Positions 1 through 64,000 of a stretch of 64,000 nucleotides of DNA are shown here, piece by piece (the first letter of the stretch is position 1; every line of letters starts with the position of its first letter). The translations under genes were made by a program, and so were the position numbers. Source of the DNA: Pseudochelatococcus sp. (GTDB lineage: Bacteria; Pseudomonadota; Alphaproteobacteria; Rhizobiales; Beijerinckiaceae); the NCBI RefSeq assembly GCF_050946405.1, contig NZ_JBMNUS010000013.1:71443-135442 (forward strand). The letters are read 5' to 3'. Under the pieces are notes generated by a model, which saw only the letters and a list, made by a program, of their open reading frames with translations, was not told where the DNA came from and ran no database searches.

Positions 1-1
1 G

Positions 2-652
2 GCCGGCATGGCCGAATATGTCTGCGCCGGCGTCCTGCTCCTTCACCGCGATCTGATCGGCTACATCGCCGATCAGCGGAACGGGCGCTGGAACCCGCGG
101 CCGATCGTGCCGGCGGAGCAGCGGTGCGTCGGCGTCATGGGGCTCGGCGCGCTGGGCATGGCCGTCCTCGCGCCGCTGAAGGCGCTCGGCTTTCGGCTTG
201 CCGGATGGAACCGCTCGTCGCGCTCCATCGAGGGCGTCGAGACCTACGCGGGCGCGCAGGAGCGCGACGCCTTTCTCGCCCGGTGCGACATCCTGGTCTG
301 CCTGCTGCCGCTGACGCCCGAGACGCGCGGCTGCCTGAACGCCGATCTGTTCGCGAGACTGCCCGAGGGCGCCGGCATCGTGAACGTGGGGCGCGGCGGC
401 CATCTGGTCGAGGCGGATCTTCTGGCGGCGCTGGATCGCGGGCGGATCGGCGGCGCCGTTCTCGACGTCTTCGCGCAGGAGCCGCTGCCGCAGGAGCATC
501 GGTTCTGGCATCATCCGCGCGTGTTCCTGACCCCGCACATGGCCAGCATGACGCAGCCCGAGGGCGGCGCGCGCGCCGTCATCGCCAACATCCGCCGCCA
601 TCGCGCCGGCGAGCCGCTGCTCAACCGTGTCGACCGCTCGCGCGGCTATTGA
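2..652 (+). CDS. D-isomer-specific 2-hydroxyacid dehydrogenase (glyoxylate/hydroxypyruvate reductase-like), 5'-truncated by window edge
   Basis: ORF 8..652 translation carries the NAD-binding Rossmann GxGxxG (GVMGLGALG) and catalytic region (GRGGHL...TPHMAS) of the 2-hydroxyacid dehydrogenase family; no plausible N-terminus in window, so gene starts upstream. Confidence 0.75.
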   Translation, partial: AGMAEYVCAGVLLLHRDLIGYIADQRNGRWNPRPIVPAEQRCVGVMGLGALGMAVLAPLKALGFRLAGWNRSSRSIEGVETYAGAQERDAFLARCDILVCLLPLTPETRGCLNADLFARLPEGAGIVNVGRGGHLVEADLLAALDRGRIGGAVLDVFAQEPLPQEHRFWHHPRVFLTPHMASMTQPEGGARAVIANIRRHRAGEPLLNRVDRSRGY

Positions 653-678
653 GGCGAGGCATGGGGAACGTCGCCAGC

Positions 679-1641
679 TCACGCCTTGCCGCCGACGATG
701 TTCCCCAGCTCCAGCTCGGGGTAGAGCGCATCGACGACGCTGACGTCGTGGCGCAGCTCGGCGATGATCCAGTCCTGCACGGCGGTGACGATGGGCCGCA
801 GCGGCTTGCGGCGCGAGCGGACGAACTGGCAGCGCCGCTGCGTCGTCGTCACGCGCGTGCCGGCCGGCACCAGCGCCCGCGTCCGCAGCCAGTGGGCGAC
901 GACATTGAGCCAGCCCAGCGCGACGCCCTGCCCGAGCAGCGCCGCCTGCACGACGATGGCGTAATCGAGGAAATTCATGGAATCGAAGCGCGTCGAATCG
1001 GCGCCCTCGCCGGCGAAGAACAGGCTCGACCACGCCGTGTGCCTGTCATCGGGGTCCGCCAGCATGTCGATGTCGCGGCTGTCGCCGCGATGCCGCAGAT
1101 GGTTTTCCCGATAATCGGCGTTGCTGATGGGAATCAGGATTTCCGGCATGATGTCGGCCGCTTCGTGCCGGGGATCGGGCGCGCTCACGAAGCGCATCCC
1201 GATGTCGACGTCGTGCACCTCGCCGGCCAGCTCGCCCATGACCAGTTGAAACCGCAGATCGACGGTCGGGAAAGTGCGTTTGAAATCCGCCATGCGCGGC
1301 ATCATCCAGTGCGTCGTGAAGCCCGTCGAGACGGACAACGTCACCGTCTCGATGCCGGTCTTGTGATCCTCGATCTCGCGCAGCGCATTCTCGATGCCGG
1401 AAAAACCGCGCGCGATGGCGTCGAACAGGATGCGCCCCGGCCCCGTCAGCGTCGCGCCGCCGGCCTGGCGCGCGAACAGCGCGACATCGAGATGTTCCTC
1501 CAGCCGCGAGACCATGCGGCTCACCGCGGCGGGGGTGACGTTCAGCTCCTCCGCCGCTTTCGAGAAGTTGCCGCAGCGCGCTGCGGCCTCGAAAGTGAAG
1601 AGGCTGTTCATGGAAGGAAGGCGGCGTCTGAGTTTGTCCAT
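679..1641 (-). CDS. LysR-family transcriptional regulator (GcvA-like)
   Basis: N-terminus MDKLRRRLPSMNSLFTFEAAARCGNFSKAAEELNVTPAAVSRMV is a classic GcvA-type LysR HTH; ORF-track start at 1656 is a TTG, ATG at 1641 preferred; C-terminal substrate-binding domain present. Confidence 0.8.
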   Translation of the reverse strand: MDKLRRRLPSMNSLFTFEAAARCGNFSKAAEELNVTPAAVSRMVSRLEEHLDVALFARQAGGATLTGPGRILFDAIARGFSGIENALREIEDHKTGIETVTLSVSTGFTTHWMMPRMADFKRTFPTVDLRFQLVMGELAGEVHDVDIGMRFVSAPDPRHEAADIMPEILIPISNADYRENHLRHRGDSRDIDMLADPDDRHTAWSSLFFAGEGADSTRFDSMNFLDYAIVVQAALLGQGVALGWLNVVAHWLRTRALVPAGTRVTTTQRRCQFVRSRRKPLRPIVTAVQDWIIAELRHDVSVVDALYPELELGNIVGGKA

Positions 1642-1653
1642 TACATCATGTAA
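1641..1653. promoter_or_regulatory. T-N11-A palindrome TTACATCATGTAA (LysR-type box) at LysR start / divergent promoter
   Basis: 6-bp inverted arms TTACAT/ATGTAA with T-N11-A spacing read directly in sequence between divergent LysR and ABC-ATPase genes. Confidence 0.3.
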
Positions 1654-1874
1654 CAACGGAGTGGATTATTTTTCAATTGCCTCGGTGACGGAACTTTGAT
1701 GAGGTAAGGACAACGAGGCGTTCAACGGCCTTAATTTATAACAAACAAGGGGAGCGCGGCAGCAGGCGACGACCGGAATATGGTCGAACATGCCGCTTGT
1801 TGTGCAGTTTCTTGCTCGTTCTGGTGTCAGTTGCATTTCAATGCTTCTGAACAGGCAATCTGTAGTGGGATAGC

Positions 1875-2963
1875 ATGGCGAAACTATCATTCCGGGAGCC
1901 CGTTGGCGTATCCGTGCGCTCGGCGACGAAATCTTACGGCGGCTTTCTCGCGCTGGACGACGTGAGCCTCGAAGTGGCTCCGGGCGAGTTCGTCTCCATT
2001 CTCGGGCCGTCGGGTTCCGGCAAGACGACGTTTCTCGGCATTCTGGGCGGTTTCGTGCAGCCGACGTCGGGGAGCATCCATCTGGGATCGGTGGATATTA
2101 CATTCGCGCCGCCGCACAAGCGGGACATCGGCATCGTGTTCCAGAACTACGCGCTGTTCCCGCACATGAGCGTGGCCGACAACATCACGTTTCCGCTGCG
2201 GGCGCGGCATCTGCCGAAGGCGCAATGGGCCGACAAGCTGGAGGCGGCGCTCGCCATGGTGGAGCTGTCGGGCTACGGCGGACGGCAGATCCACGAGCTT
2301 TCGGGCGGGCAGCGTCAGCGCGTGGCGCTGGCGCGGGCGATGATCTTCGAGCCGCGTCTGATCCTGATGGACGAACCGCTGTCGGCCCTCGACAAGCAGT
2401 TGCGCGAGACCATGCAGATCGAGCTGAAGCAGCTCCACAGGAAGCTCGACGCGACCATCATCTACGTCACCCACGACCAGCGCGAGGCGCTGACGATGAG
2501 CGACCGGATCGCGATCATGAACAAGGGCCGCATCGCCCAGATCGATACGCCCGAACGGCTGCACGACCGGCCGGCGGATTCCTTCGTCGCGAGCTTCATC
2601 GGCGAGGCGACGCTGCTGCCCGTAACCAGGGAGAGCGACGACACCGTCGTGCTCGGCGACACGCGCCTGCGTTCCGCGCAGCCCGTGCCGCGCGGCGATC
2701 GGCTGTTCCTCGCGGTGCATTCGGAAAAGCTCGTCGTCGCCGGCGAGGAGGGCGGCGAAACGCCCAACCTGCTGCGCGCGACCGTGACGGATACGCTTTA
2801 TCAGGGAGAAAGCATCCGTGTCTTCATCAGGCTCGGCAGCGGCGACCAGCTCAGTCTGCGGCTGCCGAGCAACCATTCCGGCCGGCGGCTTCTGAGGCAG
2901 CCCGGCGAATCCATTACGGTTGCGCTGCACCCGGACGACACCGTCGTGGTGCCGCAGGCGTAA
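1875..2963 (+). CDS. ABC transporter ATP-binding protein (PotA/ spermidine-putrescine type with C-terminal TOBE domain)
   Basis: Walker A GPSGSGKTT, signature LSGGQRQR, Walker B ILMDEPLSALD, H-loop; C-terminal regulatory TOBE-like extension. Confidence 0.85.
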   Translation: MAKLSFREPVGVSVRSATKSYGGFLALDDVSLEVAPGEFVSILGPSGSGKTTFLGILGGFVQPTSGSIHLGSVDITFAPPHKRDIGIVFQNYALFPHMSVADNITFPLRARHLPKAQWADKLEAALAMVELSGYGGRQIHELSGGQRQRVALARAMIFEPRLILMDEPLSALDKQLRETMQIELKQLHRKLDATIIYVTHDQREALTMSDRIAIMNKGRIAQIDTPERLHDRPADSFVASFIGEATLLPVTRESDDTVVLGDTRLRSAQPVPRGDRLFLAVHSEKLVVAGEEGGETPNLLRATVTDTLYQGESIRVFIRLGSGDQLSLRLPSNHSGRRLLRQPGESITVALHPDDTVVVPQA

Positions 2964-3096
2964 CGCGCTTCCGGGGAGGCGCCGCGCCGCCCTCCCGGAA
3001 CGACAATCGACGAAAGAAGACGAAACTCCGGGCGGGCGGGCGTTCGCCGGCGGCACGCGCGCATGCGCCCTCGTTCTTGCGGAAAGGCTATCGTAA

Positions 3097-3822
3097 ATGA
3101 AAATCACCGATTTCAAGGTCCTGACCTTCGACGTGGTCGGAACGCTGATCGACTTCGAGACGGGCGTGCTGGAAGCCGTGCGCGCGCTCGGGGGAGACAA
3201 GGCCCGGCAGGCGACGGACGACGAGATCTTCCAGCCGTATCTGCGCGGCCGGGCGAAGTTCTACGGCCGCTCGTCCTCGGCGATGAAGGATGTCTATCTG
3301 TCGCTGGCCGCCGAGACCGGATACCGCGCCGACGACGCCACCGCCGACGCCTTCCAGCTCGCCGTGCTGCGCTGGCCCGCCTTCGCGGATTCGGTCGCGG
3401 CGCTGGCCCGCCTGCGCCGCAATTTCCGCCTCGTCGCCATGACGAACGCCGACCGCACGGCCTTTTCCGCCTATGCCGAAACGCTCGGCAATCCGTTCCA
3501 CGACAGCGTGACCTGCGACGACACCGGCTATGCCAAGCCCGCGCCGGAGTTCTTCGCCTTCAACAAGGGCCGGCAATCGGCCGCCGGCTTCAGGCAGTCC
3601 GAGATCCTGCATGTGGCGCAGAGCCAGTATCACGATATCGGCATCGCCCGCGAGCTGGGCTATGCGACGTGCTGGATCGAGCGCCGGCAGGGCTTGCAGG
3701 GCTTCGGCGGCACGCCCGAGCCCAGGGAGGTGACGAAGCCCGACTTCCACTTCTCCAGCCTGAAGCAGCTCGCCGACGCCGTCGACGCCGAACACGCCCT
3801 CGACCGCAAAGTTGCGGCCTGA
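3097..3822 (+). CDS. HAD-superfamily hydrolase, haloacid dehalogenase type II-like
   Basis: N-terminal DxxGTL motif (FDVVGTLIDFE), KPAPE motif, C-terminal Dxxx(S/A)...D typical of HAD-IA / L-2-haloacid dehalogenase family. Confidence 0.75.
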   Translation: MKITDFKVLTFDVVGTLIDFETGVLEAVRALGGDKARQATDDEIFQPYLRGRAKFYGRSSSAMKDVYLSLAAETGYRADDATADAFQLAVLRWPAFADSVAALARLRRNFRLVAMTNADRTAFSAYAETLGNPFHDSVTCDDTGYAKPAPEFFAFNKGRQSAAGFRQSEILHVAQSQYHDIGIARELGYATCWIERRQGLQGFGGTPEPREVTKPDFHFSSLKQLADAVDAEHALDRKVAA

Positions 3823-3845
3823 AGGCCCGAAGCAGGGTGACGATC

Positions 3846-5147
3846 ATGGGCTCCCCACCGTTTCCGGATATCCGCTCGCTGTGGCAGGACACCGCCGCCG
3901 CCCGGCCCGCCTTCGGGCGGCTGGCGGGAGAGCATCGCTACGACGTGGCGATCGTCGGCGGCGGCTACACGGGGCTCAGCACCGCGCGCTATCTCGCCCT
4001 CGCCGGCTTGCGCCCGATCGTGCTGGAGGCAAGCCGCATCGGGTGGGGGGCGAGCGGCCGCAACGGCGGCGTCGTTTCCGGCAAGTTCCGCATCAGCTAC
4101 CCGGACATCGCCGCCCGTTTCGGCACGGAAACCGCGCGGCGGATGCACGACCTCGCGCTGGAGGCGATCGATCATGTGGGCGAGCTGACGCGGGTCTACG
4201 GCATCGCCGCCGCGGATTACCGGCCCAACGGCTCGCTGCGCTGCGCCCACAACGCCGTGAGCCTCGAGGCGCTGAAGCGCGAAACCCTGTGGCTGCGGCA
4301 GGAGCTGGGCGACACCGCCTGTTCCATCCTTTCCGCCGGGGCGGTGGCGGAAGAAACCGGCTCGCGCGATTTCGTCGGCGGCATGCTCAACACGCATGGC
4401 GGCATCGTTCACCCGCTGAATTTCGCCCTCGGACTGGCGGGCGGCCTCAAGGACGCGGGCGTCATCATCGCCGAGCAATCGCCCGTTACCGGCATTCGCC
4501 GCGATGAAAACGGCGTCGTCGTGGAAACGCCGGAAGGCGCGGTCAGGGCGCGCCAGGCCGTGATCGCCACGGACGGCTATTCCGATCTCACGGCGGCGAC
4601 GGCGGGCGTGCGCAAGGCGATCATCCCCTTCCGGTCGGCGATGATCGCCACGGAGCCCCTTGCCGGGACGCCCGGCGAGGGATTGTTGCGGACCGACCGC
4701 AGCTACACGGAGACGCGGCGCATGATGCGCTGGTTCCGCAAGTTCGACGGCCGGTTGCTGTATGGCGGCCGGGGCGCCTTCGGCAAGCAGGATTCGGAGA
4801 GCGCCTTCACCGCCCTGCGCAACGCGATGGTGCGCCAGTTCCCGGAGCTCGAATCCGTGCGGGTCACGCATCGCTGGTCCGGGCTGGTGGCGATGACGCT
4901 CGACAGCCTGCCCCATGCGGGCCGGCTCGACGACCGCATCGTGTATTGCCTCGGCTATAACGGCACGGGCGTCGCCATGGCCTCCAACATGGGCCGTTAC
5001 GTCGCGCGCATCGTCACCGGCGAGCGGCCGGATGTCGGCCTCGTGTCGGCGCTGCCGCTGAAGAACGTGCCGTTCTACACCCTGCGGGAGCCGGCCGTGA
5101 GGCTCGTGGCGGGATGGTATCAGTTCCTCGACGCCATCGGCCGCTAG
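3846..5147 (+). CDS. FAD-dependent oxidoreductase (gamma-glutamylputrescine oxidase PuuB / DAO family)
   Basis: ATG at 3846 inside long read-through ORF 3063..5147; N-terminal dinucleotide-binding motif VAIVGGGYTGLSTARYLA; DAO-family length. Confidence 0.8.
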   Translation: MGSPPFPDIRSLWQDTAAARPAFGRLAGEHRYDVAIVGGGYTGLSTARYLALAGLRPIVLEASRIGWGASGRNGGVVSGKFRISYPDIAARFGTETARRMHDLALEAIDHVGELTRVYGIAAADYRPNGSLRCAHNAVSLEALKRETLWLRQELGDTACSILSAGAVAEETGSRDFVGGMLNTHGGIVHPLNFALGLAGGLKDAGVIIAEQSPVTGIRRDENGVVVETPEGAVRARQAVIATDGYSDLTAATAGVRKAIIPFRSAMIATEPLAGTPGEGLLRTDRSYTETRRMMRWFRKFDGRLLYGGRGAFGKQDSESAFTALRNAMVRQFPELESVRVTHRWSGLVAMTLDSLPHAGRLDDRIVYCLGYNGTGVAMASNMGRYVARIVTGERPDVGLVSALPLKNVPFYTLREPAVRLVAGWYQFLDAIGR

Positions 5148-5277
5148 GGTGTGTTCCGGTTGGCGCGGGAGAAACATGGAGCGTTTCAGGGGAGGCTGCC
5201 GAACGAAAAAATATAAAGCGGCTGTCACGACCGTGCGGCCGGCAAATGCATCCGGAAAAGACCAGAGGAGAATAACG

Positions 5278-6318
5278 ATGATCGTGAAATTTACGCTGCT
5301 GACGATGCTGTCTTCCGTCGCCGCCCTCGCGGCCGGGACGGCGAGCGCGCAACAGATAACCTTCGTGTCGCAGGGGGGCGCCTATCAGGAGGCCCAGACC
5401 AGGGCGATTCTGGACCCCGTGGCGCAGTTGCTCGGCATCACCATCCGGCAGGACAGCTCGCCCGACGCCTGGCCCGTGATCCGCACCCAGGCGGCGACGG
5501 GAAAACCCATCTGGGACGTGATCGACACGCCGACGAAGGATTGCGTCCGGGGCGGCGAGCAGGGCTTCATCGAGAAGCTGGATTTTTCCCGGATTCCGAA
5601 TGCCGCCGACCTGCCGGAGCAGTACAAGAGCCCGTATTCCGTCGCTTATGAGTTCTATTCGAGCGTTCTCGCCTACAACAAGGACAAGTACGGCGATAAC
5701 CCGCCGCAGGGCTGGGCGGATTTCTGGAACGTGGAAAAGTTCCCCGGCACCCGCGCCCTGCGCAATCATCCGCTGGCGACGCTCGAGGCGGCGCTGATCG
5801 CCGATGGCGTTGCGCGCGACCAGCTCTATCCGCTGGATGTCGACCGCGCCTTCAGGAAGCTGGAGCAGATCAAGCCGCATGTCACCGTCTGGTGGACGTC
5901 CGGTGCGCAATCGGCCCAGCTTCTAGCCGACGGCGAGGCGGATCTGGTGATGGCGTGGAACGGCCGCGTGGCGGCCGTGCAGAAGGAAGGCGCGCCGGTG
6001 GGCTTCACCTTCGGCGACGGCCTGCTGCAATACACCTCGCTGTGCATCCTGAAGAACGCGCCGAATCTGGATACGGCGGTTCAATTCGTGAATGCCGCGC
6101 TGACGCCCGACATCCAGGCCAATTTCCCGACCTATATCGACTACGGCCCGGCCAATCCCGCCGCCTACGGCACCGGCAAGATCAGCCCGGAGCGCGCGGC
6201 GCAACTGCCGAGCTCTCCCGCGAACACAGCCGTGCAGGCGTTGATCTCCGAAGAATGGTGGAGCTCGCCGGCGGGCGAGGAGGCGCAGCGGCGCTGGGCC
6301 TCGTTCATCCAGCGCTGA
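5278..6318 (+). CDS. ABC transporter periplasmic substrate-binding protein (PotD/PotF polyamine-type)
   Basis: ATG 5278 preceded by AGGAG; signal peptide MIVKFTLLTMLSSVAALAAGTASA; PotD-family body. Confidence 0.8.
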   Translation: MIVKFTLLTMLSSVAALAAGTASAQQITFVSQGGAYQEAQTRAILDPVAQLLGITIRQDSSPDAWPVIRTQAATGKPIWDVIDTPTKDCVRGGEQGFIEKLDFSRIPNAADLPEQYKSPYSVAYEFYSSVLAYNKDKYGDNPPQGWADFWNVEKFPGTRALRNHPLATLEAALIADGVARDQLYPLDVDRAFRKLEQIKPHVTVWWTSGAQSAQLLADGEADLVMAWNGRVAAVQKEGAPVGFTFGDGLLQYTSLCILKNAPNLDTAVQFVNAALTPDIQANFPTYIDYGPANPAAYGTGKISPERAAQLPSSPANTAVQALISEEWWSSPAGEEAQRRWASFIQR

Positions 6319-6382
6319 TCGTCGCCGACGCGGGGCGGCTTGCCGCCCCGCGCCTTTCGCTTCCATCGATGGAGGAATAACC

Positions 6383-7255
6383 ATGGCCGCCTGCCCTCCG
6401 GGTCCCGCAGTCCTTCATGAGCGGCGCGAACAGCGGCTGACGTTGCTGCTGCTCGCGCCGGCGCTCGCGGTCGTCGTCTGCCTGCTCGTGCTGCCGCTGC
6501 TCTGGCTGGCGTGGCAGTCGATCCGGGGCGACGGCGGCTTCACGCTGGTGAACTACCAGCGGTTTCTGACCGACGACATCTATCTGATCTCGTTTCTTCA
6601 GACCTTTCGGATCGCCGTGACGGTGACGGTCGCGACGCTGCTGCTCGGGTATCCGGTGGCCTATGCCGCCGCGCTGGCGCCGCGGCAATGGAGCCTGCTC
6701 ATCCTGGCGGCCGTGGTGCTGCCCTTCTGGACGAGCGTGCTGGTGCGCGCCTATGCCTGGCTCATCCTGCTGCAAAGGCGCGGCCTCGTGAATTCGGCAT
6801 TGACCGATCTCGGGTTGATCGACAGCCCGCTGCTGCTCGTCAACAACGAGTTCGGCACGGTGCTGGCGACGATACACATCCTGCTGCCGTTCATGGTGCT
6901 GCCGCTCTACGCCACCATGCAGAAGATCCCGCGCGAGCTGACGATGGCGGGCGCGAGTCTCGGCGGCAGCCCCTTCTTCGTCTTCACGCGCGTCTTCCTG
7001 CCGCTGTCCCTGCCGGGTGCGATCGCGGGCATGGTGCTGGTGTTCGTGCTGACGCTCGGTTTCTACATCACGCCGGAACTGCTCGGCGGCGGGCGCACCT
7101 TCATGGTGTCGATGCTGGTGTCGCGCAATATCGAACTCTATCACGAATGGGGCGCGGCCTCGTCCATCAGCATGGTGCTGCTCGCCAGCGTGTTCCTGAT
7201 CTTCCGTCTGTCGACAAGGCTCGTTCCCTTCGAGCGCATCATGGGTACGAGGTGA
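6383..7255 (+). CDS. ABC transporter permease (PotB-like)
   Basis: Six predicted TM segments, EAA-like loop; follows SBP gene. Confidence 0.8.
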   Translation: MAACPPGPAVLHERREQRLTLLLLAPALAVVVCLLVLPLLWLAWQSIRGDGGFTLVNYQRFLTDDIYLISFLQTFRIAVTVTVATLLLGYPVAYAAALAPRQWSLLILAAVVLPFWTSVLVRAYAWLILLQRRGLVNSALTDLGLIDSPLLLVNNEFGTVLATIHILLPFMVLPLYATMQKIPRELTMAGASLGGSPFFVFTRVFLPLSLPGAIAGMVLVFVLTLGFYITPELLGGGRTFMVSMLVSRNIELYHEWGAASSISMVLLASVFLIFRLSTRLVPFERIMGTR

Positions 7256-7258
7256 GCC

Positions 7259-8056
7259 ATGATACCCTCCCGTTTCTTCCTCTACGGCTTTGTCGCGCTG
7301 GTGCTCGTGTGGCTGATGGTCCCCGTCGTGATCATCGTGCCGATGTCGTTCTCGGATTCGCGCTTTCTCGCCTTTCCGCCGCCGGCGTGGTCGCTGCGCT
7401 GGTACGAGGCCTATCTGGGCAGCGCGGCGTGGATGCAGGCCACGCGCGTGAGCCTCATCGTCGCCTTCGCCAGCGCCGTCATCGCCACCGTCATGGGCAC
7501 CGCCGCCGCCTATGCGCTCAACATGACATCCTCCCGGCTGGTGCGTAACCTGCAAGTGATCCTGTTCCTGCCGCTCGTCGTGCCGATCGTCATCACGGCC
7601 GTGGGCATCTTCTTCATCTACGCCAACACCGGCCTGCTGGCGACGATGACGGGGCTCATCCTCGCCAACGTCATGCTGGGGCTGCCTTATGTGGTGACGT
7701 CGGTGCTGGTGGGCCTGCGCAAGTTCGATCCCGTGCAGGAAATGGTGTCGCGCAGCCTCGGCATGAACAGGTTCCGCACGTTCTTCATCGTGACCCTGCC
7801 GCAGATCCGGCCGAGCGTGATTTCCGGCATGCTGTTCGCCTTCATCTCCGCGCTCGACGAAACCGTCGTCGCGTTGTTCATCTCCGGCGGCGAATACCAG
7901 ACGCTGACCAAGCGCATGTTCACCGCCCTGCGGGACGAGATCGACCCGACCATCGCGGCCATCAGCTCCCTGCTGACGGCGACGTCCTTCATCATGGTGA
8001 TGCTGCTGTCGCTCAACGCGCGCAGCGCCGGGAACAGGCGGAACGAGGCGGCATGA
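7259..8056 (+). CDS. ABC transporter permease (PotC-like)
   Basis: Hydrophobic multi-TM protein immediately after first permease; 4-bp gap. Confidence 0.8.
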   Translation: MIPSRFFLYGFVALVLVWLMVPVVIIVPMSFSDSRFLAFPPPAWSLRWYEAYLGSAAWMQATRVSLIVAFASAVIATVMGTAAAYALNMTSSRLVRNLQVILFLPLVVPIVITAVGIFFIYANTGLLATMTGLILANVMLGLPYVVTSVLVGLRKFDPVQEMVSRSLGMNRFRTFFIVTLPQIRPSVISGMLFAFISALDETVVALFISGGEYQTLTKRMFTALRDEIDPTIAAISSLLTATSFIMVMLLSLNARSAGNRRNEAA

Positions 8057-9741
8057 TGGCCGATCATCTCATTCTGGGCGGCGGGTCTGCGGGCTGCGTG
8101 CTGGCGGCGCGGCTTTCGGAGGATGCGCGGCGCGCCGTGATTCTGGTGGAGGCGGGCCGCAACATCGCCGCGGACGACGTTCCCGACGATATCCGCAGCC
8201 GCTATCCGGGCCGGGCCTATCTCGACACCTCCAACATATGGCAGGCGCTGCGGGCGCTGATGGGCGAGGCCATGCCGCGCCCGTCGCGGCGCTACGAGCA
8301 GGCGCGGCTGCTGGGCGGCGGCTCCGCCATCAACGCGCTGATGGCGAACCGGGGTGCGCCGGCGGATTACGACGAATGGGAGGCGCTCGGCGCCGCCGGC
8401 TGGAACTGGGACGCCTGCCTGCCCTTCTTCCTCGGCATCGAGGCCGACCGCGATTTCGACGGCCCGCTGCATGGCGCGAACGGCCCGCTCTCCATCCGCC
8501 GCATCGGCGACGACAGGATATCGCCATTCGTGGATGCGGTGCTGAAAACGCTCGACGCGCGCGGCCATCCGCAGCGTGCCGACCAGAACGGCGTCTGGCA
8601 GGACGGTGCGTTTCGCGGCGCCGTCGCCGTGAGCGACGCGGGCGAGCGGCTGCCCACGTCCATCGCCTATCTCACGCCGGAGGTCCGGCGCCGGCCCAAT
8701 CTCACGCTGCTCACCGGCCATCAGGCCGCCCGCATTCTCTTCGACGGCCGGCGGGCCGTGGGGGCGGAGATCGTCGGCCCGGACGGCGGTTCGCGCACGA
8801 TCCGCGCGCGCGAGGTCATCGTCGCGGCGGGCGCGATCCATACGCCGGCGCTGTTGCTGCGCTCGGGCGTCGGCCAGCCGGAGGCGCTGCGCGATATCGG
8901 CGTTCCGGTCGTGGCGTCCGCCGCGGGCGTGGGGCGCAACCTGATGGAGCATCCCTCCATCGCCGTCGCCGCCTATCTGCCGCCGGCGATGCGCGCGCCC
9001 GACCCGCGCGAGCACCATGAACAGGGCGTGTGGCGCTACTCCTCCGGCCTGCCGGAGACGCCGGCGGGCGACATGCACGCCGCCATCCTGTCGCGTTCCG
9101 GCTGGCATTCGGTGGGCGGGCGCATCGGCAGCCTGTTCTTCTGGGTCAACAAGTCGTACTCGCGCGGCTTTCTGAAGCTCGCGGACGCCGATCCCCGCGC
9201 CGAGCCCTTCGTCGATTTCCGCATGCTGTCCGACGCGCGCGATCTGGAGCGGCTGAAGACGGCGCTCCGGCTGGGCGCGGAAGTGCTCGCCGATCCGCGC
9301 CTTGCCGGCGGCATCGGCCCGGTCTTCCCGTCGAGCTATACGCCGCGCGTGGCGAAGATCGCGCTTCCCGGCCGCTGGAACGCCTTCCAGCGCGGCCTTC
9401 TCGCGGCGATGCTCGACGGGGCGGGGCCTCTGCGCGGCGCGCTCATCCATGCGCTCGTGACCCTCGGGACGACGATGGACGGCCTGCTGCGGGACGACGG
9501 GGCGCTGACGGATTTCGTGCGCCGCAACGTCGGCGGCACCTGGCACGCCTCCGGCACCTGCCGCATGGGCGCGGATGGCGATCCCGAAGCCGTCACCACG
9601 CCGCGGGGCAAGGTGCGGGGCGTCGAGGGCCTGCGCATCGCGGACGCCTCGCTCATGCCGTCGATTCCCCGTGCAAACACCAACATTCCGACGATCATGA
9701 TCGCGGAACGCATTGCCGATTTCGTCCGCAAGGGGTTTTAA
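8053..9741 (+). CDS. GMC-family FAD oxidoreductase (choline/alcohol dehydrogenase-like)
   Basis: N-terminal ILGGGSAGCVLAARLSED FAD motif, GMC signature regions, catalytic His-containing C-terminus (GTCRMG); ATGA overlap with upstream permease. Confidence 0.85.
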   Translation: MMADHLILGGGSAGCVLAARLSEDARRAVILVEAGRNIAADDVPDDIRSRYPGRAYLDTSNIWQALRALMGEAMPRPSRRYEQARLLGGGSAINALMANRGAPADYDEWEALGAAGWNWDACLPFFLGIEADRDFDGPLHGANGPLSIRRIGDDRISPFVDAVLKTLDARGHPQRADQNGVWQDGAFRGAVAVSDAGERLPTSIAYLTPEVRRRPNLTLLTGHQAARILFDGRRAVGAEIVGPDGGSRTIRAREVIVAAGAIHTPALLLRSGVGQPEALRDIGVPVVASAAGVGRNLMEHPSIAVAAYLPPAMRAPDPREHHEQGVWRYSSGLPETPAGDMHAAILSRSGWHSVGGRIGSLFFWVNKSYSRGFLKLADADPRAEPFVDFRMLSDARDLERLKTALRLGAEVLADPRLAGGIGPVFPSSYTPRVAKIALPGRWNAFQRGLLAAMLDGAGPLRGALIHALVTLGTTMDGLLRDDGALTDFVRRNVGGTWHASGTCRMGADGDPEAVTTPRGKVRGVEGLRIADASLMPSIPRANTNIPTIMIAERIADFVRKGF

Positions 9742-9774
9742 AAGGGTGTCATTCATCCACGGGGAGCAGACGAC

Positions 9775-11202
9775 ATGAAGAACGCACATCACTTCTACAT
9801 CGACGGCGCCTGGGTTGCCCCTCTGGGCGGGAGCGCGCTCGACGTCATCGATCCGGCCACGGAGCAGCCGTTCGCCTCGATCGCGCTCGGCACGGCGGCC
9901 GACGCCCGGCGTGCCGTCGCCGCCGCCCGCAAGGCGTTCCCAGCCTTCTCACAAAGCCCGCGCGCCGACAGGCTGGCGCTGCTCGAGCGCATCGCGGAAA
10001 TCCTCAAGCGGCGCAACGACGAGATCGGCGACATCATCTCGCGCGAGATGGGCGCTCCCCGGCAAATGGCGCGCGAGGAACAGGCGGGCAGCGGACGCTA
10101 CCATTTCAGGGAAACGATCCGCGCCTTCCGCGATTTCTCCTTCGAATACATGCAGGGTTCCACGCGCATCGTGCATGAGGCGGCCGGCGTCGTGGCCATG
10201 ATCACGCCGTGGAACTGGCCGCTCAACCAGATCGCCTGCAAGGTCGCGCCGGCGCTCGCCACCGGCTGCACGATGGTGCTGAAACCTTCCGAGATCGCAC
10301 CCCTCAACGCCGTGATCTTCGCGGAAGTGCTGGAAGAGGCGGGCGTGCCGCCGGGCGTGTTCAATCTCGTGCACGGCGACGGGCCGACCGTGGGCGCGGC
10401 GCTGTCGAGCGATCCCGACGTCGACATGGTGTCGTTCACCGGTTCCACCCGCGCCGGCATCGCCGTGGCGCACGCGGCGGCGCCCACGGTGAAGCGGGTG
10501 CATCAGGAACTGGGCGGCAAGTCGCCCAACATCGTCCTGCGAAGCGCGCCGTTCGAGGAGGCCGTGCGCGCGGGCGTTCTCAAGTGCTTCGACAATTCCG
10601 GCCAGTCGTGCAACGCGCCGACGCGCATGCTGGTGCCGCAGGAGCGCATGGACGACGCCGTCCGCATCGCCGCCGCCGCGGCGGACGCCCTGCGTGTCGG
10701 CCCGCCCGACGCGGCCGACACCGACCTCGGCCCGGTCGTCAGCCGCGCCCAGTTCGACCGCATCCAGGCGCTGATCGCCAGGGGCATCGAGGAAGGCGCG
10801 GAACTGGCCGCCGGCGGTCCCGGCCGGCCGGTGCACCTCAATGCGGGCTACTACGTCCGCCCGACGGTGTTCGGGCGCGTCACCAATGACATGACCATCG
10901 CGCGGGAGGAGATTTTCGGGCCGGTCCTCTCCATCATCGGCTACGGCGCCACGGAGGAGGCGGTGGCCATCGCCAACGATACGCCCTACGGTCTTGCCGC
11001 CTATGTGCAGGGCGCGCAGGAAGAGGCGCGCTCGCTTGCCCCGCTGCTGCGCGCCGGCGTGGTGCGGCTGAATGCCTCCGCCTGGGACGGCGCGGCGCCG
11101 TTCGGCGGCTACAAGCAATCCGGCAACGGGCGCGAATACGGCCGGTTCGGCCTGCACGAGTTCAGCGAGATCAAGGCCGTCGTCGGCTTCGACGAGGCGT
11201 GA
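9775..11202 (+). CDS. NAD(P)-dependent aldehyde dehydrogenase
   Basis: ALDH family motifs (ELGGKSP, catalytic Cys in SGQSCNAP context). Confidence 0.85.
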   Translation: MKNAHHFYIDGAWVAPLGGSALDVIDPATEQPFASIALGTAADARRAVAAARKAFPAFSQSPRADRLALLERIAEILKRRNDEIGDIISREMGAPRQMAREEQAGSGRYHFRETIRAFRDFSFEYMQGSTRIVHEAAGVVAMITPWNWPLNQIACKVAPALATGCTMVLKPSEIAPLNAVIFAEVLEEAGVPPGVFNLVHGDGPTVGAALSSDPDVDMVSFTGSTRAGIAVAHAAAPTVKRVHQELGGKSPNIVLRSAPFEEAVRAGVLKCFDNSGQSCNAPTRMLVPQERMDDAVRIAAAAADALRVGPPDAADTDLGPVVSRAQFDRIQALIARGIEEGAELAAGGPGRPVHLNAGYYVRPTVFGRVTNDMTIAREEIFGPVLSIIGYGATEEAVAIANDTPYGLAAYVQGAQEEARSLAPLLRAGVVRLNASAWDGAAPFGGYKQSGNGREYGRFGLHEFSEIKAVVGFDEA

Positions 11203-11240
11203 AAACGGCCGGCGACGGGCCATCATCAGGGGAAAGAACG

Positions 11241-12698
11241 ATGCTTGAGCTTCAGGATGCTTCGCTTCTCGTGTCCCGCTGCCTGATCGGCGGCGAATGG
11301 ATCGCGGGGGGCGGCGAGACGGTCGCGGTCGACGATCCGGCGACGGGCGGGATCGTCGGCCATGTGCCGGCCGCCGGGGAAGCGGAAACCGCGCAGGCGA
11401 TAGCCGCCGCCGCCACGGCGCTGAAGGAATGGCGCAAGCGCCCCGCCGCCGAGCGGGCGGCGCTGCTGGAACGCTGGCACGAACTCGTCCTCGCCAATGT
11501 CGAGGATCTCGCGCGCATCATGACGGCGGAGCAGGGCAAGCCGTTGCCGGAAGCGCGGGACGAGATCCGCTATGGCGCGTCCTTCATCAAGTGGTTCGCC
11601 GAGGAGGCGCGCCGCATCCACGGCGGCACGGTGCCCGCGCCCGCGAGCGACCGGCGCATCCTGACGCTGAAGGAGCCGGTCGGCGTCTGCGCCATCATCA
11701 CGCCGTGGAATTTTCCCAACGCCATGATCACCCGCAAGGTGGCGCCGGCGCTGGCGGCGGGCTGCACGGTGATCGTCAAGCCGTCCGAGTTCACGCCCTA
11801 TTCGGCGCTGGCGCTCGGCGTGCTGGCGGAGCGCGCGGGCATTCCCGGCGGCGTGATCAACATTCTCACCGGGCTGCCGCAGGCCATCGGCAAGACCCTG
11901 CTGGACAGCGACATCGTGCGCAAGGTGTCGTTCACCGGCTCCACGCGCGTGGGCTCGCTGCTGATGGCCGGCAGCGCGCCGACGGTCAAGCGGCTGTCGC
12001 TGGAACTGGGCGGCAACGCGCCCTTCATCGTCTTCGACGACGCCGATCTCGATGCCGCCGTCGAGGGCGCGCTGGCGTCGAAGTTCCGCAACGGCGGGCA
12101 GACCTGCGTCTGCGCCAACCGCCTGCTGGTGCACGAGCGCATCTACGACGCTTTCGCCGACAGGCTGGCGCAGCGGGTGAACGCGCTGAAGGTGGGGCCG
12201 GGCTTCGCCGAGGGCACGCAGATCGGCCCCATGATCAACGACGCCGCCGTGGAGAAGATCAACGACCACGTGGCGGACGCGCTGGCGCGGGGCGCCCGCA
12301 ACCTGACGCCGCGGACCGATCTGCCGCAGGGGCGCCGCTACGTCGCGCCCGTGGTGCTCGCCGATGCGGCCGCCGGCATGCGCCTCGCGGATGAGGAAAC
12401 CTTCGGCCCCGTGGCGCCGCTGTTCAGGTTCCGCACCGACGACGAGGCGATCGCCTTCGCCAACGGCACGCCCTTCGGCCTTGCCGCCTACTTCTTCACG
12501 CAGAACCTCAAGCGCGCCTTCACGGTGGGCGAGGCGCTGGAATTCGGCATGGTGGGGCTCAACACGGGCAGCATTTCCATGGCGGTCGCGCCGTTCGGCG
12601 GCGTGAAGCAATCGGGGCTCGGCCGGGAAGGCGGGCGCGAGGGCATCGAGGAATATCTTGAGACGAAGGCGTTCCACATCGGCGGCCTGAACGGCTGA
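11241..12698 (+). CDS. gabD: succinate-semialdehyde dehydrogenase (GabD-like ALDH)
   Basis: ATG 11241 inside ORF 11199..12698; ITPWNFP, ELGGNAP, catalytic Cys GQTCVCANR - strong SSADH-like pattern. Confidence 0.75.
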   Translation: MLELQDASLLVSRCLIGGEWIAGGGETVAVDDPATGGIVGHVPAAGEAETAQAIAAAATALKEWRKRPAAERAALLERWHELVLANVEDLARIMTAEQGKPLPEARDEIRYGASFIKWFAEEARRIHGGTVPAPASDRRILTLKEPVGVCAIITPWNFPNAMITRKVAPALAAGCTVIVKPSEFTPYSALALGVLAERAGIPGGVINILTGLPQAIGKTLLDSDIVRKVSFTGSTRVGSLLMAGSAPTVKRLSLELGGNAPFIVFDDADLDAAVEGALASKFRNGGQTCVCANRLLVHERIYDAFADRLAQRVNALKVGPGFAEGTQIGPMINDAAVEKINDHVADALARGARNLTPRTDLPQGRRYVAPVVLADAAAGMRLADEETFGPVAPLFRFRTDDEAIAFANGTPFGLAAYFFTQNLKRAFTVGEALEFGMVGLNTGSISMAVAPFGGVKQSGLGREGGREGIEEYLETKAFHIGGLNG

Positions 12699-12716
12699 AG
12701 CCTCCACGGAGTTGAG

Positions 12717-13793
12717 ATGAGCGACAGAACTTATGACATCGCGGTGATTCCCGGCGACGGCATCGGCAAGGAGGTGATGCCGGAGGGCGTGCGCGCGCTG
12801 GAAGCCGCCGCGCGCCGCTTCGGCTTCGGCATCAGGCAGACGTGGCACGATTTCGCCAGTTGCGATTACTACGCGAAGCACGGAAGCATGATGCCGGAGG
12901 ACTGGAAGGAGCGCCTGGGCCGCCCGTCCGCGTTGTTCTTCGGCGCGGTGGGCTGGCCGGATACGGTGCCCGATCATGTATCGCTGTGGGGATCGCTGCT
13001 GCAATTCCGCCGCGAATACGATCAATACGTCAACCTGCGGCCGGTACGCCTGATGGAGGGCGTGCCTTGCCCGCTCGCCGGTCGCAAGCCGGGCGACATC
13101 GATTTCTGGGTGGTGCGCGAGAACACGGAAGGCGAGTATTCGTCCGTCGGCGGGCGCATGTTCGCCGGCACGGAGCGCGAGATCGTGTTGCAGGAAACGG
13201 TGATGACGCGCCACGGCGTCGACCGCATCCTGCGCTTCGCCTTCGAGCTGGCCCGGAAGCGCCCGCGCCGGCAACTGACGTCGGCCACCAAATCGAACGG
13301 CATCGCCATCACCATGCCCTATTGGGACGAGCGGGTGGAGGCCATCGGCGCGGAATATCCCGAAGTGGCGCACAACAAGTTCCACATCGATATCCTCACC
13401 GCCAACTTCGTTCTCAAGCCGCAGATCTTCGATGTCGTCGTCGGCTCCAACCTGTTCGGCGACATCCTGTCCGATCTCGGCCCGGCGTGCGCCGGCACCA
13501 TCGGCATCGCGCCGTCCGGCAACATCAATCCCGAGGGCGATCATCCGTCGCTGTTCGAGCCCGTGCACGGCTCGGCGCCGGACATCGCCGGCCGGAACGT
13601 CGCCAACCCGATCGGACAGATATGGTCGGCGGCGATGATGCTCGACCATCTCGGCGAGGCGGAAGCCGCTGCGGCCATCGTGCAGGCCATCGAGGCGGTG
13701 CTGAAGGAGCCCGCCTTGCGCACCCGCGATCTCGGCGGCCGCGCCGATACCGTCACATGCGGCAAGGCGATCGCCGACGCCATCGGCGGATAG
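12717..13793 (+). CDS. tartrate dehydrogenase/decarboxylase (TtuC; isocitrate/isopropylmalate dehydrogenase family)
   Basis: Begins DIAVIPGDGIGKEV, contains NLFGDILSDL motif of beta-decarboxylating dehydrogenases; length and N-terminus typical of TtuC/D-malate DH. Confidence 0.75.
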   Translation: MSDRTYDIAVIPGDGIGKEVMPEGVRALEAAARRFGFGIRQTWHDFASCDYYAKHGSMMPEDWKERLGRPSALFFGAVGWPDTVPDHVSLWGSLLQFRREYDQYVNLRPVRLMEGVPCPLAGRKPGDIDFWVVRENTEGEYSSVGGRMFAGTEREIVLQETVMTRHGVDRILRFAFELARKRPRRQLTSATKSNGIAITMPYWDERVEAIGAEYPEVAHNKFHIDILTANFVLKPQIFDVVVGSNLFGDILSDLGPACAGTIGIAPSGNINPEGDHPSLFEPVHGSAPDIAGRNVANPIGQIWSAAMMLDHLGEAEAAAAIVQAIEAVLKEPALRTRDLGGRADTVTCGKAIADAIGG

Positions 13794-13801
13794 AGCATCG
13801 T

Positions 13802-13831
13802 GCGTTCAAGCCGATCGATCGGCTTGAACGC
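13802..13831. terminator. 30-bp perfect palindrome GCGTTCAAGCCGATC|GATCGGCTTGAACGC (hairpin) right after TtuC stop
   Basis: Read directly: perfect 15+15 inverted repeat 8 bp downstream of stop; no strong U-tract, so may be protein-binding site or terminator. Confidence 0.45.
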
Positions 13832-13930
13832 AAATTGCTCCGGTGTCGGTAAAATATATTTCAAATCAGCAGGATGCGGGACTTCCGCGTTTCGGGAAAA
13901 CGCGGAAGTCCCCTGAACGGGAGAAGCTGG

Positions 13931-14284
13931 ATGAGCAACCTGATCGTGTTCGACCTTGAGAACCTCGGCGCGCCCGAGGAGAGCGAGGCCGCGCCGGAGC
14001 GCCTTGTCGAAGGCCGGCCGACCTACAAGACGTGGGAGAAGGATGTCGTCGACGACGGGCGCATCCGTTCCGGCGTGTGGGAAGCGACGCCCGGCGCCAC
14101 CCGCTCCGTGAAGGGCGAGACGTGGGAGTTCTGCACGATCCTCTCCGGCGTCGTCGAACTGGCGGAAGAGGGCGGCGAGACCCGCCGCCTTGCGGCGGGC
14201 GACACGTTCATCATGCGGCCGGGTTTCGTCGGCGTGTGGCGCACCATCGAGACGGTGCGCAAGCTGTGGGTGATCGTTTCCTGA
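13931..14284 (+). CDS. cupin-domain protein (DUF861/EutQ-like)
   Basis: Small beta-barrel cupin signature G..W....G (GVWEATPGATRS...GETWEF...DTFIMRPG); ATG 13931 chosen inside ORF 13874..14284. Confidence 0.6.
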   Translation: MSNLIVFDLENLGAPEESEAAPERLVEGRPTYKTWEKDVVDDGRIRSGVWEATPGATRSVKGETWEFCTILSGVVELAEEGGETRRLAAGDTFIMRPGFVGVWRTIETVRKLWVIVS

Positions 14285-14388
14285 TACCCGCACGGCCGGG
14301 TTTGCGACCGCGCCGGCCCTGCTCAAGCCCGCGCGCAGGTCATCGGGCCGGATCGCGTCGATCCGGCCCTTTTTCTTCGCCGCGTCGA

Positions 14389-15729
14389 TTACTGTGCGCG
14401 GTTGAGCGCATCGCCGAGGACGGACACGATCTCGCCGATCTGCTCGCGCTCCACGATCAGCGGCGGCGACAGCGCGATGATGTCGCCGGTGACGCGGATC
14501 AGCACGCCCCGGTTGAGGCAGTCGATGAACACGTCATACGCGCGCGCGCCGGCGGCGCCGGGGCGGGAGGAAAGCTCGATGCCCGCGACGAGGCCGAGGA
14601 CGCGGATGTCGATGACGTTCGCGGCGCTCTTCAGGCTGAAGATCGCCTCCTGCCATTCTTCCGCGAGGCTCGCGCCGCGCGTCAGCAGGCCCTCGTCGGC
14701 GTAGATGTCGAGCGTCGCGATGCCGGCGGCGCAGGCGGCGGGGTGGCCCGAATAGGTGTAGCCGTGGAAAAGCTCGATGGCCGCCTCGGGGCCGGTCATC
14801 AGCGCGTCGTGCACCTTCCGCTGCACGAACACGGCGCCCATCGGAATGGTGCCGTTGGTCAGGCCCTTGGCGGTCGTCACGATATCCGGCGTGACGCCGA
14901 AGTAGTCCGTGGCGAAGGGCGTGCCGAGACGCCCGAAGCCGGTGATCACCTCGTCGAAGATGAGCAGGATGCCGTGGCGCGTCGCGATTTCGCGCAGGCG
15001 CTCCAGATACCCCTTCGGCGGCGGCAGCACGCCCGCCGACCCCGCGAGCGGCTCCACGATGACGGCGGCGATGGTTTCCGCGCCGTGCAGCGCCACCAGC
15101 CGCTCGAGATCGTCGGCCAGTTCCGCGCCGTGCTCGGGCAGGCCCTTCGTGAAGGCGTTGCGGGCGGGGTCATGGGTGTGGCGCAGATGGTCGGCGCCCG
15201 GCAGCAGCGGAAACACGCGCCGGTTGTTGACCAGCCCGCCGACCGAAAGGCCGCCGAAGCCGACGCCGTGATACCCGCGCTCGCGGCCGATGACGCGCGT
15301 GCGCGTGCCCTGCCCGATGGCGCGCTGGTAGGCGATGGCGATCTTCAGCGCCGTGTCGACCGATTCCGAGCCCGAATTGGTGAAGAAGATGCGGTCGAGC
15401 TGCGCGTCCGCGCCGCCCGGCGCGACGGCGGCGAGGCGCTCGGCGAACTCGAAGGCGATCGGATGGCCCATCTGGAACGAGGGGGCGTAATCGAGCGTGG
15501 CGAGCTGGCGCTCCACCGCCGCCGTGATCTGCCGCCGCCCGTGACCGGCGTTGACGCACCACAGGCCGGCCGTGCCGTCCAGCACGCGGCGGCCGTCGAC
15601 CGTGGTGTAGTGCATGCCCTCCGCCGCGGCCAGCAGGCGCGGCGCCTTCTTGAATTGCCGATTGGCGGTGAAGGGCATCCAGTAGTTGTCGAGGGACGGC
15701 GTGTTCGGCCTGTCGGCGGCGGTCGTCAT
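14389..15729 (-). CDS. omega-amino acid:pyruvate aminotransferase (class III PLP; beta-alanine-pyruvate transaminase BauA-like)
   Basis: Start MTTAADRPNT...SLDNYWMPFTANRQF (BauA-like N-terminus) at 15729 within longer ORF 14389..16452; PLP lysine region DIVTTAKG; class III AT motifs. Confidence 0.85.
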   Translation of the reverse strand: MTTAADRPNTPSLDNYWMPFTANRQFKKAPRLLAAAEGMHYTTVDGRRVLDGTAGLWCVNAGHGRRQITAAVERQLATLDYAPSFQMGHPIAFEFAERLAAVAPGGADAQLDRIFFTNSGSESVDTALKIAIAYQRAIGQGTRTRVIGRERGYHGVGFGGLSVGGLVNNRRVFPLLPGADHLRHTHDPARNAFTKGLPEHGAELADDLERLVALHGAETIAAVIVEPLAGSAGVLPPPKGYLERLREIATRHGILLIFDEVITGFGRLGTPFATDYFGVTPDIVTTAKGLTNGTIPMGAVFVQRKVHDALMTGPEAAIELFHGYTYSGHPAACAAGIATLDIYADEGLLTRGASLAEEWQEAIFSLKSAANVIDIRVLGLVAGIELSSRPGAAGARAYDVFIDCLNRGVLIRVTGDIIALSPPLIVEREQIGEIVSVLGDALNRAQ

Positions 15730-15966
15730 GATGAAAGCTCCTCTGGCGGTTTTTCCCGTGGCGGGTGCAGGCAGCGTAATCACGGTTATGATTTGCCAAC
15801 AAGTCCTTTTCTGATGACTGATAACACGTTGAAATATATGGTGGTGCGCGTGGCCGTGTTTCGGTTTTCGAAACGGCTGCAACGCCGGAGGCTTTTCGGT
15901 CTGACGCGTTTTTCTCGCGCGGAGCGGCATCCGCTTCGCTTGGAAACGCTTTATCGCGGGGAGGGA

Positions 15967-16518
15967 ATGTTGATCGACGATCTCGGCGGCCGGCTGCGCT
16001 ACGTCCGCACGCTTCACAATCTGTCGCAGCGGGAACTCGCCAAGCGGGTCGGCGTCACCAATTCCACCATCTCGCTGATCGAATCCAACACCAGCAACCC
16101 CTCGGTGGGCGCGCTGAAGCGCATTCTGGACGGCATCCCGATCAGCCTCGCGGACTTTTTCGGCCTTGAGCCGGCCGCGCCGAAGAAGGCGTTCTACCGC
16201 GAGGACGAGATGGTCGAGATCGGCAAGGGGCCGATATCCTACCGGCAGATCGGCGAGAACCTCGTGGGCCGCGCCATGCAGATTCTCAGGGAGCGTTACC
16301 AGCCCGGCGCGGATACAGGGGTGATTCCGCTGGTTCACGACGGCGAGGAAGGCGGCGTCGTTCTCAGCGGGCGGCTGGAGGTGACGGTGGACGGCGAGCG
16401 GCGCATTCTCGGCCCCGGCGACGCCTATTACTTCGAAAGTCGCCGCCCGCACCGCTTCCGCTGTCTCGGTCCCGTGCCGTGCGAGGTCGTGAGCGCCTGC
16501 ACGCCGCCTACATTCTAG
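15967..16518 (+). CDS. XRE-family HTH regulator with C-terminal cupin sensor domain (PuuR-like)
   Basis: HTH LSQRELAKRVGVTNSTISLIE plus C-terminal cupin (GVVLSGRLEVTVDGE...GDAYYF); ATG 15967 preceded by GGAGGG; only the last 183 aa of ORF 14032..16518 are credible. Confidence 0.8.
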   Translation: MLIDDLGGRLRYVRTLHNLSQRELAKRVGVTNSTISLIESNTSNPSVGALKRILDGIPISLADFFGLEPAAPKKAFYREDEMVEIGKGPISYRQIGENLVGRAMQILRERYQPGADTGVIPLVHDGEEGGVVLSGRLEVTVDGERRILGPGDAYYFESRRPHRFRCLGPVPCEVVSACTPPTF

Positions 16519-16566
16519 AGCGCGCTCCGTTCAAACGGAGAAGGAGTTTCCGGCGAGGCAGCCGGC

Positions 16567-17034
16567 TCATGTTCCGCGTCCGCGGGCGCGGGCGGCGAGC
16601 GCGTTGCGGATCGCGAAGCTCGAATGGATGCGCGACACGCCGGGCAGCGTCGACAGGATTTCGGTGTGAACGCGCTCGAACGCGGCGGCGTTCTCCACCT
16701 CCAAGCGCAGCAGGTAGTCGGCCGAACCCGTCATCAGATAGCACTCGCGAATCTCGGGATGCTTGCGCACCGCCGTCTCGAAACGGGCGAGATAATCTTC
16801 CGTCTGCCGCTCCAGCGTGATGTTGACGATGACGGCCATGGTGGCGTCCGGCAGCGCGTGGTCGATGATGGCCGTGTAGCCGCGAATCACGCCGCTGTGT
16901 TCGAGCTGCCTGATCCGCCGCAGGCAGGCGGAAGGCGACAGGCCGACTTCCCCGGCGAGTCTCGCGTTGCTCATGCGCGCGTCGAGACGCAGCAGGCGAA
17001 TGATGTTGCGGTCGACGGTGTCCAGGCCAGTCAT
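16567..17034 (-). CDS. Lrp/AsnC-family transcriptional regulator (DadR-like, divergent from alr-dadA)
   Basis: MTGLDTVDRNIIRLLRLDARMSNARLAGEVGLSPSACLRRIRQLE HTH_AsnC + RAM domain; divergent arrangement typical of dad loci. Confidence 0.85.
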   Translation of the reverse strand: MTGLDTVDRNIIRLLRLDARMSNARLAGEVGLSPSACLRRIRQLEHSGVIRGYTAIIDHALPDATMAVIVNITLERQTEDYLARFETAVRKHPEIRECYLMTGSADYLLRLEVENAAAFERVHTEILSTLPGVSRIHSSFAIRNALAARARGRGT

Positions 17035-17197
17035 GCAATAACCTTCCAATTCATCGTTTATTATTGCATGGAATTTCCATTGTTGAAACGATCGTGTGCA
17101 GTTTGCGCATCCATTGCGCGATCGTTGCGGTAGGCTCAATGCCGTTTCGCGGGGCTGCCCTTCGGGGTGGGCGCGGCCCTGCGCCGGGGGTGTTTTT

Positions 17198-18346
17198 ATG
17201 GTCGAAGACGTTTCTCCTGCCGTTGCGCGGCAGATATCCTGCGGCATCCTGACGGTCGATCTCGACGCGCTGGCGCGCAATTATCGCGCGCTGCGCGAGC
17301 GGCTCGCGGGCGTCGCCGCCGGGGCCGTCGTCAAGGCGGATGCCTATGGTCTCGGCGCGGAACAGGTCGCGCCCGTGCTCTATGATACCGGCTGCCGCGA
17401 CTTCTTCGTCGCCCATCTCGGCGAGGCGCTCGCGCTGCGGCCGGCACTGGATGATGACGCGCGGCTCTACGTATTGAACGGCCTGCTGCCGGGAGCGGAG
17501 AACCTGTGCGCCGACGCCGGTATCGTGCCCGTTCTCAACACGCCCGAGCAGGTGGCGAACTGGGCGGCGACGGCGCGGGCGCGCGGCCGGGAACTGCCGG
17601 CGGTGCTCCAGTTCGATACCGGCATGTCGCGGCTCGGGCTCTCCGGCGGCGAGGCGCAGGCGCTCGCGGCCGATCCCGCGCGGCTCGCCGGCGTGCGCGT
17701 CGCTTATCTGATGAGCCATCTCGCCTGCGCCGACGAGCCCGACAACCCGCAGAACGCCGATCAACTCGCGGCGATGCGCCGTTTCGCCGCCCTCTTTCCG
17801 GGGGTGCCGCCGTGCTTCGCCAATTCCGGCGGCATCTTTCTCGGCGCGGATTATCACGGCGCGCTGGCGCGCCCCGGCATCGCGCTCTACGGCGGCGCGC
17901 CGGCGGCGGGCGACGTCAACCCGATGGAACCGGTCGTGCGGCTCGACGTGCGCGTGATCCAGACCCGCACGGTGCCCGCCGGCGCCCGCGTCGGCTACGG
18001 CGGCGCCCACGTCACGGCGGGCGAAACGCGCCTCGCCACGATCGCGGCGGGTTATGCGGACGGCCTCTCCCGCCACCTCGGCGGTCGCGGCGCGGTTTAC
18101 GTCGACGGCGTGCGCCTGCCGATCGCCGGGCGCGTGTCGATGGACAGCATCACCGTCGACATATCGGCGCTGCCGCCGGGAACGTTGACGACCGGCAGCC
18201 TCGTGGAAGTGATCGGCCCGCATCAGACGCTGGAAGACGTCGCGGAAGCGGCCGGAACCATCGCCTACGAAATTCTGACCGCCCTCGGGTGGCGCTACCA
18301 TCGCGACTACGTTCGGACAGCGGAAAAAAACAGGGGAACCGCATGA
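17198..18346 (+). CDS. alr: alanine racemase (catabolic, DadX-like)
   Basis: PLP-binding N-terminus [10 protein letters not shown] (Lys in AVVKADAYG), racemase C-terminal beta domain; ATG 17198 within ORF 17096..18346. Confidence 0.85.
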
Positions 18347-19602
18347 ACATCGTCATTCTCGGCGCGGGCGTGATCGGCGTCACCTCCGCCTATTATCTCG
18401 CCAGGGCGGGCCACAAGGTGACGGTGCTCGACCGCCAGCCCGGCCCGGCGCTCGAAACGAGCTTCGCCAACGCCGGCGAGATATCGCCCGGCTACGCCGC
18501 GCCATGGGCCGCGCCGGGCATTCCGCTCAAGGCGCTCAAGTGGCTGTTCATGACGCATGCGCCGCTGGTGATCCGCCCGCTGCCGGCCCTTGCCGCGTGG
18601 CGCTGGATGTTCGCCATGCTGCGCGAGTGCTCCGATGAGCGCTACAAGATCAACAAGGGGCGGATGGTGCGCCTGGCGGAATACAGCCGCGATTGCCTCA
18701 TCGTGCTGCGTGAGGAAACCGGCATCGCCTATGATCACCGCACGCAGGGCACCTTGCAGGTCTTCCGCACGCAAAAGCAGTTCGACGGCATCGCCAAGGA
18801 CATCGCGGTGCTGAAGGCGGACGGCGTGCCGTTCGAGGTGCTGGATGCGGCGGGCTGCGTCGCGGCGGAACCCGGCCTCGCGGGGGCGCGGGAGAAGATC
18901 GTCGGCGGCCTGCGCCTGCCCCACGACGAAACCGGCGATTGCTTCAAGTTCACCAACGAACTGCACCGGATCTGCGAGGGGCTCGGCGTCACGTTCCGCT
19001 TCGGCGTCGACATCCGCCGCCTGCGGGTGGCGGGCGGGCGCATCGCCGCCGTCGAAACGGCGGCCGGCGACGTCACCGCCGATGTTTTCGTCGCCGCGCT
19101 CGGCAGCTACGCGCCGGCGCTGCTCGCGCCGCTCGGCCTGCGCCTGCCGGTCTATCCGGTGAAGGGCTACTCGATCACGCTGCCCGTTGTCGACGAGGCC
19201 CGCGCGCCGGTTTCCACGGTGATGGACGAGACCTACAAGGTGGCGATCACGCGGCTCGGCGACCGCATCCGCGTGGGCGGCATGGCGGAGATCGCCGGCT
19301 TCAACCTCGATCTGCCGCCGGCGCGGCGCGCCACCCTCGAACATTCGGCCGAAGACCTTTTCGGCGGCGCGGGAGACCGGCAGCGGGCGACCTTCTGGAG
19401 CGGCCTGCGGCCGATGACGCCGGACGGCACGCCGGCCATCGGCCCGACGCGCTACGCGAATCTCTTCCTCAACGCCGGCCACGGCACGCTCGGCTGGACC
19501 ATGTCCTGCGGTTCGGGCCGCGTGTTGGCCGATCTCGTCGGGGGAACGAAGCCCGATATCGAAACGGCGGACCTCGCGCCCGGCCGCTACGAATCGCGCT
19601 GA
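18343..19602 (+). CDS. dadA: D-amino acid dehydrogenase small subunit
   Basis: [34 protein letters not shown] motif; DadA family length; ATGA overlap with alr stop. Confidence 0.85.
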
Positions 19603-19664
19603 CGCAGCCGGAATGTCCCTTCGTTACGATTGAAATGTAACGGCCGTTGCATTATAGGGGTGCC

Positions 19665-20207
19665 ATGGTTTCCTTGGCATGGCTCCTCCTGACCTACAAG
19701 GTCCCCCCCGATCCCGCCGCGCGGCGGGTCGCGCTCTGGCGCAAGCTGAAGGGCATGGGCGCGGTCTATCTGCAAAACGGCGTCTGCCTGCTGCCGAAGA
19801 CCGACGATCACGCCCGCCGCCTGAAGATGATCGGGAACGACGTCGCCGAAATGGGCGGCGAGGCGGTCATTCTCGAAACCGTGGCGCTGGATCGCGGGCA
19901 GGAGGAAAAGGTCGTCGCGCGATTCAGGGCCGACCGCGACGAGCAATACCGGGAGTTCCTCGGGCGCTGCGCCGATTTCGAGGCGGAAATCGCCAAGGAA
20001 ATCGCCATCGGGAAATTCACCTACGCCGAGCTGGAGGAAGAGGACACCGACCTGAAGAAGCTTCAGGGGTGGCTGGAGAAGATCAGGAAGCTCGACTTCT
20101 ACGGCGCGCTGCTGGCGGAGGAAGCCGCCTCTCGCCTGCGAGCCTGCGAGGCGGTGCTCGAAAGCTATGCGCAGCGCGTCTTCGACGCCCATGACGAGAA
20201 CCGGTAG
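19665..20207 (+). CDS. ChrB-domain (chromate-resistance regulator-like) protein
   Basis: Sequence resembles ChrB N-terminal domain (LLTYKVPPDPAARRVALWRKLKGMGAVYLQNGVCLLP); short single-domain form. Confidence 0.55.
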   Translation: MVSLAWLLLTYKVPPDPAARRVALWRKLKGMGAVYLQNGVCLLPKTDDHARRLKMIGNDVAEMGGEAVILETVALDRGQEEKVVARFRADRDEQYREFLGRCADFEAEIAKEIAIGKFTYAELEEEDTDLKKLQGWLEKIRKLDFYGALLAEEAASRLRACEAVLESYAQRVFDAHDENR

Positions 20208-20208
20208 T

Positions 20209-21429
20209 ATGGGCATTTTCAGGCGCGACGACGAGATGAAGGCATCGGCCGGCCGGCGCGGCATTCCCGCGGGCGTCTGGGCGCTCGGCTTTGTCTCCAT
20301 GCTGATGGATATCTCCTCCGAGATGATCCATGCGTTGCTGCCGGTCTACATGGTGGCGGTGCTCGGCACCTCCATGCTGACCGTCGGCATCATCGAAGGC
20401 ATCGCGGAGGCGACGGCCGCGATCACCAGGATCTTCTCCGGCGCGCTCAGCGACCGGCTCGGCCGGCGCAAGTTCCTCGCCGCGCTGGGCTACGGCCTCG
20501 CGGCCTTCACCAAGCCGATCTTTCCGCTGGCGCCGTCGATCGGCTGGCTCGTCGCCGCCCGTTTCATCGACCGCGTCGGCAAGGGCATTCGCGGGGCGCC
20601 GCGCGATGCGCTGGTCGCGGACATCGCGCCGCCCGAACTGCGCGGCGCGAGCTTCGGCCTGCGCCAGTCGCTCGACACGGTCGGCGCGTTCATCGGCCCG
20701 CTGCTCGCCATCGGCCTGATGTGGCTGACGGCGGATCATTTCCGGACGGTGTTCTGGATCGCGGTGATTCCGGCTTTCCTGTCGCTTGCCGTCATCCTCT
20801 TCGCGGTGAAGGAGCCGGAGCGGCCGCAGGAGCTGCGCCGCGTCCGCATGCCGCTGCGGCGCGAGGAACTGCGCCGCCTTGGCGCGGGCTACTGGCGGGT
20901 GGTCGCCGTCGCCGCCGTCTTCACGCTCGCCCGCTTCAGCGAGGCTTTCCTGATCCTGAAGGCGCAGTCCATCGGGCTGCCGCTGGCTCTCGTGCCGGTC
21001 GTTCTCGTCCTCATGAGCCTGGCCTATTCGTTGTCCGCCTATCCGGCGGGCGTGCTGTCGGACAGGATGGACCGGACGGCGATCCTGATCTGCGGCCTCG
21101 GCCTGCTCATCCTGGCCGATCTGGTGCTTGCCTTCGCCGGCGGGCTTGTCGGCCTGGGGATCGGCGTCGTGCTGTGGGGCCTGCACATGGGGCTGTCGCA
21201 GGGCATCCTGGCCACGCTCGTCGCGGATACGGCGCCGGCGGAACTGCGCGGGACGGCGTTCGGCATGTTCAATCTCGTGACCGGGTTCGCGCTGCTGGCC
21301 GCGAGCGTCATTGCGGGCGGTCTGTGGGATCTCGCCGGGCCGCGCGGCACGTTCCTCACCGGCGCGGCTTTCGCCACGCTGACGGTGGCGGGGCTGGCGA
21401 CATTGCGGCATCGGCGAGGCTCTCGCTGA
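20209..21429 (+). CDS. MFS transporter
   Basis: 12 predicted TM helices, MFS loop motif GALSDRLGRRK; start 1 nt after ChrB-like stop. Confidence 0.8.
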   Translation: MGIFRRDDEMKASAGRRGIPAGVWALGFVSMLMDISSEMIHALLPVYMVAVLGTSMLTVGIIEGIAEATAAITRIFSGALSDRLGRRKFLAALGYGLAAFTKPIFPLAPSIGWLVAARFIDRVGKGIRGAPRDALVADIAPPELRGASFGLRQSLDTVGAFIGPLLAIGLMWLTADHFRTVFWIAVIPAFLSLAVILFAVKEPERPQELRRVRMPLRREELRRLGAGYWRVVAVAAVFTLARFSEAFLILKAQSIGLPLALVPVVLVLMSLAYSLSAYPAGVLSDRMDRTAILICGLGLLILADLVLAFAGGLVGLGIGVVLWGLHMGLSQGILATLVADTAPAELRGTAFGMFNLVTGFALLAASVIAGGLWDLAGPRGTFLTGAAFATLTVAGLATLRHRRGSR

Positions 21430-21632
21430 AGCCGTGCCGGGGCGCAAGAAATGTCGCATTCTGGCGGCGGCCGCCGCCGCCGACCGTGCGGATATCGGAT
21501 GGAATCGACACGGCCATGCCGTTCAGCGCCGGCACGGAGCGCGTTAACGCTCCTGAAATTTCACGCATTTTCACGGATATTCAAGAGGTGCCTCATCAAT
21601 GGGCAGAGACTGCCTAATGGGTAGTCACATCG

Positions 21633-21663
21633 GCAAAAATTGCATGATAACGACAAAAATTGC
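21633..21663. promoter_or_regulatory. Direct repeat (G/A)CAAAAATTGC x2, 20-bp register, 50-80 bp upstream of megasynthetase start; AT-rich promoter region
   Basis: gcaaaaattgc at 21633-21643 and acaaaaattgc at 21653-21663 read in sequence; also TTTCACG x2 at ~21557/21568. Confidence 0.4.
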
Positions 21664-21711
21664 GTCGCGGGGAGAGGCGGGCGCTTGCGTCGTCATCTCC
21701 CATATCGTTAC

Positions 21712-23470
21712 ATGTCGGCGACAATCAGGCAGACTTTCCCCTCCCGATCGGATCAGCCGTTCATGTGCTCGTTCAAAGCGCCGTCGACGCTCAATGACGC
21801 CCTTGTCTCAAATGCGGGCGTGTCGGAGATCGGAGTTGCGGGCATTGGCGATCCGCCGCGCGGCGTGACCTTTTTCGGGGCCGACCGCCAGCTCACGCAT
21901 GTTTCCTACGCGCAGTTGCTCGACCGCTCCCGCCGCTGGCTGTGGCATCTGACGCAGGGCGGCGTCCGCCCCGGCGACGAGGTGCTGATCGTCACCGACG
22001 ACCTGCCGCTGTTCACGACGGTTTTCTGGGCCTGCGTGCTCGGCGGCATCGTCGCCGTGCCGGTCTCGACACCCACGAACGACGAGGGGGCGCTCAAGAT
22101 CGCGCGTATCCGGGGCGTTCTGCGGCGTCCGTGGATCGTCTCGGACGCGCGGGTGCATGCTCGCCTCGCCGCCGTCGCGGACGGGATCGCGCCGGAACGC
22201 ACGGCGTGCGCCGGCGAGCGCTCGATCGCGGTTCCCGGCGTCGTGCTCGATTGTCCGGCGGCGCCGGTGGCATCCGTGGCGGCGTCGGATGTGGCCTTCA
22301 TCCAGTTTTCCTCCGGCTCGACGGGCGCGCCGAAGGGCGTGATCGTCACCCACGCCAACCTGATCGCCAATTGCACGGCCATTCTCAAGGGCATCCTTGC
22401 GAACGCGCCCGGTGAAAACGGAGAAGCCGCGCGCCTGTTGAGCTGGATGCCGCTGACGCATGACTTCGGCCTCATCTGGTTCCACATCCTGCCGACCGTC
22501 TTCGGGCTGGATCACGGCCTCGTCCCGACGAAGCTCTTCGTGCGCAACCCGCTGGTGTGGATGCAGGCGGCCTCCGACATGAAGGCGAGCGTGCTCGGCG
22601 GGCCGAATTTCTCTTACCGGCATTTCCTCAAGCATTTCGATGCCGGCAAGCCGCGCGACTGGGATCTGTCGCCGGTCCGCGTCATCGCCAACGGCGCGGA
22701 GCCCATCTCCTGCGAACTGGCGGAGGAGTTCACCGCGGCGCTCGCGCCTTGCGGACTCGATCGCGGGGCGATGACCGCCGCCTACGGGCTGGCGGAAGGC
22801 ACGCTGGTGGTGAGCATGGCGCAGCCCGGCGCGGGGCTCGGCCGGATTTCCGTCGACCGCAACCGCGTCAATCCCGGCGAGCGCGTCGCGCCGCTGGATG
22901 AAGGCGATGACGCCGCGGTGAGTTTCGCGGATGTCGGGACGCCGCTGGATTGCGTGTCGCTGCGCGTTGTCGACGAGGCGGGGCTGCCCTGCGCCGACGA
23001 TGTGGTCGGCCGCTTGCAGATAACCGGCGCGAGCGTGACCGCCGGTTACTACAACGACGACGAGGCGACGCGCGCCGCCTTCACGGCGGACGGCTGGCTG
23101 GATACGGGCGATCTGGGCTTCATGCGCGCCGGGCGTCTCGTCGTCACGGGCCGCCGCAAGGACGTGATCATCGTCAACGGGGTGAACTACTATCCGCAGG
23201 ACATCGAGCGCGTGGCCGGCGAGGCGGAAGGGCTCGACCTCAACATGGTGGTCGCCGGCGCGATCCCGCGCGGGGTTCTCGGCGAGGATCGGGAAGGCGT
23301 CGTGCTGTTCGTGCTGTTCCGGCGCGAGGTGGAGCGGTTCCTCCCGCTCGCCCGCGAGGTGCGCGACCGCGTGCTGCGCGAGATCGGCATTCCCGTCGAT
23401 CGCGTCATTCCGGTGGCCCGCATCGCCAAGACGACGAGCGGCAAGGTGCAGCGCTTTCAGATGGTGGGGC
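21712..23470 (+). other. domain: fatty acyl-AMP ligase (FAAL/AL) starter
   Basis: AMP-binding core FSSGSTGAPKG, no upstream C domain, followed by ACP - MycA-like loading. Confidence 0.75.
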
Positions 23471-26400
23471 AGTTCGTCGCCGGTGCGTTCGATGAAGCGT
23501 TGCGCGCGCTCGATGCGGCGGATGCGGCCGAGGGCGCCGCGCTGCGCCGGGCGTGGGAGCGGGGCGACGAGGCCGCGCTGGTGGCGGAACTGGCGGCGTG
23601 GGGCGCGCGCATCGTGCCGGGCGGCGCGCTCGATCCGGGCCGGCCGCTCATGGAAAGCGGCTTCACGTCGCTGCGTCTCGTCGAACTGATGCGGCGCATC
23701 GGCCGCGCGCTCTCGCTGGACCTGCCGGTCACGCTCGCCTTCGAACAGCCGACGCTGGCGGCGCTCGCCGGCGCGCTCGTGCGCCTGCGCAGCGCCGATG
23801 CCGCGCCTGCGGAAGCGCCGCGCGCCGCGCCGGCGGCGGAGCGGGCGCGGATCGGCATCACCGGGCTGGCCTGCCGCCTGCCCGGCGGCGTTGAAAGCCC
23901 GGCCGGCTTCTGGCGGCTGCTTGAAGGCGGCGTCGATGCGACGGCGCCGGTCGCGCCCGGCCGCTGGCCGGCTTACGACGCCAGCCTGACCGTGACCGAT
24001 CGCGGCGGCTATCTGGCGGATATCGAAACCTTTCCGGCCCGGTTCTTCAATCTGACGCAGGTGGAGGCCGATGCCGTCGACCCGCAGCAACGGCTGCTGC
24101 TCATGACGGCCTGGGAGGCGCTGGAGCACGCGGGGATCGATCCGCTGTCGCTGAAGGGATCGCGCACCGGCGTGTTCGTGGGCATCAGCCCCGGCGATTA
24201 CGTGCAGGCGCAGGCGCGCGCCGGCCGGCTCGACGCCATCGGCCCGCATGCGTTTCTCGGCAGCGCAACGAGCGTCGCGGCCGGGCGCATCGCCTATGTG
24301 CTGGGGCTGGAGGGGCCGGCGCTGGCCGTCGACACGGCCTGTTCGTCGGCGCTCGCGGCGCTCCATCTCGCGGTGCGGGCGCTGCGGGCCGGCGAGTGCG
24401 ACCGCGCGCTGGTGGCGGGCGTCAATCTCATCCTCGGCCCCGAGATGCATGTGGGCCTCAGCCGCATGAACGCGCTGTCGCCCGCGGGGCGCTGCCGGGC
24501 TTTCGACGCGGCGGCGGACGGCTACGCGCGCGGCGAGGGCTGCGTCACGCTCGTGCTGGAGCGTCTCGATGCCGGAGATGCGCCACGTCCGCTCGCCCTT
24601 GTGCGCGGCACGGGCCTCAACCACGACGGCGCGTCGAACGGGCTCACCGCGCCCAACGGCGCGGCCCAGCGGGCGGTGATCGCCGCCGCGCTCGCGGATG
24701 CGGGCCTTGCGCCGGCCGATGTCGACTATGTGGAGGCGCACGGCACCGGCACGCCGCTCGGCGACCCGATCGAGGCGATGGCGCTGGCGGAAGCCTACGG
24801 CGCGGGGCGCGACGGCGAGCTGCGCGTCGGCTCCGTCAAGACCAACATCGGCCATCTGGAGGCCGCCGCCGGTCTTGCCGGCCTCGCCAAGGCGGTGCTC
24901 GCGCTCCGGCATGGCAGCCTGCCGGCCTCGCTGCATTTCGAGACGCCCAATCCGCTGATTCCGTGGCCGCAACTGCCCCTGCGCGTCGTCGACCGCGCCG
25001 AGCCGTGGCCGGCCGTGGCCGGGCGGGTGCGCCGGGCCGGCGTCAGCGCCTTCGGCATGAGCGGCACCAACGCGCATGTCATCATCGAGGAAGCACCGCC
25101 GGCGCCCGTGCCCGCGCATGACGACGCGCGGGCGACGGTGCTGCCGGTTTCCGCGCGCACGCCGGAGGAATGCGCCGCGCTGGCGGAGCGTTACGCGGCC
25201 GCGCTGGAGCGCGCCGACAGCGGCCGCATGCACGATCTGGCCCGCACGGCAGCGTGCGGCCGGGCGGCGATGGCGCATCGGCTGGCGGTGACGGGACGCG
25301 ATCCGGCGGAACTCGCCGCGAAGTTGCGGGCGAAGGCCGCCGCCGGGGCTGGCAGGCCCGATGCCGGCGCGCCCGTCGTCTTCCTGCTGCCGGGGCAGGG
25401 GGCGCATGCGCCGGAGGCGGTGCGCGCGCTCCATGCGCGCGAGCGCGTGTTCCGTGAGACGCTGGATGCGGCCGATGCGGCGCTTGAGGGCTTTCTGGAC
25501 CGGCGCCTGACCGATCTCCTGCTGTCGCCGGAGGGCGCGCCGCTTCTGGGGCGCACGGCCTACAACCAGCCGGCGACGGTGGCGGTGTCGCTGGCGGTGG
25601 CGGCGATGCTGCGGGCGTTCGGCGTGCGGCCCGATGCGGTCATCGGGCATTCGGCCGGCGAGATCGCGGCGGCGGCGCTCGCGGGCATGCTGGATCTGCC
25701 CACGGCGGTGCGGTTCGCGGCGGCGCGCGGCGCGGCCATGCAGGCGCTCGACGGCGGCGCGATGATCGCGGTGCGCGCGCCGGCGCAGACGATCAACGAC
25801 GTGATTGCGCAGACCCTGGCGCGGGTCGAGGGCGTGGGCGTCGCCGCCTGGAACGCGCCGGCGCGCGTCACGCTGTCGGGGCCGCGCGAGGCGGTGGCGC
25901 GGGCGGCCGCCGTCCTGCGCGAGGCAGGCGCGCGCGTGGCAGAGCTGCGCGTGGCGGAGCTGGACGTGTCGCACGCCTTCCACTCGCCGATGATGGACGG
26001 CGCGCTCGCCCCCATCCGCGAACTTGCCGCCGGCCTCACGGTGAGCGCGGCGACGGGGCGCATGATTTCCACGCTGACGGGCGGGCCGGTCGATGCCGGG
26101 GCGCTGCGCGATCCCGCCTATTGGGCGCGGCAGGCGCGCGAGCCGGTGGCCTTTGCCGCCGCCGTGTCGGCGGTGGGGGGCGATGCGCCCGACCGCGTCG
26201 ATCCGGTTCTGATCGATCTTGGCGCGCGGCCGGTGCTGGCGCCGCTCGCGGCGGAGGTGCTGCCGCAGGCGCGCTGCCTCGCCGTCTGCGACGCGCGCCG
26301 GCCCGACGAGCGGCTCATCGAGACGCTGGGCGAACTGTTCGAAGCCGGCCGGCCCGTGGCATGGCCCGCCGTCTTCGCGGAGCGTCCCGGCCGGCTCGCG

Positions 26401-29400
26401 GAAGCGCCGACCTATCCCTTCATCGGCAAGACGCGCGTGCTGCCGACGGCCGGTGCGGATTCCCGCGCCGGCGAAGCGCAGGCGGCCGGCCGGGCGGAAG
26501 CGCTGCCCGTGCCCGCGGCGACAGCCCCGGTGGCGGGGCGCGAGGCGGTTGCGCACGTCATCCGCAGCGTCCTGCGCGGCGTCGCCGGGCTCCAGCCGGA
26601 GGAGGTGGCGGGCGATGCGACATGGTTCAGCCTCGGCCTCGATTCGCTGCTGATCGTCCAGCTCCAGCAGGCGCTGGCGCGCGAATACGCCATCGACCTG
26701 CCGCTCGCCGCCGTCATGGAGAACGGCGATACGCTCGACCGGCTCGTGACCCTCGTGGTGGAGCGCCTGCCCCGCGTGGCGCAAGCGCCGGTGGAAGCGC
26801 CCGTTATGGAGACGCCCGCTGCGGCGGCGGCTGGCGGCGAAGGCGTCGAGGGGCTTCTCGCCCGGCAGATCGACGCCATGAGCGCGCTGTTCAGCCAGCA
26901 ACTCGCGTTGCTTCAGGGCGGAGTCCGGCCGGCGGTTTCGACGCCCGCCGCTATCCCGGACGTCGCAGTCGCCGGGCCGGCCCCGGCCGCGCCGAAACGC
27001 GAGATCAAGGGCCTGTTCAAGGCGCTGCCGGCGCGCAGGGAGCAGGCGAATCCGGCGCAGGAGGCGCATGTGCGCCGCCTTGCCGCCGCCTTCAACGCCC
27101 GCACGCGCTCCTCGAAGGAGCATACGGCTGCCTATCGTGGCGTCTACGCCAACCCGCGCGCCGTGATCGGCTTCCGCCCCGAGTGGAAGGAGCTGAACTA
27201 CCCCCTGCATGTGGAGCGGGCGGAAGGGCCGTATGTGTGGGATATCGACGGCCATCGTTATGTCGACATCACCATGGGTTTCGGCGTGACGCTGTTTGGC
27301 CACAACCCGCCCTTCGTGCGCGAGGCGCTGGCGGCGGAGCTTGCCGCCGGCTTTCCCGTCGGCCCGCAGAGCGCGCGGGCCGGGCGGGTCGCCGCCATGA
27401 TCAGCGCCATGACCGGCGTGGAGCGGGTGGCGCTGTTCACCACCGGCAGCGAGGCCGTCATGGTCGCGCTGCGGCTGGCGCGCGCGAAAACCGGCCGGCG
27501 CAAGATCGTGACCTTCGTCAATTCCTATCACGGCACGTTCGACGGCGTGCTGGCGGTGGGCTGGACCGAGGGCGCGCGCGTGACGACCATGCCCGTGAGC
27601 GAAGGTACGCCGCAAGGCATGGTCGATGACGTGATCGTGCTGCGCTACGGCGATCCGGCCGCGCTCGACGTCATCCGCCAGCACCTCGCCGAACTGGCGG
27701 CCGTGGTGGTGGAGCCGGTGCAGAGCCGCGACCCGGCGGTGCAGCCGCGCGCCTTCCTGCACGAGTTGCGGGCGCTGACGGCGCAGGCGGGCGTCGCGCT
27801 CGTTTTCGACGAGACGATCACCGGCTTTCGCGTGCATCCCGGCGGGGCGCAACGCCATTTCGGCATCGAGGCCGATATCGTCACCTACGGCAAGGTCGTC
27901 GGCGGCGGCATGCCGATCGGCGTCGTCTCGGGAAGGCGGCATTATCTCGACGGCGTCGACGGCGGCGACTGGCAGTATGGCGACGATTCCGTTCCTTCCG
28001 CCCGCACCGCCTTCGTGGCCGGCACCTTCAACAACCATCCCCTGACGGCGGCGGCGGCGGAGGCGGTGCTGAAGCACCTCGCCGCCGAGGGGCCGCAGTT
28101 GCAGGAGCGGCTGAACGCCCGCACCGCCGCGATGTGCGCCGAGCTAGACGCCCTGTTCGCGGCCGAGGACGTGCCCGTCCGCATGGCGCATTTCAGCTCG
28201 CTGTTCCGTTTCGAGTTCGCCGGCGACACCGAGATCCTCAACTATCACCTGCTCAACAACGGCGTTTTCGTCTGGGAGGGGCGCAACTGCTTCCTCTCCA
28301 CCGCCCACAGCGACGACGACATCCGCTTCATCGTCGAGGCGGTGCGCAAGGGCATCGCGGAGATGCGGGCCGGCGGATGGCTGCCGCCGTCGCCGGGCCG
28401 CGCCGCGCCCGAGGCGCGCCAAGAGCATGGTGCGCGCGAGGAGGCAGGACCGGCGCCGCTCGGCCGGGGGCAGGGCGAGATGCTGGCGCTGCTCGAAGCG
28501 CGGCCGGAGGCGACGCTCGCCTATAACGAGATGGTGGCCTTCGCGCTCGACGGCCCGCTCGACCGGGAGGCGCTGCGCCGCGCCTTCGCCGGGCTCGTGC
28601 GGCGCCACGAGGCGCTGCGTTGCGCGGGCATCGACGAGACCGGCTGGCGCGCGGCGGCTCTTCCGCCCGCCGACCTGCCGGCGGAAGAGCCGGCCGAAGA
28701 AGGAGCGGTGATGGCGCGCCTGGCGCGCGAACTCGAAACGCCGTTCGATCTGCAACGCGGGCCGCTCATGCGCGCGCTGCTGCTGCGCCTTGCGCCGCAG
28801 CGGCATGTGGTGGCTTTCACCGTGCATCACATCGTCGCCGACGGCTGGTCGCTCGGCCTGATGGCGGGCGAACTCGCGGCGCTTTACGCCGCCGAACGGG
28901 CCGGCGTGGCGGCGGCGCTGCCGCCGGCCGAATCGTTCCGCGCCTTCGTCGCCTGGACGCAGGGCTTGGACGGCGGCGCGTCTCCGATGGCGGAAGACAG
29001 CGCGCCCGTCGTCCTGCCGGCCGCCGATTTCCCGCATCGCGCGTCCTTCCGCGGCGGGCGCGTCCACCGCCGCCTGTCGGCGGGCGGGCGGGAAGGCGAA
29101 GGCGTGTTCGATGCCGCGAGGCGTTTCGCGCGCGCGCATGACACAAGCCCGTTCACGGTGCTGCTCGCGGCCTATGCGCTGCTGCTCGGCCGCCTGTCGG
29201 ACCAGCGCCGGCTGACCATCGGCATTCCCGTCGCCGGCCATACGGAGGCCGGCTTGCCGGTGATGGTGGGGCAGGCGTCGGCGGTGCTGCCGCTGACGCT
29301 GGAACTCGATCCGCAAGCGGATTTCGCAGCCCTCGTTGCCCATGTGAAGGCGGCGCTGGCCGATGCCCGGCACGGCGTCGGCGGGCTCTTCACCGCGCAG

Positions 29401-32400
29401 GGCGGGCGGGGCACCGATGTCAACGTGCTGTTCAACCTCGACCGCGGTTTCCGGCTCGATTTCGAGGGATTGGGGCTGACGTGGATATCGCCTCCGGTCA
29501 GCCGGCCGAAAAAGGACCTGTTCCTCAACGTGCTGGAGCTGAACGGCGAAGCGCTGCTCGATCTCGATCATGACGGTGCGCTGGGCGATTCCGCCACGGC
29601 GGAGCGCTGGCTCGATTCCTTCCTGTCGCTGCTCGCCGAGGGGCTGCGCGCGCCCGCGACGCCGATCGCGCGCCTGCCGCTCTCCGCCGCTGACCGGGCG
29701 GCACAGGCGGATGATGTGCGCACGCGCGACGGCTTCGGCGCGCCGGCCGCCATCGGCACGGTCGCGCCGGTGGAGGCGCGCGACGATGCGGGGCTTTGGG
29801 CCGACACGGGGCGGCTCGGCCGGCTGCGGGCGGATGGCGGCGTCGAGGTGCTGGGCGAGGCGCGGCGTTTCCTGCGCACGCGCGGCGGCTGGCTCGATCT
29901 CGACCTTCCGGCGCGGGTGCTGCGGGAACACCCGGCGCTGGCCGATGCCGCCGTGATCGCGGAATCCGGCGGGCTGACCGCCTTCGTGACGCCGCGCGCG
30001 GGCGGGCAGGTCGACGGGCAGGCGCTCGCCGCCTATGCGGCGCTGCGGCTGCCGCCCGAGGCGCGGCCGGCCGCCTTCGTCGTGACGGATATCGCGCGCG
30101 ATGCCGGGGGGCGCGCCCTCCTGCGCGCCGATCACGGCGAGCGTCTCGCCACGCGCGCCCTCACGCCCGCCCGCACCGATGCGGAGAAGGCGGTCGCGGC
30201 GATCTGGGCCGAGGTTCTCGGGCTGGAGGAAGTCGGCGTCCTCGACAGCTTCTTCGACCTCGGCGGTCACAGCCTCAAGGCGCTCGCCATCCTCGCGCGC
30301 GTCGAGGCGCGGCTCGGGCGCACCGTGCGGCTGCGCGCCTTCTTCGAGGAGCCGACCGTGGCGGGGCTCGCGTCACGTCTGGGCGCGGGCGAGGCGCATG
30401 CCGTCATTCCGACCGCGGCACCGGCGGCGCATTATCCGGCGTCGAACGCGCAGGCGCGGCTGTGGATGCTCGACCGGATCGATCCCGGCCTTGCCGCCTA
30501 CAACATCGGCTTTTCGCTGCGCAGCGCCGCGCCTCTCGACGAAACCGCGCTGCGGATCGCGCTGGCGGGCCTCGCCGGGCGGCACGAGAGCCTGCGCACG
30601 GCGCTCATCGACCATGACGGCCTGCCGCGCCAGACGATCCTGCCCGCGTTGCAGCCCGAGCTGCGCATCGAGGATGCGGTGGGCGCGGACGCGGCGGCGC
30701 TCGTCGCGCGGGAGCGGGCCATCGCCGCCGAGCCCTTCGCGCTGGAGCGCGCGCCGCTCTGGCGGGCGGTGCTGCTGCGCGGGGGGCAAGGGGATATCGA
30801 GCCGGCGGGCGACCGTCTGGTGTTCGTGCTGCATCATGCCATTGCCGATGTGTGGTCGGTCGGCGTTTTCGTGCGGGATTTTCTGGCGTTGTACGCAGAG
30901 GCCGGCGGCGCACGGCTGCCGGCGCTGGCGCTGCAATACCGGGATTATGCGGTCTGGCAGGTGGGGCGGCCGGAGCCGCATCTTGACTGGTGGGTCGCGG
31001 CGCTGGCGGATGCGCCCCGGCTGGAGCTGCGGCCCGACCGGCCGCGCCCGCCGCTCAAGACCTTCAACGGCGATCATGTCGTTCTCGATGTGCCGGGGCC
31101 GGTCGCGGCGGCCCTCAAGGCGCTTGCCGCCGTCAACGGCGCGAGCGCGTTCACGGCGGTGGTCGCGGCGCTCTGCAACCTGCTGTGGGAAGAGACGGAG
31201 GCGCGCGACATCGTCATCGGCACGGTGACGGCGGGGCGCGACCATCCGGCGCTCGCGGACCAGATCGGTTTCTTCGTCAACACGCTGGCGCTGCGCGCGC
31301 GGGTGGCGCCGGAGGCGGGCTTCCTGCCGCTGCTCGCGGGCGTGCGCGATGCGCTGCTGGCGGCGGCCGAACATGGCGATACGCCGCTCGACCGGGTGGT
31401 CGAGGCGTTGAACCGCCCGCGCGATCCGGCGCGCAATCCGCTGTTCGAGGTCGTCGTGGTCATGGACGACCGCGAGGAGATCGACCGGCTGCTCGCCGGC
31501 ACCGGCTTCGCGCTCGCGGAAATCGACACGGCGACGGCGCAGTTCGACCTCACGCTTTATGTCACCGACGGCGCGGACGGCATCCGCATCAAGGCGACCT
31601 ACAATACCGACCTGTTCGACCGCGCCCGCATCGAGGGACTGATGGCGCGGCTGGCGGGGCTGATGGCGGGGGCGGCCGCCGATCCGGCGCGCGCGCTCGC
31701 CGCGCGGGCGCAGGGGGGCAGGGCGGCGCATGGTTCCGCGCCTGGCCAACGGCAAGGCTACGCGCCGTCGCGCCATCAGGAGCGGCTGTGGTTCGTGGAT
31801 CACTTCGAGCGCGGCGTGCTCTATCCGTCCGGGCCGACCTATTACAACATGCCGTTCGTGGTGCGCGTCGACGGCGCGGTCGATGCCGCGCGGCTCGCGG
31901 CTGCCGCTGCGGCGCTTGCGGCGCGGCATGAGGCGCTGCGCGCGGCGCTCGTCACGCAGGGCGACCGTCCGGCCGTCGAGGTCGCGGCGGCTGCGGCGCT
32001 GCCGGTTGCGGAGATTGCGGCGCCGGCGGGGGCGGGGCTTGCCGCAGTCGAGGAGGCGAGCCGCGCGGCCTTCGACCTCGATACGCCGCCGCTCGCCCGT
32101 CTGACGCTCTGCCGCGAGGCGGGGAGCGGCGCCTGCTGGCTCGCCCTGACGGTTCATCACGCCATGGGCGACCGGGCGGCGCTGCGCACGCTGGCGGAGG
32201 AACTCGCCCGCCTTTATGCCGACCCGGCCGCCGCCCTGCCGGAAATCCGCCCCTTCGGCGCGGCCCATGCGCTGCCGGAGCGGGCGGTGGAGGCCGGCCA
32301 TGAGGCGGATGCCGCCTATTGGCGCGAGGCGCTGGCGGGCGTTTCCGCGCTCGTGCTGCCGACGGACCGGCCCCGCCCCGCGATCCACACCTTCACGGCG

Positions 32401-35400
32401 GGCCGCGTCGCGGGGCGGCTCGACGCGGCGCTGCGCGGGCGGATCGACGCGCTGGCGGCGGCGCTCGGCGTGAGCCGGGCGGATGTGCTGCGCGCCGGTT
32501 ATCAGGCGTTGCTGCATCGTCTTTCCGGCCAGCGGGATGTCGTCATCGGCGAGACCGTGCAGCCGCCGCAACCGGCGCGGACGGTCGGGCCGCTCGCCAA
32601 TCTCCTGCCCTTGCGGCTCGACGTGGAGGCCGGCGAGGGCTTTGCCGCGCTGGTGCGGCGCGCGGCGGCGCGGCGGCAGGCGGATGCGGCGCATGGCGCG
32701 ATCCCCTTCGATCTGCTGGTGCTGGCGGTGAAGCCGCGCAACGACATGAGCCGCACGGCGCTGTTCGATGTGCTGTTCCACCATGAGAATGCGACCGCCG
32801 CCCTGCCGGCCGGGTGGGCGGCGGTCGACACCGGGCTCGGCTGGGGCAAGTACGATTTCGTGCTGTCCGTGGTGCCGGATGGCGACGGGCTGGCGGTGAG
32901 CCTCGTCTACAACCGCGACCTTTTCGACGCCGCCAGCGCGCAGGCCGTCCACGCGCGCTACGGGCAACTGCTGGCGGCGGCGCTGGCGCAGCCGGAGCGG
33001 CCGCTGTCTGCGCTCGACATCATGCTGCCGGGAGAGCGCGCGGCGCTGCTGGCCGAAGCCGGCGAGGTGGCCGATTACCCGCGCGGCCTCACGCTCACGG
33101 CGCGTTTCGAGGAGATGGCGGCGCGCCACGGGGCGCGCATCGCCGTCACCGACACCGACGGGGAACTGACCTATGCGGCGCTCGACGCGCGCGCCAACCG
33201 GCTGGCGCATCGCCTGCGCGCGCTCGGCGCGGGACCGGAGGCGCTGGTCGGGCTGTTCGTGGGGCGCACCTGGCGCATTCCCGCTGGCATTCTCGGCATT
33301 CTCAAGGCGGGCGCGGGCTATGTGCCGATCGATCCCGCCTATCCCGACGAGCGCATCCGCTTCATGGTGGCGGATTCGGGCATGCGGCTCATCGTCACCG
33401 ACGCTGAAAACGCGGCGGCGGCGCACCGCCTCGGCATTGCTACGGTGGTGATCGATGATCTGGCGGAGGACCTGCCCGTCGCGGCGACACCCGAAAATGC
33501 CGCGCCCGAAAATGCTGCGCCCGAGAACGTCGCTTACGTCATCTACACGTCCGGTTCCACCGGCATGCCCAAGGGCTGCGTCATCGAGCACCGCAACGTC
33601 ATCCAGCTCTTCTTCCACGAGGGGCGGCCGTTCGCCTTCGGGCCGGATGACGTGTGGAGCCTGTTCCACTCCGCCTGTTTCGACTTCTCGACGTGGGAGA
33701 TCTACGGCGCGCTGCTCTTCGGCGGCCGGCTCGTCGTCGTGCCGCAGGCGCTGACGCGTGAGCCCGCCGCCTTTCTGGAACTCGTCGCCCGCGAGGGGGT
33801 GACGGTGCTGAGCCAGACGCCGACCGCCTTTTACGGGCTGATCGAGGCGGCCCGGCAGCGCCCCGGCCTGCATCTTGCGCTGCGCGAGATCGTCTTCGGC
33901 GGGGAAGCGCTGGCGCCGGCCCGGCTTGCCCCGTGGCGGGCGCTCCACCCGGCCGCGCGCCTCGTCAACATGTACGGCATCACCGAAACGACGGTGCATG
34001 TGACGTTCAGGGAGATCGGCGACGCCGAGATCGCGGAGGGCCGCAGCGTCATCGGCCGGCCGCTGCCGTCCTGCGGCGTGTTGCTCGTCGGCCCCGATCT
34101 CGCGCCCTGCCCGCGGGGCGTGGCCGGCGAGATCGTGGTCGCGGGCCACGGCGTCGCCCGCCGCTACCTGAACCGGCCGGAACTCACGGCGGAGCGCTTC
34201 ATCGCGCACCCGGACCTGCCCGGCGGGCGCGTCTACCGCTCCGGCGATCTCGGCCGGATCGGGCTTGACGGCGAGCTGGTCTATCTCGGCCGCATGGACG
34301 ATCAGGTCAAGATACGCGGCTTTCGCATCGAGCCTGGCGAGATCGAGCGCCGGCTGGTCGCGCATCCCGCGATCCGCGATGCGGCCGTTCTCGCCGAGGG
34401 CGGCGAGGGCGGCGAGGGCGCGGCGGGCGAGAGCCTCTGCGCCTGTGTCGTCACCGATGCGCCGCCCGGCCGCGAGGAGCTGTTTCACTATCTGGCGGAC
34501 AAGCTGCCCGACTACATGATTCCGTCGCGCTTCCTGCGCGTGGCGCGCATCCCGCTCACGGCCAACGGCAAGGCGGACCGCCGGCGGCTCGCGGCGGAGG
34601 GCGGCGAGGCGATCGGCGCGGGGGGCGGCGCGGAGGAAGGCCGGGCGCCGCGAACGCCACTGCAAAAGGCGGTGGCGCGCATCTGGTGCGAGGTGCTGGG
34701 CGTGCCGCAGGTGGGGCTCGACGACAATTTCTTCGCGCTCGGCGGCCATAGCCTCAAGGCCAATCAGGTCGTGGTGCGCATCCGCCAGCGCCTCGGCGGC
34801 AGTCTCGACCTGCGCGATTTCTTCAGCGCGCAGACGCTCGCCGTGCTGGTCGAGCTGATCGAGCGGCGCGGGCTCGGCGCGGCGGGCACTATTGCCCCGG
34901 CGCCGTCCGCGCCCGACTATCCGCTCTCCTTCGCGCAGCGCCGGCTGTGGCTGGTGCAGAACATGAACCCCGATAGGGTGGCCTACAACATGGCCGGCGC
35001 CTTCGTCGTGGAGGGGGCCGTCGACCGGGAGCGGCTGGCGGCGGCGTTCCGGGCGCTGGCGGTGCGCCACGAGATCCTGCGCACGCGCTTCGTCTCGCGC
35101 CACGGCGAGCCCCGGCAGGTGGTGGATGCCGGCATCGACGGGCATATGGCGGTGTTCGAGGCCGGCCATGACGCGGGAAGCGGCGGGATGGCGGCCGTGG
35201 AGCGGCTGCTCGCGGCGGAGCTTCGCCATGTCTTCGATCTCGCGCGCGGGCCGCTGGCGCGGGTGCATCTGGCGGAGCTGCCCGTCAAAGGGCACGGCGG
35301 CTGCGCCATCATCATCAACCTGCATCATATCGTCTCCGACGGCTGGTCGGTGACGGTCATGCTGCGCGAGCTGGAGGCGCTCTACCGCGCGGCGCTGGCT

Positions 35401-36354
35401 GCGCCGCAGGCGACGCCGGCGGAGATCGCGGCGCGGGCCGGGCTGCCGGCGCTGCCGGTCCAGTACCGGGACTATGCCTTGTGGCAGCACGGCGAGGCGG
35501 CGGGCGAAGGGTTGCGGGCGGCCCGCTCCTACTGGCTCGCCCGCTTCGAGGACGAGGCGCCGGCGCTGGAACTGCCGGCCGACCGGCCGCGTCCGCATAC
35601 GCCCGGCGGGGCCGGCGCCATCGTGCATGCCGTGCTCGACGAGGAACTGACGCAGGCGCTGAGGGACCTCGCGCGCCGCCACGACATGAGCCTGTTCGGC
35701 GTGCTCGCCGCGCTCGTGCGGGTGCAGCTCGCGCTCCTGTCGGGGCAGGACGACATCACCATCGGCACGCCGGTCGCCGGCCGCAACCTGCTGGAGCTGG
35801 AGGGGCAGATCGGCTTCTACCTCAACCTGCTGGCGCTGCGCGGCCGCATCGGGCCGCAGGATGCCTTCGGCGATGTCCTGAAGGCGGAGCGCACCCTGGT
35901 GCTCGACGCCTTCGCCCATGAAGCCTGTCCGTTCGACCTCCTGGTCGGGGAGCTGGGCGTCACGCCGGAGCGCGGCCGCCATCCGCTTTTCGACGTGCTG
36001 ATCATTCTCCAGAACAACGAGCCCGTGCGCCTCGACCTTGCCGGGAGCCGGGGCGCGCCGCTGCGCGATACCAGCATCAGCGCCAAATACGATCTCAACT
36101 ATATGTTCGAGGACCGGCCGGCGCTCGAACTGCTGCTGGAATACGCGGCGGATCTTTTCGATGCGGACACGGCCCGCCGCATCGCCGGGGATTTCGTCGC
36201 CCTCGCGCGGGCGGTCGCCGCCGATCCCTCCATCGGCGTCGACAGCCTGCGGGATCGCATGCAGCGGGCCGTGCCGCCGCCGGATGCGCCAGCGGCGGAT
36301 GTGCTGGCGCATGACGCGGCGCATGGTGCGGCTTTTGCCGATGACGGGTGGTGA
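21712..36354 (+). CDS. Hybrid PKS/NRPS megasynthetase: FAAL-ACP-KS-AT-ACP-AMT-C-(A remnant)-PCP-C-C-A-PCP-C (about 4880 aa)
   Basis: Uninterrupted 14.7 kb ORF; motifs read directly: FSSGSTGAPKG (acyl-AMP ligase), GFTSL and LGLDSL carrier serines, DTACSS/HGTGT (KS), GHSAGE + HAFH (malonyl AT), GSA-aminotransferase-like PLP domain (YGKVVGGG), four condensation domains with HHxxxD(G) motifs, complete A domain (YTSGSTGMPKG...NGKADRR), FFxLGGHSL PCPs. ATG 21712 (MSATIRQ...) preferred over ORF-track start 21640. Confidence 0.9.
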   Translation: MSATIRQTFPSRSDQPFMCSFKAPSTLNDALVSNAGVSEIGVAGIGDPPRGVTFFGADRQLTHVSYAQLLDRSRRWLWHLTQGGVRPGDEVLIVTDDLPLFTTVFWACVLGGIVAVPVSTPTNDEGALKIARIRGVLRRPWIVSDARVHARLAAVADGIAPERTACAGERSIAVPGVVLDCPAAPVASVAASDVAFIQFSSGSTGAPKGVIVTHANLIANCTAILKGILANAPGENGEAARLLSWMPLTHDFGLIWFHILPTVFGLDHGLVPTKLFVRNPLVWMQAASDMKASVLGGPNFSYRHFLKHFDAGKPRDWDLSPVRVIANGAEPISCELAEEFTAALAPCGLDRGAMTAAYGLAEGTLVVSMAQPGAGLGRISVDRNRVNPGERVAPLDEGDDAAVSFADVGTPLDCVSLRVVDEAGLPCADDVVGRLQITGASVTAGYYNDDEATRAAFTADGWLDTGDLGFMRAGRLVVTGRRKDVIIVNGVNYYPQDIERVAGEAEGLDLNMVVAGAIPRGVLGEDREGVVLFVLFRREVERFLPLAREVRDRVLREIGIPVDRVIPVARIAKTTSGKVQRFQMVGQFVAGAFDEALRALDAADAAEGAALRRAWERGDEAALVAELAAWGARIVPGGALDPGRPLMESGFTSLRLVELMRRIGRALSLDLPVTLAFEQPTLAALAGALVRLRSADAAPAEAPRAAPAAERARIGITGLACRLPGGVESPAGFWRLLEGGVDATAPVAPGRWPAYDASLTVTDRGGYLADIETFPARFFNLTQVEADAVDPQQRLLLMTAWEALEHAGIDPLSLKGSRTGVFVGISPGDYVQAQARAGRLDAIGPHAFLGSATSVAAGRIAYVLGLEGPALAVDTACSSALAALHLAVRALRAGECDRALVAGVNLILGPEMHVGLSRMNALSPAGRCRAFDAAADGYARGEGCVTLVLERLDAGDAPRPLALVRGTGLNHDGASNGLTAPNGAAQRAVIAAALADAGLAPADVDYVEAHGTGTPLGDPIEAMALAEAYGAGRDGELRVGSVKTNIGHLEAAAGLAGLAKAVLALRHGSLPASLHFETPNPLIPWPQLPLRVVDRAEPWPAVAGRVRRAGVSAFGMSGTNAHVIIEEAPPAPVPAHDDARATVLPVSARTPEECAALAERYAAALERADSGRMHDLARTAACGRAAMAHRLAVTGRDPAELAAKLRAKAAAGAGRPDAGAPVVFLLPGQGAHAPEAVRALHARERVFRETLDAADAALEGFLDRRLTDLLLSPEGAPLLGRTAYNQPATVAVSLAVAAMLRAFGVRPDAVIGHSAGEIAAAALAGMLDLPTAVRFAAARGAAMQALDGGAMIAVRAPAQTINDVIAQTLARVEGVGVAAWNAPARVTLSGPREAVARAAAVLREAGARVAELRVAELDVSHAFHSPMMDGALAPIRELAAGLTVSAATGRMISTLTGGPVDAGALRDPAYWARQAREPVAFAAAVSAVGGDAPDRVDPVLIDLGARPVLAPLAAEVLPQARCLAVCDARRPDERLIETLGELFEAGRPVAWPAVFAERPGRLAEAPTYPFIGKTRVLPTAGADSRAGEAQAAGRAEALPVPAATAPVAGREAVAHVIRSVLRGVAGLQPEEVAGDATWFSLGLDSLLIVQLQQALAREYAIDLPLAAVMENGDTLDRLVTLVVERLPRVAQAPVEAPVMETPAAAAAGGEGVEGLLARQIDAMSALFSQQLALLQGGVRPAVSTPAAIPDVAVAGPAPAAPKREIKGLFKALPARREQANPAQEAHVRRLAAAFNARTRSSKEHTAAYRGVYANPRAVIGFRPEWKELNYPLHVERAEGPYVWDIDGHRYVDITMGFGVTLFGHNPPFVREALAAELAAGFPVGPQSARAGRVAAMISAMTGVERVALFTTGSEAVMVALRLARAKTGRRKIVTFVNSYHGTFDGVLAVGWTEGARVTTMPVSEGTPQGMVDDVIVLRYGDPAALDVIRQHLAELAAVVVEPVQSRDPAVQPRAFLHELRALTAQAGVALVFDETITGFRVHPGGAQRHFGIEADIVTYGKVVGGGMPIGVVSGRRHYLDGVDGGDWQYGDDSVPSARTAFVAGTFNNHPLTAAAAEAVLKHLAAEGPQLQERLNARTAAMCAELDALFAAEDVPVRMAHFSSLFRFEFAGDTEILNYHLLNNGVFVWEGRNCFLSTAHSDDDIRFIVEAVRKGIAEMRAGGWLPPSPGRAAPEARQEHGAREEAGPAPLGRGQGEMLALLEARPEATLAYNEMVAFALDGPLDREALRRAFAGLVRRHEALRCAGIDETGWRAAALPPADLPAEEPAEEGAVMARLARELETPFDLQRGPLMRALLLRLAPQRHVVAFTVHHIVADGWSLGLMAGELAALYAAERAGVAAALPPAESFRAFVAWTQGLDGGASPMAEDSAPVVLPAADFPHRASFRGGRVHRRLSAGGREGEGVFDAARRFARAHDTSPFTVLLAAYALLLGRLSDQRRLTIGIPVAGHTEAGLPVMVGQASAVLPLTLELDPQADFAALVAHVKAALADARHGVGGLFTAQGGRGTDVNVLFNLDRGFRLDFEGLGLTWISPPVSRPKKDLFLNVLELNGEALLDLDHDGALGDSATAERWLDSFLSLLAEGLRAPATPIARLPLSAADRAAQADDVRTRDGFGAPAAIGTVAPVEARDDAGLWADTGRLGRLRADGGVEVLGEARRFLRTRGGWLDLDLPARVLREHPALADAAVIAESGGLTAFVTPRAGGQVDGQALAAYAALRLPPEARPAAFVVTDIARDAGGRALLRADHGERLATRALTPARTDAEKAVAAIWAEVLGLEEVGVLDSFFDLGGHSLKALAILARVEARLGRTVRLRAFFEEPTVAGLASRLGAGEAHAVIPTAAPAAHYPASNAQARLWMLDRIDPGLAAYNIGFSLRSAAPLDETALRIALAGLAGRHESLRTALIDHDGLPRQTILPALQPELRIEDAVGADAAALVARERAIAAEPFALERAPLWRAVLLRGGQGDIEPAGDRLVFVLHHAIADVWSVGVFVRDFLALYAEAGGARLPALALQYRDYAVWQVGRPEPHLDWWVAALADAPRLELRPDRPRPPLKTFNGDHVVLDVPGPVAAALKALAAVNGASAFTAVVAALCNLLWEETEARDIVIGTVTAGRDHPALADQIGFFVNTLALRARVAPEAGFLPLLAGVRDALLAAAEHGDTPLDRVVEALNRPRDPARNPLFEVVVVMDDREEIDRLLAGTGFALAEIDTATAQFDLTLYVTDGADGIRIKATYNTDLFDRARIEGLMARLAGLMAGAAADPARALAARAQGGRAAHGSAPGQRQGYAPSRHQERLWFVDHFERGVLYPSGPTYYNMPFVVRVDGAVDAARLAAAAAALAARHEALRAALVTQGDRPAVEVAAAAALPVAEIAAPAGAGLAAVEEASRAAFDLDTPPLARLTLCREAGSGACWLALTVHHAMGDRAALRTLAEELARLYADPAAALPEIRPFGAAHALPERAVEAGHEADAAYWREALAGVSALVLPTDRPRPAIHTFTAGRVAGRLDAALRGRIDALAAALGVSRADVLRAGYQALLHRLSGQRDVVIGETVQPPQPARTVGPLANLLPLRLDVEAGEGFAALVRRAAARRQADAAHGAIPFDLLVLAVKPRNDMSRTALFDVLFHHENATAALPAGWAAVDTGLGWGKYDFVLSVVPDGDGLAVSLVYNRDLFDAASAQAVHARYGQLLAAALAQPERPLSALDIMLPGERAALLAEAGEVADYPRGLTLTARFEEMAARHGARIAVTDTDGELTYAALDARANRLAHRLRALGAGPEALVGLFVGRTWRIPAGILGILKAGAGYVPIDPAYPDERIRFMVADSGMRLIVTDAENAAAAHRLGIATVVIDDLAEDLPVAATPENAAPENAAPENVAYVIYTSGSTGMPKGCVIEHRNVIQLFFHEGRPFAFGPDDVWSLFHSACFDFSTWEIYGALLFGGRLVVVPQALTREPAAFLELVAREGVTVLSQTPTAFYGLIEAARQRPGLHLALREIVFGGEALAPARLAPWRALHPAARLVNMYGITETTVHVTFREIGDAEIAEGRSVIGRPLPSCGVLLVGPDLAPCPRGVAGEIVVAGHGVARRYLNRPELTAERFIAHPDLPGGRVYRSGDLGRIGLDGELVYLGRMDDQVKIRGFRIEPGEIERRLVAHPAIRDAAVLAEGGEGGEGAAGESLCACVVTDAPPGREELFHYLADKLPDYMIPSRFLRVARIPLTANGKADRRRLAAEGGEAIGAGGGAEEGRAPRTPLQKAVARIWCEVLGVPQVGLDDNFFALGGHSLKANQVVVRIRQRLGGSLDLRDFFSAQTLAVLVELIERRGLGAAGTIAPAPSAPDYPLSFAQRRLWLVQNMNPDRVAYNMAGAFVVEGAVDRERLAAAFRALAVRHEILRTRFVSRHGEPRQVVDAGIDGHMAVFEAGHDAGSGGMAAVERLLAAELRHVFDLARGPLARVHLAELPVKGHGGCAIIINLHHIVSDGWSVTVMLRELEALYRAALAAPQATPAEIAARAGLPALPVQYRDYALWQHGEAAGEGLRAARSYWLARFEDEAPALELPADRPRPHTPGGAGAIVHAVLDEELTQALRDLARRHDMSLFGVLAALVRVQLALLSGQDDITIGTPVAGRNLLELEGQIGFYLNLLALRGRIGPQDAFGDVLKAERTLVLDAFAHEACPFDLLVGELGVTPERGRHPLFDVLIILQNNEPVRLDLAGSRGAPLRDTSISAKYDLNYMFEDRPALELLLEYAADLFDADTARRIAGDFVALARAVAADPSIGVDSLRDRMQRAVPPPDAPAADVLAHDAAHGAAFADDGW
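23840..26380 (+). other. domains: ketosynthase (Cys at ~24340) + malonyl-specific acyltransferase (GHSAGE ~25650, HAFH ~25975); no KR/DH/ER
   Basis: DTACSSAL, EAHGTGTPLGDPIE, NIGHLEAAAG; GHSAGEIAAAALAG; VSHAFHSPMM. Confidence 0.85.
27000..28370 (+). other. domain: PLP-dependent aminotransferase (AMT; glutamate-1-semialdehyde aminomutase-like) embedded in PKS
   Basis: HemL-like motifs ...GFGVTLFGHNPPF..., DETITGFR, YGKVVGGGMP; positioned after ACP2 exactly as in mycosubtilin MycA. Confidence 0.8.
28460..30390 (+). other. module 1: C - degenerate A (only ~170 aa A8-A10-like C-terminal subdomain, 29641..30150) - PCP
   Basis: C domain HHIVADGWS ~28825; after C-A linker (LSAADRAAQ) the sequence jumps to an Asub-like stretch (TGRLGRLRADGGVEVLGEA...LPARVLREHPALADAAVI) with no A1-A7 core; PCP FFDLGGHSLKAL ~30255. 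Confidence 0.7.
30420..33010 (+). other. tandem condensation didomain C2 (HHAIADVWS ~30830) - C3 (HHAMGDR ~32155)
   Basis: Two full-length (~430 aa each) C-domain-like regions back to back, each starting with SxAQxRLW-type C1 motif and containing His-motif; no carrier or A domain between. Confidence 0.7.
33090..36351 (+). other. module 2 A-PCP (YTSGSTGMPKG ~33545; FDFSTWE pocket) and terminal C4 (HHIVSDGWS ~35325) that must pair in trans with next NRPS
   Basis: Complete A1-A10 motif set; PCP FFALGGHSLKANQ ~34730; ORF ends in C domain. Confidence 0.8.
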
Positions 36355-36357
36355 GCC

Positions 36358-38247
36358 ATGTGCGGCATCGTGGGATTTCTCGACCGGGATGGCGCGCCGC
36401 GCCCGCACGATCTGCTGCGCCGCATGGCGGAGGCCGTGCGCCACCGGGGGCCGGATGACGAGGGCTTCTTCACCGGCGACGATATCGGTCTCGGGTTCCG
36501 CCGTCTGTCGATCGTCGATCTGGAAGGCGGGCGGCAGCCGATGTTCGCCGGCGACGGGCGTGTGGCGGCCATCTGCAACGGCGAGATCTACAACCACGCC
36601 GAGCTGCGGGCCGATCTCACGGCGCGCGGCCACCGCTTCCGCACGCGCTGCGACACGGAGGTGATTCCGGCGCTGTTCCTCGAATACGGGCTCGACTTTC
36701 CGCGCCGCATCAATGGCCAGTTCGCCTTTGCCGTCTACGATCGGGAGACGCGCCGGCTGGTGCTGGGGCGCGACCATGTGGGCATCGCGCCGCTGTTTCA
36801 TGCCGAGGTCGGCGGGCTGCTGTTGTTCGGCTCGGAAATCCGGGCGCTGCTGTGCCATCCGGGCCTTGCCCGCGATGTCGACCTGACGGCGCTCGACCAG
36901 ATCCTGACCTTTCCGGGGCTGGTGAGCCCGCGCACGATCCTGGCGAACGTGCGCGCGCTGCCGCCGGGGCATCTGCTGGTGGCCGATCCCGGCCGGCCGC
37001 CGCGCCTCGATCGCTTCTGGGATCTCGATTTTCCGCGCCATGATGAGTTTCCGCGCCATGACGAGATCGGCCCGCCCGGCCGGGCGGACGATTACGTCGA
37101 CGAGCTGGACGCCGCGTTGCGGCAGGCGGTGCGCTACCGGTTGCAGGCCGATGTGCCGGTCGCCGGCTATCTGAGCGGCGGCCTCGACAGTTCGCTCGTC
37201 GCCGCCATCGTCGCCGATCTGGAGCCGGGGGCCACGCGGCATACGTTCTCCATCACCTTTCCCGACAGGGCGATCGACGAGCGCGAGCCGCAGCGCCTCG
37301 TCGCGGCGAGGCTCGGCACCGCCCATCACGAGCGGGAGATCGATCCCGCGCGACTCGCCGCCGGGCTCGACCGCATCGTGGGCTGTGCCGAAGCGCCGCT
37401 GCGCGAATCCTATAACGTATGCTCGCTGCATCTGTCGGGCATGGTGCGCGAGGCCGGGCTCAAGGTGGTGCTCACCGGCGAGGGCGCGGACGAGCTTTTC
37501 GGCGGCTATGTGGGCTACAGGCTCGATGCGGAGCGCGCGCCTGACGCGGACGACCCTTACGATCTCGACGCGCTGATCGAGGGCGAGTGGCGCGAGCGCC
37601 TGTGGGGAGACAGCCGTTTCTTCTACGAGAAGGATTATGGCGCGAGCCGCGACATCCGCCGCGAACTCTACGCGCCGGCGCTGGCCGAGCGCTTCGAGGC
37701 GTTCGACTGCCTCGCCCATCCGCTTGTCGACCGCGCGCAGATCGAGGGCCGGCATCCGTTTCATATCCGCTCGTATCTCGATTTCAAGCTGCGCCTGGCC
37801 GATCATCTGCTGGCGGATCACGGCGACAGGGTGAGCTTCGCCAATTCCGTCGAGGCGCGCTATCCGTTTCTGGACATCGGCGTCATCGACGTGGCGCGCC
37901 GCATCCCGCCCGCCCTCATGGTGCATCAGGGCGAGGAAAAGCATATCCTCAAGCGTCTCGCCCGGCGCTACCTGCCGGCGCAGATCGTGGAGCGCAAGAA
38001 GTTCAGCTTCGTCGCCCAGAGCAGCGCCACGCTGCTGCGCGAGGGCGTGCCGCGCGTGCGCGAGGTGCTCGACGAGGCACGCGTCGCGGCGGACGGCTAC
38101 TTCAGCCCGGAGGCGGTCGCGCATCTCAAGCAGCGGCACGCCGCGCCGGGCGCGGAACTCAACCAGACCTTCGAAGACGACTTCCTGATGGTCGCACTGA
38201 CCTTCGGGATCCTGCGCGAACAATTCGATCTGCCGAAACTCTCATGA
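36358..38247 (+). CDS. asparagine synthetase (glutamine-hydrolysing) family amidotransferase, AsnB-like
   Basis: N-terminal MCGIVGF (Cys2 Ntn glutaminase), PP-loop SGGLDSS in C-terminal synthetase domain; starts 3 nt after megasynthetase stop, stop overlaps next NRPS start (ATGA). Confidence 0.85.
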   Translation: MCGIVGFLDRDGAPRPHDLLRRMAEAVRHRGPDDEGFFTGDDIGLGFRRLSIVDLEGGRQPMFAGDGRVAAICNGEIYNHAELRADLTARGHRFRTRCDTEVIPALFLEYGLDFPRRINGQFAFAVYDRETRRLVLGRDHVGIAPLFHAEVGGLLLFGSEIRALLCHPGLARDVDLTALDQILTFPGLVSPRTILANVRALPPGHLLVADPGRPPRLDRFWDLDFPRHDEFPRHDEIGPPGRADDYVDELDAALRQAVRYRLQADVPVAGYLSGGLDSSLVAAIVADLEPGATRHTFSITFPDRAIDEREPQRLVAARLGTAHHEREIDPARLAAGLDRIVGCAEAPLRESYNVCSLHLSGMVREAGLKVVLTGEGADELFGGYVGYRLDAERAPDADDPYDLDALIEGEWRERLWGDSRFFYEKDYGASRDIRRELYAPALAERFEAFDCLAHPLVDRAQIEGRHPFHIRSYLDFKLRLADHLLADHGDRVSFANSVEARYPFLDIGVIDVARRIPPALMVHQGEEKHILKRLARRYLPAQIVERKKFSFVAQSSATLLREGVPRVREVLDEARVAADGYFSPEAVAHLKQRHAAPGAELNQTFEDDFLMVALTFGILREQFDLPKLS

Positions 38248-41200
38248 CAGGACAAGGCCCCGTGCACTCCACCATGCAGCCTCCCGTGCAGCGTCCCATG
38301 CAGCGTAGCTCCTACGTCGACCGGTTCGAGGAGAATGCACGGGCGCGCCCCGCCGCCGCCGCGCTGGCGACGGCGGCGGGTGAAGTGTCCTACGGCGCGC
38401 TCGACGCGCGGGCGCAGCGCCTCGCCCGGCGGCTCGCGCGGCTGGGGGCGGGGAAGGGCGTCATCGTCGGCCTGTTTCTGGACGCCGACGAAACCTATGT
38501 CGCGGCGCTGCTCGGCGCCGGCAAGACGGGCGGCGCCTTCCTGCCGCTGCCGCCGGACCTGCCGCCGCTGCGCGTCGCCGCCTGCCTCGCCAAAGCGGAA
38601 TGCGGGATCGTCGTGACGCTGGGCCGCCACCGCGCCGCGCTGGATGCGGCGCTGGCTGAAGCCGGCCGATCGGTCGCGGTCATCGAGGCGGATGCGCCGG
38701 ACGATGCCGGCGACGCCGCGCCGGTGGCGCGCGCCATCGGCCCTCACGATCCCTGCTACGTCATGTTCACGTCGGGCTCCACCGGCGCGCCGAAGGCCAT
38801 TCTGGGGCCGCATCGCAGCCTCTCCCACTTCCTGCGCTGGGAGGTCGGCGAGTTCGGGCTGGATGAGACGGTGCGCGGCTCGTGGCTCGCGCCCGTCACC
38901 TTCGATGTCAGCCTGCGCGACATCCTCGTGCCGCTCATGGCCGGGGGCACGCTCTGCATTCCCGATGCCGAGACGCGGATGGTGCCGCGCAAGCTGGTCG
39001 ACTGGCTGGCGCGCGAAAAGGTGACGCTGGTGCATTGCGTGCCGACGGTGCTGCGCCTGATCACGCGCGAGCTGGCCGACCGCGGCGGCGATGCCGGCCT
39101 TGCGGTGCGTCATCTGCTGGTGGCGGGCGAGCCGCTGCTCGGCGCGGATGTCGCGGCCTGGCGGGCGGCGGCAGGCGGGCGCGCCGAGGTCGTGAACCTC
39201 TATGGCCCGTCGGAAACCACGCTGGCGAAGGTGTTCCACCGCATCGGCGAATTGCCCGCCGATCCGCGGCGGGTGCTGCCCATCGGCCGGCCGCTGCCCG
39301 ACACATCGGTGCTCGTTCTTTCCAACGGCCGGCTTTGCGGCCCGCAGCAGATCGGCGAGATCCACATCCGCACCGCCTATCCCTCGCTCGGCTACCTGAA
39401 CGACGCGGCGCTGACGGCGGCGAGCTTCATCCGCAATCCGCTCGGCAACGACGATGCCGACATCGTCTACAAGACCGGCGATCTGGGGCGCTACCTGCCG
39501 GACGGCACCGTCGAATGCCTCGGCCGGCAGGACAATCAGGTCAAGGTCAATGGCGTGCGCATCGAGCTTGCCGAGATCGAGGTCGCGCTGCGCGCCGTCG
39601 CGGGCATCGCCAAAGCGGCGGCGGCGGTGCATGCGGGCGGCGGGGCCGATCCCGTGCTCGTGGGTTATTATGTGCCGGATGCCGGCGCGGCGCCGTCGGC
39701 GGAGGCGATCAAGGCGCAGCTCGGGCGCATCCTGCCGGCGGCCATGCTGCCGCACGTGCTGGTGCGTCTCGACGACCTGCCGCGCACCATCAGCGGCAAG
39801 CTCAATCGCAAGGCGTTGCCGCGCCCGGAGGAGCTGTTCTACGCCGAGCATGCCTATGTGGCGCCGCAGGGCGAGACGGAAGACAAGCTCGCGGCCATCT
39901 GGCGCGAGATCTTCGGCCTGACGCGCGTCGGCGTCGAGACCGCCTTTCACGATTTCGGCGGCGACAGCCTGCGGGCGATCCGCGCCGTGCAGAAGATCTT
40001 CCAGACATTCTCCGTCGAGATCAGCCTGAAGGATTTTCTCGCCGCCGCGACGATCCGGGAACTGGCGCGCCTCGTCGCGGCCGCAGTCCCCGCGCCGGTG
40101 AGCGCCATTGCGCGCGCGGCCGATGCGGCAAGCTATCCCGCCACCCCGGCCCAGAACCGGCTGTGGCGTCTCGACCGGCTCGGCATCGCCCCCACCGCCT
40201 ACAATCTGACGGAAGCGTGCGAGCTGCTGGGGCCGGTGAACGAGGCGGCGCTGGAGCGCGCCTTTCGCGACCTGATCGGCCGCCACGAATCGCTGCGCAC
40301 CACATTCGAGGAGGATGCGGACGGCAACGCGCGCCAGATCGTGCACCATGACACGCCCTGGCGGCTCGAACGCGTCGACCTGCGCCGCCATGCGGAGCCG
40401 GACCGCGCCGCCGCGCTGCTGGCGCGGGACAATGCCGGGCATCGCTTCGACCTGCATCGCGGCCCGCTGCTGCGCGTCGTGCTCGCCCGCCTGCCGGATG
40501 CGGAGGGCGCGGCGCGGCATGTGCTGCTGTTCAACATTCATCACATCGTCGCCGACGTGTGGTCGCTCGGCGTGCTGGTGCGCGAGGTGGCGGCGCTCTA
40601 TGCGGCGGCACTCGCCGGCCGCGACGCCGGCCTTGCGCCGCCGGCGCTGCAATTGCGGGATGTGGCCGTGTGGCAGGCCGGGCGGGCGGCCGCCGGCGCG
40701 CTGGACGGCGACCGCGCCTATTGGCTGGAGCGCTTCTCCGCGCTGCCCGCGCCGCTCGACCTGCCGGCCGACCGGCCGCGCCCGCCGGTGCAGACCTTCA
40801 ACGGCACCACGCGGCGCTTCCGCCTGCCGGCGGACCTGACCGGGCAGCTCGACGGCCTCGCGCGCCGGCACGGCACGACGCGCTTCGCCGTGGTCACGGC
40901 GCTGACGAAGGCGCTGCTGCACCGTTATACCGGACAGACGGATATCGTCGTCGGCAGCCCCGTCGCCGGCCGCACGGATGCGGCGCTGGCGGACCAGATC
41001 GGCTATTACGTCAACACGCTCGCGCTGCGCGACACTGCGGAGGCGGGAGCGCGCTTCGCCGACCTGCTCGCGCGCGTGGCGGCGACGGTGCGCGAGGGGC
41101 TCGCGCATCAGGATTACCCGTTCGACGCGCTGGTGCAGGAACTGCCGCTCGAACGCGACATGAGCCGCTCGCCGCTGTTCGACGTCATGGTCGTCGACCA

Positions 41201-44200
41201 CGCCTTCGAGGATGGCGACCTGCGGCTGGAGGGCGTGCGCGTCATGCCCTTCGGCGACCGGAACGCCTGGAACTTCAGCCGTTTCGATCTCGTCTTCCAT
41301 TTTCAGGACGAGGCGGACGAGCTGGTGCTCGATCTCAACTACAACACCGACCTGTTCGACGATGCGCGCATCCTGCGCATGGGCGCGCATTTTGCGGAGC
41401 TGGCGCGCGCCGCAGCCGGCGACGAGTCGCAGGCTGTCGGGGAACTTAACCTGCTGCCGGCGGACGAAAGCCGGGAACTGGCCGCTTTCACGCACGGGCC
41501 GGTCGTGGCGCGCGATGCGGCGGCGACCATCGTCTCGACCTTCGTGGCGGCGGCGCGCCGTCACGCCGGGCGCCCCGCCGTCATCGATGCCGGAGGGCGC
41601 GTGCTCTCCTATGGCGCGCTCGACGGGGCGACGGACCGGCTGGCGCACGATCTCATCGCGGCGCATGGCGTCGCCCCCGGCGAGCGCGTGGCGGTGTTCG
41701 CGAGGCGCACGCCGGAATCGGTCGCCGCCATGCTCGCGGTGATGAAGGCCGGCGGCGTCTATGTGCCGATCGATCCCGACTATCCGGCCGCGCGGATACG
41801 GTTCATGCTGCGCCAGGCCGGCTGCCGGCTGGCGCTCGCCGACAGCGGGGCGGCCCCGGTCGCGGATGTGCAGGTCGTCGCCGTCGCGCCCCGGCTCGCG
41901 GCCGGCGACGCGGCGCAGCCCGTCGACCGCAGCGGCGCGGGCGAGGCGGCCTATGTGATCTTCACCTCCGGGTCGTCGGGCGAGCCGAAGGGGGTGGCGG
42001 TCGCCCACGGCGGTTTCGTCAACATGTCGTCGGGGCAGATCGCCCTTTTCGGACTCACGCCCGAGGACCGGGTGTTGCAGTTCGCCTCGCCGTCCTTCGA
42101 CGCCTCGCTCGCCAACATGTTCATGGCGCTGTTCAGCGGCGCGGCGGTGGTGCTGCCGTCTGCCGGCGACATCAAGAACACGGCCGATTTCCTGGCGCTG
42201 CTGGCGCGGAGCGGCACCACGGCGCTCACCCTGCCGCCGACCTATCTGCGCGCGCTGCGGCGGGCGGAACTGGCCGGGGTGAGGGTGCTCATCACGGCGG
42301 GCGAGGAAGCGCCGGCCGCCGACCTGCTCCATTACGCGCAGCGGCTCGCCGCCTTCAACGCCTACGGCCCGACGGAGTTTTCGGTCTGCGCCACGGTGCA
42401 TGAGGTCAGCGAGCGAGACCGCGACCGCCTGCGCCTGCCCATCGGCCGGCCGTTGCCGAATACGAGCGTGCATGTTCTCGATGCCGCGCTCAAGCCCGTC
42501 CCGGTCGGGATCGCGGGGGAAATCTGGCTCGGCGGCAGCGGGCTCGCGCTCGGCTACGAGGGCGATGCGGCGCAGACCGCCGCGCGCTTCGTCACGCATC
42601 CGCACACGGGCGAGCGCCTCTACCGCACCGGCGATCGCGGCGCGTGGCGCGAGGACGGCGCGGTCGATTTCCTCGGCCGCGCCGACGATCAGGTGAAGGT
42701 GGCGGGCCACCGCATCGAGCCGGGCGAGATCGAGGCGGCGATGCGCGCGGTGCCGGGCGTGCGCGACGCCCATGTCGCCACAGTGGCGCGGGCCGACGGC
42801 TCCGCCGCGCTCGCCGCCTGGTACTGCGCGGACGAGCGCGTGGAGCTGTGGCCTTCGGTGGCGGAGTTCTACGTCTACGACGACATCGCCTATGGCAGCA
42901 TGGCCGCCGACGAGGGGCGCAACCGGCGCTACCGCGAGGCTTTCGCGCGCCACCTGCCCGGCAGGACGGTGGTGGATATCGGCACCGGGCCGGTGGCTAT
43001 CCTCGCGCGCCTCGCCATCGAGGCCGGCGCGCGCAAGGTCTACGCCATCGACAGGCTGGAGGCGACGGCGCGCAAGGCGCGGGAGACCGTGGCGGCGCTC
43101 GGCCTCGACGACCGCATCACGGTGATCCACGGCGACGCCCTGACCCTGGAGCTGCCCGAGACGGTGGATTTCTGCATCTCCGAGATCGTCGGCGCCATCG
43201 GCGGGGCGGAGGGCGCGGCGCGCATCATCAACGGCGCGCGCCGCTACCTGAAGGACCCGGCGGCCATGCTGCCGCAGTTCAGCGACACGCGCATCGCGGC
43301 GCTGGCGCTGCCTCACGACCGGCTCGCGCCGGGCTTTTCGGACATCGCGGCGCATTACGTCGACAAGATCTTCGCGGAGGTCGGCCAGCCGTTCGACCTG
43401 CGCCTGTGCCTCAAGAACCTGCCGCGCGAGGCCATCGTCTCCACCGACGCGCCGTTCGAATATCTGGACTACACGCGCGAGGTGCCGGTCGAGGCGACGC
43501 ACACGGTCGAACTCGTCGTCACGCGGGACAGCGAGATCACCGGCTTCCTCGTCTGGCTGCGGCTCGGCGTCGATGCGGATGCGGTGGTGGATATTCTCGA
43601 CAACCCCGGAAGCTGGCTGCCGGTGTGGCTGCCGGCCTTCGCCGTGCCGGTCGCGGTGGCGGCGGGCGACCGCATCGCCATCACCATCGCGCGGCGGCTT
43701 TGCGGCAACGGTTTCAACGTCGACTTCTTCCTCGACGGCACGGTGACGCGGGCGGCCGGCGAGGCGGTGCCGTTCGCCTGCCGCAGCGCGCATTTCGGCG
43801 ACGGCTTCCGCCGCACGCCCTTCCATGCGGGGCTGTTCGCGGGGGAAGGGGTGCCGCGCTTCGAGGCGCCGACGCCGGCCGTGGTGCGCCGTCACCTGCT
43901 GGGCGCGGTGCCGGCGCATGCCGTTCCGTCCTTCCTCGTGCCGCTCGACAGGCTGCCGGTGACGATCAACGGCAAGATCGATCGCGCCGCCCTGCCGGCC
44001 CCCGGCGATGTCGCGGAAGGAGCGCGCCGGGGAGAGGCGCTTGCGCCGCAGACGCCGCTGGAGCGGCAGGTGCTGGATGTGTGGCGCGAGATCATGAGCC
44101 GGCCGGACATGACGGCGGGCGATGATTTTTTCAGCATGGGCGGCGATTCCATCCGCGCCATCCAGATCGTCTCGCGCCTGCGCCAGCTCGGCTGGAAAGC

Positions 44201-45683
44201 CGAAATCCGCGACGTGTTCCAGAATCCGACCGTCGCGCAGTTTGCGGGCGTTCTCGCGCCGGTACGCGCGCGGGCCGATCAGGGCGCGGTTGTCGGCCCC
44301 GCGCCGCTGACGCCGGTGCAGCGCTGGTTTCTCGAAACGAGCGTGCGGCCGGACCATTTCAACCAGGCGGTGGTGTTGCATGCGGAGGCGATCGACGCGG
44401 CCGCGGCCCAGGCGGCGCTCGAAGCCGTCTGGCGTCATCACGACGCCCTGCGCGCGGTCTTCACCCATGATGGCGGCGGCTGGTCGCAGTCCCTGCTCCC
44501 GCCCGGCGAGCCGCCCCGCGTGGTGGAGATCGCAGCCGATGATCCGGCCGCCTTCGCGGAGGCGGCGCGCGCCGTACAGGCGGGTTTCCGCATCGACCGG
44601 GGGCCGCTGCTCGTGGCGGCGCTGCTGGCGCGCGGCGCGGCGACGACGGAGGATGCAGGGGGAAGCCGGCTGCTGCTCTGCGCGCACCATCTCGTGATGG
44701 ATATCGTGTCGTGGGGCATCCTGATCGAGGACTTCACGGCGGCCTACCTGGCTCATCAGGACGGCACGACGCCGCGCCTGCCGGACAAGACGGATTCCTG
44801 CCGCGACCATGCGCGGGCGCTGGAATCGATCGCGGCGCGGGTGGACTGGACCGGCCGGCTCGGCTACTGGCGCGCGCTGGAGCGGGATGCGCCGCTGCTG
44901 CCGGGCTTCGCCGGCCCGTTCCGCGTCGCGGATGCGTTCACCCTCCAGGGTGTGCTGGCCGCCGGGGTGACGGCGGCGCTGCTCGGCCCGGCCAATCACG
45001 CCTATACGACGGGAACGGAAGACCTGCTGCTCGCCGCTCTTGCTCTCGCGATCGAGCGGCATTTCAGCCGCGCCGGGGCGCTGGTGACGGTCGAGAGCCA
45101 CGGCCGCGAATACCCGCTGGCCGATCTTCTCGGCGATGGCGAGGCGCCCGACGTCACCCGCACGGTCGGCTGGTTCACGGCCTTCCATCCGTTCCGGCTG
45201 GAGGCGGCGTCCGGGATCGGCGAGACCGTGCGCGGCGTCAAGGAGGCGCTGCGCCGCGTGCCGGATCGCGGCTGGAGCCATCTCCTGATGCGGACGCTGC
45301 CGGCGGAATGGGTGGTGCCGGACCTGCGGCCGCAGATCGGCTTCAACTATCTCGGTCAGATGCGTTCGGCCCCCGCCGGCGTCGGCCCCTTCGCCGTCGA
45401 CTGGGACGCGCCCGGCGGCGCGGTGGCGGCGGATGCGCACCGTCCGCATGCGATCGACGTGCTGGCCATGGCGGTGGACGGGGAGCTGCGCGTCAGCCTC
45501 GACGTCGACGAGGCGGCGATCGGACGGGAGGCGGGCGAGGTGCTGCTGCGCCGCTTCCTCGCGGCGATCGAGGAAGTCGTCGCCCATTGCCTCGCGCGGG
45601 AAACCGCCGAGCTTACCCCGTCCGACATGACCTACGACAAGCTGTCGCTGGACGATCTCGATCGTCTGCTGCTGGCCGAATGA
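38244..45683 (+). CDS. NRPS: A-PCP-C-A(embedded PRMT-like MT)-PCP-E (about 2479 aa)
   Basis: ATG 38244 (MTGQGP...) within ORF 37587..45683; A3 FTSGSTGAPKA ~38770, PCP FGGDSL ~39960, C HHIVADVWS ~40540, A4 FTSGSSGEPKG ~41960 with A8 QVKVAGHRIEPGEIE ~42700 and A9/A10 (LPVTINGKIDR) ~43960 separated by ~360 aa insert, PCP FFSMGGDSIRAIQ ~44130, epimerase signature PLTPVQRWF / HHLVMDIVSW ~44300/44685. Confidence 0.9.
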   Translation: MTGQGPVHSTMQPPVQRPMQRSSYVDRFEENARARPAAAALATAAGEVSYGALDARAQRLARRLARLGAGKGVIVGLFLDADETYVAALLGAGKTGGAFLPLPPDLPPLRVAACLAKAECGIVVTLGRHRAALDAALAEAGRSVAVIEADAPDDAGDAAPVARAIGPHDPCYVMFTSGSTGAPKAILGPHRSLSHFLRWEVGEFGLDETVRGSWLAPVTFDVSLRDILVPLMAGGTLCIPDAETRMVPRKLVDWLAREKVTLVHCVPTVLRLITRELADRGGDAGLAVRHLLVAGEPLLGADVAAWRAAAGGRAEVVNLYGPSETTLAKVFHRIGELPADPRRVLPIGRPLPDTSVLVLSNGRLCGPQQIGEIHIRTAYPSLGYLNDAALTAASFIRNPLGNDDADIVYKTGDLGRYLPDGTVECLGRQDNQVKVNGVRIELAEIEVALRAVAGIAKAAAAVHAGGGADPVLVGYYVPDAGAAPSAEAIKAQLGRILPAAMLPHVLVRLDDLPRTISGKLNRKALPRPEELFYAEHAYVAPQGETEDKLAAIWREIFGLTRVGVETAFHDFGGDSLRAIRAVQKIFQTFSVEISLKDFLAAATIRELARLVAAAVPAPVSAIARAADAASYPATPAQNRLWRLDRLGIAPTAYNLTEACELLGPVNEAALERAFRDLIGRHESLRTTFEEDADGNARQIVHHDTPWRLERVDLRRHAEPDRAAALLARDNAGHRFDLHRGPLLRVVLARLPDAEGAARHVLLFNIHHIVADVWSLGVLVREVAALYAAALAGRDAGLAPPALQLRDVAVWQAGRAAAGALDGDRAYWLERFSALPAPLDLPADRPRPPVQTFNGTTRRFRLPADLTGQLDGLARRHGTTRFAVVTALTKALLHRYTGQTDIVVGSPVAGRTDAALADQIGYYVNTLALRDTAEAGARFADLLARVAATVREGLAHQDYPFDALVQELPLERDMSRSPLFDVMVVDHAFEDGDLRLEGVRVMPFGDRNAWNFSRFDLVFHFQDEADELVLDLNYNTDLFDDARILRMGAHFAELARAAAGDESQAVGELNLLPADESRELAAFTHGPVVARDAAATIVSTFVAAARRHAGRPAVIDAGGRVLSYGALDGATDRLAHDLIAAHGVAPGERVAVFARRTPESVAAMLAVMKAGGVYVPIDPDYPAARIRFMLRQAGCRLALADSGAAPVADVQVVAVAPRLAAGDAAQPVDRSGAGEAAYVIFTSGSSGEPKGVAVAHGGFVNMSSGQIALFGLTPEDRVLQFASPSFDASLANMFMALFSGAAVVLPSAGDIKNTADFLALLARSGTTALTLPPTYLRALRRAELAGVRVLITAGEEAPAADLLHYAQRLAAFNAYGPTEFSVCATVHEVSERDRDRLRLPIGRPLPNTSVHVLDAALKPVPVGIAGEIWLGGSGLALGYEGDAAQTAARFVTHPHTGERLYRTGDRGAWREDGAVDFLGRADDQVKVAGHRIEPGEIEAAMRAVPGVRDAHVATVARADGSAALAAWYCADERVELWPSVAEFYVYDDIAYGSMAADEGRNRRYREAFARHLPGRTVVDIGTGPVAILARLAIEAGARKVYAIDRLEATARKARETVAALGLDDRITVIHGDALTLELPETVDFCISEIVGAIGGAEGAARIINGARRYLKDPAAMLPQFSDTRIAALALPHDRLAPGFSDIAAHYVDKIFAEVGQPFDLRLCLKNLPREAIVSTDAPFEYLDYTREVPVEATHTVELVVTRDSEITGFLVWLRLGVDADAVVDILDNPGSWLPVWLPAFAVPVAVAAGDRIAITIARRLCGNGFNVDFFLDGTVTRAAGEAVPFACRSAHFGDGFRRTPFHAGLFAGEGVPRFEAPTPAVVRRHLLGAVPAHAVPSFLVPLDRLPVTINGKIDRAALPAPGDVAEGARRGEALAPQTPLERQVLDVWREIMSRPDMTAGDDFFSMGGDSIRAIQIVSRLRQLGWKAEIRDVFQNPTVAQFAGVLAPVRARADQGAVVGPAPLTPVQRWFLETSVRPDHFNQAVVLHAEAIDAAAAQAALEAVWRHHDALRAVFTHDGGGWSQSLLPPGEPPRVVEIAADDPAAFAEAARAVQAGFRIDRGPLLVAALLARGAATTEDAGGSRLLLCAHHLVMDIVSWGILIEDFTAAYLAHQDGTTPRLPDKTDSCRDHARALESIAARVDWTGRLGYWRALERDAPLLPGFAGPFRVADAFTLQGVLAAGVTAALLGPANHAYTTGTEDLLLAALALAIERHFSRAGALVTVESHGREYPLADLLGDGEAPDVTRTVGWFTAFHPFRLEAASGIGETVRGVKEALRRVPDRGWSHLLMRTLPAEWVVPDLRPQIGFNYLGQMRSAPAGVGPFAVDWDAPGGAVAADAHRPHAIDVLAMAVDGELRVSLDVDEAAIGREAGEVLLRRFLAAIEEVVAHCLARETAELTPSDMTYDKLSLDDLDRLLLAE
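42835..43900 (+). other. domain: methyltransferase with PRMT-like signatures inserted between A8 and A9 of A4
   Basis: SAM motif I VVDIGTGPVAIL; PRMT-like pre-motif DEGRNRRYREAF (cf. Dxx RTxxYxxAI); double-E loop ISEIVGAIGGAEG with two Glu 9 apart as in PRMT1 SEWMGYxLxxE; TH-x loop ATHT. Confidence 0.6.
44290..45680 (+). other. domain: epimerization (E) domain terminating NRPS2, with short acidic C-terminal tail (possible COM/docking)
   Basis: LTPVQRWFLE start, HHLVMDIVSW His motif typical of E not C domains; tail TPSDMTYDKLSLDDLDRLLLAE. Confidence 0.7.
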
Positions 45684-45723
45684 GGAGCGGAACGATGCGC
45701 GCCGGGCGGCTCGGGAGGGAGCC

Positions 45724-47364
45724 ATGAAGCTTCTGGATCTGCTGCGCAAGGAAGCGGGCATCGGCGGGCCGCGCTTCATCGGTTTCGCTGCCCTGTCGGG
45801 CCTGTCCAACGCCGCCATTCTGGCCATCATCAACCTTGCCGCCAGCAATGCGAGCGACAAGGGGGAGAATTTTCACAATCTGATCCTGTTCGGTCTCGCC
45901 ATCGCCGTCTTCGTCGTCACGCAGCGCGCGCTGATGATCGAGGTCTGCGAGAAGGTGGAGTTGCTGATCGACCGCATCCGGGTGCGGCTGATCGAGCGGG
46001 CGCGGCGGGCGGAGTTTCTGGAGCTGGAGGAGATCGGCCGTTCGGAGATCTACGCCTGCCTCACCCGCGAGACGCAGATCCTGTCGCAGGCGGCGCCCAA
46101 TGTCGTGATCGGGTTGCAGTCGGCTATCCTCGTGGTGTTCACGCTGCTTTACATGGCCTTTCTGTCGCAGACGGCCTTCTGGCTGTCGGTCGGCTTCACC
46201 GTCGTCGGCGCGATGATCCATCTGTCGCGCTCGGCGGAGGTCAAGCGCGAGCTGCGCGCCGCCTTCGAATGCGAGAACGCGCTGATCGAAAGCCTCGGCG
46301 ACATGCTCGACGGCTTCAAGGAAGTGAAGATGAGCACCGGCCGCTCCGCCGACATCGCGCACAGGATCGCGGAGATTTCGGCGCGGGTCGGCCGGATGCG
46401 AATCAGGACGCAGACGCTCTACGCGACGGATTTCGTGATGTCGCAGGTCACGTTCTTCATCATGACCGGCATCATGGTGTTCGTCGTGCCGACCATCAGC
46501 GACGCCTATATCGAGGTGGTGGTGATGACGACCACCGCGAGCCTGTTCCTGATCGGCCCGGTGTCGAACGTGGTCGGCAGCCTGCCCATCTTCTCCAACG
46601 CCAACGCCGCGGCGGAGAACGTGATGGCGCTGGAGGAGCGGCTCGGGCGCGTCAACGGCGAGGTGCGGGACGCCGGCGGCGGCTTCCCCGACTTCCGGCG
46701 GATCGCGCTCCAGGGAGCGAGTTTTTCGCACCGGCCTTCCGGCGGCGACAAGGGGTTCGCGGTCGGTCCGGTCGATTTCACGGTGGAGCGGGGAAAGACG
46801 ATCTTCCTCACCGGCGGCAACGGCTCCGGCAAGACCACGTTCATCCGCCTGCTGGTGGGGCTCTATCCGCCGGGCGGCGGCGTCATCCGCGTGGACGGCG
46901 CGCCCGTCGGCCCGGCCAATGCCGCCGATTACCGCAACCTGTTCTCCGTGATCTTCTCGGACAACCATCTGTTCACGGAGCTTTACGGCATCCCCTCCAT
47001 TGATGCCGATCAGGCGGCGGAATTGTTCGCGCTGCTCGAAATGCAGCACAAATCGCAGATCGCCGGCCGTCGCTTCACCACGGTGCGGCTTTCCGGCGGA
47101 CAGCGCAAGCGGCTCGCCCTCATCGCCGCCCTGCTGGAGAAACGGCCCGTCTGCGTGTTCGACGAATGGGCGGCGGATCAGGACCCGTATTTCCGCGAGA
47201 AATTCTACAGGATTATACTTCCGCGCCTGAAGGAAAAAGGCGTCACCGTCATCGCGATTACTCACGATGACGCCTATTTTGACATGGCCGATGTCCACAT
47301 CCACATGGACAATGGGCATCTGACCGTCGTGAAGGACGAATCCGTTCTTGAGGGAACCACCTGA
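45724..47364 (+). CDS. ABC transporter, fused permease-ATPase, cyclic-peptide exporter family (SyrD/ PvdE/YojI-like)
   Basis: N-terminal 6-TM domain then Walker A GGNGSGKTT, signature LSGGQRKR, Walker B VCVFDEWAADQD; SD GGGAGGGA upstream. Confidence 0.85.
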   Translation: MKLLDLLRKEAGIGGPRFIGFAALSGLSNAAILAIINLAASNASDKGENFHNLILFGLAIAVFVVTQRALMIEVCEKVELLIDRIRVRLIERARRAEFLELEEIGRSEIYACLTRETQILSQAAPNVVIGLQSAILVVFTLLYMAFLSQTAFWLSVGFTVVGAMIHLSRSAEVKRELRAAFECENALIESLGDMLDGFKEVKMSTGRSADIAHRIAEISARVGRMRIRTQTLYATDFVMSQVTFFIMTGIMVFVVPTISDAYIEVVVMTTTASLFLIGPVSNVVGSLPIFSNANAAAENVMALEERLGRVNGEVRDAGGGFPDFRRIALQGASFSHRPSGGDKGFAVGPVDFTVERGKTIFLTGGNGSGKTTFIRLLVGLYPPGGGVIRVDGAPVGPANAADYRNLFSVIFSDNHLFTELYGIPSIDADQAAELFALLEMQHKSQIAGRRFTTVRLSGGQRKRLALIAALLEKRPVCVFDEWAADQDPYFREKFYRIILPRLKEKGVTVIAITHDDAYFDMADVHIHMDNGHLTVVKDESVLEGTT

Positions 47365-47410
47365 ACAGGCGGTTGCGTTTTGACGAGAGGCATGCAGGGG
47401 AATGACGATC

Positions 47411-50400
47411 ATGCTCGGGACATCGCAATGGCGTGAGGGCGGCGGAAGGTGGCTGCGCCGGTTCGCGCTCGGATCGGCCGCCGCGGCGGCGGTGACGGGA
47501 ACGGCGCTGGCCGCCGATGTTTCGCAGGTGGGGCCGGTCTTGCAGGGGTTTCTCGATGCGACGGCCTCGCAAGGCACGCTTCAGGGGGTCGCGATCGGCG
47601 TCGACCTGCCGGGTGGCGAAGGGAGCTGGTTCGGCGGGGGCGGCTATCGCGACATCGCCCGCACCGAGCCGCTCGGCGCCGACCTGCAATTCCGCATCGG
47701 CAGCGCGTCGAAGACCTTCACCGGCACGGCGGTGTTGCAGCAGGTGGATCAGGGGCTGATCGGGCTCGGCGATTCGATCGACAAATGGGTGCCCGATCTC
47801 AACGTGCCCGGCGGCGACCGGATCACCGTCGAGAACCTGCTCAGCATGACGAGCGGCATTCCCGACTATCTGGGCGCGGAGTCGATCCATAGCCCCGGTA
47901 ATACGATATTGCAGGAATGGGCCAACTTCCACGGCCCGGCCGGTTCCCACGGCAACGCCGACTACACGCCCGAGCAGCTCGTGGGCGCGGTGGTCGACAG
48001 TCTCGGGGCCAGCTTCGGGCCGGTCGGCGAGATGTTCTATTCCAACACCAATTTCGCCCTGCTCGGCATCATCGCGCAACGCGCGTCGTGCCTCGGAGCC
48101 TCCGGTTGCCGGACGATCGACGAAATGGTCAACGGCATCGCCGCTTCCATGGGGCTTGCCGACACGGTCTTTCCCGCTTCGTCCGCCTTCACGGCGCCTT
48201 ATGCGGAAACGGCGCAGGTCGTCATCGGCGACGCTTCCTATTACGGCGTTCCGCCCGGCAGCAGCTTCGACATGACCTTCCTCGATCCGCGCGTGCCGTG
48301 GGCGGCGGGCGCGGTGTTGTCGACGCCGGCGGATGAACTGAAATGGGTGCGCCAGCTCGCGACCAACAGCGACGGGCTGCTGTCGGCGCAGACGCAGGCC
48401 GAGCGTGTCGGCGTGGCGGAGCCCGGCGAGGTGAGCGGCGTGCCGGTGTTCTACGGCCTCGCCCTCTATGCCATGCCCGGCGTGGGGAGCGGCACCTATC
48501 TGACCGGCCACAGCGGGCTGATCGGCGGCGACACGGCGTCGCTGTTCTACAATCCGGCGCTGGACGTGGCCTATGCCGTCAATTTTCTCGGCTATCAGGC
48601 CAATGCATTGCCATGGTTTCCGCTCTACGGCGCCTCCGACGCCCTGGGCCGTTACGTTTATGCGGGAAGGGAAGGGGGCAATTACAGCTCCGTCATGATC
48701 CTGTGGGCGCTCGACCGCAACGTCACGCTGGCGCTCACCGCGCAGGGCTCGTGCAGCTACGGGGCCGGCCCGCAGGGCGCGGGCGGCGACAGGACCTGTG
48801 CGGGCGACAGCGTGCGCACGACGCCGATCGCCGTCACTGATGGCACGCTGACCATCGCCCCGTCCCACCTGACCATGGGCAATTACTACATCGATCCCGT
48901 CACCGGCGCCGTTTCGCTGGCGCAGGTGGCGCGGCCGAGCCTTGCGATGTTCGGCAGCCATTCCGCCGCGGTGGCGTTGCAGGGCGGGGCCTCGCTCGTG
49001 CTGCCGCAAGGGGCGACGGCCGAGCTGTGGGGCACGAACTCCGCCACCGTCAGCATGACCGGCGCGGACAATGCCGCGCACATCGGCGGCACGCTTCTCA
49101 CCTACGGCGTGGATTCGGTGGCGGTGCGGATTATGGGCGACCGCAACCGGGTGAACGTGCTGCCGACCGGCGCTGTGGTCGGCGCCAGCGCGCCCGCCAT
49201 CGCCATGAGCGGCCGCGACAACGCCGCCGTCATCGGCGGCAGCGTGACGACCTACGGCCACGGCATCGAGCGGATCGCCATCGCGGGCGAAGGCGGCGGC
49301 AATCGCGTGGAGGTGGAGCCCACCGGCTATGTCGGCGGCGACATCGCGCTCGCCGGCGACGGCAACCGGGTGAGGGTCGACGGCATCGTCTCGGGCCATG
49401 TGCCGATGGCGGGAGGCGACGCGGTGCTGAGCGGCGAGGGCGTGATCACCGGCGTCGTGGGCGGCGGCGGCACGGTGGCGCCGGGCAATGGCATCGGCAC
49501 GCTTACCGTCGGCGGCTATGCCGGGCGCGATACCCGGCTGATGATCGAGACCGGGCCGGGCGGCGCGAGCGACCTGCTCGCGGTGGCTGGCCCCGCTTCC
49601 CTGACCGGCGGCAGCCTGCATGTCACGCCGCCGCCGGCGGCGGCGAGCGGCATCTACAATGTCCTCTCCGCCGGCGCGGTGGAAGGGGCGTTCGCCGCCG
49701 CCACCACCGGCGGCCGCGTGGGCCTTGGCGTGCAATACACGCCGACGGCGGTCAATGTCGCGGCGGTCAACCCCTTCCTGTTCGATGCGGCGGTGCGCAC
49801 CGGCGCGGCCGATACCCTGCGCAATCTCGACCTGTTCGAGGAGCGGGCGGCGGCGTTCGCCGCTTCAGCTACTTCCGCCGCGCCGGCCGGTGCGGCACGT
49901 GGGCCTGCCGCCGGCGCGCAGGCCGAAAACCTGAAGGAATGGTTCTCGCGGCGCGGCGCGTCGGCGGCGGGTTCCCGCGCGGCGGGGGCGGCGGTCTGGG
50001 CTTCGGCCTACGGCGCCTTCGACCGCCATGCCGCGGATGGGCCGGTGCCGACCATCGCGTCGGAGGGCGGCGGCGTCGCGGTGGGCGCCGATGCCGAACC
50101 CCTGCCCGGCCTGCTTGTGGGCGCGATGGGCGCCTACAGCCGCACCCAGGCGACGACGCCGGCGAATCCGGGAATGAAGTTCTCCTCCGACGCCTACAAG
50201 GCCGGCGTCTACGGCGCTTACGAGGCCGGGCGCGTGCTGTTCAGCGCCTCGCTGCTCGCCGGCCGGGGCGACGACACCACCACGCGCGCGGTGGAATCGG
50301 GAGCGCTCGCCGGTGTGGCGCAGGGCAGCTTCGACGATTTCCGCCTCGCCGCCCGCGTGGGGGCGCGCGCGACCTTCGATGTGGGCGCGGGCGTGCGCCT

Positions 50401-50836
50401 GACGCCGCGCGCCGCCGTCACGCTGCTGCGGATCGAGCAGGACGCCCATCGCGAGATCGGCGGCATTCCGGGCTACGGCTTCGGCATCGGCATCGGGGCA
50501 AGCACGTATGAACAGGTGCGGTCCGAGGCATCCCTTGCGGTTGCGAAGACTTTCGACGTTTCCCTGGGCGGCTGGAGCGGCCGGCTCACGGGCGAGCTTC
50601 GCGCCGGCCTCGCGCGCGACATCGTGCTGAAGAGCGCGAACGGATGGGTCGACGTGCCCGGTTTCAGCCCCGTCGTCACCGGCGGCTTCAAGCGGAACGC
50701 CTGGGTGATGCCGGTCGGCGGCCGGCTGGAGCTGGCGGCGAGCGACTCGCTCTCCGTCTTCGCCGCCTACGATGGCGCGTTCTCCAGCCTCGGTGGCGTC
50801 AATACGGTGCGCGGCGGCTTACACTGGCGTTTCTGA
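47411..50836 (+). CDS. autotransporter with beta-lactamase-fold (S12 peptidase / class C PBP-like, PF00144-type) passenger
   Basis: Signal peptide; SxxK (GSASKTF) and YxN (YSNTNF) catalytic motifs of class C beta-lactamase/DD-peptidase/D-aminopeptidase fold; central passenger repeats incl. GNGIGTLTVGGY (PATR-like); C-terminal ~280 aa beta-barrel ending ...LHWRF (aromatic terminus). ATG 47411 preferred over 47402 for SD spacing. Confidence 0.8.
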   Translation: MLGTSQWREGGGRWLRRFALGSAAAAAVTGTALAADVSQVGPVLQGFLDATASQGTLQGVAIGVDLPGGEGSWFGGGGYRDIARTEPLGADLQFRIGSASKTFTGTAVLQQVDQGLIGLGDSIDKWVPDLNVPGGDRITVENLLSMTSGIPDYLGAESIHSPGNTILQEWANFHGPAGSHGNADYTPEQLVGAVVDSLGASFGPVGEMFYSNTNFALLGIIAQRASCLGASGCRTIDEMVNGIAASMGLADTVFPASSAFTAPYAETAQVVIGDASYYGVPPGSSFDMTFLDPRVPWAAGAVLSTPADELKWVRQLATNSDGLLSAQTQAERVGVAEPGEVSGVPVFYGLALYAMPGVGSGTYLTGHSGLIGGDTASLFYNPALDVAYAVNFLGYQANALPWFPLYGASDALGRYVYAGREGGNYSSVMILWALDRNVTLALTAQGSCSYGAGPQGAGGDRTCAGDSVRTTPIAVTDGTLTIAPSHLTMGNYYIDPVTGAVSLAQVARPSLAMFGSHSAAVALQGGASLVLPQGATAELWGTNSATVSMTGADNAAHIGGTLLTYGVDSVAVRIMGDRNRVNVLPTGAVVGASAPAIAMSGRDNAAVIGGSVTTYGHGIERIAIAGEGGGNRVEVEPTGYVGGDIALAGDGNRVRVDGIVSGHVPMAGGDAVLSGEGVITGVVGGGGTVAPGNGIGTLTVGGYAGRDTRLMIETGPGGASDLLAVAGPASLTGGSLHVTPPPAAASGIYNVLSAGAVEGAFAAATTGGRVGLGVQYTPTAVNVAAVNPFLFDAAVRTGAADTLRNLDLFEERAAAFAASATSAAPAGAARGPAAGAQAENLKEWFSRRGASAAGSRAAGAAVWASAYGAFDRHAADGPVPTIASEGGGVAVGADAEPLPGLLVGAMGAYSRTQATTPANPGMKFSSDAYKAGVYGAYEAGRVLFSASLLAGRGDDTTTRAVESGALAGVAQGSFDDFRLAARVGARATFDVGAGVRLTPRAAVTLLRIEQDAHREIGGIPGYGFGIGIGASTYEQVRSEASLAVAKTFDVSLGGWSGRLTGELRAGLARDIVLKSANGWVDVPGFSPVVTGGFKRNAWVMPVGGRLELAASDSLSVFAAYDGAFSSLGGVNTVRGGLHWRF

Positions 50837-51541
50837 CCGGGTGTTTCCGAGCCGCATATGCGCGAGGACTTGCGCGTGAAACTCGTCCGCGTTCTCGCGC
50901 AGGAAGAAGTGCCCGCCCGCGATCGTCACCAGCTCGAAACCATCGCCCGCGACCGCCGCCCAGCCGGCGATCTCGCGCGGCGAGACGAGCGGATCGTCCG
51001 CGCCGGCGAAGGCGACGACCGGACAGGTCAGGCGCTCGACCGGAAAGGGCAGGGACGTTTCCGCCAGGGCGAAATCCGCCCTGAGCGTGCGCTCGAACAA
51101 TTCTCGGAACTCCGCGTTGCGCACGATTTCCTCCGGCGTGCCGTTGTAGGAGGACAGCCGGCGCCAGAATTCTTCGGAAGGCAGGTCATGCAGCGGCGGC
51201 ATGCGGGGCGGGGCGCCGGGAGGGCGATGCGCGGCGACCATGACGCAGGCGGGCGCGGGAAGACCGAGACGATCCGCCGCCCGCGCGAGACAATAGGCGA
51301 CGCGCGCGCCAAGCGAGTAGCCGAGCAGGACGTAGGGACGATCGAGCAGCGGCGTGAGCGCCTCGATGAGGCGCGCCAGCAGGAGGGGCATCGAGGCAAT
51401 GGGGGTCTCCGAAAAGCGGCTTTCGCGGCCGGGGAACTGCGCGGGCAGGACTTCGAGCCGCTCATGAGCGCGCGCATGCGCCCGCAATCCGGCGAAGGCG
51501 GATACGCCGCCACCCGCGAAGGGCAGACAGATCAGCCGCAT
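50819..51541 (-). CDS. type II thioesterase (editing TE)
   Basis: MRLICLPFAGGG... GYSLGA (GxSxG) ... alpha/beta hydrolase; start 51541 chosen (typical TEII N-terminus) inside ORF 50819..51703; 18-bp convergent overlap with autotransporter stop. Confidence 0.75.
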   Translation of the reverse strand: MRLICLPFAGGGVSAFAGLRAHARAHERLEVLPAQFPGRESRFSETPIASMPLLLARLIEALTPLLDRPYVLLGYSLGARVAYCLARAADRLGLPAPACVMVAAHRPPGAPPRMPPLHDLPSEEFWRRLSSYNGTPEEIVRNAEFRELFERTLRADFALAETSLPFPVERLTCPVVAFAGADDPLVSPREIAGWAAVAGDGFELVTIAGGHFFLRENADEFHAQVLAHMRLGNTRSETPV

Positions 51542-51882
51542 GGCAGGGCGACCCGTACCCCCGGCGGCGGGAAACCAACGGCGCATGGCCGCAGCAGAGA
51601 CGGACGGTTCCGCTCCTTCTTCGCCAGCAGCGGTAATGTCTCTCTCCATTGCCATCATGTCTTCGGGGTATCGGATCGTGCGCATTATTATAGCAGGCGA
51701 CAAAGGTATAGCTCTCGACTCCGATGGTCAACTATGATAGGTGTAGGATATTACTTTCATGAAATAGAAAGTGTTCTGGACAGTGTGCGCCGGTTGCGTC
51801 GGGGCGGGGCCTGAAAGCGGTGGGCGGTGGACTGTCACGGTTGCGAATTCCATCTCGTTTCATACTCCCGGAGGAGAGCATC

Positions 51883-52512
51883 ATGGTTGCCGAGGCGCAG
51901 AACAGTGTCGGGGAAGAAGTCGCGGCAGCCGAGCCTGCCAGCCGCCAGAAGGCCGAGCAGATCATTCGCAAATATACGCTGTGGGCGACGGGCGCGGGCC
52001 TCATTCCGGTTCCCGTGCTGGACGCCGTCGGCGTGGCGGGCGTGCAATATGCGCTGGTCAACGATCTGGCGTCGCTCTACGGCGTGCCGTTCTCGAAGGA
52101 GCGCGTGCGCGCGCTCGTCGCCGGCCTGGTCGGCGGCGGCGTTCCGGCGCTGCTGACCACCGGCGGGCTCGCCAGCGCGGCGAAGGCCGTTCCGTTCGTG
52201 GGCTCGCTGCTCGGCGCGGCGGTGTTTCCCGCGCTTTCGGCCGCCGCGACCGTGGCGCTCGGCCGGGTGTTCACGCAGCACTTCGAGGCCGGCGGCACGC
52301 TGCTTGACTTCGACGCCGAGAAGACGCGCGCTTTCTTCGCGGAAGAGTTCGAGAACGCCCGCAAGGAAGTGGGCGAGACGCTGGCAAGCGCGGGTGTCGG
52401 CGTGGCCGGAAAAGCCAAGGCGGCAGATGCCCCGGCTGCTCCCGTTCCTGCCGCCGCTGCTCCTGCTTCGGCGGCGAAGAAGGAAACGGCTGCCGCGCCC
52501 GCCGCCGTGTGA
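51883..52512 (+). CDS. hypothetical membrane-associated protein, DUF697/YcjF-like
   Basis: ATG 51883 after GGAGGAG; segment IRKYTLWATGAGLIPVPVLDAVGVAGVQYALVNDLASLYG resembles DUF697 core; Ala/Pro-rich tail. Confidence 0.5.
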   Translation: MVAEAQNSVGEEVAAAEPASRQKAEQIIRKYTLWATGAGLIPVPVLDAVGVAGVQYALVNDLASLYGVPFSKERVRALVAGLVGGGVPALLTTGGLASAAKAVPFVGSLLGAAVFPALSAAATVALGRVFTQHFEAGGTLLDFDAEKTRAFFAEEFENARKEVGETLASAGVGVAGKAKAADAPAAPVPAAAAPASAAKKETAAAPAAV

Positions 52513-52625
52513 GGCTGCGAGCGCGTCGGCATCGTGCCGGCGCGCCTTGCCGGAATGGGCGCCTTCCGATCGTAACGGGTGGGAGACACGCTGACGCCGG
52601 GGCGGGTTGACGAGAAAGAACGCGA

Positions 52626-52817
52626 ATGGCTGTCGTCATTTACTTTATGCTGTGCGTGCTTGTCGGGATACTCGGCCTCGGTTATTGGGGCGGCTTTCTT
52701 CTGTACTTCATTCTCGCGCTCGCCATGACGCCGCTTGTCGCCTTGCTGGTGCTCATCATCGTGGGATCGAGCGAGGGGCGGCGCGGCTTCGCGCGGTTCA
52801 GGAAGCCGGAGCCCTGA
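52626..52817 (+). CDS. small hydrophobic protein (63 aa, two TM helices)
   Basis: Two clear hydrophobic helices, basic C-terminus; codon usage consistent with genome; directly upstream of SPFH gene (NfeD-like position). Confidence 0.4.
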   Translation: MAVVIYFMLCVLVGILGLGYWGGFLLYFILALAMTPLVALLVLIIVGSSEGRRGFARFRKPEP

Positions 52818-52914
52818 CGATATCCCTGCCCGCATGGCCGGGCGCGGCCGGGTTGCGCCGCGCATTCGATGAACGTTCATGGCCGGCCTTGCCGCCGGTG
52901 CGTCACGGAAGACG

Positions 52915-54318
52915 ATGACACAACAAGATCTTTTCACCCCGGATGCCGGTGTCGCGCCTGCGCGGCACTGGCGCCGGTTTCGTCTGCCGCGCCGCCGCGA
53001 TCTTATGCTGTGCGTGCTTGTCGTGCTGCTTTGCGTGACGTTTCTCGCGCCCTACATGGTCGTCAATATTCCGGCCGGGTCCGCCGGCGTGATATGGCGT
53101 CGCTTCGGCGGAGGCACCGATACGGAGATGGTGCTGCACGAGGGCATCGCGCTGATCTGGCCGTGGAACCGCGTGCAGCTCTATGACCTGCGTCTCCAGA
53201 GCGAAAGCATCGATATCGTCGCGATTTCCCAGGACGGGCTGAACATCACCATCGGCCTGACCTTCCGCTGGTTCGTCAACCCCAAGTTCGTCGGCTGGTT
53301 GCACAAGATCGCGGGCCCCCAATACATGCAAAGAATTCTCCTGCCGGAACTGAACTCATCGACAAGACAGGAGTTTTCGAAGTTCAGGATGGTGGATTAT
53401 TATGGCCCGAACCGGGAAGAAATGCTTTCCCGCGTTTACAGCACCGTCGTCGATCGCGGATTTCCCAACTTCATTTTCGCGCCGAAGGATCTCGATACGG
53501 TCAATGCCGGTCTCAAGGTCAACGACGGCCTGATCATGCTGACCGATGTCCTGATTCGCGAAGTGGTGATGCCGCCCCGCGTCGTTGCCGCGGTGCAGGC
53601 GAAAATCGAGCAGCAGCAACTCGTTCAGGAAATGCAGCACCGGGTGGAGCGCGAGCGCTTCGAGAACCAGCGCAAGGAAATCGAGGCGGAAGGGATTCGC
53701 AAGTTTCAGCAGATCGTGCAGACGGGGATTTCCGAAGCCTATCTCAAGTGGCGCGGCATCGAGGCGACGGTCCTGCTGGCGAACTCGCCCAATGCCAAGA
53801 CGATCGTTCTCGGCGGCAACGGCGGCCTGCCTCTCATTCTGAACACCGGCGACGCGGGGACGCCGGCGGCGGTTGCGGCCGCGCCGTCCGCGCCTCCCGC
53901 CCCCGAGGGCAAGAACGGCGCGGCCAGATATCTCGGTTCCGTCGACATCTCGCGGCCGGACATGCGCAATCGGGAATCGAAGGGATTGGGCCTCGGCGCG
54001 ACGCTGCATCCGGCGCAGGGCGCGTGGTCCCGCGATGTCGCCGCCATCGGGCCTACCGCGACCTCCGGCATCGCCGGTTCCGCGAACGCGGCCGGCCCTG
54101 ACGCGAGCCGGGTTCCCGGCGTTTCTCCCGCCGGCCCCGGCAATGTGGAGGCCGGCGCGCTGTCGATGCCCGCGCCGCGTCCGCCGGGCGTGCTGCCGAT
54201 CATGTCGCCGTTCATCGGCGTCGGCGGCACGGTTTCGTTCTGGCAGAAGCTTTCCAGCCTCTTCGGTATCGCGGACCCGCCCGGCGGGCAGGCCGAGACC
54301 GGGCCGCCCACGCCCTGA
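52915..54318 (+). CDS. SPFH/band-7 (stomatin/prohibitin/flotillin-like) membrane protein with long Pro/Ala/Gly-rich C-terminal tail
   Basis: N-terminal TM helix then band-7 core (VIWRRFGGGTDTEMVLHEGIALIWPWNRVQLYDLRLQ...), coiled-coil EQQQLVQEMQHRVERERFENQRKEIEAEGIRKF; disordered tail ~170 aa. Confidence 0.75.
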   Translation: MTQQDLFTPDAGVAPARHWRRFRLPRRRDLMLCVLVVLLCVTFLAPYMVVNIPAGSAGVIWRRFGGGTDTEMVLHEGIALIWPWNRVQLYDLRLQSESIDIVAISQDGLNITIGLTFRWFVNPKFVGWLHKIAGPQYMQRILLPELNSSTRQEFSKFRMVDYYGPNREEMLSRVYSTVVDRGFPNFIFAPKDLDTVNAGLKVNDGLIMLTDVLIREVVMPPRVVAAVQAKIEQQQLVQEMQHRVERERFENQRKEIEAEGIRKFQQIVQTGISEAYLKWRGIEATVLLANSPNAKTIVLGGNGGLPLILNTGDAGTPAAVAAAPSAPPAPEGKNGAARYLGSVDISRPDMRNRESKGLGLGATLHPAQGAWSRDVAAIGPTATSGIAGSANAAGPDASRVPGVSPAGPGNVEAGALSMPAPRPPGVLPIMSPFIGVGGTVSFWQKLSSLFGIADPPGGQAETGPPTP

Positions 54319-54397
54319 TCCGGCCGGGCACATGTCCGCGGCGGGCCGGCAGCGGGCAGGACGTCACCAGCAACTTCCAAACCGTAATGGCGAAACC

Positions 54398-57300
54398 GTG
54401 CTCTCCCGCGACAACATCAAGGACATCTATCCGCTGACGCCTTTTCAGGAAGGGGTCGTCTTTCACGATCTCATGGAGCGCGAGGCGGCGCACGAGGGCC
54501 AGCGCGCCTACTTTCAGCAGATGAGCTTCACCGTGCGCGGGCCGCTGGATATCGCGGCCTTCCGGCGCGCCTGGCAATTCCTGGTGGACCGGCATGACGT
54601 GCTGCGCACCGTCTTCCGGCCGACAGGCGCGGAGCGGCCGTTGCAAATCGTGCTGAAGGCGCGTGAACTCGTGCCGGATGTCGTCGACTGCCGCGCTCTC
54701 GGCCCGGATGCCGCCGGCGCGACCTGCGAGCGCTACGAGGCGGAGCAGCGGCAGCGCCCGTTCGATCTGCGGCGCGACCTGCTGGTGCGGCTCGGCCTGC
54801 TGCTGATCGCCCCGGAGGAGACCCGCGTCGTGTTCGGCTTCCATCATGTGCTGATGGACGGCTGGTGCATCGGCATCTTGCAGGACGACCTGACGCGCGC
54901 CTATCAGGCTTTTACGCGCGGCGATGCGCCGCGTCTGCCCGCCGCCGTTCAGTTCGGCGGTTTCGTCAAGGCGAGCGAGCGGCGGCGCACGGCGCGGGCG
55001 CTGGATTTCTGGCGCGATTATCTCGCGGATTACGAGACCGCCGTGGCGCTCCCCGGCCGCCGCCCCGTCGCCCTCGACGGGCCGCGGGACAGCCTCACGC
55101 ACGAGGCGGCGCTGGGCGAGGCGCTGACGGCGCAACTCGATGCGCGGGCGCGCGCGCTCGGGGTGACGCCGGGCACGCTGGCGCAGGCGCTCTGGGGCGT
55201 GCTGCTGGCGAAGATGGAGAATCGGCGGGATGTCGTCTTCGGCACCATGGCCTCGACGCGCCTGCCCGATCTTCCGGGCGGCGAGGCCGTGCTGGGGCCG
55301 TGCATCGGCATGCTGCCGCTGCGCATCCGCTACGCGCCATCCGAAACCTTCGCGGAACTCGTGGCGCAGGTCCATGCGCAACGGCCCGGCTGGCTCGGGC
55401 ACGTGCATTGCGCGCTGGCCGACATCCAGCAGGCGAGCGCGCCGCGCGGCGCGTTGATCGGACATTATTTCGTCTATGAGAACTACCCGCTCGACGCGCG
55501 TTTCCGGGGCGAGGCGCAGGTGCTCGCGCCCGGCGTGACGATCCATGACGTGCGGATGTTCCAGACCGGCAATTACGATTTCGGGGCGCTCATGCTGCCG
55601 GGCGAAAGCGCGCGCCTCGTGTTGACCTTCAACAGCCGGGCGGTCGATCCGGCGGCCGTGGCGCGCATCGGGCGCTGGTTCGTGCGGCTGGCGCGGCAGG
55701 CCGCCGGGGAGCCGGACTGCGCCATCGATGCCATGACCCTGCTCGATGACGAAGAGGCGGCGCGAATCGAGGCGTGGGGCCGGGGGGCGGAGCCCGGCGT
55801 GCTTGCGCCCGACATCGCGGCGCTGCGGCGCGATGTCGTGGCCCGTAGGGGCGAGGCCCCGGCTGTGCGGGCCGGCGGGCGCACGCTCTCGCACGCGGAA
55901 CTGGAAGCGCGGGCGCGCGGGCTCGCGGCCTGGTTTCGCCGCGCGCACGGGATCGGGCCGGGCGATCCGGTCGCGCTGCATCTGCCTGCCGGAGAGGGGC
56001 TGGTGACGGCGATGCTGGCCTGCCTGCTGCTCGGCGCGCCGTTCGTGCCGCTCGACCCCGGCAATCCGGCGCTGCGCACGGCCCATATCCTGAAGGACAG
56101 CGGGGCGCGGCTCGTGCTGGCGCAGGGCGCGCTGCCGGAAGAGGCGGCGGCCGGCGTGCCGGTGGCGCAATCGCCGGCCGATCCCGGCGCGCTCGACGGG
56201 GAAGCGCTGCCGGCCGTCGACGCCGACGCGACGGCCTACATCATCTATACTTCCGGCACGACGGGCGTGCCGAAGGGGGTGCGCGTCGGCCAGTCCGCGC
56301 TCATCAATTATGTCGGCTGGTTCGGCACGCTGTCCGGCGCCGGGCCTGACATGCGCACGGCGCTCGTGACCTCGGCGGCCTTCGATCTCGGCTATACCGG
56401 CCTGTTCGGCGCGCTGCTCGGCGGCGGCTGCGTGTCGCTTCCCGACGAGGACGAGCGCCGCGATCCGGCCCATGTGCTCGCCCTGCTGGCCGACCACGGC
56501 ATCATGGTGCTCAAGACGACGCCCTCCTATCTGTCGATGCTCCTCGCGACGCCGGGCGGGGAGGCGCGTCTTGCCGGGGCGGGCGCGCTGCGCCTGCTGC
56601 TGCTCGGCGGCGAGCCGCAGAATTTCGCCGAGCTGCGGCGTCTGCGGCAACGGCTTCCGGGCCTGCGCATCTACAATCATTACGGGCCGACCGAGGCCAC
56701 CATCGGCTGCGCCGCCGGCCCGCTCGACGATCTGGCGGATCGCGGCGAGGGGCCGCAACGTCTCGGCCGGCCGATCGCGGGCGTGCGCCTTTTCGTGTGT
56801 GACGCCGCGCTGCGGCCCGTGCCGCCCGGCGTGCCGGGCGAACTGCTCGTGGCCGGGCGCGGCCTCGCGCAGGGATATGTGAACGCCTCGCCCGCCGACG
56901 CCGCCCGCTTCGCCGTCCTGCCATGGTGCGGCGGGCTGCGCGTCTACCGCACCGGCGACCGCGTGCGCTGGGCCGATGACGGCACGCTGGAGTTTCTCGG
57001 GCGCGTCGACGATCAGGTGAAGGTGCGCGGCTATCGCGTCTCGCTGAAGGAGGTCGAGGCGGCGCTGACGGCGCTTGAGTGCGTGCGTGACGCGGCGGTG
57101 GTGACGGATGCGCGCGGCGGCGCGACCGAGCTTGTCGCCTATGTCGTCCCGGAAGGGGAAAGGCCGGAAGGGGAAACGACGCCGGCCGCCATCCGCGCCG
57201 CTCTGGCGCGGCGTCTGCCGCCGCCGATGATACCGGCGCGCTTCATCGCCGTGTCGCGCTTCCCGCTGACCGCCAACGGCAAGACCGACCGCAAGGCGCT

Positions 57301-58387
57301 GACCGAACACCGGCGGCCGCAGGCTCCCGCGCCCGGAGCGCCGGAGGCGGGAAACGAGACGGAGGAGAAACTGCGCGCGATCTGGCGCGAGGTGCTGTTT
57401 CTCGACCATGTGGGCCTCGACGACGATTTCTTCGCGCTCGGCGGCCACAGCCTGAAGGCGATCCTCGTCGCCTCGAAGGCGCGGGCGGTGTTCGAACGCC
57501 CGCTCACGCTGCGCAGCCTGTTCGATCACCCCACCGTGCGCCGACTCGCCGTGCATATTGTCGGCGGCGCCACGCCCACGCCTGTCGGCGGCGATCGGGT
57601 GCTGCCGCTGCGCGCGGGATCGTCCGACGCGCCGCTCGCCGTCTTTTTCCCGCCGGCGCTCGGCACGTCGACCCCCTACCGCGATCTGGTCGAGCCTCTC
57701 GCGGGCGATGTCGCCTGCATCGGGATGCAGGCGCCGGGTTTCGACCGCGACGAGCCGTTCGCGGAAAATGTGGCGGACTGCGCCGGACATTTCGTGCGGG
57801 CCTTGCGGCCGCTGATCGGACAGGGGCGGAGACTTCGACTGGTCGGCTGGTCCATGGGTGCGCATTTCGCACTGGAGACGGCGTTGCAGTTGGAGGCGGA
57901 AAACGGAGGGCATCGGAGCCCGGCGCTCGAACTGATCCTGCTGGACAGCGCCCCGCCGGCGGCGGACGACGGAACGAACGATGCGTCGGACGGCTTGCCG
58001 GGCTTCGCGGCGTTACGCACGCGCCCTTATTGGGGCCGCGTGCTGGCGATCATGGATGCGATGCCCCCGGCCGATCTCGCGCGCATCGAGCGTCTCGCCC
58101 GGCACAATCATGCCGCGGTGCGGCGACATCGCTTCACCGGCGTCGTTCACAGCCCCGTCACCTGCCTGGAGGCCGCCGATGCGCTTCCCCGCGCGGGCAT
58201 GGAAGGCTTCCGCCGATTCGCGGCCGGGCGATTCGCCGTGCATGAGGTCGGTGGCGATCATTACTCGATGTTCCATCCGCCGCATCTGAACACGGTGCTG
58301 TCGTGGCTTGAACAACTGCTGACGGCCAGCGGCAGCGGCGCGGGCGCGACACCGGCCGCCAGCGCACCGGGATCGCTGACGGCATAG
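54398..58387 (+). CDS. NRPS termination module: C-A-PCP-TE (about 1330 aa)
   Basis: C domain IKDIYPLTPFQEG start and HHVLMDGWC ~54850; A YTSGTTGVPKG ~56250 ... NGKTDRKAL; PCP FFALGGHSLKAIL ~57440; thioesterase GWSMGA ~57850. Start: GTG 54398 (gives MLSRDNIKDIYPLTPFQEG) or ATG 54332; ORF-track start 53873 overlaps SPFH gene and is rejected. Confidence 0.85.
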   Translation: MLSRDNIKDIYPLTPFQEGVVFHDLMEREAAHEGQRAYFQQMSFTVRGPLDIAAFRRAWQFLVDRHDVLRTVFRPTGAERPLQIVLKARELVPDVVDCRALGPDAAGATCERYEAEQRQRPFDLRRDLLVRLGLLLIAPEETRVVFGFHHVLMDGWCIGILQDDLTRAYQAFTRGDAPRLPAAVQFGGFVKASERRRTARALDFWRDYLADYETAVALPGRRPVALDGPRDSLTHEAALGEALTAQLDARARALGVTPGTLAQALWGVLLAKMENRRDVVFGTMASTRLPDLPGGEAVLGPCIGMLPLRIRYAPSETFAELVAQVHAQRPGWLGHVHCALADIQQASAPRGALIGHYFVYENYPLDARFRGEAQVLAPGVTIHDVRMFQTGNYDFGALMLPGESARLVLTFNSRAVDPAAVARIGRWFVRLARQAAGEPDCAIDAMTLLDDEEAARIEAWGRGAEPGVLAPDIAALRRDVVARRGEAPAVRAGGRTLSHAELEARARGLAAWFRRAHGIGPGDPVALHLPAGEGLVTAMLACLLLGAPFVPLDPGNPALRTAHILKDSGARLVLAQGALPEEAAAGVPVAQSPADPGALDGEALPAVDADATAYIIYTSGTTGVPKGVRVGQSALINYVGWFGTLSGAGPDMRTALVTSAAFDLGYTGLFGALLGGGCVSLPDEDERRDPAHVLALLADHGIMVLKTTPSYLSMLLATPGGEARLAGAGALRLLLLGGEPQNFAELRRLRQRLPGLRIYNHYGPTEATIGCAAGPLDDLADRGEGPQRLGRPIAGVRLFVCDAALRPVPPGVPGELLVAGRGLAQGYVNASPADAARFAVLPWCGGLRVYRTGDRVRWADDGTLEFLGRVDDQVKVRGYRVSLKEVEAALTALECVRDAAVVTDARGGATELVAYVVPEGERPEGETTPAAIRAALARRLPPPMIPARFIAVSRFPLTANGKTDRKALTEHRRPQAPAPGAPEAGNETEEKLRAIWREVLFLDHVGLDDDFFALGGHSLKAILVASKARAVFERPLTLRSLFDHPTVRRLAVHIVGGATPTPVGGDRVLPLRAGSSDAPLAVFFPPALGTSTPYRDLVEPLAGDVACIGMQAPGFDRDEPFAENVADCAGHFVRALRPLIGQGRRLRLVGWSMGAHFALETALQLEAENGGHRSPALELILLDSAPPAADDGTNDASDGLPGFAALRTRPYWGRVLAIMDAMPPADLARIERLARHNHAAVRRHRFTGVVHSPVTCLEAADALPRAGMEGFRRFAAGRFAVHEVGGDHYSMFHPPHLNTVLSWLEQLLTASGSGAGATPAASAPGSLTA

Positions 58388-59166
58388 GCGGTGAGGCGCG
58401 GCCGCTCGCCGGCGCGCAGGAGCATGGTGAGCGCGAAGGCGTGGCCCGAAGCGAGCAGACCGCTCTGGACGTGCCAGACGCCCGCGCGGCGCAGGTCTTC
58501 GTCGAGATGGGCGAAGCCGAGACGGGTGAAGCCGAGACTGGCGAAGGTTGGCTGATCGAGCGAGAAACCGGCGCAGGTCAGCGGGCGGGAAAGGCCCTGG
58601 CCAAGGCCCTTCACCACGCTTTCCTTCAGCGTCCACAGCCTGAAGAAGCGCTCCGCCATCGGTGTCGGGCAGTCGCCGTGAGCGGAATCCGGCTGGATGG
58701 GAGAGCGTTCCAGCGCGGCAAGGCCGGCCAGTTCCGCCGCCGTGCAGAAGCTTTGCGCCAGTTCGATCGTCGCCGTCGCCGGCGTCACGCGCTCGACATC
58801 GACGCCGGTCTCGCGGCCCTCGCACAACGCGACCGCCACGCAGCCCGCCGTGTGCGACAGGCTGAAGCGCACGTCAGGCATCCCCGGCGCGCGCACGATG
58901 CACGGCTTGCCGAGGGGCGAGGCGGTAAAGCGCCATGCCGCCGGCCCCGTTCCGGCGATATGGCGGGACAGCGCCCCCCGCAGCAGGCCGTGCGCGGCGA
59001 CGAATGTCTCGCGATCGCGCTCGAAACGGAAACGGCCCGCCCGCGCGGTCTCCTGCGCGTCGAGCCACGCTGCCGCCCGCCCGCCGGCGATCCCGGCCGG
59101 AGCCGCGATGTAAACCGATACCGGAATGTCCCGTATGGACGCCGGACTGTCGTGCATTATATCCAT
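58261..59166 (-). CDS. Sfp-type 4'-phosphopantetheinyl transferase
   Basis: PPTase motifs (GKPCI..., FSLSHTAGCVAVAL, WTLKESVVKGLG); ORF runs 127 bp into 3' end of NRPS3 on opposite strand. Confidence 0.75.
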   Translation of the reverse strand: MDIMHDSPASIRDIPVSVYIAAPAGIAGGRAAAWLDAQETARAGRFRFERDRETFVAAHGLLRGALSRHIAGTGPAAWRFTASPLGKPCIVRAPGMPDVRFSLSHTAGCVAVALCEGRETGVDVERVTPATATIELAQSFCTAAELAGLAALERSPIQPDSAHGDCPTPMAERFFRLWTLKESVVKGLGQGLSRPLTCAGFSLDQPTFASLGFTRLGFAHLDEDLRRAGVWHVQSGLLASGHAFALTMLLRAGERPRLTAYAVSDPGALAAGVAPAPLPLAVSSCSSHDSTVFRCGGWNIE

Positions 59167-59372
59167 ACCCGTTATCGCTTCGACGGAAAAACCACCGGAA
59201 AACCCTTATGCCGGCGGATGGCGGGACGCATCCTATCATGCGCGGCCGGGCGGGCGCGACGGCGCAGGAATGCTCTTGACCGACGCAAGCGTTGACGCGA
59301 CGTTATCGCCGATGGTCGCCGCAATCTATGGCGCGGTGCGGTGATAGTATGACATTTATGCGGAGCGGTCGG

Positions 59373-60407
59373 ATGAAAATATGGTCGGGCTTTCCGGCGC
59401 TCGCGGCAGCGGCTTTCATGACGGGCTTGCCGGCAAATCCGCCGGCATGGGGAGCGGATGCGGCGCCGTTCGACCAGTCGCCCTATGAGCGGCCGGCGTC
59501 GCTCGTCGAGGTGGGCGATGGGCAACGGCTCAATCTCGTCTGCCGGGGCGAAGGTTTTCCGACGGTTCTTCTCGAAGCGGGTTTCGGCGAAAGCGCGGTG
59601 ACGTGGCGCGACGTTCAGCCGGAAATCGCCAAAGTGACGCGCGTCTGCGCCTATGACCGGGCCGGGCTCGGTTTCAGCGATCCCGCCAGGGCGGCGCAGG
59701 ATGTGGCGGGCATGGCCGCGCGGCTGCGGGCTCTTGTCGACGCGGGCGGTATCGGCCGCCCGTTCGTTTTGGTGGCGCATTCGATGGGCGGGTTGATCGC
59801 GGCCCGGTATGCCGACGAGAATCCGCGCGATCTGGCGGGGCTGGTGCTCGTCGATCCCGCCGTGGCGCATCAGGAGCGGCACATGGCCGCCGTCACCCGC
59901 TCCTATTTCATCGCGAACGCGCAGCAACGCGCCGTGATTCTCGCCTGTCTGGATGCCGCGAAAGCCGGCGATATGACGCCGGGCAGTTCTCTGCCGGCCG
60001 AATGCGGCAACCCGACACCCGGTGCCGGCCCGGTGCTGGCGGCGGCGGAAAGCGCGCGGATGAAGAAGGTTTCCTATTGGGAGGCGCTGCTTTCCGAACA
60101 TGAAAACATGTTCTCCATGCAGGAGGACAGCTCGACCGTGGATGACATCCAGCTCACCGGCTCCACCCGGCGATATGGAACCTTGCCGCTGATCGTTCTC
60201 ACCGCCGGGAATGCGTTGCCCGATATGCCGGAGGCCGAAAAAGACCCCGCCAATACATTGTGGATGAAGCTGCATGACGAACTGGCGGCGCGCTCCGACC
60301 GGGGCGTGAATCGCCTGGCCCCGCAATCGGGGCATTATATCCAGAACGACGCGCCGCAGGAGGTGATCGCGGCCGTGCTCGAAGTCGTCACCGCCACGCG
60401 GCGGTGA
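59373..60407 (+). CDS. secreted alpha/beta-hydrolase (esterase/lipase-like)
   Basis: ATG 59373 (MKIWSGFPALAAAAFMTGLPA signal peptide) within ORF 59292..60407; nucleophile elbow AHSMGG; antisense ORF 59172..60335 rejected. Confidence 0.7.
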   Translation: MKIWSGFPALAAAAFMTGLPANPPAWGADAAPFDQSPYERPASLVEVGDGQRLNLVCRGEGFPTVLLEAGFGESAVTWRDVQPEIAKVTRVCAYDRAGLGFSDPARAAQDVAGMAARLRALVDAGGIGRPFVLVAHSMGGLIAARYADENPRDLAGLVLVDPAVAHQERHMAAVTRSYFIANAQQRAVILACLDAAKAGDMTPGSSLPAECGNPTPGAGPVLAAAESARMKKVSYWEALLSEHENMFSMQEDSSTVDDIQLTGSTRRYGTLPLIVLTAGNALPDMPEAEKDPANTLWMKLHDELAARSDRGVNRLAPQSGHYIQNDAPQEVIAAVLEVVTATRR

Positions 60408-60432
60408 CAGTTCGCGGACAGCGCGCGAGCCC

Positions 60433-61446
60433 TTACCTGACCGGGCAGGAATTGCCGTTGGCGCTGTAATTGATGACCTTGATCTTGCCGCCGATGATGT
60501 CGTCTCGTATGGCGACGATCTTCTTTTCCATATCGGCTGTCACGAGCTTGCGGTTGTTGTCGTCCAGCGCCCAGTCGACGCCGCCTTCCTTCAGGCCGAG
60601 GGAGATGGTGCCCGGTTTCCAGGTGCCGTTCTTCGCATCCTGAAACGCACCGTAAACCGCGTTGTCGACGCGCTTGAGCATGGAGGTCAGCACCGTGCCG
60701 GGCTGTATGTGATTCTGGTTGCTGTCCACGCCGATGGCCAGTTTGCCCTTGTCCTTCGCCGCCTGCATCACGCCGATTCCGGTGCCGCCGGCGGCGGCGA
60801 AAATGACATCCACGCCGCGGCCGAACTGCGCGTCGGCAAGATCCGCGCCCTTCGCCGGGTCGCGCCACACGGAAGGGGTGGTGCCGACCATGTCCGCGAT
60901 ATATTCGATCTGCGGATTGATATATTTTCCTCCCTGGGCGTAACCGCAGCCGAAAGCTTGTATCGGCGGAATATCCATGCCGCCGATGAAGCCCAGCTTG
61001 CCGCTTTTCGAGGCCATCGCGGCCAGCGCACCCACGAGGAAGGAGCCTTCCTCGTCCTTGAACACGATCGACTGAACGTTCGGCGCCTCGATCACGGAAT
61101 CGATGATGACGAACTTCACGTCGGGAAACCGCGGCGCGACCTTTTCAAGCGCGGGCTTCTGCGCGGAGCCGACCGAGACCACCACGCTCACGCCGCGCCG
61201 GGCGAGATTGGTCAGCGCCTGTTCGCGCTGGTTCTCGCCGGTGATCTCGAATTCGCGATAAGCGGCGCCGGTTTCCTTCCTGAACCGCTCCGCGCCATTA
61301 TATGCGGCTTCGTTGAAGCTCTTGTCGAACTTGCCGCCCATGTCGAACACGATGGCCGGGCCGGAACTCTGGGCCGGAGCGGAGACGCTCGTCATCATTA
61401 AAGCAATTCCGGCAAAAGCCGATGCCGCAATTCCGATATGGCGCAT
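60433..61446 (-). CDS. BMP-family ABC substrate-binding lipoprotein (Med/TmpC, nucleoside-binding type)
   Basis: Signal peptide MRHIGIAASAFAGIALMMTSVSAPAQS; BMP family body (FVIIDSVIE..., GFIGGMDIPPI, AIGVDSNQ). Confidence 0.8.
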   Translation of the reverse strand: MRHIGIAASAFAGIALMMTSVSAPAQSSGPAIVFDMGGKFDKSFNEAAYNGAERFRKETGAAYREFEITGENQREQALTNLARRGVSVVVSVGSAQKPALEKVAPRFPDVKFVIIDSVIEAPNVQSIVFKDEEGSFLVGALAAMASKSGKLGFIGGMDIPPIQAFGCGYAQGGKYINPQIEYIADMVGTTPSVWRDPAKGADLADAQFGRGVDVIFAAAGGTGIGVMQAAKDKGKLAIGVDSNQNHIQPGTVLTSMLKRVDNAVYGAFQDAKNGTWKPGTISLGLKEGGVDWALDDNNRKLVTADMEKKIVAIRDDIIGGKIKVINYSANGNSCPVR

Positions 61447-61834
61447 GATCAATTCCTTTCGCTGACGGCCTCCGGCCGGAGCGCGGGTTCGCTCTTGTGA
61501 TGTCGGAGCGATTTCCCGATCAACGAAAGAGATCGAGAAATCGCTGAAAATCAAAGGCTTGTGTGTAGTTTGACCCGATATCCCGAAACGGTCGCGCTCC
61601 CGGAGTCTGGCCGATGAGACAAATATGGCGCGCTTACGTGGCCCTTTTACGAAACCGCCCGCAAGTTATGGGAGAAAATGTCCAGAGCAGCGCTAAAACG
61701 TTTAAAATGCATCGTAAATGTCAGATATGACATGAGAGATCACGGCGTGTATGGCGCAAATCGGTCATTATTATCACAAAACCGCAATGCTTCATGGCTA
61801 CTGTTTTTCGAGCAGTAGCGGAGAGGGTTCGGTT

Positions 61835-63853
61835 ATGGCGTTTTCTGGTCCCGCCATCGGCATTCGCGGCCGTTTGTGGTTGGCATTCGGCGTCATTTCG
61901 ACATTGCCGATTCTGGCGGCGCTGGTTGCGTGGCTGGCTTTCAACGATGTGGCCGAACGCATGGATCAGGTCGCCCAGCGGCGATTGCCGCAGATCGAGG
62001 CTGCGCTGCGGCTGGCCGCGACGGCGGAGCGGCTGGTCGGTTATGGTCCGCAGATCGTGGCGGCGCCGGGCGCCGATGCGCGCGAGGCCATCTGGCGGCG
62101 TGTCGATCCCATCCGGGATGAAGGCCGCAGCCTGATCGAAGCCCTGCGCGGCACGACGGATGCGGTGGAGATCACCGATTACATCTCGTATATCGACGAC
62201 ATGAGCCGGATGTTGACCGATATTCATAATCTGGTGAACGCCATTGGCGAAAACAGAGCCGAATTTGTCCGGCTGATGCAGAAGGTCGAGCCGGCGGCCG
62301 GTGATTTCGACCGGGTGGCGGAGCAACTGGACGATATCGAAGCCGGCGCCTTGCTCGGACAACTGAATGTAAAGCTGGTGGGCGCCTTGCTGGGCTTGCC
62401 GGTTCTGACCGATCTGGATGCGGTCGACCGCGCCAGAGCCGGCGTGGAGGAGCATCGGGCGGAGCTCGTGCGTCTGGTCGGGGGGCTGGAGGCGGCCGAT
62501 GCGGAGCGAATCGCGCCGGTTCGCGATGCGTGGCTGGCAGTTCTGGATGCCCAGCCGTTTCAGATGCAGAGCGATTTTCTGCTCGACGGGGAAGATCGCG
62601 ATCTGCTGCTCGTTTCAAACGCCACCGTTGCGGAGCGCCTGCGAGAGCGGACGGCCGGTCTGGTGGCGGACGCCAGCAACGGCGCGCGGGCGGCGGCCGC
62701 GGATGTGCGCACGGTCATTGCCGATGGCGTATGGAAGCTCTTCGGCGTCGCGATCGGCGCCGTGGTGCTGGCGATTGCAATCGGCTGGCTGTATGTCAAC
62801 CGCCTGCTCATCCGCAGCCTGACACGCCTCATCGATATCATGCGCCGGTTGTCGCAAGGCGAGCGCGAGATCGCGATTCCCGATCTGCACCGGCGCGACG
62901 AAATCGGCGCCATGGCCGCCGCGCTGGAGGTGTTCAAGCAAAATGCCATCGAGCGCCATCATCTGGAAGAGAATCAGCGCCATGCAAGCGAGGCCCAGGC
63001 GCAACGCGTTGATGCCGTCGAGGCGCTGATTCGCGATTTCGACGATGAGATGGTCAACGTGCTCGCCCTGATCAGGGCCTCGTCCGAATCGCTCGAGAGC
63101 ACCGCCCGATCCCTCAATACGACCGCGGACGCAAGCTCCGGCAATGTCGTCAATGTTTCGACGGCTGCCGAGCAGGCATCGGCAAACGTGCAGAATGTCG
63201 CATCGGCCTCTGAACAACTCGCCGCCTCGATCAACGAGATTTCCCGTCAGATCAGTGATTCGCGTCAGATCGCCGATCAGGCGCTCGCGTCCGTGCGCGA
63301 AACGGACGGCACGGCCCGTCAGCTTCTGAGCGCGAGCGAGCGAATCAACGAGATCGTGGCGCTGATCAGCACCATCGCCCAGCAAACGAATCTGCTGGCG
63401 CTTAACGCCACGATCGAGGCGGCCCGTGCGGGCAACGCCGGCAAGGGCTTCGCCGTGGTGGCGTCGGAGGTCAAGTCCCTGGCTGATCAGACCGAACGCG
63501 CGACGGGCGACATATCCGAGCATCTCAGAGCGATTCAGACGGTTTCGCAAACGGCCGTTTCCGCCATTCATGGCGTCGGCGAGATCATCGAGCGAATCAA
63601 CGTGATCTTTTCGGAGATCTCTCAGGCGGTATCGCAGCAAGGAGCTGCGACTCGCGAAATCGCCGAAAGCGTTCAGCAGGCGGCTACGGGCACGCAACAG
63701 GTTTCGGTGAAGATGCGGGATATTTCCCAGGGTGTGAGCGACACCCGCCAGCATGCCGCCGATGTGCTCGGTTCCGCCTCCGGGCTGGCGAAGGAAGCCC
63801 AGGGCGTGCGCCATACGGTCGAGCGATTTTTCGACGAAATCCGTGCTGCGTAA
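61835..63853 (+). CDS. methyl-accepting chemotaxis protein
   Basis: TM1 - periplasmic domain - TM2 - HAMP - MCP signalling domain with [31 protein letters not shown] highly conserved hairpin; ATG 61835 after GGAGAGGG. Confidence 0.85.
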
Positions 63854-64000
63854 GGCGTTGTGGGGATCGGACGTTCCTTTCGTCAAGAAAGTTTCATTTT
63901 TGGATTGACATGGATATTTGTGTGATCTAGATAGGGGTCACACCGGCGCTGCGGCTTACGAGTTTTGCGGCGACGGACTGGTTTTTCTTTAGGTTGCGTC

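Follow-up and report, generated by a model that had tools for sequence, protein, structure and literature searches.

Modules of the type C-C-A(Thr)-T, in which two condensation (C) domains precede a single threonine-activating domain, have already been published, and the module analyzed here is a new member of that type. In the megapolipeptin synthetase MgpB/MgpC of Paraburkholderia megapolitana (PMC11411415), an assembly of the order KS-AT-T-aminotransferase-C-A-T, with a dubious A domain in the module upstream of the tandem, is followed by MgpC, which opens with C-C-A(Thr)-T-C and whose second C domain carries HHxxxDR; the resulting peptide bears a beta-amino fatty acyl group and contains L-Thr and then L-allo-Thr. 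The authors' own view is that the module is used iteratively for Thr addition and that the second C domain, which they group with starter C domains, has a capping role (PMC11411415). A comparable module, for which we write C-C'-A(Thr)-T, is found in mycin synthetase B of Pseudomonas (keanumycin KeaB, thanamycin type; PMC10599466); in the keanumycin system module 5 "is adjacent to two downstream LCL domains", and residue 6 was identified as L-allo-Thr through Marfey analysis (PMC10599466). Module 3 of the icosalide protein IcoA (PMC6553374) also has tandem C domains before one A-PCP, the second of which works on the aminoacyl thioester carried by the same module: it is of the starter type and N-acylates Ser with a 3-hydroxy fatty acid, after which the first C domain makes an ester.

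The stretch of DNA that we analyzed (the window; 64,000 nucleotides from Pseudochelatococcus sp., NZ_JBMNUS010000013.1:71443-135442) contains a related arrangement in a 14.6-kb hybrid PKS/NRPS gene at about 21763..36354, delimited by its ORF, translation and Pfam domains; this gene and all features below are on the + strand. The ORF extends over 21640..36354 without interruption. Database protein P0121, annotated as an "iturin family lipopeptide synthetase A" from a Pseudochelatococcus sp. MAG, has the same domain sequences but is 41 residues shorter than the ORF; the ATG at 21763 is therefore the likely start codon. The domain order observed with Pfam is FAAL-ACP-KS-AT-ACP-class III aminotransferase-C1-(A remnant)-PCP-C2-C3-A-PCP-C4. 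Unlike the megapolipeptin assembly, the assembly line in the window starts with a fused FAAL, retains nothing but a dead remnant of the A domain upstream of the tandem, and has downstream the order A-PCP-C-A(MT)-PCP-E followed by DCL-A-PCP-TE; the second C domain of MgpC is set beside C3, and counted as C', by the published description. The mycin synthetase of the P. mandelii group shares with the window a module just upstream that has no A domain, but mycin synthetases differ in being pure NRPSs with a starter C domain and in having Dab as the upstream residue, and the mycin C' shares only about 34% identity with C3.

C1, directly behind the aminotransferase (28447..29796; PF00668, E = 1.7e-47; HHIVADGWS), has C domains as its nearest PDB chains. 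The original prediction had placed an A-less module upstream of the tandem, and this module is real: the roughly 130 residues between C1 and the following PCP (29797..30216) have the AMP-binding C-terminal subdomain as their sole Pfam match (PF13193, 24 bits, under the family cut-off) and are weakly similar to the C-terminal ends of acyl-CoA ligases. This degenerate remnant leaves its module without a working A domain. The PCP of the A-less module (30217..30417; PF00550, E = 8.5e-13) has its Ser motif GGHSL at nt 30262. It is followed by C2 (30418..31758), which matches PF00668 over profile positions 3-441 of 456 (E = 1.5e-78, 264.9 bits), and by C3 (31759..33009), which matches positions 8-442 (E = 6.3e-58, 197 bits). 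The two full-length domains adjoin each other, as had been proposed. Their Pfam envelopes are separated by 69 nt (23 residues; 31699..31767), and a scan of the region 31600-31900 picks up the margins of the C domains alone, without a PP-binding hit, so that the claimed absence of a carrier holds; the nearest PCPs stand on either side of the pair. The active-site motifs are where they were said to be, HHAIADVWS of C2 at ORF residue 3065 (nt 30832-30858) and HHAMGDR of C3 at residue 3506 (nt 32155-32175). HHxxxD is intact in both, the Asp included (HHAIAD and HHAMGD), and the Gly that follows it is replaced by Val in C2 and by Arg in C3.

The A domain begins about 32 residues behind C3 (33106..34572; PF00501 and PF13193), and alignment gives it the threonine-type code DFWSVGMVH (DFWNVGMVH in the ortholog). 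The PCP of this Thr module (34669..34914; PF00550, E = 2.2e-18; GGHSL at nt 34741) must be the carrier that both C2 and C3 serve. C4 (34915..36351; PF00668, 281 bits) ends the protein; it is of the LCL type (427 with the canonical HMM vs 213 with the C' HMM) and pairs with the A-PCP that opens NRPS 2 (38244..45683; A-PCP-C-A(MT)-PCP-E by Pfam, the last domain being E by its PDB matches), whose start codon (ATG, 38244) overlaps with the stop codon of the gene before it. NRPS 3 (54332..58387) has the Pfam order DCL-A-PCP-TE, with an Asp-like A domain code (DLTKLGHIG) and a first domain that is DCL by its best PDB matches, TycB1 and SrfA-C.

Judged from sequence, C3 belongs to C', a discrete and widespread condensation-like family of Thr modules. 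The family is observed directly in the difference between C' HMM and canonical LCL HMM scores, which is bimodal across 80 loci, with 78 domains at +57 or above and the rest at -20 or below. On a control C' HMM built without the window sequence or its orthologs, C3 scores 350 vs 270 on the canonical LCL HMM (+81), whereas C1, C2, C4 and the C domain of NRPS 2 give differences of -88 to -214. The C' signature combines an N-terminal S-x-HQERLWFxDxFE with the active site HHxxxD[R/K]; in its fuller form it comprises HQERLWF..FE....Y...P.Y.N, HHxxxD followed by a non-Gly residue (mostly R/K), DMSRTALFD and G.GKYD. The most conserved C'-specific block is the N-terminal helix HQERLWFxDxFE, which in C3 reads SRHQERLWFVDHFE. 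All of the signature blocks are present in C3 (SRHQERLWFVDHFERGVLYPSGPTYYN, HHAMGDR, NDMSRTALFDVLF and GWGKYD), and the C' domain of the Pseudomonas protein P0232 also belongs to the family, its corresponding sequences being HHLLADRSA and SYHQERLWFVDTFE. The missing Gly in the second motif, which had been pointed out correctly, is a trait of the family: of 93 C' members, 73 have R or K right after the Asp and at most 3 have Gly. P0258, from an earlier set of 270 proteins, has DG in its C' motif. The Arg is variable, the Methylobacterium ortholog of C3 having Pro at that site. HH is present in 92 of the 93 members, the exception having QS instead, and D is present in all 93. Purifying selection acts on C3, and on HH and D across the family.

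The constant context of C' is likewise a direct observation. Among 78 metagenomic C' domains, 75 directly follow a further C domain, the median gap being 55 nt, and 77 lie directly ahead of an A domain. A threonine-type (DFW) code is present in each of the 70 A domains behind C' that could be scored, DFWNIGMVH in 50 cases, as opposed to only 11 of the 79 other A domains of the same loci; in long database NRPSs, the code behind C' is of the Thr type in 12 of 14. The upstream order is T-C-C' in 51 of the 78 and E-DCL-C' in seven, and seven C' modules have a downstream E domain of their own. C and C' are split between two proteins, right at their junction, in 18 of the 75 tandems, and several proteins begin with C'. 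Two of the 78 open a protein right after a stand-alone A-T, and in these C' itself may condense.

Which member of the pair condenses can be read from the same loci. Where an E domain precedes the tandem, the first C domain is of the DCL type in seven out of seven cases; the type of the first C domain tracks the chirality of the upstream residue, and it is therefore the first C domain that condenses. C2 appears to be a canonical LCL-type elongation domain: it scores 396 on the canonical LCL HMM vs 204 on the leave-out C' HMM, its best PDB matches are Txo2, Txo1, the fuscachelin PCP-C didomain and TycC, and the DV variant of its motif is kept in orthologs. A division of roles in which C2 condenses and C3 does not is well supported by these comparisons. 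The original prediction suggested that one copy might modify rather than condense; the comparative data agree with this and point to C3 as the modifier, while the specific reactions named there, dehydration and beta-lactam formation, found no support.

We favor, tentatively and with a probability of about 0.4, the reading that C2 elongates and C3 is an accessory tailoring domain, which most likely inverts the C-beta of threonine to give L-allo-Thr. C2 would take the acyl or peptidyl chain bound as a thioester to the A-less PCP and link it to Thr carried by the downstream PCP. The acceptor-side tunnel of C3 probably faces the PCP of its own module, where the domain would tailor the threonyl or peptidyl-threonyl thioester bound to the carrier. 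The inversion may proceed through elimination and re-addition of water, or through retro-aldol and aldol steps, with the catalytic His of HHxxxD and the C'-specific Arg/Lys in place of the motif Gly as likely participants. The residue that occupies the motif Gly position of the fuscachelin C domain (HHxxxDE) contacts the acceptor substrate (PMC8097023), and the Arg/Lys of C' would therefore face the carrier-bound Thr. The proposed chemistry rests on a correlation in two product families, the keanumycins and megapolipeptin, whose L-allo-Thr residues would correspond to C' modules. The Pseudomonas C-C'-A(Thr) protein (P0232/P0271) adjoins brabantamide genes, and adjoining brabantamide genes are described for mycin clusters (PMC10599466). 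For megapolipeptin, the link to allo-Thr is our re-reading, a correlation only, and differs from the authors' proposal. A live alternative source of allo-Thr is an A domain that selects free L-allo-Thr directly. Thr would reach the A-less PCP of the window in trans from the same Thr A domain, and the product would therefore begin with beta-amino-fatty-acyl-(Thr)-alloThr. To our knowledge, C-beta inversion by a condensation fold is without precedent.

Several described classes of condensation-fold domains were compared with C3 in this light. Epimerization and dual E/C domains share with it the superfamily fold and HHxxxD, and they bring about a stereochemical change on a carrier-bound residue, but they act on the donor side, at C-alpha of the upstream residue; the E motifs are absent from C3, and in fold and sequence it is nearer to C domains. 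The siderophore "interface" domains that Reitz et al. are said to have described in 2019 in PNAS reportedly have a condensation fold ahead of an A domain whose carrier-bound amino acid is tailored at C-beta, and reportedly occur together with Fe/2OG beta-hydroxylases and with A domains for Asp or His. C3 was set apart from them by this description: its A domain code is for Thr, and among the window genes scanned there is no TauD-type hydroxylase, P450 or other tailoring gene beside the Thr module. With HHxxxD in both C2 and C3 and no P450 gene among these genes, neither is a Cy domain (DxxxxD) or a glycopeptide X domain (HRxxxDD with P450 partners).

Other functions for C3 have to be weighed against the tailoring role. 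It might be a non-catalytic adaptor, a structural platform that couples the elongating C domain, in some cases located on a different protein, to A(Thr)-PCP or recruits a partner acting in trans, in parallel with what has been proposed for the interface domains. The protein boundaries between C and C', the proteins that begin with C', the member without both His residues and an N-terminal helix that could serve as a contact surface are all consistent with such a role; a purely structural domain would, however, not require the near-invariant HH and D, the mycin and mgp clusters share no conserved partner gene, and the strict restriction to Thr is left without explanation, which makes an adaptor unlikely. 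That C3 is a second active C domain of the starter type, acylating a second nucleophile (e.g., a beta-amino cap) or permitting double use of the Thr module, we consider more doubtful still. The intact HHxxxD, the megapolipeptin authors' grouping, the weak similarity of C3, but not of C2, to the starter C domain of rhizomide, the two cases behind a stand-alone A-T in which C' may be the sole C domain, and icosalide, in which a C-C-A-T module is proven to contain an embedded C domain that initiates a chain, speak for it. Unlike the second C domain of IcoA, though, C' is tied to Thr and mostly occurs in ordinary peptide contexts that offer no free amine to cap, as the T-C-C' and E-DCL-C' counts illustrate; the mycin module yields exactly one residue in the amide backbone and leaves its hydroxyl free, the module in the window has no accompanying donor carrier or acyl-activating gene, and elongation C domains are the best sequence and fold matches of C3.

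Dehydration of Thr to dehydrobutyrine, or another elimination-type modification, would suit the Thr restriction as a side-chain reaction, and Ser/Thr dehydrators with a condensation fold are known in the CmodAA domain of AmbE (PDB 7r9x) and in LgnD-C2. It is nevertheless improbable: the mycin C' module, the first of its protein, corresponds to position 6, which is allo-Thr in keanumycin D by the paper's numbering, whereas the adjoining Dhb corresponds to the following Thr module, one that lacks C'. The known dehydrating C domains work on the donor side, downstream of the carrier, while C' lies upstream of A-PCP, and AmbE (7r9x), which is among the matches of C1 and of the DCL domain, is absent from those of C2 and C3 at E <= 1e-5; an AmbE/McyA-type CmodAA assignment for C3 was rejected on these grounds. 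Least probable is that C3 is a relic in decay, left by a recombination event in which a C-A-T unit was inserted behind a C domain that was already there. The deletion of the A domain core lies just upstream, and C'-A(Thr)-T could move as a block, the A domains behind C' tending to be mutual nearest relatives. C3 is, however, 62.6% identical to its Methylobacterium ortholog, similar to the working domains C1, C2 and C4 (65-68%) and above the A remnant, which is retained there but at 55% is the lowest of all segments; the C' motifs are invariant family-wide, and the predicted model of C3 is a confident and complete two-lobed CAT-like fold. The inactive relic that the original prediction had offered as an alternative is not supported by these values, and the local module rearrangement that it had suggested fares no better. 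C2 and C3 are only about 30% identical and therefore are not duplicates; the tandem is present in the orthologs from Methylobacterium and a Burkholderiales MAG, the whole layout including the A remnant is kept in another genus and order, and the C-C'-A(Thr) unit recurs across unrelated assembly lines.

The hybrid PKS/NRPS gene with the tandem condensation domains occupies an open reading frame of 14.7 kb in the window (21640..36354, + strand). The database protein identical to its product is 41 residues shorter, and the likely start is therefore the ATG at 21763. The record of this protein (NRPS 1 in the following) is from a Pseudochelatococcus sp. MAG. The Pfam matches are, in order, a fatty-acyl-AMP ligase (FAAL), ACP, KS, AT, ACP, a class III aminotransferase, the condensation domain C1, an adenylation (A) remnant, PCP, C2, C3, A, PCP and C4. 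C2 (nt 30418-31758, +; E = 1.5e-78) and C3 (nt 31759-33009, +; E = 6.3e-58) each cover the Condensation profile almost fully, with envelopes only 23 residues apart, which bears out the original prediction of a C-C tandem. The quoted motifs were also read correctly (HHAIADVWS at nt 30832 and HHAMGDR at nt 32155), and the upstream module does lack an A domain: the roughly 130 residues after C1 match only the C-terminal subdomain of one, with 24 bits. This remnant (29797-30216) has lost the core, its catalytic lysine motif reads GGRALLRA, and the degenerate subdomain is kept in the orthologs. Indeed the whole layout, remnant and C2-C3 pair included, is retained in Methylobacterium sp. EM32 (locus L001), a Burkholderiales MAG (protein P0001) and an ENA contig (P0250). 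A Pfam scan of the C2-C3 junction contained no carrier domain, ruling out a hidden PCP or docking stub. An epimerization (E) domain followed by a DCL domain, misread as two C domains, is likewise ruled out, as both match C domains and the real E and DCL domains of the cluster behave differently. Nor did the pair arise by recent duplication, since C2 and C3 share about 30% identity and are no closer than any other C pair of the protein.

C2 has the sequence character of an ordinary LCL-type domain; among PDB entries it matches Txo1/2, the fuscachelin PCP-C didomain and TycC best (180-206 bits). C3 is more divergent, reaching 125 bits against the same set. Because a single-domain search of the representative library ranked hits by summed multi-domain scores, we re-scored the domains locally in 270 proteins. 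The closest relatives of C3 in this set share an N-terminal S-[FY]-HQERLWFIDxFE...Y...P.YHN block and an HHxxADR-type active site. In unrelated NRPSs (for example P0243, P0205, P0249, P0164, P0232, P0151, P0138, where it occurs twice, and P0171) the relative of C3 is the second C of a C-C'-A-T module, C' being our label for this family; other relatives lie at a protein N-terminus. A C' profile (A1) built from 14 domains recovered 80 metagenomic loci; a protein search with the profile of the family yielded only 10. When the canonical LCL HMM score was subtracted from the C' HMM score for each C domain of the 80 loci, the differences were bimodal, with 78 domains at +57 or higher and all others at -20 or lower. 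With an HMM built without the window and its orthologs, C3 still fell into C' (350 vs. 270), and C1, C2, C4 and the C domain of NRPS 2 fell into the canonical class.

The context of C' is uniform. It directly follows another C domain in 75 of 78 cases, with a median gap of 55 nt (57 of these tandems are in one reading frame, and for the other 18 the preceding protein carries the first C), and it directly precedes an A domain in 77 of 78. All 70 scorable A domains after C' carry a DFW-type threonine code, most often DFWNIGMVH (50), followed by DFWNVGMVH (9), the code of the window, DFWSVGMVH (3), and other DFW-type codes (8); only 11 of the 79 other A domains in these loci have a threonine code. 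The data show both the domain assignments and these rules of context. Three marine metagenome loci (L074-L076) have the AMT-C-T-C-C'-A-T-C order of the window without any A remnant. A different tandem is found in P0008, a protein of 1099 aa with the order A_C-PCP-C, a linker of about 50 aa and then C; its C domains are both canonical and LCL-like, with HH replaced by QH in the second (MQHVVSDAWS). There is therefore more than one type of C-C tandem.

Wherever an E domain precedes a C-C' tandem (seven cases), the first C is of the DCL type; in the other tandems it is, with two exceptions, of the LCL type. It thus follows the configuration of the upstream donor, which is required of a working condensation domain. 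HH and D of the first C are conserved throughout (64 of 64), and the residue after them is G, A, F or V (V in C2). C2 is thus the elongating domain. We put the probability that C2 condenses and C3 is a threonine-specific accessory domain at about 0.85.

The original prediction held that one copy might be a modifier or an inactive relic. A relic is a poor description of C3, which is 62.6% identical to its Methylobacterium ortholog vs. 55.0% for the dead A remnant; the corresponding values are 65.5% for C1, 67.3% for C2, 67.7% for C4, 61.4% for the FAAL and 62.0% for the AT. Across C' members HH is retained in 92 of 93 and the Asp in 93 of 93. The Asp is followed by R in 59 members, by K in 14 and by P in 10, and by Gly in no more than 3. 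Some 35 other positions vary little or not at all, and many of these are unlike the canonical consensus: H6, F16, E17, Y22, P26, Y28, P278, M330, T333, D337, G361 and G363. There are exceptions: the C' of Chitinophaga silvisoli P0137 (residue 3618 onward) has QS for HH and keeps the following ADR and all other C' motifs, and the Arg after the Asp is not invariant, being Pro in the Methylobacterium ortholog; P0258 of the earlier 270-protein set has DG. A structural or interface role of C3 is a rival reading. An interface domain that works with a beta-hydroxylase is argued against by the lack of a hydroxylase in any scanned ORF; the ORFs scanned around the gene likewise yielded no P450 or other tailoring enzyme. 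The rival reading of C3 as a second, starter-like condensation domain is favoured by two loci, L069 and L079, in which the protein that begins with C' (4992-6293 in each) comes right behind a stand-alone A-T gene and no further C lies between. C' may therefore retain the ability to condense; only in these 2 of the 78 cases might no other domain do so. A general role of C' in loading an upstream A-less carrier is ruled out, since most C' modules are preceded by a normal A-T module.

Two published systems contain this module, and their products offer a clue to the role of C3. Proteins P0232/P0271 of several Pseudomonas species have the order C-C'-A(Thr)-T-C-A(Thr)-T-C-A-T-C-T; their gene follows that of a 5370-residue NRPS and precedes a glycosyltransferase, a two-module NRPS with a TE and a flavin monooxygenase, a setting that corresponds to the brabantamide neighbourhood reported for mycin clusters. 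For keanumycin D, module 5 was reported as "adjacent to two downstream LCL domains", the P. mandelii group has no A domain in this module, and residue 6 is L-allo-Thr according to Marfey analysis (PMC10599466). In the megapolipeptin cluster MgpB is KS-AT-T-TA-C-A-T and MgpC begins with C-C-A(Thr)-T, HHxxxDR is limited to the second C of MgpC among the C domains, and the product contains L-Thr and then L-allo-Thr (PMC11411415). The authors propose that the module is used iteratively and that the odd C domain serves for capping (PMC11411415). A simpler reading, which would also fit the mycin case, is that the upstream module contributes L-Thr and the C-C'-A-T module L-allo-Thr. A dehydrating C3, another rival reading, has to be set beside these allo-Thr products.

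A possible alternative explanation is that the A domain directly selects free L-allo-Thr. The A domains after C' are barely set apart from other threonine A domains (mean identity of 49% within the group and 47% between groups); this small difference is not decisive, and we do not adopt a separate substrate class. Given also their canonical code, they probably load L-Thr, which would leave C' as the only candidate for a change at C-beta. In a fuscachelin C domain the residue at the motif Gly position contacts the acceptor substrate (PMC8097023); the Arg or Lys of C' would therefore point at the carrier-bound threonine. The correlation in two product families suggests, tentatively, that C' inverts the C-beta of threonine. 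That C' represents a catalytic subtype new to the condensation superfamily, converting L-Thr to L-allo-Thr on the carrier from the acceptor side of its own module, is a doubtful proposition. If true, it would account for the L-allo-Thr of mycin lipopeptides, of megapolipeptins and of many uncharacterised peptides.

Under C-beta inversion by C', the A domain would load threonine onto the PCP at 34669-34914, and C3, abutting the A domain as a normal C would, would take this PCP at its acceptor side and turn the threonyl or peptidyl-threonyl thioester into the allo form. C2 would then link the chain on the upstream A-less PCP to the residue of the Thr module, and C4 would hand the chain onward. 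Loading of the A-less PCP probably occurs in trans, and by analogy with the Thr-alloThr pair of megapolipeptin the same A domain may supply it with threonine. The model predicts for this cluster an iturin-like beta-amino lipopeptide starting (Thr)-alloThr.

Two papers mention the C-C-A(Thr)-T architecture in passing and assign no function to it; the didomain in the window is a further example. In our search of full-text literature HHxxxDR appeared, among bacterial systems, only in the megapolipeptin paper, and the searchable literature yielded no account of the C' family or of a connection between it and Thr or allo-Thr. The parts worth testing are the family-level rule and the allo-Thr hypothesis. 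Genome-mining tools label both domains "condensation", leaving their users with an apparently redundant domain. As a discrete threonine-specific accessory family, C' provides a rule for which C of a tandem forms the peptide bond, flags a module type that recurs in Proteobacteria, Bacteroidota and many metagenomes, and offers a testable answer to the source of L-allo-threonine in non-ribosomal peptides. If the link holds, the stereochemistry of the threonine side chain becomes predictable from sequence and the condensation fold gains a new reaction.

The module that follows the Thr module is divided between two proteins (34915-38247): C4 ends NRPS 1, and an A-PCP opens NRPS 2 (from ATG 38244; A-PCP-C-A(MT)-PCP-E). 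Inserted between them is an asparagine-synthetase homolog (36358-38247; TIGR01536, 435 bits), whose stop codon overlaps the ATG at 38244; in the Methylobacterium locus a 635-aa ORF likewise directly follows the NRPS. The E domain of NRPS 2 (44280-45683) is separated from its DCL partner (54332-55790) in NRPS 3 (from ATG 54332; DCL-A(Asp-like)-PCP-TE) by five non-NRPS genes: a cyclic-peptide-type ABC exporter, an autotransporter, a 318-aa ORF (50858-51814), a DUF697 gene and an SPFH/Band 7 gene. The autotransporter protein (47402-50836; 1144 aa) joins a beta-lactamase/transpeptidase-fold domain (PF00144) to a C-terminal barrel (PF03797) and might, as a surface-exposed peptidase or esterase, act on the product, or else serve in self-protection. 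Neither the 318-aa ORF nor one of 284 aa within or beside the cluster (58441-59295) has a Pfam or NCBIfam match. Upstream lie probable housekeeping genes, which encode an Lrp-type regulator, an alanine racemase, a D-amino-acid dehydrogenase, ChrB and an MFS transporter; the first three form a dadAX-like unit with an Lrp/AsnC regulator just upstream of the cluster (16567-19602), which probably does not belong to the pathway. The G+C content is 71-75% in the NRPS region (22000-46000), 60-68% in the flanks and 60-63% in the last 4 kb, and from this contrast the cluster may be an acquired island.

Follow-up and report, generated by a model that had tools for sequence, protein, structure and literature searches.

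An AsnB-family amidotransferase co-inherited with an unusual adenylation domain may amidate an aspartate-type residue in a lipopeptide assembly line

AsnB-like enzymes with an intact glutaminase are encoded in thiotemplate clusters, as with OxyD (malonamyl starter), its sanglifehrin analogue and ActJ/MatC, which act on polyketide synthase (PKS) starter or alkylsuccinyl units and for which a CoA- or carrier-bound acid is the proposed substrate (PMC5719088). For ActJ/MatC, amidation of the free carboxyl group of thioester-activated diacids was proposed and likened to oxytetracycline and sanglifehrin A (PMC5719088). TsnB9 (PDB 7YLZ), a tailoring enzyme of the long AsnB type whose glutaminase is active, attaches hydroxylamine to a free acid of polyketide origin. 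Its substrate has been named as trichostatic acid (PMC5719088). In Firmicutes and Actinobacteria, AsnB/LtsA homologues annotated as asparagine synthase are reported to amidate peptidoglycan mDAP (PMC8554201, PMC5485061), a cell-wall role outside any carrier-protein or NRPS context. In cystobactamid and albicidin biosynthesis, Asn/Asp side chains are tailored ATP-dependently on a dedicated A-PCP (CysH AMDH, AlbIV insert): the stand-alone A-PCP CysH holds Asn on its PCP while an ATP-binding domain modifies it, and a module with an inactive A domain receives its residue in trans (PMC7966384). The AMDH domain works in cis, carries an SGGKD motif but no glutaminase, and dehydrates or isomerises Asn.

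The locus described here lies in a window of 64,000 nucleotides (the whole stretch of DNA analysed) from Pseudochelatococcus sp. Its main features were as follows.

21640–36354, + strand: hybrid megasynthetase NRPS1 (FAAL-PKS-aminotransferase-NRPS, 4904 aa; mechanical ORF start, likely start ATG 21712 or 21763)
NRPS1, loading/PKS part: FAAL 21892–23052, ACP, KS 23848–24942, AT 25378–26241, ACP, aminotransferase 27196–28272
NRPS1, early NRPS part: C1 28480–29682, Asub remnant, PCP3, C2 30427–31698, C3 31753–33051
29707–30384, + strand: A-core-less module remnant of NRPS1 (degenerate Asub 29707–30174, A7–A10 region; PCP3 30190–30384)
NRPS1, late part: A1 33106–34572 (Thr code DFWSVGMVHK), PCP4 34669–34860, C4 34915–36246
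36358–38247, + strand: AsnB-family glutamine-dependent amidotransferase (629 aa; from profile matches, catalytic residues and AF2 fold)
38262–45683, + strand: NRPS2 (start GTG 38262 or ATG 38298)
38325–40076, + strand: A2-PCP5 didomain, the conserved partner of AsnB (R/K at position 239, H at 278)
NRPS2, first part: A2 38325–39800 (code DVRHLALLAK), PCP5 39882–40076, C5 40131–41480
NRPS2, second part: A3 with methyltransferase insert 41547–44048 (DAATIAAVCK, aromatic), PCP6 44067–44252, E 44301–45680
45724–47364, + strand: cyclic-peptide export ABC transporter (TIGR01194, 313.8 bits, cut-off 286.2)
47402–50836, + strand: signal peptide, S12 beta-lactamase-fold hydrolase (SASK 101, YSN 213) and autotransporter beta-barrel
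54332–58387, + strand: NRPS3 (C7 54419–55768; A4 55835–57283, DLTKLGHIGK, Asp; PCP7 57365–57556; TE 57644–57985)

The line follows the beta-amino fatty acid loading logic of iturin and mycosubtilin (FAAL-ACP-KS-AT-ACP-AMT-C...) as generally known, including protein splits at C/A boundaries. In iturin lines the first module is complete and activates Asn, and asnB is absent, whereas here the first module lacks an A core, the tandem C2-C3 follows, and asnB sits inside the C4/A2 split. The locus resembles those of OxyD, sanglifehrin and ActJ/MatC in its context: the gene again adjoins a carrier and the loader of the presumed substrate, but the partner is a mid-chain NRPS A-PCP for an alpha-amino acid. 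Full-text literature searches turned up no such partnership for an AsnB. AMDH/AlbIV delivery to a module with a dead A domain has its counterpart in the A-less module, but the enzyme here is a separate, full AsnB proposed to make an amide.

The 36358–38247 gene encodes a real, intact class II (Ntn) glutamine amidotransferase of the AsnB family (PF13537 and PF00733), as the sequence-only reading had stated from the MCGIVGF and SGGLDSS motifs. Pfam profiles matched both domains (GATase_7, 5e-41; Asn_synthase, 3e-76), and NCBIfam TIGR01536 scored 434.7 bits (cut-off 267). Scores were below cut-off for the models of AsnB (PRK09431, 295.9 vs 499), XrtA/PEP-CTERM amidotransferase (TIGR03108, 397.4 vs 816.9), NAGGN amidotransferase (TIGR03104, 334.2 vs 570.1), lasso cyclase (202 vs 525) and macrolactam cyclase (74 vs 300). 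Membership in TIGR01536 does not fix the substrate, because the model also captures AsnBs reported to amidate mDAP (PMC8554201, PMC5485061). The gene was considered intact because its homologues covered 100% of the ORF. An antisense ORF of 2616 aa occupied 30373–38223, and long chance ORFs are expected in DNA of 68–71% GC; the + strand gene was nevertheless taken as real because of its profile E-values and conserved homologues.

The two-domain architecture of E. coli AsnB and human ASNS (1CT9, 6GQ3) was shared, as were their Cys1 Ntn glutaminase (R49, N74-G75-E76, D98) and SGGLDSS PP-loop. In the window's protein, the catalytic Cys2 (codon 36361–36363) directly follows Met in the N-terminal MCGIVGF, and the glutaminase residues were complete in RRLSIVD (R49), CNGEIYN (N74-G75-E76) and RCDTEV (D99), all at positions invariant or >90% conserved in a 54-sequence alignment. 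The PP-loop spans aa 273–279 (nt 37174–37194). The acyl-adenylate residues E375 (in TGEGADELFGGY) and K528 (in EEKHILK) correspond to E348 and K449 in the E. coli enzyme, and equivalents of D351/E352 were also present; all Asn-synthesis residues alignable with E. coli AsnB were conserved. The segment opposite E. coli D384/R387, which we take to be aspartate-binding residues, was not conserved in an alignment that is gapped and uncertain there. The protein belongs to the long bacterial type: compared with E. coli AsnB, it has an extra insert of roughly 70 aa and another C-terminus. Its AF2 model (pLDDT 90.7, pTM 0.92) had as top Foldseek matches TsnB9 (TM 0.77), 1CT9 (0.67) and ASNS (0.64). TsnB9 was the best match among solved structures by sequence (200 bits) as well as by fold.

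NRPS1 ends with TGA (36352–36354), followed by GCC and the AsnB ATG, which bears out the previously noted spacing of 3 nt; in relatives, 1–7 nt were kept. At the other junction, an ATGA (38244–38247), in which the AsnB stop overlaps a possible NRPS2 ATG at 38244, had been read as the NRPS2 start and as a sign of co-translation. The motif is present, but it is probably not the real start, as homologues favour GTG 38262 or ATG 38298. The conserved NRPS2 N-terminus of relatives (MQRxSY/F..QFE) maps onto ATG 38298, while GTG 38262, with the Shine-Dalgarno sequence GGAcaag, is the positional homologue of their NRPS2 start and was also picked by a gene caller on an identical contig. AsnB and NRPS2 are tightly linked (14–51 nt), but coupling by overlap is not supported.

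The codes of the cluster's A domains were Thr (A1), RH-type (A2), aromatic (A3) and canonical Asp (A4); code extraction found no Asn-type code among them. NRPS3 comes after the NRPS2 E domain and probably ends the line. The A-less module that the sequence-only reading placed next to AsnB does exist, and its arrangement (C1, Asub remnant, PCP3) was conserved in relatives, but it is two modules removed from AsnB, about 6 kb upstream. The Asub remnant has no A core, has lost the A10 lysine and matched AMP-binding_C below cut-off (23.7 bits). PCP3 must be loaded in trans, and A2 is a candidate loader. In sequence comparison, neither the Asub remnant nor PCP3 resembled A2sub or PCP5 more than it did other domains, and loading by A2 is therefore unsupported. 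The C2 domain after PCP3 is C-type, not E-type.

The closest related loci were gathered by exact-protein look-ups. The order NRPS1-AsnB-NRPS2-ABC recurred in L004, L006, L007, L008, L009, L014 and L015, with AsnB identities of 51–79%. These syntenic loci span Alpha- and Gammaproteobacteria; those with names come from a Rhizobiales MAG, Azospirillum, Endothiovibrio and Thiorhodococcus. In Azospirillum sp. TSH100 (GCA_003115975.1), the cluster is L006, at about 138–160 kb of LGQX01000002.1. The NRPS-linked AsnBs were monophyletic in 98/100 bootstraps and formed a clade separate from E. coli AsnB, with which the 629-aa protein shares 28% identity. All but one of the 23 contexts of this clade had NRPS/PKS surroundings, and one member (L013) was stand-alone. 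Because of the synteny in seven other loci and the well-supported clade, the data support AsnB as a dedicated, conserved part of the assembly-line operon and not a chance neighbour.

The unit directly adjoining AsnB is the split module C4-A2-PCP5. An A domain coded D-x-(R/K)-H-x-(A/S)-L-x-x-K abuts AsnB in 18/23 clade contexts (17 other loci), with at most a racemase or TauD gene in between. Loci L010, L011 and L019 were without an adjacent RH/KH-type A domain within the sequence examined, and the contig of L016 was too short to tell. Wherever the contig extends to the carrier, the partner is an A-PCP. The pairing was found in Proteobacteria, Acidobacteriota and Streptomyces, and the RH/KH-type A domains formed a single clade across phyla. 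AsnB has been co-inherited with this A-domain lineage, and A-domain distances tracked AsnB distances (Mantel r = 0.87, 0/5000 permutations). The conserved partner across phyla is hence the A2-type A-PCP directly downstream, not the A-less module to which AsnB had earlier been tied. No AsnB-A-PCP fusion was found among close relatives with a chimeric AsnB+A2-PCP5 query, which recovered only one AsnB + AMP-binding fusion (31% identity). Full-text literature searches gave no description of an asnB + A-PCP cassette and no match for DVRHLALLAK, DARHLALMTK or similar codes.

The signature D-x-(R/K)-H-x-A-L-x-x-K matches no specificity code known to us. The microcystin A domains McyB2 (DARHVGIFVK) and McyE (DPRHSGVVGK) reportedly activate a side-chain carboxyl group and share the D-x-R-H part. 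Neither microcystin code gave a text match in the full-text literature, in which older papers fall outside coverage. The solved McyB structure is that of module 1. Should the A domain here likewise use the side-chain carboxyl, amidation would yield isoasparagine.

Several cassettes contain additional genes. A gene of the aspartate-racemase family was found in L018, L021 and L096; TIGR00035 was above cut-off in L018 and L096 and below it in L021. L087 had a weaker racemase match near the cassette (E 8e-18, Pfam negative). The L022 cassette includes a TauD/TfdA dioxygenase, homologues of which occurred in L049 and L015. The window's own cluster has no racemase or TauD gene. Such genes inside cassettes point to an Asp-type acid as the likely substrate. 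In the sister clade, an AsnB-like gene, a small ACP and an AMP-ligase lay within 4 kb in about 31/58 loci, many of them also with a NadE-like gene, and one AsnB-ligase fusion was present; pairing with a carrier protein is thus a repeated feature of this branch of the AsnB family.

We hypothesize, tentatively and at not quite an even chance, that A2 loads an Asp-type residue which AsnB then amidates, probably on the carrier. An AsnB-fold amidotransferase would have been recruited as the dedicated tailoring partner of the A2-PCP5 encoded directly downstream. A2, whose pocket contains Arg239 and His278 but lacks an acidic residue, would pick a small aspartate-type amino acid and tether it to PCP5, and might in addition serve in trans PCP3, which has no A core of its own. 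The AsnB-like enzyme would then use its PP-loop site to adenylate the carboxylate that is still free, and ammonia released from glutamine by Cys2 would displace AMP to give a carboxamide, that is Asn, or isoAsn in the case of a beta-linked residue. The amidated residue would enter a beta-amino-fatty-acyl lipopeptide with the predicted order beta-amino fatty acid, X, Thr, X', D-(Me)aromatic, Asp, where X' is the A2 residue. Judged only from pocket residues and neighbouring genes, the A2 substrate would be Asp-type; the R/H pocket could instead hydrogen-bond a carboxamide. We infer the substrate identity, the timing of amidation (on the carrier, not before or after) and the loading of PCP3 by A2. 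A wider reading, in which AsnB is joined with an R239/H278 A-PCP in a two-component cassette of ancient origin and horizontal mobility, often with a racemase or TauD gene, that trans-amidates PCP-tethered acidic amino acids, is possible but somewhat doubtful.

The gene could instead encode a true asparagine synthetase that supplies L-Asn in free form (or D-Asn, made from D-Asp that the racemase provides) to an RH-type A domain acting as an unconventional Asn domain. We regard this as unlikely, though it deserves serious attention: the protein passed the equivalog cut-off of TIGR01536 and keeps every alignable Asn-synthesis residue, and L013, a member of its clade, is housekeeping-like. The iturin family, of similar architecture, is rich in Asn, and sub-clusters of a supply gene with its cognate A domain are common in NRPS clusters. 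However, the pocket with Arg/Lys239 and His278 and no compensating acidic residue differs from the canonical Asn code, which Stachelhaus reportedly gave in 1999 as DATKVGEVGK, with K278 and E322. Clusters with canonical Asn domains usually have no asnB, to our knowledge. That AsnB stays strictly next to one A-PCP in different phyla, and that its sister clade is linked to ACP and ligase, also suggests carrier-bound chemistry. Free Asn as the product is further weakened by the missing Asn-type code in the cluster and by the Asp-racemase-family gene that accompanies the partner A domain in other loci. A quite improbable course is amidation of a free carboxylate on the finished peptide, or late on the line; possible targets are the A4-installed Asp side chain or the C-terminus, or the A2 residue after condensation. 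The canonical Asp module at the end of the line would fit, as would the activity of TsnB9, the closest solved relative, on a free finished acid and that reported for mDAP-type homologues on peptidoglycan mDAP (PMC8554201, PMC5485061). Yet the RH-type A-PCP, and not an Asp/TE module, is what has been conserved beside AsnB. Compact operons such as one on a Streptomyces plasmid (asnB, A-PCP, C, racemase) have no canonical Asp module in the annotated 42-kb stretch, and Azospirillum has no TE-ending NRPS3 within the ~10 kb examined downstream of AsnB.

The match to the hydroxyamidotransferase TsnB9 might suggest that hydroxylamine or hydrazine, released from a modified glutamine, replaces ammonia as the nucleophile and gives a hydroxamate or hydrazide, as with TsnB9/FzmA. 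The identity to TsnB9 is just 26–27%, however, and no N-oxygenase or modified-donor gene was seen in the window or related cassettes, so that this is very improbable. Intramolecular lactam or beta-lactam formation, as by beta-lactam synthetase (beta-LS), carbapenam synthetase (CarA) or lasso cyclases, has the common AsnB fold in its favour and scarcely any weight otherwise. Lactam-forming enzymes of this fold are not known to have a working glutaminase nucleophile, whereas Cys2 and the other glutaminase residues are all intact here and do not vary within the clade. Beta-LS and CarA were the weakest AsnB-fold matches (TM 0.57 each; beta-LS 47 bits by sequence), and the lasso-cyclase score was far below its cut-off. 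Lactam formation, one of three functions offered by the sequence-only reading, is disfavoured; of the other two, amidation of a carrier-bound Asp/Glu fits best and Asn supply is weakened. An ordinary housekeeping asnB placed here by chance is hardly credible. Generic models do annotate asparagine synthase, but the position is kept in at least seven other loci of Alpha- and Gammaproteobacteria, and the NRPS/PKS contexts (22/23), the bootstrap value and the low identity to E. coli AsnB all argue against it.

Amidation of a carrier-bound acidic residue, if it occurs, would be a new in-trans tailoring reaction in NRPS enzymology. It would explain the widespread D-x-(R/K)-H-x-A-L-x-x-K signature and improve structure predictions for many orphan clusters in Proteobacteria, Acidobacteriota and Streptomyces, with asnB followed by an RH-type A-PCP as the genome-mining handle. 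The label 'asparagine synthase (glutamine-hydrolyzing)' is unreliable for the NRPS-linked clade and its ACP-linked sister clade. If trans-amidation by a cassette is true, it would be the NRPS counterpart of tRNA-dependent Asp-to-Asn transamidation, and the sister cassette of AsnB, ACP, ligase and NadE-like protein would perform this chemistry outside NRPS systems; for engineering, a cassette that makes amidation portable would also be useful. If AsnB merely supplies Asn, the finding is modest, namely a precursor gene with an unusual Asn-specific A domain.

Among other genes of the window, an alpha/beta hydrolase (59292–60407) has a signal peptide and an AHSMG serine motif; it was considered as a SyrC/CysB-like cytoplasmic shuttle and rejected. 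Mechanical ORFs at 50858–51814 and 58441–59295 were taken as non-genes, given their Arg-rich composition and no family matches. An N-acyl-D-Asn prodrug logic with the S12 peptidase and the ABC transporter was not supported, as PCP3 is not followed by an E domain and no Asn code is present. The ABC gene was conserved after NRPS2 in L004, L006, L007, L008 and L009. The S12 hydrolase-autotransporter gene was likewise conserved in related clusters, and its product may be a maturation or resistance peptidase.

The window had a G+C content of 68–71% and carried long ORFs on both strands, including an antisense ORF of 2616 aa across the asnB region, so an ORF by itself was weak evidence for a gene. 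The asnB ORF matched the Pfam families GATase_7 (5e-41) and Asn_synthase (3e-76), scored 434.7 bits against NCBIfam TIGR01536 (cut-off 267) and had more than 7800 homologues, the best match spanning 100% of its length; it is thus a genuine gene on the + strand. The N-terminus read MCGIVGF (Cys2 codon at nt 36361–36363) and the SGGLDSS motif occupied aa 273–279 (nt 37174–37194). In an alignment with E. coli AsnB (28% identity), the glutaminase residues R49, N74-G75-E76 and D98 and the synthetase residues E348, D351/E352 and K449 were all present, which confirmed the intact class II glutamine amidotransferase proposed in the sequence-only reading. Antisense ORFs at 30373–38223, 38097–45860 and 21808–28077 (all −; 2089–2616 aa), which overlap NRPS genes, were rejected as by-products of high-GC codon usage. 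The ORFs 50858–51814 and 58441–59295, Arg-rich and without family matches, appeared spurious.

The gene was part of an assembly line with the following features:

21640..36354: NRPS1, with FAAL, ACP, KS, AT, ACP, class-III aminotransferase, C1, A-core-less remnant, PCP3, C2, C3, A1, PCP4 and C4
36358..38247 (+): asnB, 629 aa
following asnB: NRPS2, with A2, PCP5, C5, A3 with a methyltransferase insert, PCP6 and E
downstream of NRPS2: cyclic-peptide export ABC transporter (TIGR01194, above cut-off)
47402–50836: secreted hydrolase of family S12 (class C beta-lactamase / DD-peptidase fold) with intact SxxK and YxN, in fusion with an autotransporter beta-barrel
51820–54318: membrane-protein genes (DUF697 and SPFH/Band_7) that separate NRPS3 from the exporter and hydrolase genes
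downstream: NRPS3, C7-A4-PCP7-TE

The NRPS1 stop codon (TGA, 36352–36354) was followed 3 nt further by the asnB ATG, as originally read, and relatives kept a gap of 1–7 nt. An ATGA overlap had also been proposed to join asnB to NRPS2. It exists in the sequence, but the relatives did not favour it as the NRPS2 start: their NRPS2 began with MQRxSY/F..QFE 9–14 nt past the AsnB stop. This motif mapped to ATG 38298 in the window, and the positional homologue of the relatives' start, with the same GGAcaag Shine-Dalgarno, was GTG 38262, which a gene caller also chose on an identical contig. The difference in start position is explained by a partly repeated 36-nt in-frame extension at the NRPS2 5' end (38248–38300; atgcagcctccc gtgcagcgtccc atgcagcgt), absent from relatives, which created alternative in-frame starts at 38244, 38262, 38274, 38286 and 38298. 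The two genes are closely linked; translational coupling by overlap is unproven.

Exact-protein look-ups recovered the order megasynthetase, AsnB, NRPS2, ABC transporter in seven other loci: a soil metagenome contig (AsnB identity 79%), Rhizobiales bacterium 32-66-11 (73%), Azospirillum sp. TSH100 (66%), Endothiovibrio diazotrophicus (65%), a 740-kb metagenome contig (61%), Thiorhodococcus fuscus (54%) and a 4.65-Mb assembly (51%). Domain mapping gave an identical architecture in 7/7, including the A-less module. Homologues with 52% identity adjoined KS-AT-ACP-aminotransferase hybrids of a different layout in Methylobacter and Magnetospirillum, and one from Omnitrophota stood alone. A scan that took a single genome from each species covered at least 80 loci, a sample of the family rather than of the closest relatives, in which NRPS/PKS domains were mapped by phmmer with the window's own domains as queries. 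Among the matches listed, all homologues with ≥46% identity lay in an NRPS context, and 22 of the 23 contexts examined for the AsnB clade were NRPS/PKS. A neighbour-joining tree built from 95 proteins of the family placed the AsnBs linked to NRPS genes in one clade in 98/100 bootstraps, with the stand-alone Omnitrophota protein nested among them and E. coli AsnB as a distant outgroup, and recovered the subclade with the window's architecture in 94/100. These comparisons indicate that asnB is no chance neighbour of the NRPS genes, and a housekeeping asnB placed here by accident is unlikely.

The ten Stachelhaus positions were taken from an alignment of A domains, with positions mapped as in GrsA-PheA; the canonical Thr code DFWNIGMVHK was recovered exactly in three relatives. 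The codes of A1 (DFWSVGMVHK), A3 (DAATIAAVCK) and A4 (DLTKLGHIGK, 9/10 against the canonical DLTKVGHIGK) corresponded to Thr, an aromatic (Tyr/Phe-like) residue and Asp, respectively. That of A2, DVRHLALLAK, fits no specificity code known to us. An Asn-type code was absent from all A domains of the cluster (A1–A4). The sequence-only reading had placed asnB beside the A-less module, which in fact lies two modules upstream; asnB is inserted exactly into the split module C4 | A2-PCP5.

This neighbour was conserved. The seven loci with the same gene order shared the A2 code (DVRHFALLAK in one, L014), and AsnB also adjoined an A2-like domain in Acidobacteriota (L017, L018, L020, L022, L023, L049), in Streptomyces (L021, L087) and in locus L041. 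Wherever the contig reached, a PCP followed, frequently in a free-standing didomain. The partner codes (DPRHVALLAK, DGRHVALMAK, DVRHFALLAK, DARHLALMTK, DARHLALMVK, DGKHVAIITK, DGKHVALVTK, DARHLSLMTK, DARHASLMTK) had the pattern D-x-(R/K)-H-x-(A/S)-L-x-x-K in common. Such RH/KH-type domains were adjacent in 18 of the 23 AsnB-clade contexts, with at most one small gene in between, and formed a single clade across phyla. Pairwise distances of A domains and AsnBs were correlated (Mantel r 0.87, 0/5000 permutations; r 0.68, 1/5000, once near-identical architectures were reduced), common host ancestry contributing. In both trees, however, Streptomyces L021 grouped with the proteobacterial subclade, an indication of cassette transfer. 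A second domain of the A2 lineage in L021 (19049 region), not next to asnB, had T/Q in place of R239/H278 (DATQLALLAK); it may be a natural specificity variant of use in decoding the pocket.

The A2-type pocket had Arg/Lys at 239, His at 278 and no acidic residue among the ten positions. Canonical Asp pockets have K278/H322, Asn pockets pair K278 with E322, and Glu pockets have K239. A racemase gene lay between asnB and the A domain in L018 and L021 and was the last gene of the operon in L096, where it is annotated as 'amino acid racemase'. All three had the motifs GGMGP and CTE(I/L). Those of L018 and L096 exceeded the cut-off of the aspartate-racemase subfamily TIGR00035, that of L021 did not (71.8 vs 93.1), and that of L096 almost reached the cysteate-racemase model. 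A weaker match lay near the L087 cassette (E 8e-18); two ORFs at that place, one of them largely overlapping the match in another frame, had no Pfam match. In L022, Pfam identified a TauD/TfdA dioxygenase between asnB and A-PCP; a homologue separated two KH-type modules in L049, and another followed NRPS2 in L015. Enzymes of this type act as Asp or Asn hydroxylases in NRPS pathways elsewhere. Together, the basic pocket, racemase and dioxygenase suggest that the partner A domain probably loads a small, aspartate-type acidic amino acid. The microcystin domains McyB2 (DARHVGIFVK) and McyE (DPRHSGVVGK), which incorporate iso-linked D-MeAsp and D-Glu alongside the racemase McyF, share D-x-R-H with A2. 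As a lead, this parallel suggests that the residue might be beta-linked and amidated at the alpha-carboxyl, giving isoasparagine.

The compact, annotated L096 operon (20001–26693; Streptomyces sp. NBC_01216 plasmid NZ_CP108680.1), with asnB, A-PCP (DARHASLMTK), a condensation protein and the racemase, offers a convenient minimal test system. Its neighbours, a tyrosine 2,3-aminomutase, a 4-HPA-3-hydroxylase-like protein, an AMP-binding protein and a C domain, were of a beta-tyrosine-type pathway.

Homologues with 32–40% identity belonged to other clades. In approximately 31 of 58 loci (L025–L094, e.g. L036 10001–14733), an AsnB-like gene lay within 4 kb of an ACP (~80 aa) and an AMP-ligase (~520 aa; TIGR03098-like, under cut-off), in many cases with a NadE-like PP-loop gene. 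This cassette occurred in many phyla, and in the myxococcotal protein P0228 (1186 aa) the AsnB and AMP-binding parts were fused. Association with a carrier protein and the enzyme that loads it therefore recurs in this AsnB branch. Cystobactamid biosynthesis offers a published precedent: Asn carried by the stand-alone A-PCP CysH undergoes tailoring by an ATP-binding domain, and one module, whose own A domain is dead, receives its residue in trans (PMC7966384).

The A-core-less module, with which the NRPS part begins behind the aminotransferase, retained just a degenerate Asub (A7–A10; aa 2690–2845 of NRPS1, window 29707–30384 including the intact PCP), with the A10 lysine replaced and the whole A core gone. 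It was also mapped in L004, L006, L008 and L009; given its conservation as far as the 61% relatives, the module presumably works and receives its residue in trans.

We tentatively favour a role of AsnB in amidating the A2-loaded Asp-type residue while a beta-amino-fatty-acyl peptide is assembled. A2 would place this residue on PCP5, and possibly also on PCP3; AsnB would adenylate the free carboxylate and transfer glutamine-derived ammonia, yielding a carboxamide residue, and the peptide, ending in Asp, would be released by the TE. Which substrate A2 takes, when amidation happens and what loads PCP3 are inferences. The main rival, in which AsnB is dedicated to providing free Asn for an unconventionally Asn-specific A2, agrees with the TIGR01536 equivalog score and the stand-alone clade member. 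It is less likely and a poorer fit to the basic pocket, to the racemases of Asp type and to the sister clade with its carrier link. Homologues with the same annotation are reported to amidate peptidoglycan mDAP (PMC8554201, PMC5485061), so TIGR01536 membership leaves the substrate unfixed.

Amidation of a carboxylate after chain assembly would agree with the canonical Asp module A4, and we consider it more doubtful still. In the AlphaFold2 model of AsnB (pLDDT 90.7, pTM 0.92), the closest solved folds were TsnB9 (TM 0.77), E. coli AsnB (0.67) and human ASNS (0.64), and sequence gave the same ranking for the matched entries (TsnB9, AsnB, ASNS, beta-lactam synthetase). Beta-lactam and carbapenam synthetases, at TM 0.57 each, ranked below human ASNS and the glutaminase residues are present, making the lactam-forming role raised earlier unlikely; transfer of hydroxylamine or hydrazine is likewise unlikely. 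AsnB-like tailoring enzymes are already known from biosynthetic clusters. Full-text searches, outside which most subscription papers lay, found no description of an AsnB clade that is tied to one NRPS A-PCP lineage, interrupts a split module and occurs in at least three phyla.

Elsewhere in the line, C2 and C3 (30427–33051), both C-type condensation domains, were in tandem without a carrier domain in between; C2 had HHAIADV and C3 a degenerate HHAMGDR, HHAxxD(K/R/P) in most relatives checked. The methyltransferase insert of A3 (42531–44123) gave weak generic matches (Methyltransf_25, 34 bits; faint PRMT5/PrmA) and may N- or O-methylate the aromatic residue, and the last NRPS2 domain had the E motifs ESHGRE, RTVGWFT and FNYLG. 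The S12 hydrolase-autotransporter gene also adjoined the ABC exporter in related clusters (L004, L007, L009, L011) and could encode a maturation (prodrug-type) or resistance peptidase. In Methylobacter (L010, 14949–15827), a Band_7 gene lay ~3 kb from the AsnB homologue. The region upstream of 21.6 kb held ordinary transport and catabolic genes, among them a dadAX-like catabolic unit (16570–19602) with an Lrp/AsnC-type regulator (−), a D-amino-acid dehydrogenase-like FAD enzyme and an alanine racemase (17096–18346), the window's only racemase. This unit, just upstream of the cluster, is probably unrelated to it.

What the first reader, a model, noticed from the sequence alone, without database searches (positions are those of the whole stretch)
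47411..50836. Autotransporter whose passenger is a class-C beta-lactamase / S12 D-peptidase fold, encoded inside the NRPS operon
The protein (1141 aa) has a signal peptide and the SxxK (SASK) and YxN (YSN) catalytic motifs of the PF00144 family. It also has passenger repeats (..GTLTVGGY..) and a roughly 280 aa C-terminal beta-barrel ending LHWRF.

It lies immediately downstream of the SyrD-type exporter, in the same orientation as the NRPS genes.

PF00144-fold enzymes associated with non-ribosomal peptides include:
- D-stereospecific resistance peptidases (TriF/BogQ type);
- prodrug-activating D-Asn peptidases (ClbP/XcnG/ZmaM);
- PBP-type offloading cyclases (SurE).

NRPS2 ends with an E domain, so the product carries a D-residue. 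A surface-displayed S12 peptidase fused to an autotransporter barrel is an unusual delivery format. It may mature, activate or detoxify the lipopeptide outside the cell.
Basis: partly seen in the sequence, partly recalled or inferred. Interest (0 to 1): 0.78.

Follow-up and report, generated by a model that had tools for sequence, protein, structure and literature searches.

The report
Outer-membrane D-peptidase tied to a lipopeptide cluster
A bacterial gene inside a lipopeptide-making gene cluster encodes a D-amino-acid-specific type of peptidase fused to a self-export barrel that should place it on the cell surface; this rare enzyme always travels with the same cluster, so it most likely trims the exported lipopeptide outside the cell.

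Summary
Window 47411-50836 (+) encodes a 1141-aa type Va autotransporter. Its passenger head is an S12 (PF00144) serine peptidase with intact SxxK, YxN and HxG motifs, followed by a beta-helix stalk and a 12-strand PF03797 barrel. The head is not a class C beta-lactamase. By sequence and fold it belongs with the R61 DD-peptidase and D-stereospecific hydrolases (ADP, DAH, DaaA).

The family is tiny: 49 of 1.84 billion representatives reach E<=1e-30. It is never found alone. All 27 loci with usable flanks, in Alpha- and Betaproteobacteria at 29-57% identity, place it beside the same FAAL-PKS-aminotransferase/NRPS pathway or its cyclic-peptide ABC exporter. Relatives without the barrel carry lipoprotein signals, so the enzyme always appears envelope-tethered.

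The NRPS E domain and the A-domain codes flanking it are invariant across the family. They predict a conserved ...X-D-(methyl)aromatic-Asp C-terminus.

Most likely mechanism (inferred): hydrolysis of the lipopeptide next to that D-residue, after export, at the outer membrane. This would be maturation or activation, with self-protection as the main rival. It is not a ClbP-family or SurE-type enzyme. I rate it a new variant of a known kind, and no paper describing it was found.

The parts
47411..50836 (+). S12-peptidase autotransporter gene (1141 aa plus stop; an alternative ATG lies at 47402)
   Evidence: ORF and GC3 0.87. PF00144 plus PF03797. 100% identical to NCBI protein P0001 from a Pseudochelatococcus sp. 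MAG.
47411..47515 (+). Sec-type signal peptide (aa 1-35; predicted cleavage after A-L-A)
   Evidence: Basic n-region RWLRR, Ala-rich h-region aa 18-34, no lipobox Cys. pLDDT below 50 for aa 1-33. By inspection only.
47519..48739 (+). S12 (beta-lactamase-fold) D-peptidase head, aa 37-443
   Evidence: PF00144 E 5.6e-40. phmmer against PDB: ADP 4y7p 1e-21, dHy1 9s7k 4e-18, DAH 3wwx 5e-17. Foldseek: R61 3pte, 9s7k, 3wwx, 4y7p with TM 0.81-0.83 normalised to the target. pLDDT mostly above 85.
47702..47713 (+). Motif I, S98-A-S-K101 (nucleophile Ser and general-base Lys)
   Evidence: Invariant in 26 of 26 family members. Aligns with the SVTK motif of ADP.
48038..48046 (+). Motif II, Y210-S-N212
   Evidence: Y210 and N212 are invariant. 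Aligns with YSN of ADP.
48509..48517 (+). Motif III, H367-S-G369 (R61/ADP-type HxG rather than the class C KTG)
   Evidence: H367 and G369 are invariant. Aligns with GHGG of ADP.
48752..48799 (+). Conserved Cys448...Cys463 loop at the junction of head and stalk. The only other Cys pair is C227/C233 (48089-48109).
   Evidence: C448 and C463 are invariant in 26 of 26. The mature protein has only two closely spaced Cys pairs. This fits the known limit on disulfide loops in autotransporter passengers (my own knowledge).
48788..49768 (+). Beta-helix stalk, aa 460-786, including the PATR-like GIGTLTVGGY motif at 49490-49519
   Evidence: AF2 gives a regular run of short strands with pLDDT about 90. 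The first ~250 aa are also kept in the barrel-less relatives. Weak match to the stalk and barrel of the EprS autotransporter.
49775..49987 (+). Alpha-helix (aa 789-815) and a poorly conserved Ala/Gly/Pro-rich linker (aa 816-859)
   Evidence: Helix 789-815; pLDDT below 50 for aa 820-857. The linker columns are poorly conserved in the alignment.
49988..50833 (+). 12-strand autotransporter beta-barrel ending in the aromatic beta-signal ...GGLHWRF
   Evidence: PF03797 E 8.3e-29, full profile 1-255. Twelve long strands in AF2. A terminal F or W is conserved in all fused members.
45724..47364 (+). Cyclic-peptide export ABC transporter (SyrD/PvdE class), 46 bp upstream on the same strand
   Evidence: TIGR01194 313.8 bits against a cut-off of 286.2. 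No promoter- or terminator-like site in the gap. Adjacent to the S12 gene in at least 12 other loci.
21640..36354 (+). PKS-NRPS 1: FAAL-ACP-KS-AT-(ACP)-aminotransferase-C-(A remnant)-T-C-C-A(Thr-like)-T-C
   Evidence: Pfam. Domain coordinates by phmmer. A-domain code DFWSVGMVHK.
36358..38247 (+). Gln-dependent asparagine synthase-type amidotransferase (MCGIVG N-terminus)
   Evidence: Pfam. TIGR01536 434.7 against 267.1. Cys2 is present.
38247..45683 (+). NRPS 2: A-T-C-A(MT)-T-E. The E domain is about 44319-45680, so the last residue it adds becomes D-configured.
   Evidence: HHLVMDIVSW. Codes DVRHLALL- and DAATIAAVC-. The E motif is conserved in 11 of 11 loci and both codes are invariant across loci.
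50819..51703 (-). Type II thioesterase, convergent with the autotransporter gene and overlapping its 3' end by 18 nt
   Evidence: PF00975 E 1.3e-30. Coordinates.
51820..54318 (+). DUF697 protein (51820-52512), a 63-aa two-TM ORF (52626-52817) and an SPFH/Band_7 protein (52879-54318). This trio accompanies the S12 gene in most loci.
   Evidence: Conserved in L001-L008, L012-L014 and L022.
54335..58387 (+). NRPS 3: C-A(Asp-like)-T-TE, the terminal module that acts after the D-residue
   Evidence: Code DLTKLGHICK, conserved as DLTK[L/F]GHIC in 18 of 18 loci.
58261..59166 (-). Phosphopantetheinyl transferase; likely the right-hand edge of the cluster
   Evidence: PF01648. The genes beyond it are an alpha/beta hydrolase, a Bmp-type SBP and an MCP.

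Best explanation
The gene encodes a classical (type Va) autotransporter. It uses the Sec pathway and its own C-terminal 12-strand barrel to anchor an active S12 serine peptidase of the R61/ADP D-stereospecific type in the outer membrane, on a beta-helix stalk.

It is a dedicated component of a conserved FAAL-PKS-aminotransferase/NRPS lipopeptide pathway.

Proposed sequence of events:
1. The assembly line builds a beta-amino-fatty-acyl peptide. Its conserved C-terminal part is X, then a D-(methyl)aromatic residue, then an Asp-like residue.
2. The adjacent SyrD/PvdE-class ABC exporter moves it out of the cytoplasm.
3. The envelope-tethered S12 enzyme attacks the peptide bond on the carboxyl side of the D-residue through Ser98 acyl-enzyme chemistry. 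This removes the terminal Asp-like residue if the product is linear, or opens the ring at that bond if it is cyclic.

I read this as the last, extracytoplasmic maturation or activation step, so that the final form of the metabolite appears only outside the producer.

Shown here: the architecture, the intact catalytic motifs, the fold class, the strict and ancient linkage to the cluster, the alternative lipoprotein anchoring, and the conserved E domain and A-domain codes.

Inferred: the substrate, the bond cleaved, surface exposure, co-transcription, and maturation rather than immunity.
For: - **Architecture:** PF00144 plus PF03797. The AF2 model has mean pLDDT 87.4 and shows head, beta-helix, helix and a 12-strand barrel.
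- **Active enzyme:** S98/K101, Y210/N212 and H367/G369 are invariant in 26 of 26 members.
- **D-peptidase type:** The best sequence hits are alkaline D-peptidase 4y7p (1e-21), dHy1 and DAH. The best folds are R61 DD-peptidase, dHy1, DAH, DaaA and ADP, TM 0.78-0.83.
- **Dedicated to the pathway:** 27 of 27 loci are linked to the homologous PKS-NRPS genes or exporter, at 29-57% identity, with gene order and orientation shuffled.
- **Rare:** Only 49 of 1.84e9 representatives reach E<=1e-30. About 9 of 185,579 species carry the fused form. No family member is on a PLSDB plasmid.
- **Always tethered outside the cytoplasm:** The fused forms have the barrel; many barrel-less forms have lipobox signals.
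- **Export coupling:** A TIGR01194 exporter lies directly upstream. ZmaM, EdeA and PamJ are S12 prodrug peptidases fused to a 'cyclic peptide transporter' ABC domain (PMC9889268).
- **Conserved D-residue context:** The E motif is present in 11 of 11 loci. The codes DAATIAAVC (11/11) and DLTK[L/F]GHIC (18/18) are conserved.
- **Precedent for S12 enzymes cutting D-L bonds of lipopeptides:** Lip3 and Lip7 (PMC12903863).
Against: - No experiment exists: the substrate, the product and even the metabolite are unknown.
- The A-domain assignments (aromatic, Asp-like) rest on similarity to Stachelhaus codes recalled from memory. One code, DVRHLALL, is unassigned.
- Whether the TE releases a linear or a cyclic product is unknown.
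- The assembly line lacks the N-acyl-D-Asn prodrug module of the only proven S12 activation systems.
- An outer-surface hydrolase needs the lipopeptide to cross the outer membrane, and no dedicated outer-membrane channel is seen in the window.
- The lipoprotein variants may face the periplasm, so the common site of action may be the periplasmic side of the outer membrane rather than the cell surface.
- Strict cluster linkage is equally expected for an immunity enzyme.
- Co-transcription is inferred only from a 46-bp gap with no terminator-like site.
Confidence: 0.55

Rival explanations
1. Self-protection enzyme of the TriF/BogQ kind. The tethered D-stereospecific peptidase destroys lipopeptide that re-associates with the producer's own envelope, so it acts as an immunity factor rather than a biosynthetic step.
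For: - The closest solved sequence relative is ADP. TriF and BogQ are BGC-encoded D-peptidases that cut after D-residues (PMC12903863; PMC6095874, citing Li et al. 2018 Nat Chem Biol).
- Strict BGC linkage fits a resistance gene equally well.
- The S12 gene diverges faster than its neighbours: 39-53% against 57-75% between the two Pseudochelatococcus clusters. Surface-exposed defence proteins often behave this way.
- The conserved DUF697, small-TM and SPFH trio next to it might be a membrane-protection module.
Against: - A hydrolase displayed on the outside of the cell would also destroy product that is meant to act outside, which is wasteful.
- The family is never found outside the BGC, whereas resistance D-peptidases are reported to be widespread outside clusters (my own knowledge of Li et al. 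2018; that paper could not be read here).
- The invariant A-domain codes across two proteobacterial classes suggest a conserved physiological metabolite rather than an antibiotic under an arms race.
Confidence: 0.22
2. Extracytoplasmic transpeptidase or cyclase. Like a DD-transpeptidase, the enzyme forms an acyl-enzyme at the D-residue and expels the terminal Asp-like residue as the leaving group. It then passes the lipopeptidyl group to an amine or hydroxyl. This gives macrocyclisation, or attachment to an envelope acceptor, without ATP.
For: - The top fold matches are the R61 DD-peptidase/transpeptidase and the aminolysis-competent D-stereospecific amidohydrolase 3wwx.
- The substrate geometry, a penultimate D-residue followed by a terminal residue, is conserved and mirrors acyl-D-Ala-D-Ala.
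- A free beta-amino group is expected from the FAAL-PKS-aminotransferase start.
- SurE shows that this fold can cyclise peptides ending in a D-residue (PMC12903863).
Against: - NRPS3 already has a TE domain that can cyclise or hydrolyse.
- No acceptor has been identified.
- Nothing in the sequence distinguishes transfer from hydrolysis.
Confidence: 0.08
3. Esterase rather than peptidase. The S12 head opens a depsipeptide lactone (for example through the Thr-like residue) or removes an ester-linked group, as family VIII carboxylesterases of the same fold do.
For: - PF00144 also covers family VIII esterases. IS11, EstB and other esterases appear among the sequence and fold hits.
- A Thr-like A domain is present (DFWSVGMVHK).
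Against: - Peptidases and amidases outrank the esterases in both searches: ADP 1e-21 against esterases at 4.5e-9 or weaker, and TM 0.8 against 0.6.
- Motif III is the peptidase-type HxG and is invariant.
Confidence: 0.07
4. Unrelated to the metabolite. It would be a surface DD-peptidase, beta-lactam-binding protein or D-peptide scavenger that merely sits beside the cluster.
For: - The fold is that of penicillin-recognising enzymes.
- An alanine racemase and a D-amino-acid dehydrogenase-like gene lie upstream in the window.
Against: - 27 of 27 loci are linked to the pathway despite rearranged gene order, across two proteobacterial classes.
- No stand-alone copies were found in 185,579 species genomes.
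- It fails every class C beta-lactamase cut-off.
Confidence: 0.04

Closest known systems
ClbP / XcnG / ZmaM prodrug-activating S12 peptidases (colibactin, xenocoumacin, zwittermicin and others)
   Same: - S12 fold with SxxK and YxN motifs.
- Encoded inside NRPS-PKS clusters.
- The catalytic domain is outside the cytoplasm and membrane-tethered.
- It acts after export next to a D-residue.
- It is coupled to a transporter: ZmaM, EdeA and PamJ are fused to a cyclic-peptide ABC domain (PMC9889268), and here the same transporter class is the adjacent gene.
   Different: - The anchor is an outer-membrane autotransporter barrel (or a lipid in relatives), not a three-helix inner-membrane domain.
- Sequence similarity to ClbP is marginal (E 1.2e-5 over aa 78-202), and ClbP is absent from the top 50 fold matches.
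- The assembly line starts with FAAL-ACP-KS-AT-aminotransferase, not a C-A(Asn)-T-E module.
- The D-residue is penultimate at the C-terminus, not N-terminal.
Alkaline D-peptidase (ADP, Bacillus cereus, 4y7p) and the D-stereospecific resistance peptidases TriF and BogQ
   Same: - ADP is the closest solved sequence relative (E 1.1e-21, all three motifs aligned), with fold TM 0.82.
- These are secreted S12 endopeptidases that cut after D-residues.
- TriF and BogQ are BGC-encoded.
   Different: - They are enzymes of Gram-positive bacteria (the ADP chain 4y7p is 388 residues) with no stalk and no barrel.
- Identity is only about 25%.
- A resistance role is not shown here.
Streptomyces R61 DD-peptidase (3pte, 1ikg)
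   Same: - It is the top structural match (E 8.5e-20, TM 0.81-0.82).
- Motif III is HxG in both.
- Its substrate logic, acyl-D-Xaa followed by a terminal residue, matches the predicted C-terminus of the lipopeptide.
   Different: - R61 is a soluble enzyme directed at peptidoglycan.
- Identity is 23%.
- The leaving residue here is predicted to be an L-Asp-like residue rather than D-Ala.
Lip3 / Lip7 DL-peptidases (9SN1)
   Same: [quoted passage not shown]
- They cleave D-L bonds in lipopeptides and change their bioactivity (PMC12903863).
   Different: - They act on another organism's lipopeptides and are not reported there as part of the lipopeptide producers' clusters.
[quoted passage not shown]
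- Sequence similarity is weak (E 1.7e-6; fold rank 47).
- They have no barrel.
Type Va autotransporters with enzymatic passengers (SPATEs, GDSL esterase EstA, subtilisin-like SphB1, EprS)
   Same: - The layout is the same: Sec signal, N-terminal catalytic head, beta-helix stalk, helix and a 12-strand PF03797 barrel.
- SphB1 is a precedent for an autotransporter that matures another secreted product (Coutte et al. 2001, listed in the references of PMC2605481).
   Different: - The passenger enzyme class is S12, not S1, S8 or GDSL. A 2008 survey of S12 domain architectures lists no autotransporter combination.
- The presumed client is a non-ribosomal lipopeptide, not a protein.
- The gene is embedded in a BGC.
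PvdE / PvdQ step of pyoverdine maturation
   Same: A lipidated NRPS product is exported by a TIGR01194-class ABC transporter and then hydrolytically trimmed outside the cytoplasm (my own knowledge of the pyoverdine pathway; exporter class).
   Different: - PvdQ is a soluble periplasmic Ntn-hydrolase that removes the acyl chain. It is not an S12 enzyme and not an autotransporter.
- No siderophore receptor gene is present in this window.
SurE-type PBP-like offloading cyclases
   Same: S12/PBP fold with SxxK, YxN and HxG motifs, and a preference for a C-terminal D-residue.
   Different: - SurE works in the cytoplasm on carrier-protein-bound thioesters of NRPSs that lack a TE.
- This protein is Sec-exported and barrel-anchored, and NRPS3 has a TE.

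Membership tests
Type Va (classical) autotransporter | C-terminal PF03797 beta-domain above the gathering score | tested here: met
   101.5 bits against 26, profile positions 1-255 of 255.
Type Va (classical) autotransporter | 12-strand barrel preceded by a helical linker, with a terminal aromatic beta-signal | tested here: met
   AF2 gives 12 long strands at aa 860-1140 and a helix at 789-815. The protein ends in F, and F or W is conserved in all fused members. The model does not thread the helix through the barrel.
Type Va (classical) autotransporter | N-terminal Sec signal peptide | tested here: inconclusive
   n/h/c regions and an AxA site are visible by eye, and the h-region hydropathy is about 1-1.5. 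No dedicated predictor was available.
Type Va (classical) autotransporter | Beta-helical passenger stalk with few, closely spaced cysteines | tested here: met
   Regular short strands at aa 460-786 with pLDDT about 90. The only Cys pairs are 227/233 and 448/463.
Type Va (classical) autotransporter | Passenger actually exposed on, or released from, the cell surface | not testable with these tools
   Needs protease shaving or immunolabelling.
MEROPS S12 / PF00144 serine peptidase | PF00144 above the gathering score | tested here: met
   137.9 bits against 27.
MEROPS S12 / PF00144 serine peptidase | Catalytic motifs SxxK, YxN and H/KxG present and conserved | tested here: met
   S98, K101, Y210, N212, H367 and G369 are invariant in 26 sequences.
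MEROPS S12 / PF00144 serine peptidase | D-stereospecific peptidase activity | not testable with these tools
   Only inferred from the nearest relatives.
Class C beta-lactamase | Reaches the NCBIfam class C equivalog or family cut-offs | tested here: not met
   NF033085 scores 31.8 bits against 415. All named class C families score 35 bits or less against cut-offs of 680-887. Motif III is HSG, not KTG.
ClbP-type prodrug-activating peptidase | [quoted passage not shown] | tested here: not met
   The C-terminal part is a beta-helix plus a beta-barrel. The ClbP definition is from PMC9889268.
ClbP-type prodrug-activating peptidase | Cluster encodes an N-acyl-D-Asn-forming starter module (C-A(Asn)-T-E) | tested here: not met
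   The line starts FAAL-ACP-KS-AT-aminotransferase, and the only E domain ends NRPS2.
ClbP-type prodrug-activating peptidase | Sequence membership of the ClbP clade | tested here: not met
   E 1.2e-5 over aa 78-202 only. Not among the top 50 fold hits.
ClbP-type prodrug-activating peptidase | Functional coupling to a dedicated exporter | tested here: met
   A TIGR01194 exporter is adjacent in the window and in at least 12 other loci. ZmaM-like enzymes are fused to this transporter class.
D-stereospecific resistance peptidases (TriF/BogQ) and ADP | Homology to ADP-type S12 endopeptidases | tested here: met
   ADP is the best PDB sequence hit, E 1.1e-21 over aa 69-374. Identity is only about 25%, so this shows subgroup-level kinship, not orthology.
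D-stereospecific resistance peptidases (TriF/BogQ) and ADP | Confers resistance by cleaving the cluster's product after a D-residue | not testable with these tools
   Needs susceptibility and cleavage assays.
SurE-type PBP-like offloading cyclase | Cytoplasmic enzyme acting on a carrier-bound peptide from an NRPS that lacks a TE | tested here: not met
   Signal peptide and barrel. NRPS3 carries a TE.

The most novel reading that the evidence does not exclude
The enzyme is an outer-membrane transpeptidase for a secondary metabolite. The NRPS deliberately adds a sacrificial Asp-like residue after a D-aromatic residue. Once outside the cytoplasm, where there is no ATP, the S12 head can then form an acyl-enzyme at the D-residue, expel the Asp, and either macrocyclise the lipopeptide or couple it covalently to an envelope acceptor. 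This would be the peptidoglycan D-Ala-D-Ala energy-storage trick reused for a natural product and delivered by an autotransporter.
Probability: 0.08. Interest if true: 0.92.

Novelty: new variant of a known kind. Interest (0 to 1): 0.68.

Why it matters
**A third location for a known idea.** S12 peptidases that finish or disarm non-ribosomal peptides outside the cytoplasm are known from inner-membrane enzymes (ClbP) and from secreted enzymes of Gram-positive bacteria (TriF, BogQ). This locus would add the outer membrane or cell surface. It would be reached by an autotransporter or, in sister lineages, by a lipid anchor.

**A new type of client.** To my knowledge it would be the first autotransporter whose client is a small-molecule natural product.

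**The system is unusually easy to test.**
- The enzyme family is tiny and strictly tied to one uncharacterised, highly conserved lipopeptide pathway.
- That pathway occurs in culturable Methylobacterium, Azospirillum and Xanthobacter strains.
- The predicted scissile site, D-aromatic then Asp, is fixed across the family.

A knockout plus LC-MS would reveal both a new metabolite and the role of the enzyme.

**Practical use.** D-L-specific peptidases are scarce tools for assigning stereochemistry in peptides (PMC12903863).

Tried and rejected
- **Class C beta-lactamase:** rejected, because every NCBIfam cut-off is missed by more than 10-fold.
- **ClbP membership and a SurE-type cyclase role:** rejected on architecture, topology and assembly-line logic.
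- **Beta-lactam idea:** the AsnB-like gene as a beta-lactam synthetase with the S12 enzyme as the matching lactamase. Rejected, because AsnB keeps the Cys2 glutaminase nucleophile and passes the asparagine-synthase equivalog cut-off.
- **Siderophore reading:** there is no TonB-dependent receptor or other uptake gene in the window. TauD or PhyH genes, and one receptor fragment, occur in a few related loci. Left open, not adopted.
- **Twin-arginine export:** the RR pair in the signal region is not conserved in homologues.
- **Plasmid carriage:** no family member is in PLSDB.
- **Literature:** searches for an autotransporter with an S12/PF00144 passenger, for an autotransporter in an NRPS cluster, and for this BGC family in Xanthobacter, Methylobacterium or Azospirillum found nothing relevant.
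- **Promoter and terminator scan:** uninformative. It found no promoter-like sites, and terminator-like sites at the chance level.
- **P0002:** could not be looked up in the contig index. Its locus was recovered instead through the genome scan as L014.
- **NRPS2-A1 code DVRHLALL:** I could not assign it to an amino acid.

Full report

Yes. An ORF runs from 47402 to 50836 on the + strand. Its codon-position GC pattern is that of a real gene in this roughly 70% GC genome (GC3 0.87, GC2 0.57). The ATG at 47411 lies about 9 nt after an AGGGGA run. It gives a 1141-aa protein identical to an NCBI entry from a Pseudochelatococcus sp. MAG that is annotated only as 'serine hydrolase' (P0001).

Pfam finds exactly two domains:
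- PF00144, aa 55-390, E 5.6e-40.
- PF03797, the autotransporter beta-domain, aa 862-1121, E 8.3e-29, covering the full profile.

- SASK at aa 98-101.
- YSN at aa 210-212.
- GIGTLTVGGY at aa 694-703.
- The terminal GGLHWRF.

**2. Anatomy**

An AlphaFold2 model was built on a 26-sequence family alignment. Its mean pLDDT is 87.4 and pTM 0.76. It gives a textbook type Va autotransporter:

| Residues | Element |
|---|---|
| 1-33 | disordered signal region |
| 37-443 | globular alpha/beta head |
| 460-786 | regular beta-helix stalk |
| 789-815 | helix |
| 820-857 | low-confidence Ala/Gly/Pro-rich linker |
| 860-1140 | twelve long barrel strands |

The mature protein contains only two closely spaced cysteine pairs, 227/233 and 448/463. 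The second pair is invariant. To my knowledge this fits what autotransporter passengers tolerate.

**3. What kind of S12 enzyme is it?**

It is not a class C beta-lactamase. Every NCBIfam class C model scores 35 bits or less against cut-offs of 415-887.

By sequence, the nearest solved proteins are:
- Bacillus cereus alkaline D-peptidase 4y7p (E 1.1e-21).
- The D-stereospecific hydrolase dHy1, 9s7k.
- The Streptomyces D-stereospecific amidohydrolase 3wwx.
- Pab87.
- The Ochrobactrum D-amino-acid amidase.

AmpC is at about 1e-8, ClbP at 1e-5 (partial only), and Lip3 at 2e-6.

By fold, the top matches are R61 DD-peptidase, dHy1, 3wwx, DaaA and ADP, with TM 0.78-0.83 normalised to the target. AmpC is at about 0.7, and ClbP and SurE are not in the top 50.

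All three catalytic motifs are invariant in all 26 aligned members, including the R61/ADP-type H367-x-G369. The domain is therefore not dead.

**4. Context in the window**

The gene sits inside a hybrid PKS-NRPS cluster.

| Window position | Gene |
|---|---|
| 21640-36354 | NRPS1: FAAL-ACP-KS-AT-(ACP)-aminotransferase-C-(A remnant)-T-C-C-A-T-C |
| 36358-38247 | Gln-dependent AsnB-type amidotransferase (MCGIVG start) |
| 38247-45683 | NRPS2: A-T-C-A(MT)-T-E |
| 45724-47364 | ABC exporter that passes the curated TIGR01194 'cyclic peptide export' cut-off |
| 47411-50836 | the autotransporter gene, after a 46-bp gap |
| 50819-51703 (-) | convergent type II thioesterase, overlapping the autotransporter's 3' end by 18 nt |
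| 51820-54318 | DUF697 protein, a 63-aa two-TM ORF and an SPFH/Band_7 protein |
| 54335-58387 | NRPS3: C-A-T-TE |
| 58261-59166 (-) | PPTase |

No promoter- or terminator-like site separates the exporter from the autotransporter gene. Co-transcription is therefore plausible but not shown.

**5. How rare is it, and is the linkage conserved?**

A word-indexed search of 5.8 billion proteins found 27 relatives. An exhaustive HMMER pass over 1.84 billion 50%-identity representatives found only 49 with E<=1e-30. Fifteen of those representatives proved to have the fused S12-plus-autotransporter architecture.

A scan of one genome for each of 185,579 species found the full-length fusion in about nine alphaproteobacterial species:
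- Two Methylobacterium species.
- Azospirillum agricola.
- Three Xanthobacter species.
- A Rhizobiales MAG, a Telmatospirillum MAG and an unclassified alphaproteobacterial MAG.

Shorter forms occur in Sphaerotilus, Limnohabitans and a Bradyrhizobium MAG. The next-best hits are generic S12 hydrolases matching the head only.

I examined every locus with flanking sequence. All 27 place the gene next to homologues of the same PKS-NRPS genes or of the exporter. This holds although gene order and orientation differ. In the Azospirillum type, the gene is divergent from the giant PKS-NRPS. In L091, at 29% identity, the order is NRPS2, then NRPS3, then the S12 autotransporter. In L092 the exporter follows the S12 gene.

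Homologues are not scattered away from BGCs; they are confined to one BGC family.

**6. A second anchoring mode**

The relatives of about 660-730 aa keep the head and about 250 aa of the stalk but lack the barrel. Many carry a lipobox at the end of their signal peptide:
- LAGC in P0018 and P0023.
- AGGC in P0011 and P0012.
- AAGC in P0013.
- FSGC in P0020.

They are embedded in the same BGC family. The enzyme is therefore always exported and always tethered to the envelope, by a barrel in Alphaproteobacteria and by a lipid in several Betaproteobacteria. Tethering near the outer membrane seems to be the selected property, not the autotransporter as such.

**7. What is the likely substrate?**

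The E-domain signature HHxxxDxxSW at the end of NRPS2 is present in all 11 loci where that gene is visible.

I extracted Stachelhaus codes by alignment to a GrsA fragment recalled from memory, which reproduces the known code DAWTIAAICK.

| A domain | Code | Reading |
|---|---|---|
| NRPS1 | DFWSVGMVHK | Thr-like |
| NRPS2-A1 | DVRHLALL- | unassigned |
| NRPS2-A2 (methyltransferase-containing, precedes the E domain) | DAATIAAVC- | aromatic, Phe/Tyr-like |
| NRPS3 | DLTKLGHICK | Asp-like |

These codes are conserved across the family at 47-82% local identity:
- DVRHLALL in 10 of 10 loci.
- DAATIAAVC in 11 of 11 loci.
- DLTK[L/F]GHIC in 18 of 18 loci.

The pathway therefore makes a conserved beta-amino-fatty-acyl peptide ending in X, a D-(methyl)aromatic residue and an Asp-like residue. 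A penultimate D-residue followed by a terminal residue is the geometry recognised by R61-type DD-peptidases. To my knowledge, ADP prefers D-Phe peptides. The amino-acid assignments are similarity-based and should be treated as provisional.

**8. Mechanism I commit to**

Confidence is 0.55 for the general statement and about 0.3 for the specific bond.
1. After assembly, the lipopeptide is exported by the SyrD/PvdE-class transporter.
2. The envelope-tethered S12 enzyme forms a Ser98 acyl-enzyme at the carbonyl of the D-residue.
3. It hydrolyses that bond. This removes the terminal Asp-like residue or opens the ring there.
4. This is a last maturation or activation step that takes place only outside the cell.

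The strongest outside support is the ClbP paradigm. In particular, ZmaM, EdeA and PamJ are S12 prodrug peptidases physically fused to a 'cyclic peptide transporter' ABC domain (PMC9889268). That is the same pairing seen here as neighbouring genes. Lip3 and Lip7 show that secreted S12 enzymes with an added beta-rich domain can cut D-L bonds in lipopeptides and change their activity (PMC12903863).

The main rival (0.22) is a TriF/BogQ-like immunity role. Cluster linkage does not distinguish the two. Smaller rivals are:
- A transpeptidase or cyclase reading (0.08).
- An esterase reading (0.07).
- No relation to the metabolite (0.04), which the 27 of 27 linkage makes unlikely.

**9. Comparison with known systems**

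It works like the extracytoplasmic S12 peptidases of NRPS pathways, but it is not a member of the ClbP family. It lacks the three-helix membrane domain, the cluster has no N-acyl-D-Asn starter, and the sequence falls outside that clade.

It cannot be a SurE-type offloading cyclase, because it is exported and NRPS3 has its own TE.

It is a bona fide type Va autotransporter and a bona fide S12 enzyme of the R61/ADP subgroup. A 2008 survey of S12 domain architectures lists no autotransporter combination (PMC2605481). Full-text searches found no paper on an S12 autotransporter, on an autotransporter inside an NRPS cluster, or on this BGC family. Automated annotation pipelines have recorded the two domains, so the architecture exists in databases but has not been studied.

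**10. Verdict**

I rate it a new variant of a known kind, with interest 0.68.

Reasons for the score:
- The delivery format and location are new for a natural-product tailoring or immunity enzyme.
- The linkage evidence is unusually clean.
- The pathway and its product are uncharacterised but present in culturable strains.

The score is held back because the function, the substrate and the surface exposure are all inferred.

Noticed in passing
window 51820-54318 (+); also L001-L008, L012-L014, L022: A trio accompanies the S12 gene and the C-A-T-TE NRPS in most loci, even where the order is rearranged. It consists of a DUF697 protein, a tiny two-TM ORF (63 aa in the window, 52626-52817; 58-83 aa elsewhere) and an SPFH/Band_7 protein. 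Its function is unknown. It might be a membrane-microdomain or membrane-protection module for the lipopeptide.
   Followed up: partly
window 28462-33051 (NRPS1 aa 2275-3804): NRPS1 contains a module with only a remnant of an A domain (C, about 130 aa of A C-terminal subdomain, then T), followed by two C domains in tandem. The second has an unusual HHAMGDRAA motif. This suggests trans-loading or a non-canonical condensation step.
   Followed up: no
L001-L025, L091 (NRPS2 and NRPS3 homologues): The A-domain specificity codes are invariant (NRPS3 with one L/F variant) across Alpha- and Betaproteobacteria at 47-82% local identity. This implies one conserved metabolite rather than a diversifying antibiotic family. 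The NRPS2-A1 code DVRHLALL could not be assigned to any amino acid.
   Followed up: partly
P0011-P0013, P0018-P0023 (loci L009, L010, L019, L020, L023): The barrel-less relatives carry lipobox signal peptides. They end in conserved short tails of unknown meaning: ...R[KR]LP[PS]LY[MF][QE] in one group and ...RPTRIIGVP(W) in another.
   Followed up: partly
window 50819-50836: The autotransporter gene and the convergent type II thioesterase gene overlap by 18 nt at their 3' ends. This leaves no room for a terminator between them.
   Followed up: no
L001 17975-19255; L004/L005 15788-17125: Some related clusters add a PF10082 (BBP2_2) outer-membrane beta-barrel gene directly after the Band_7 gene. 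It is a candidate outer-membrane conduit for the lipopeptide. The window has no counterpart.
   Followed up: no
L001 against the window: Between the two Pseudochelatococcus clusters, the S12 autotransporter is much more diverged than its neighbours. The head is 53% identical, the stalk 39% and the barrel 41%, and the B33 stalk is about 180 aa longer. AsnB is 75%, the ABC exporter 68% and NRPS2 63%. This is consistent with a surface-exposed protein.
   Followed up: no
L002, L004-L006 (TauD or PhyH genes); L009 18345-19669 (TonB-dependent receptor fragments, chorismate-binding enzyme): Several related clusters carry a TauD- or PhyH-type hydroxylase next to the Asp-like module. One has receptor fragments nearby. 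This hints that the product could contain beta-hydroxy-Asp and bind metal.
   Followed up: no
window 17096-19599 (+): An alanine racemase and an FAD-dependent D-amino-acid-dehydrogenase-like (DAO) gene lie about 2 kb upstream of the cluster. They are probably ordinary dadX/dadA-type catabolism, but they are D-amino-acid related.
   Followed up: no
P0056: A different rare S12 export format exists elsewhere: a 1109-aa protein with two PF00144 stretches (81-393 is the best) and C-terminal RTX repeats, which suggests type I secretion.
   Followed up: no
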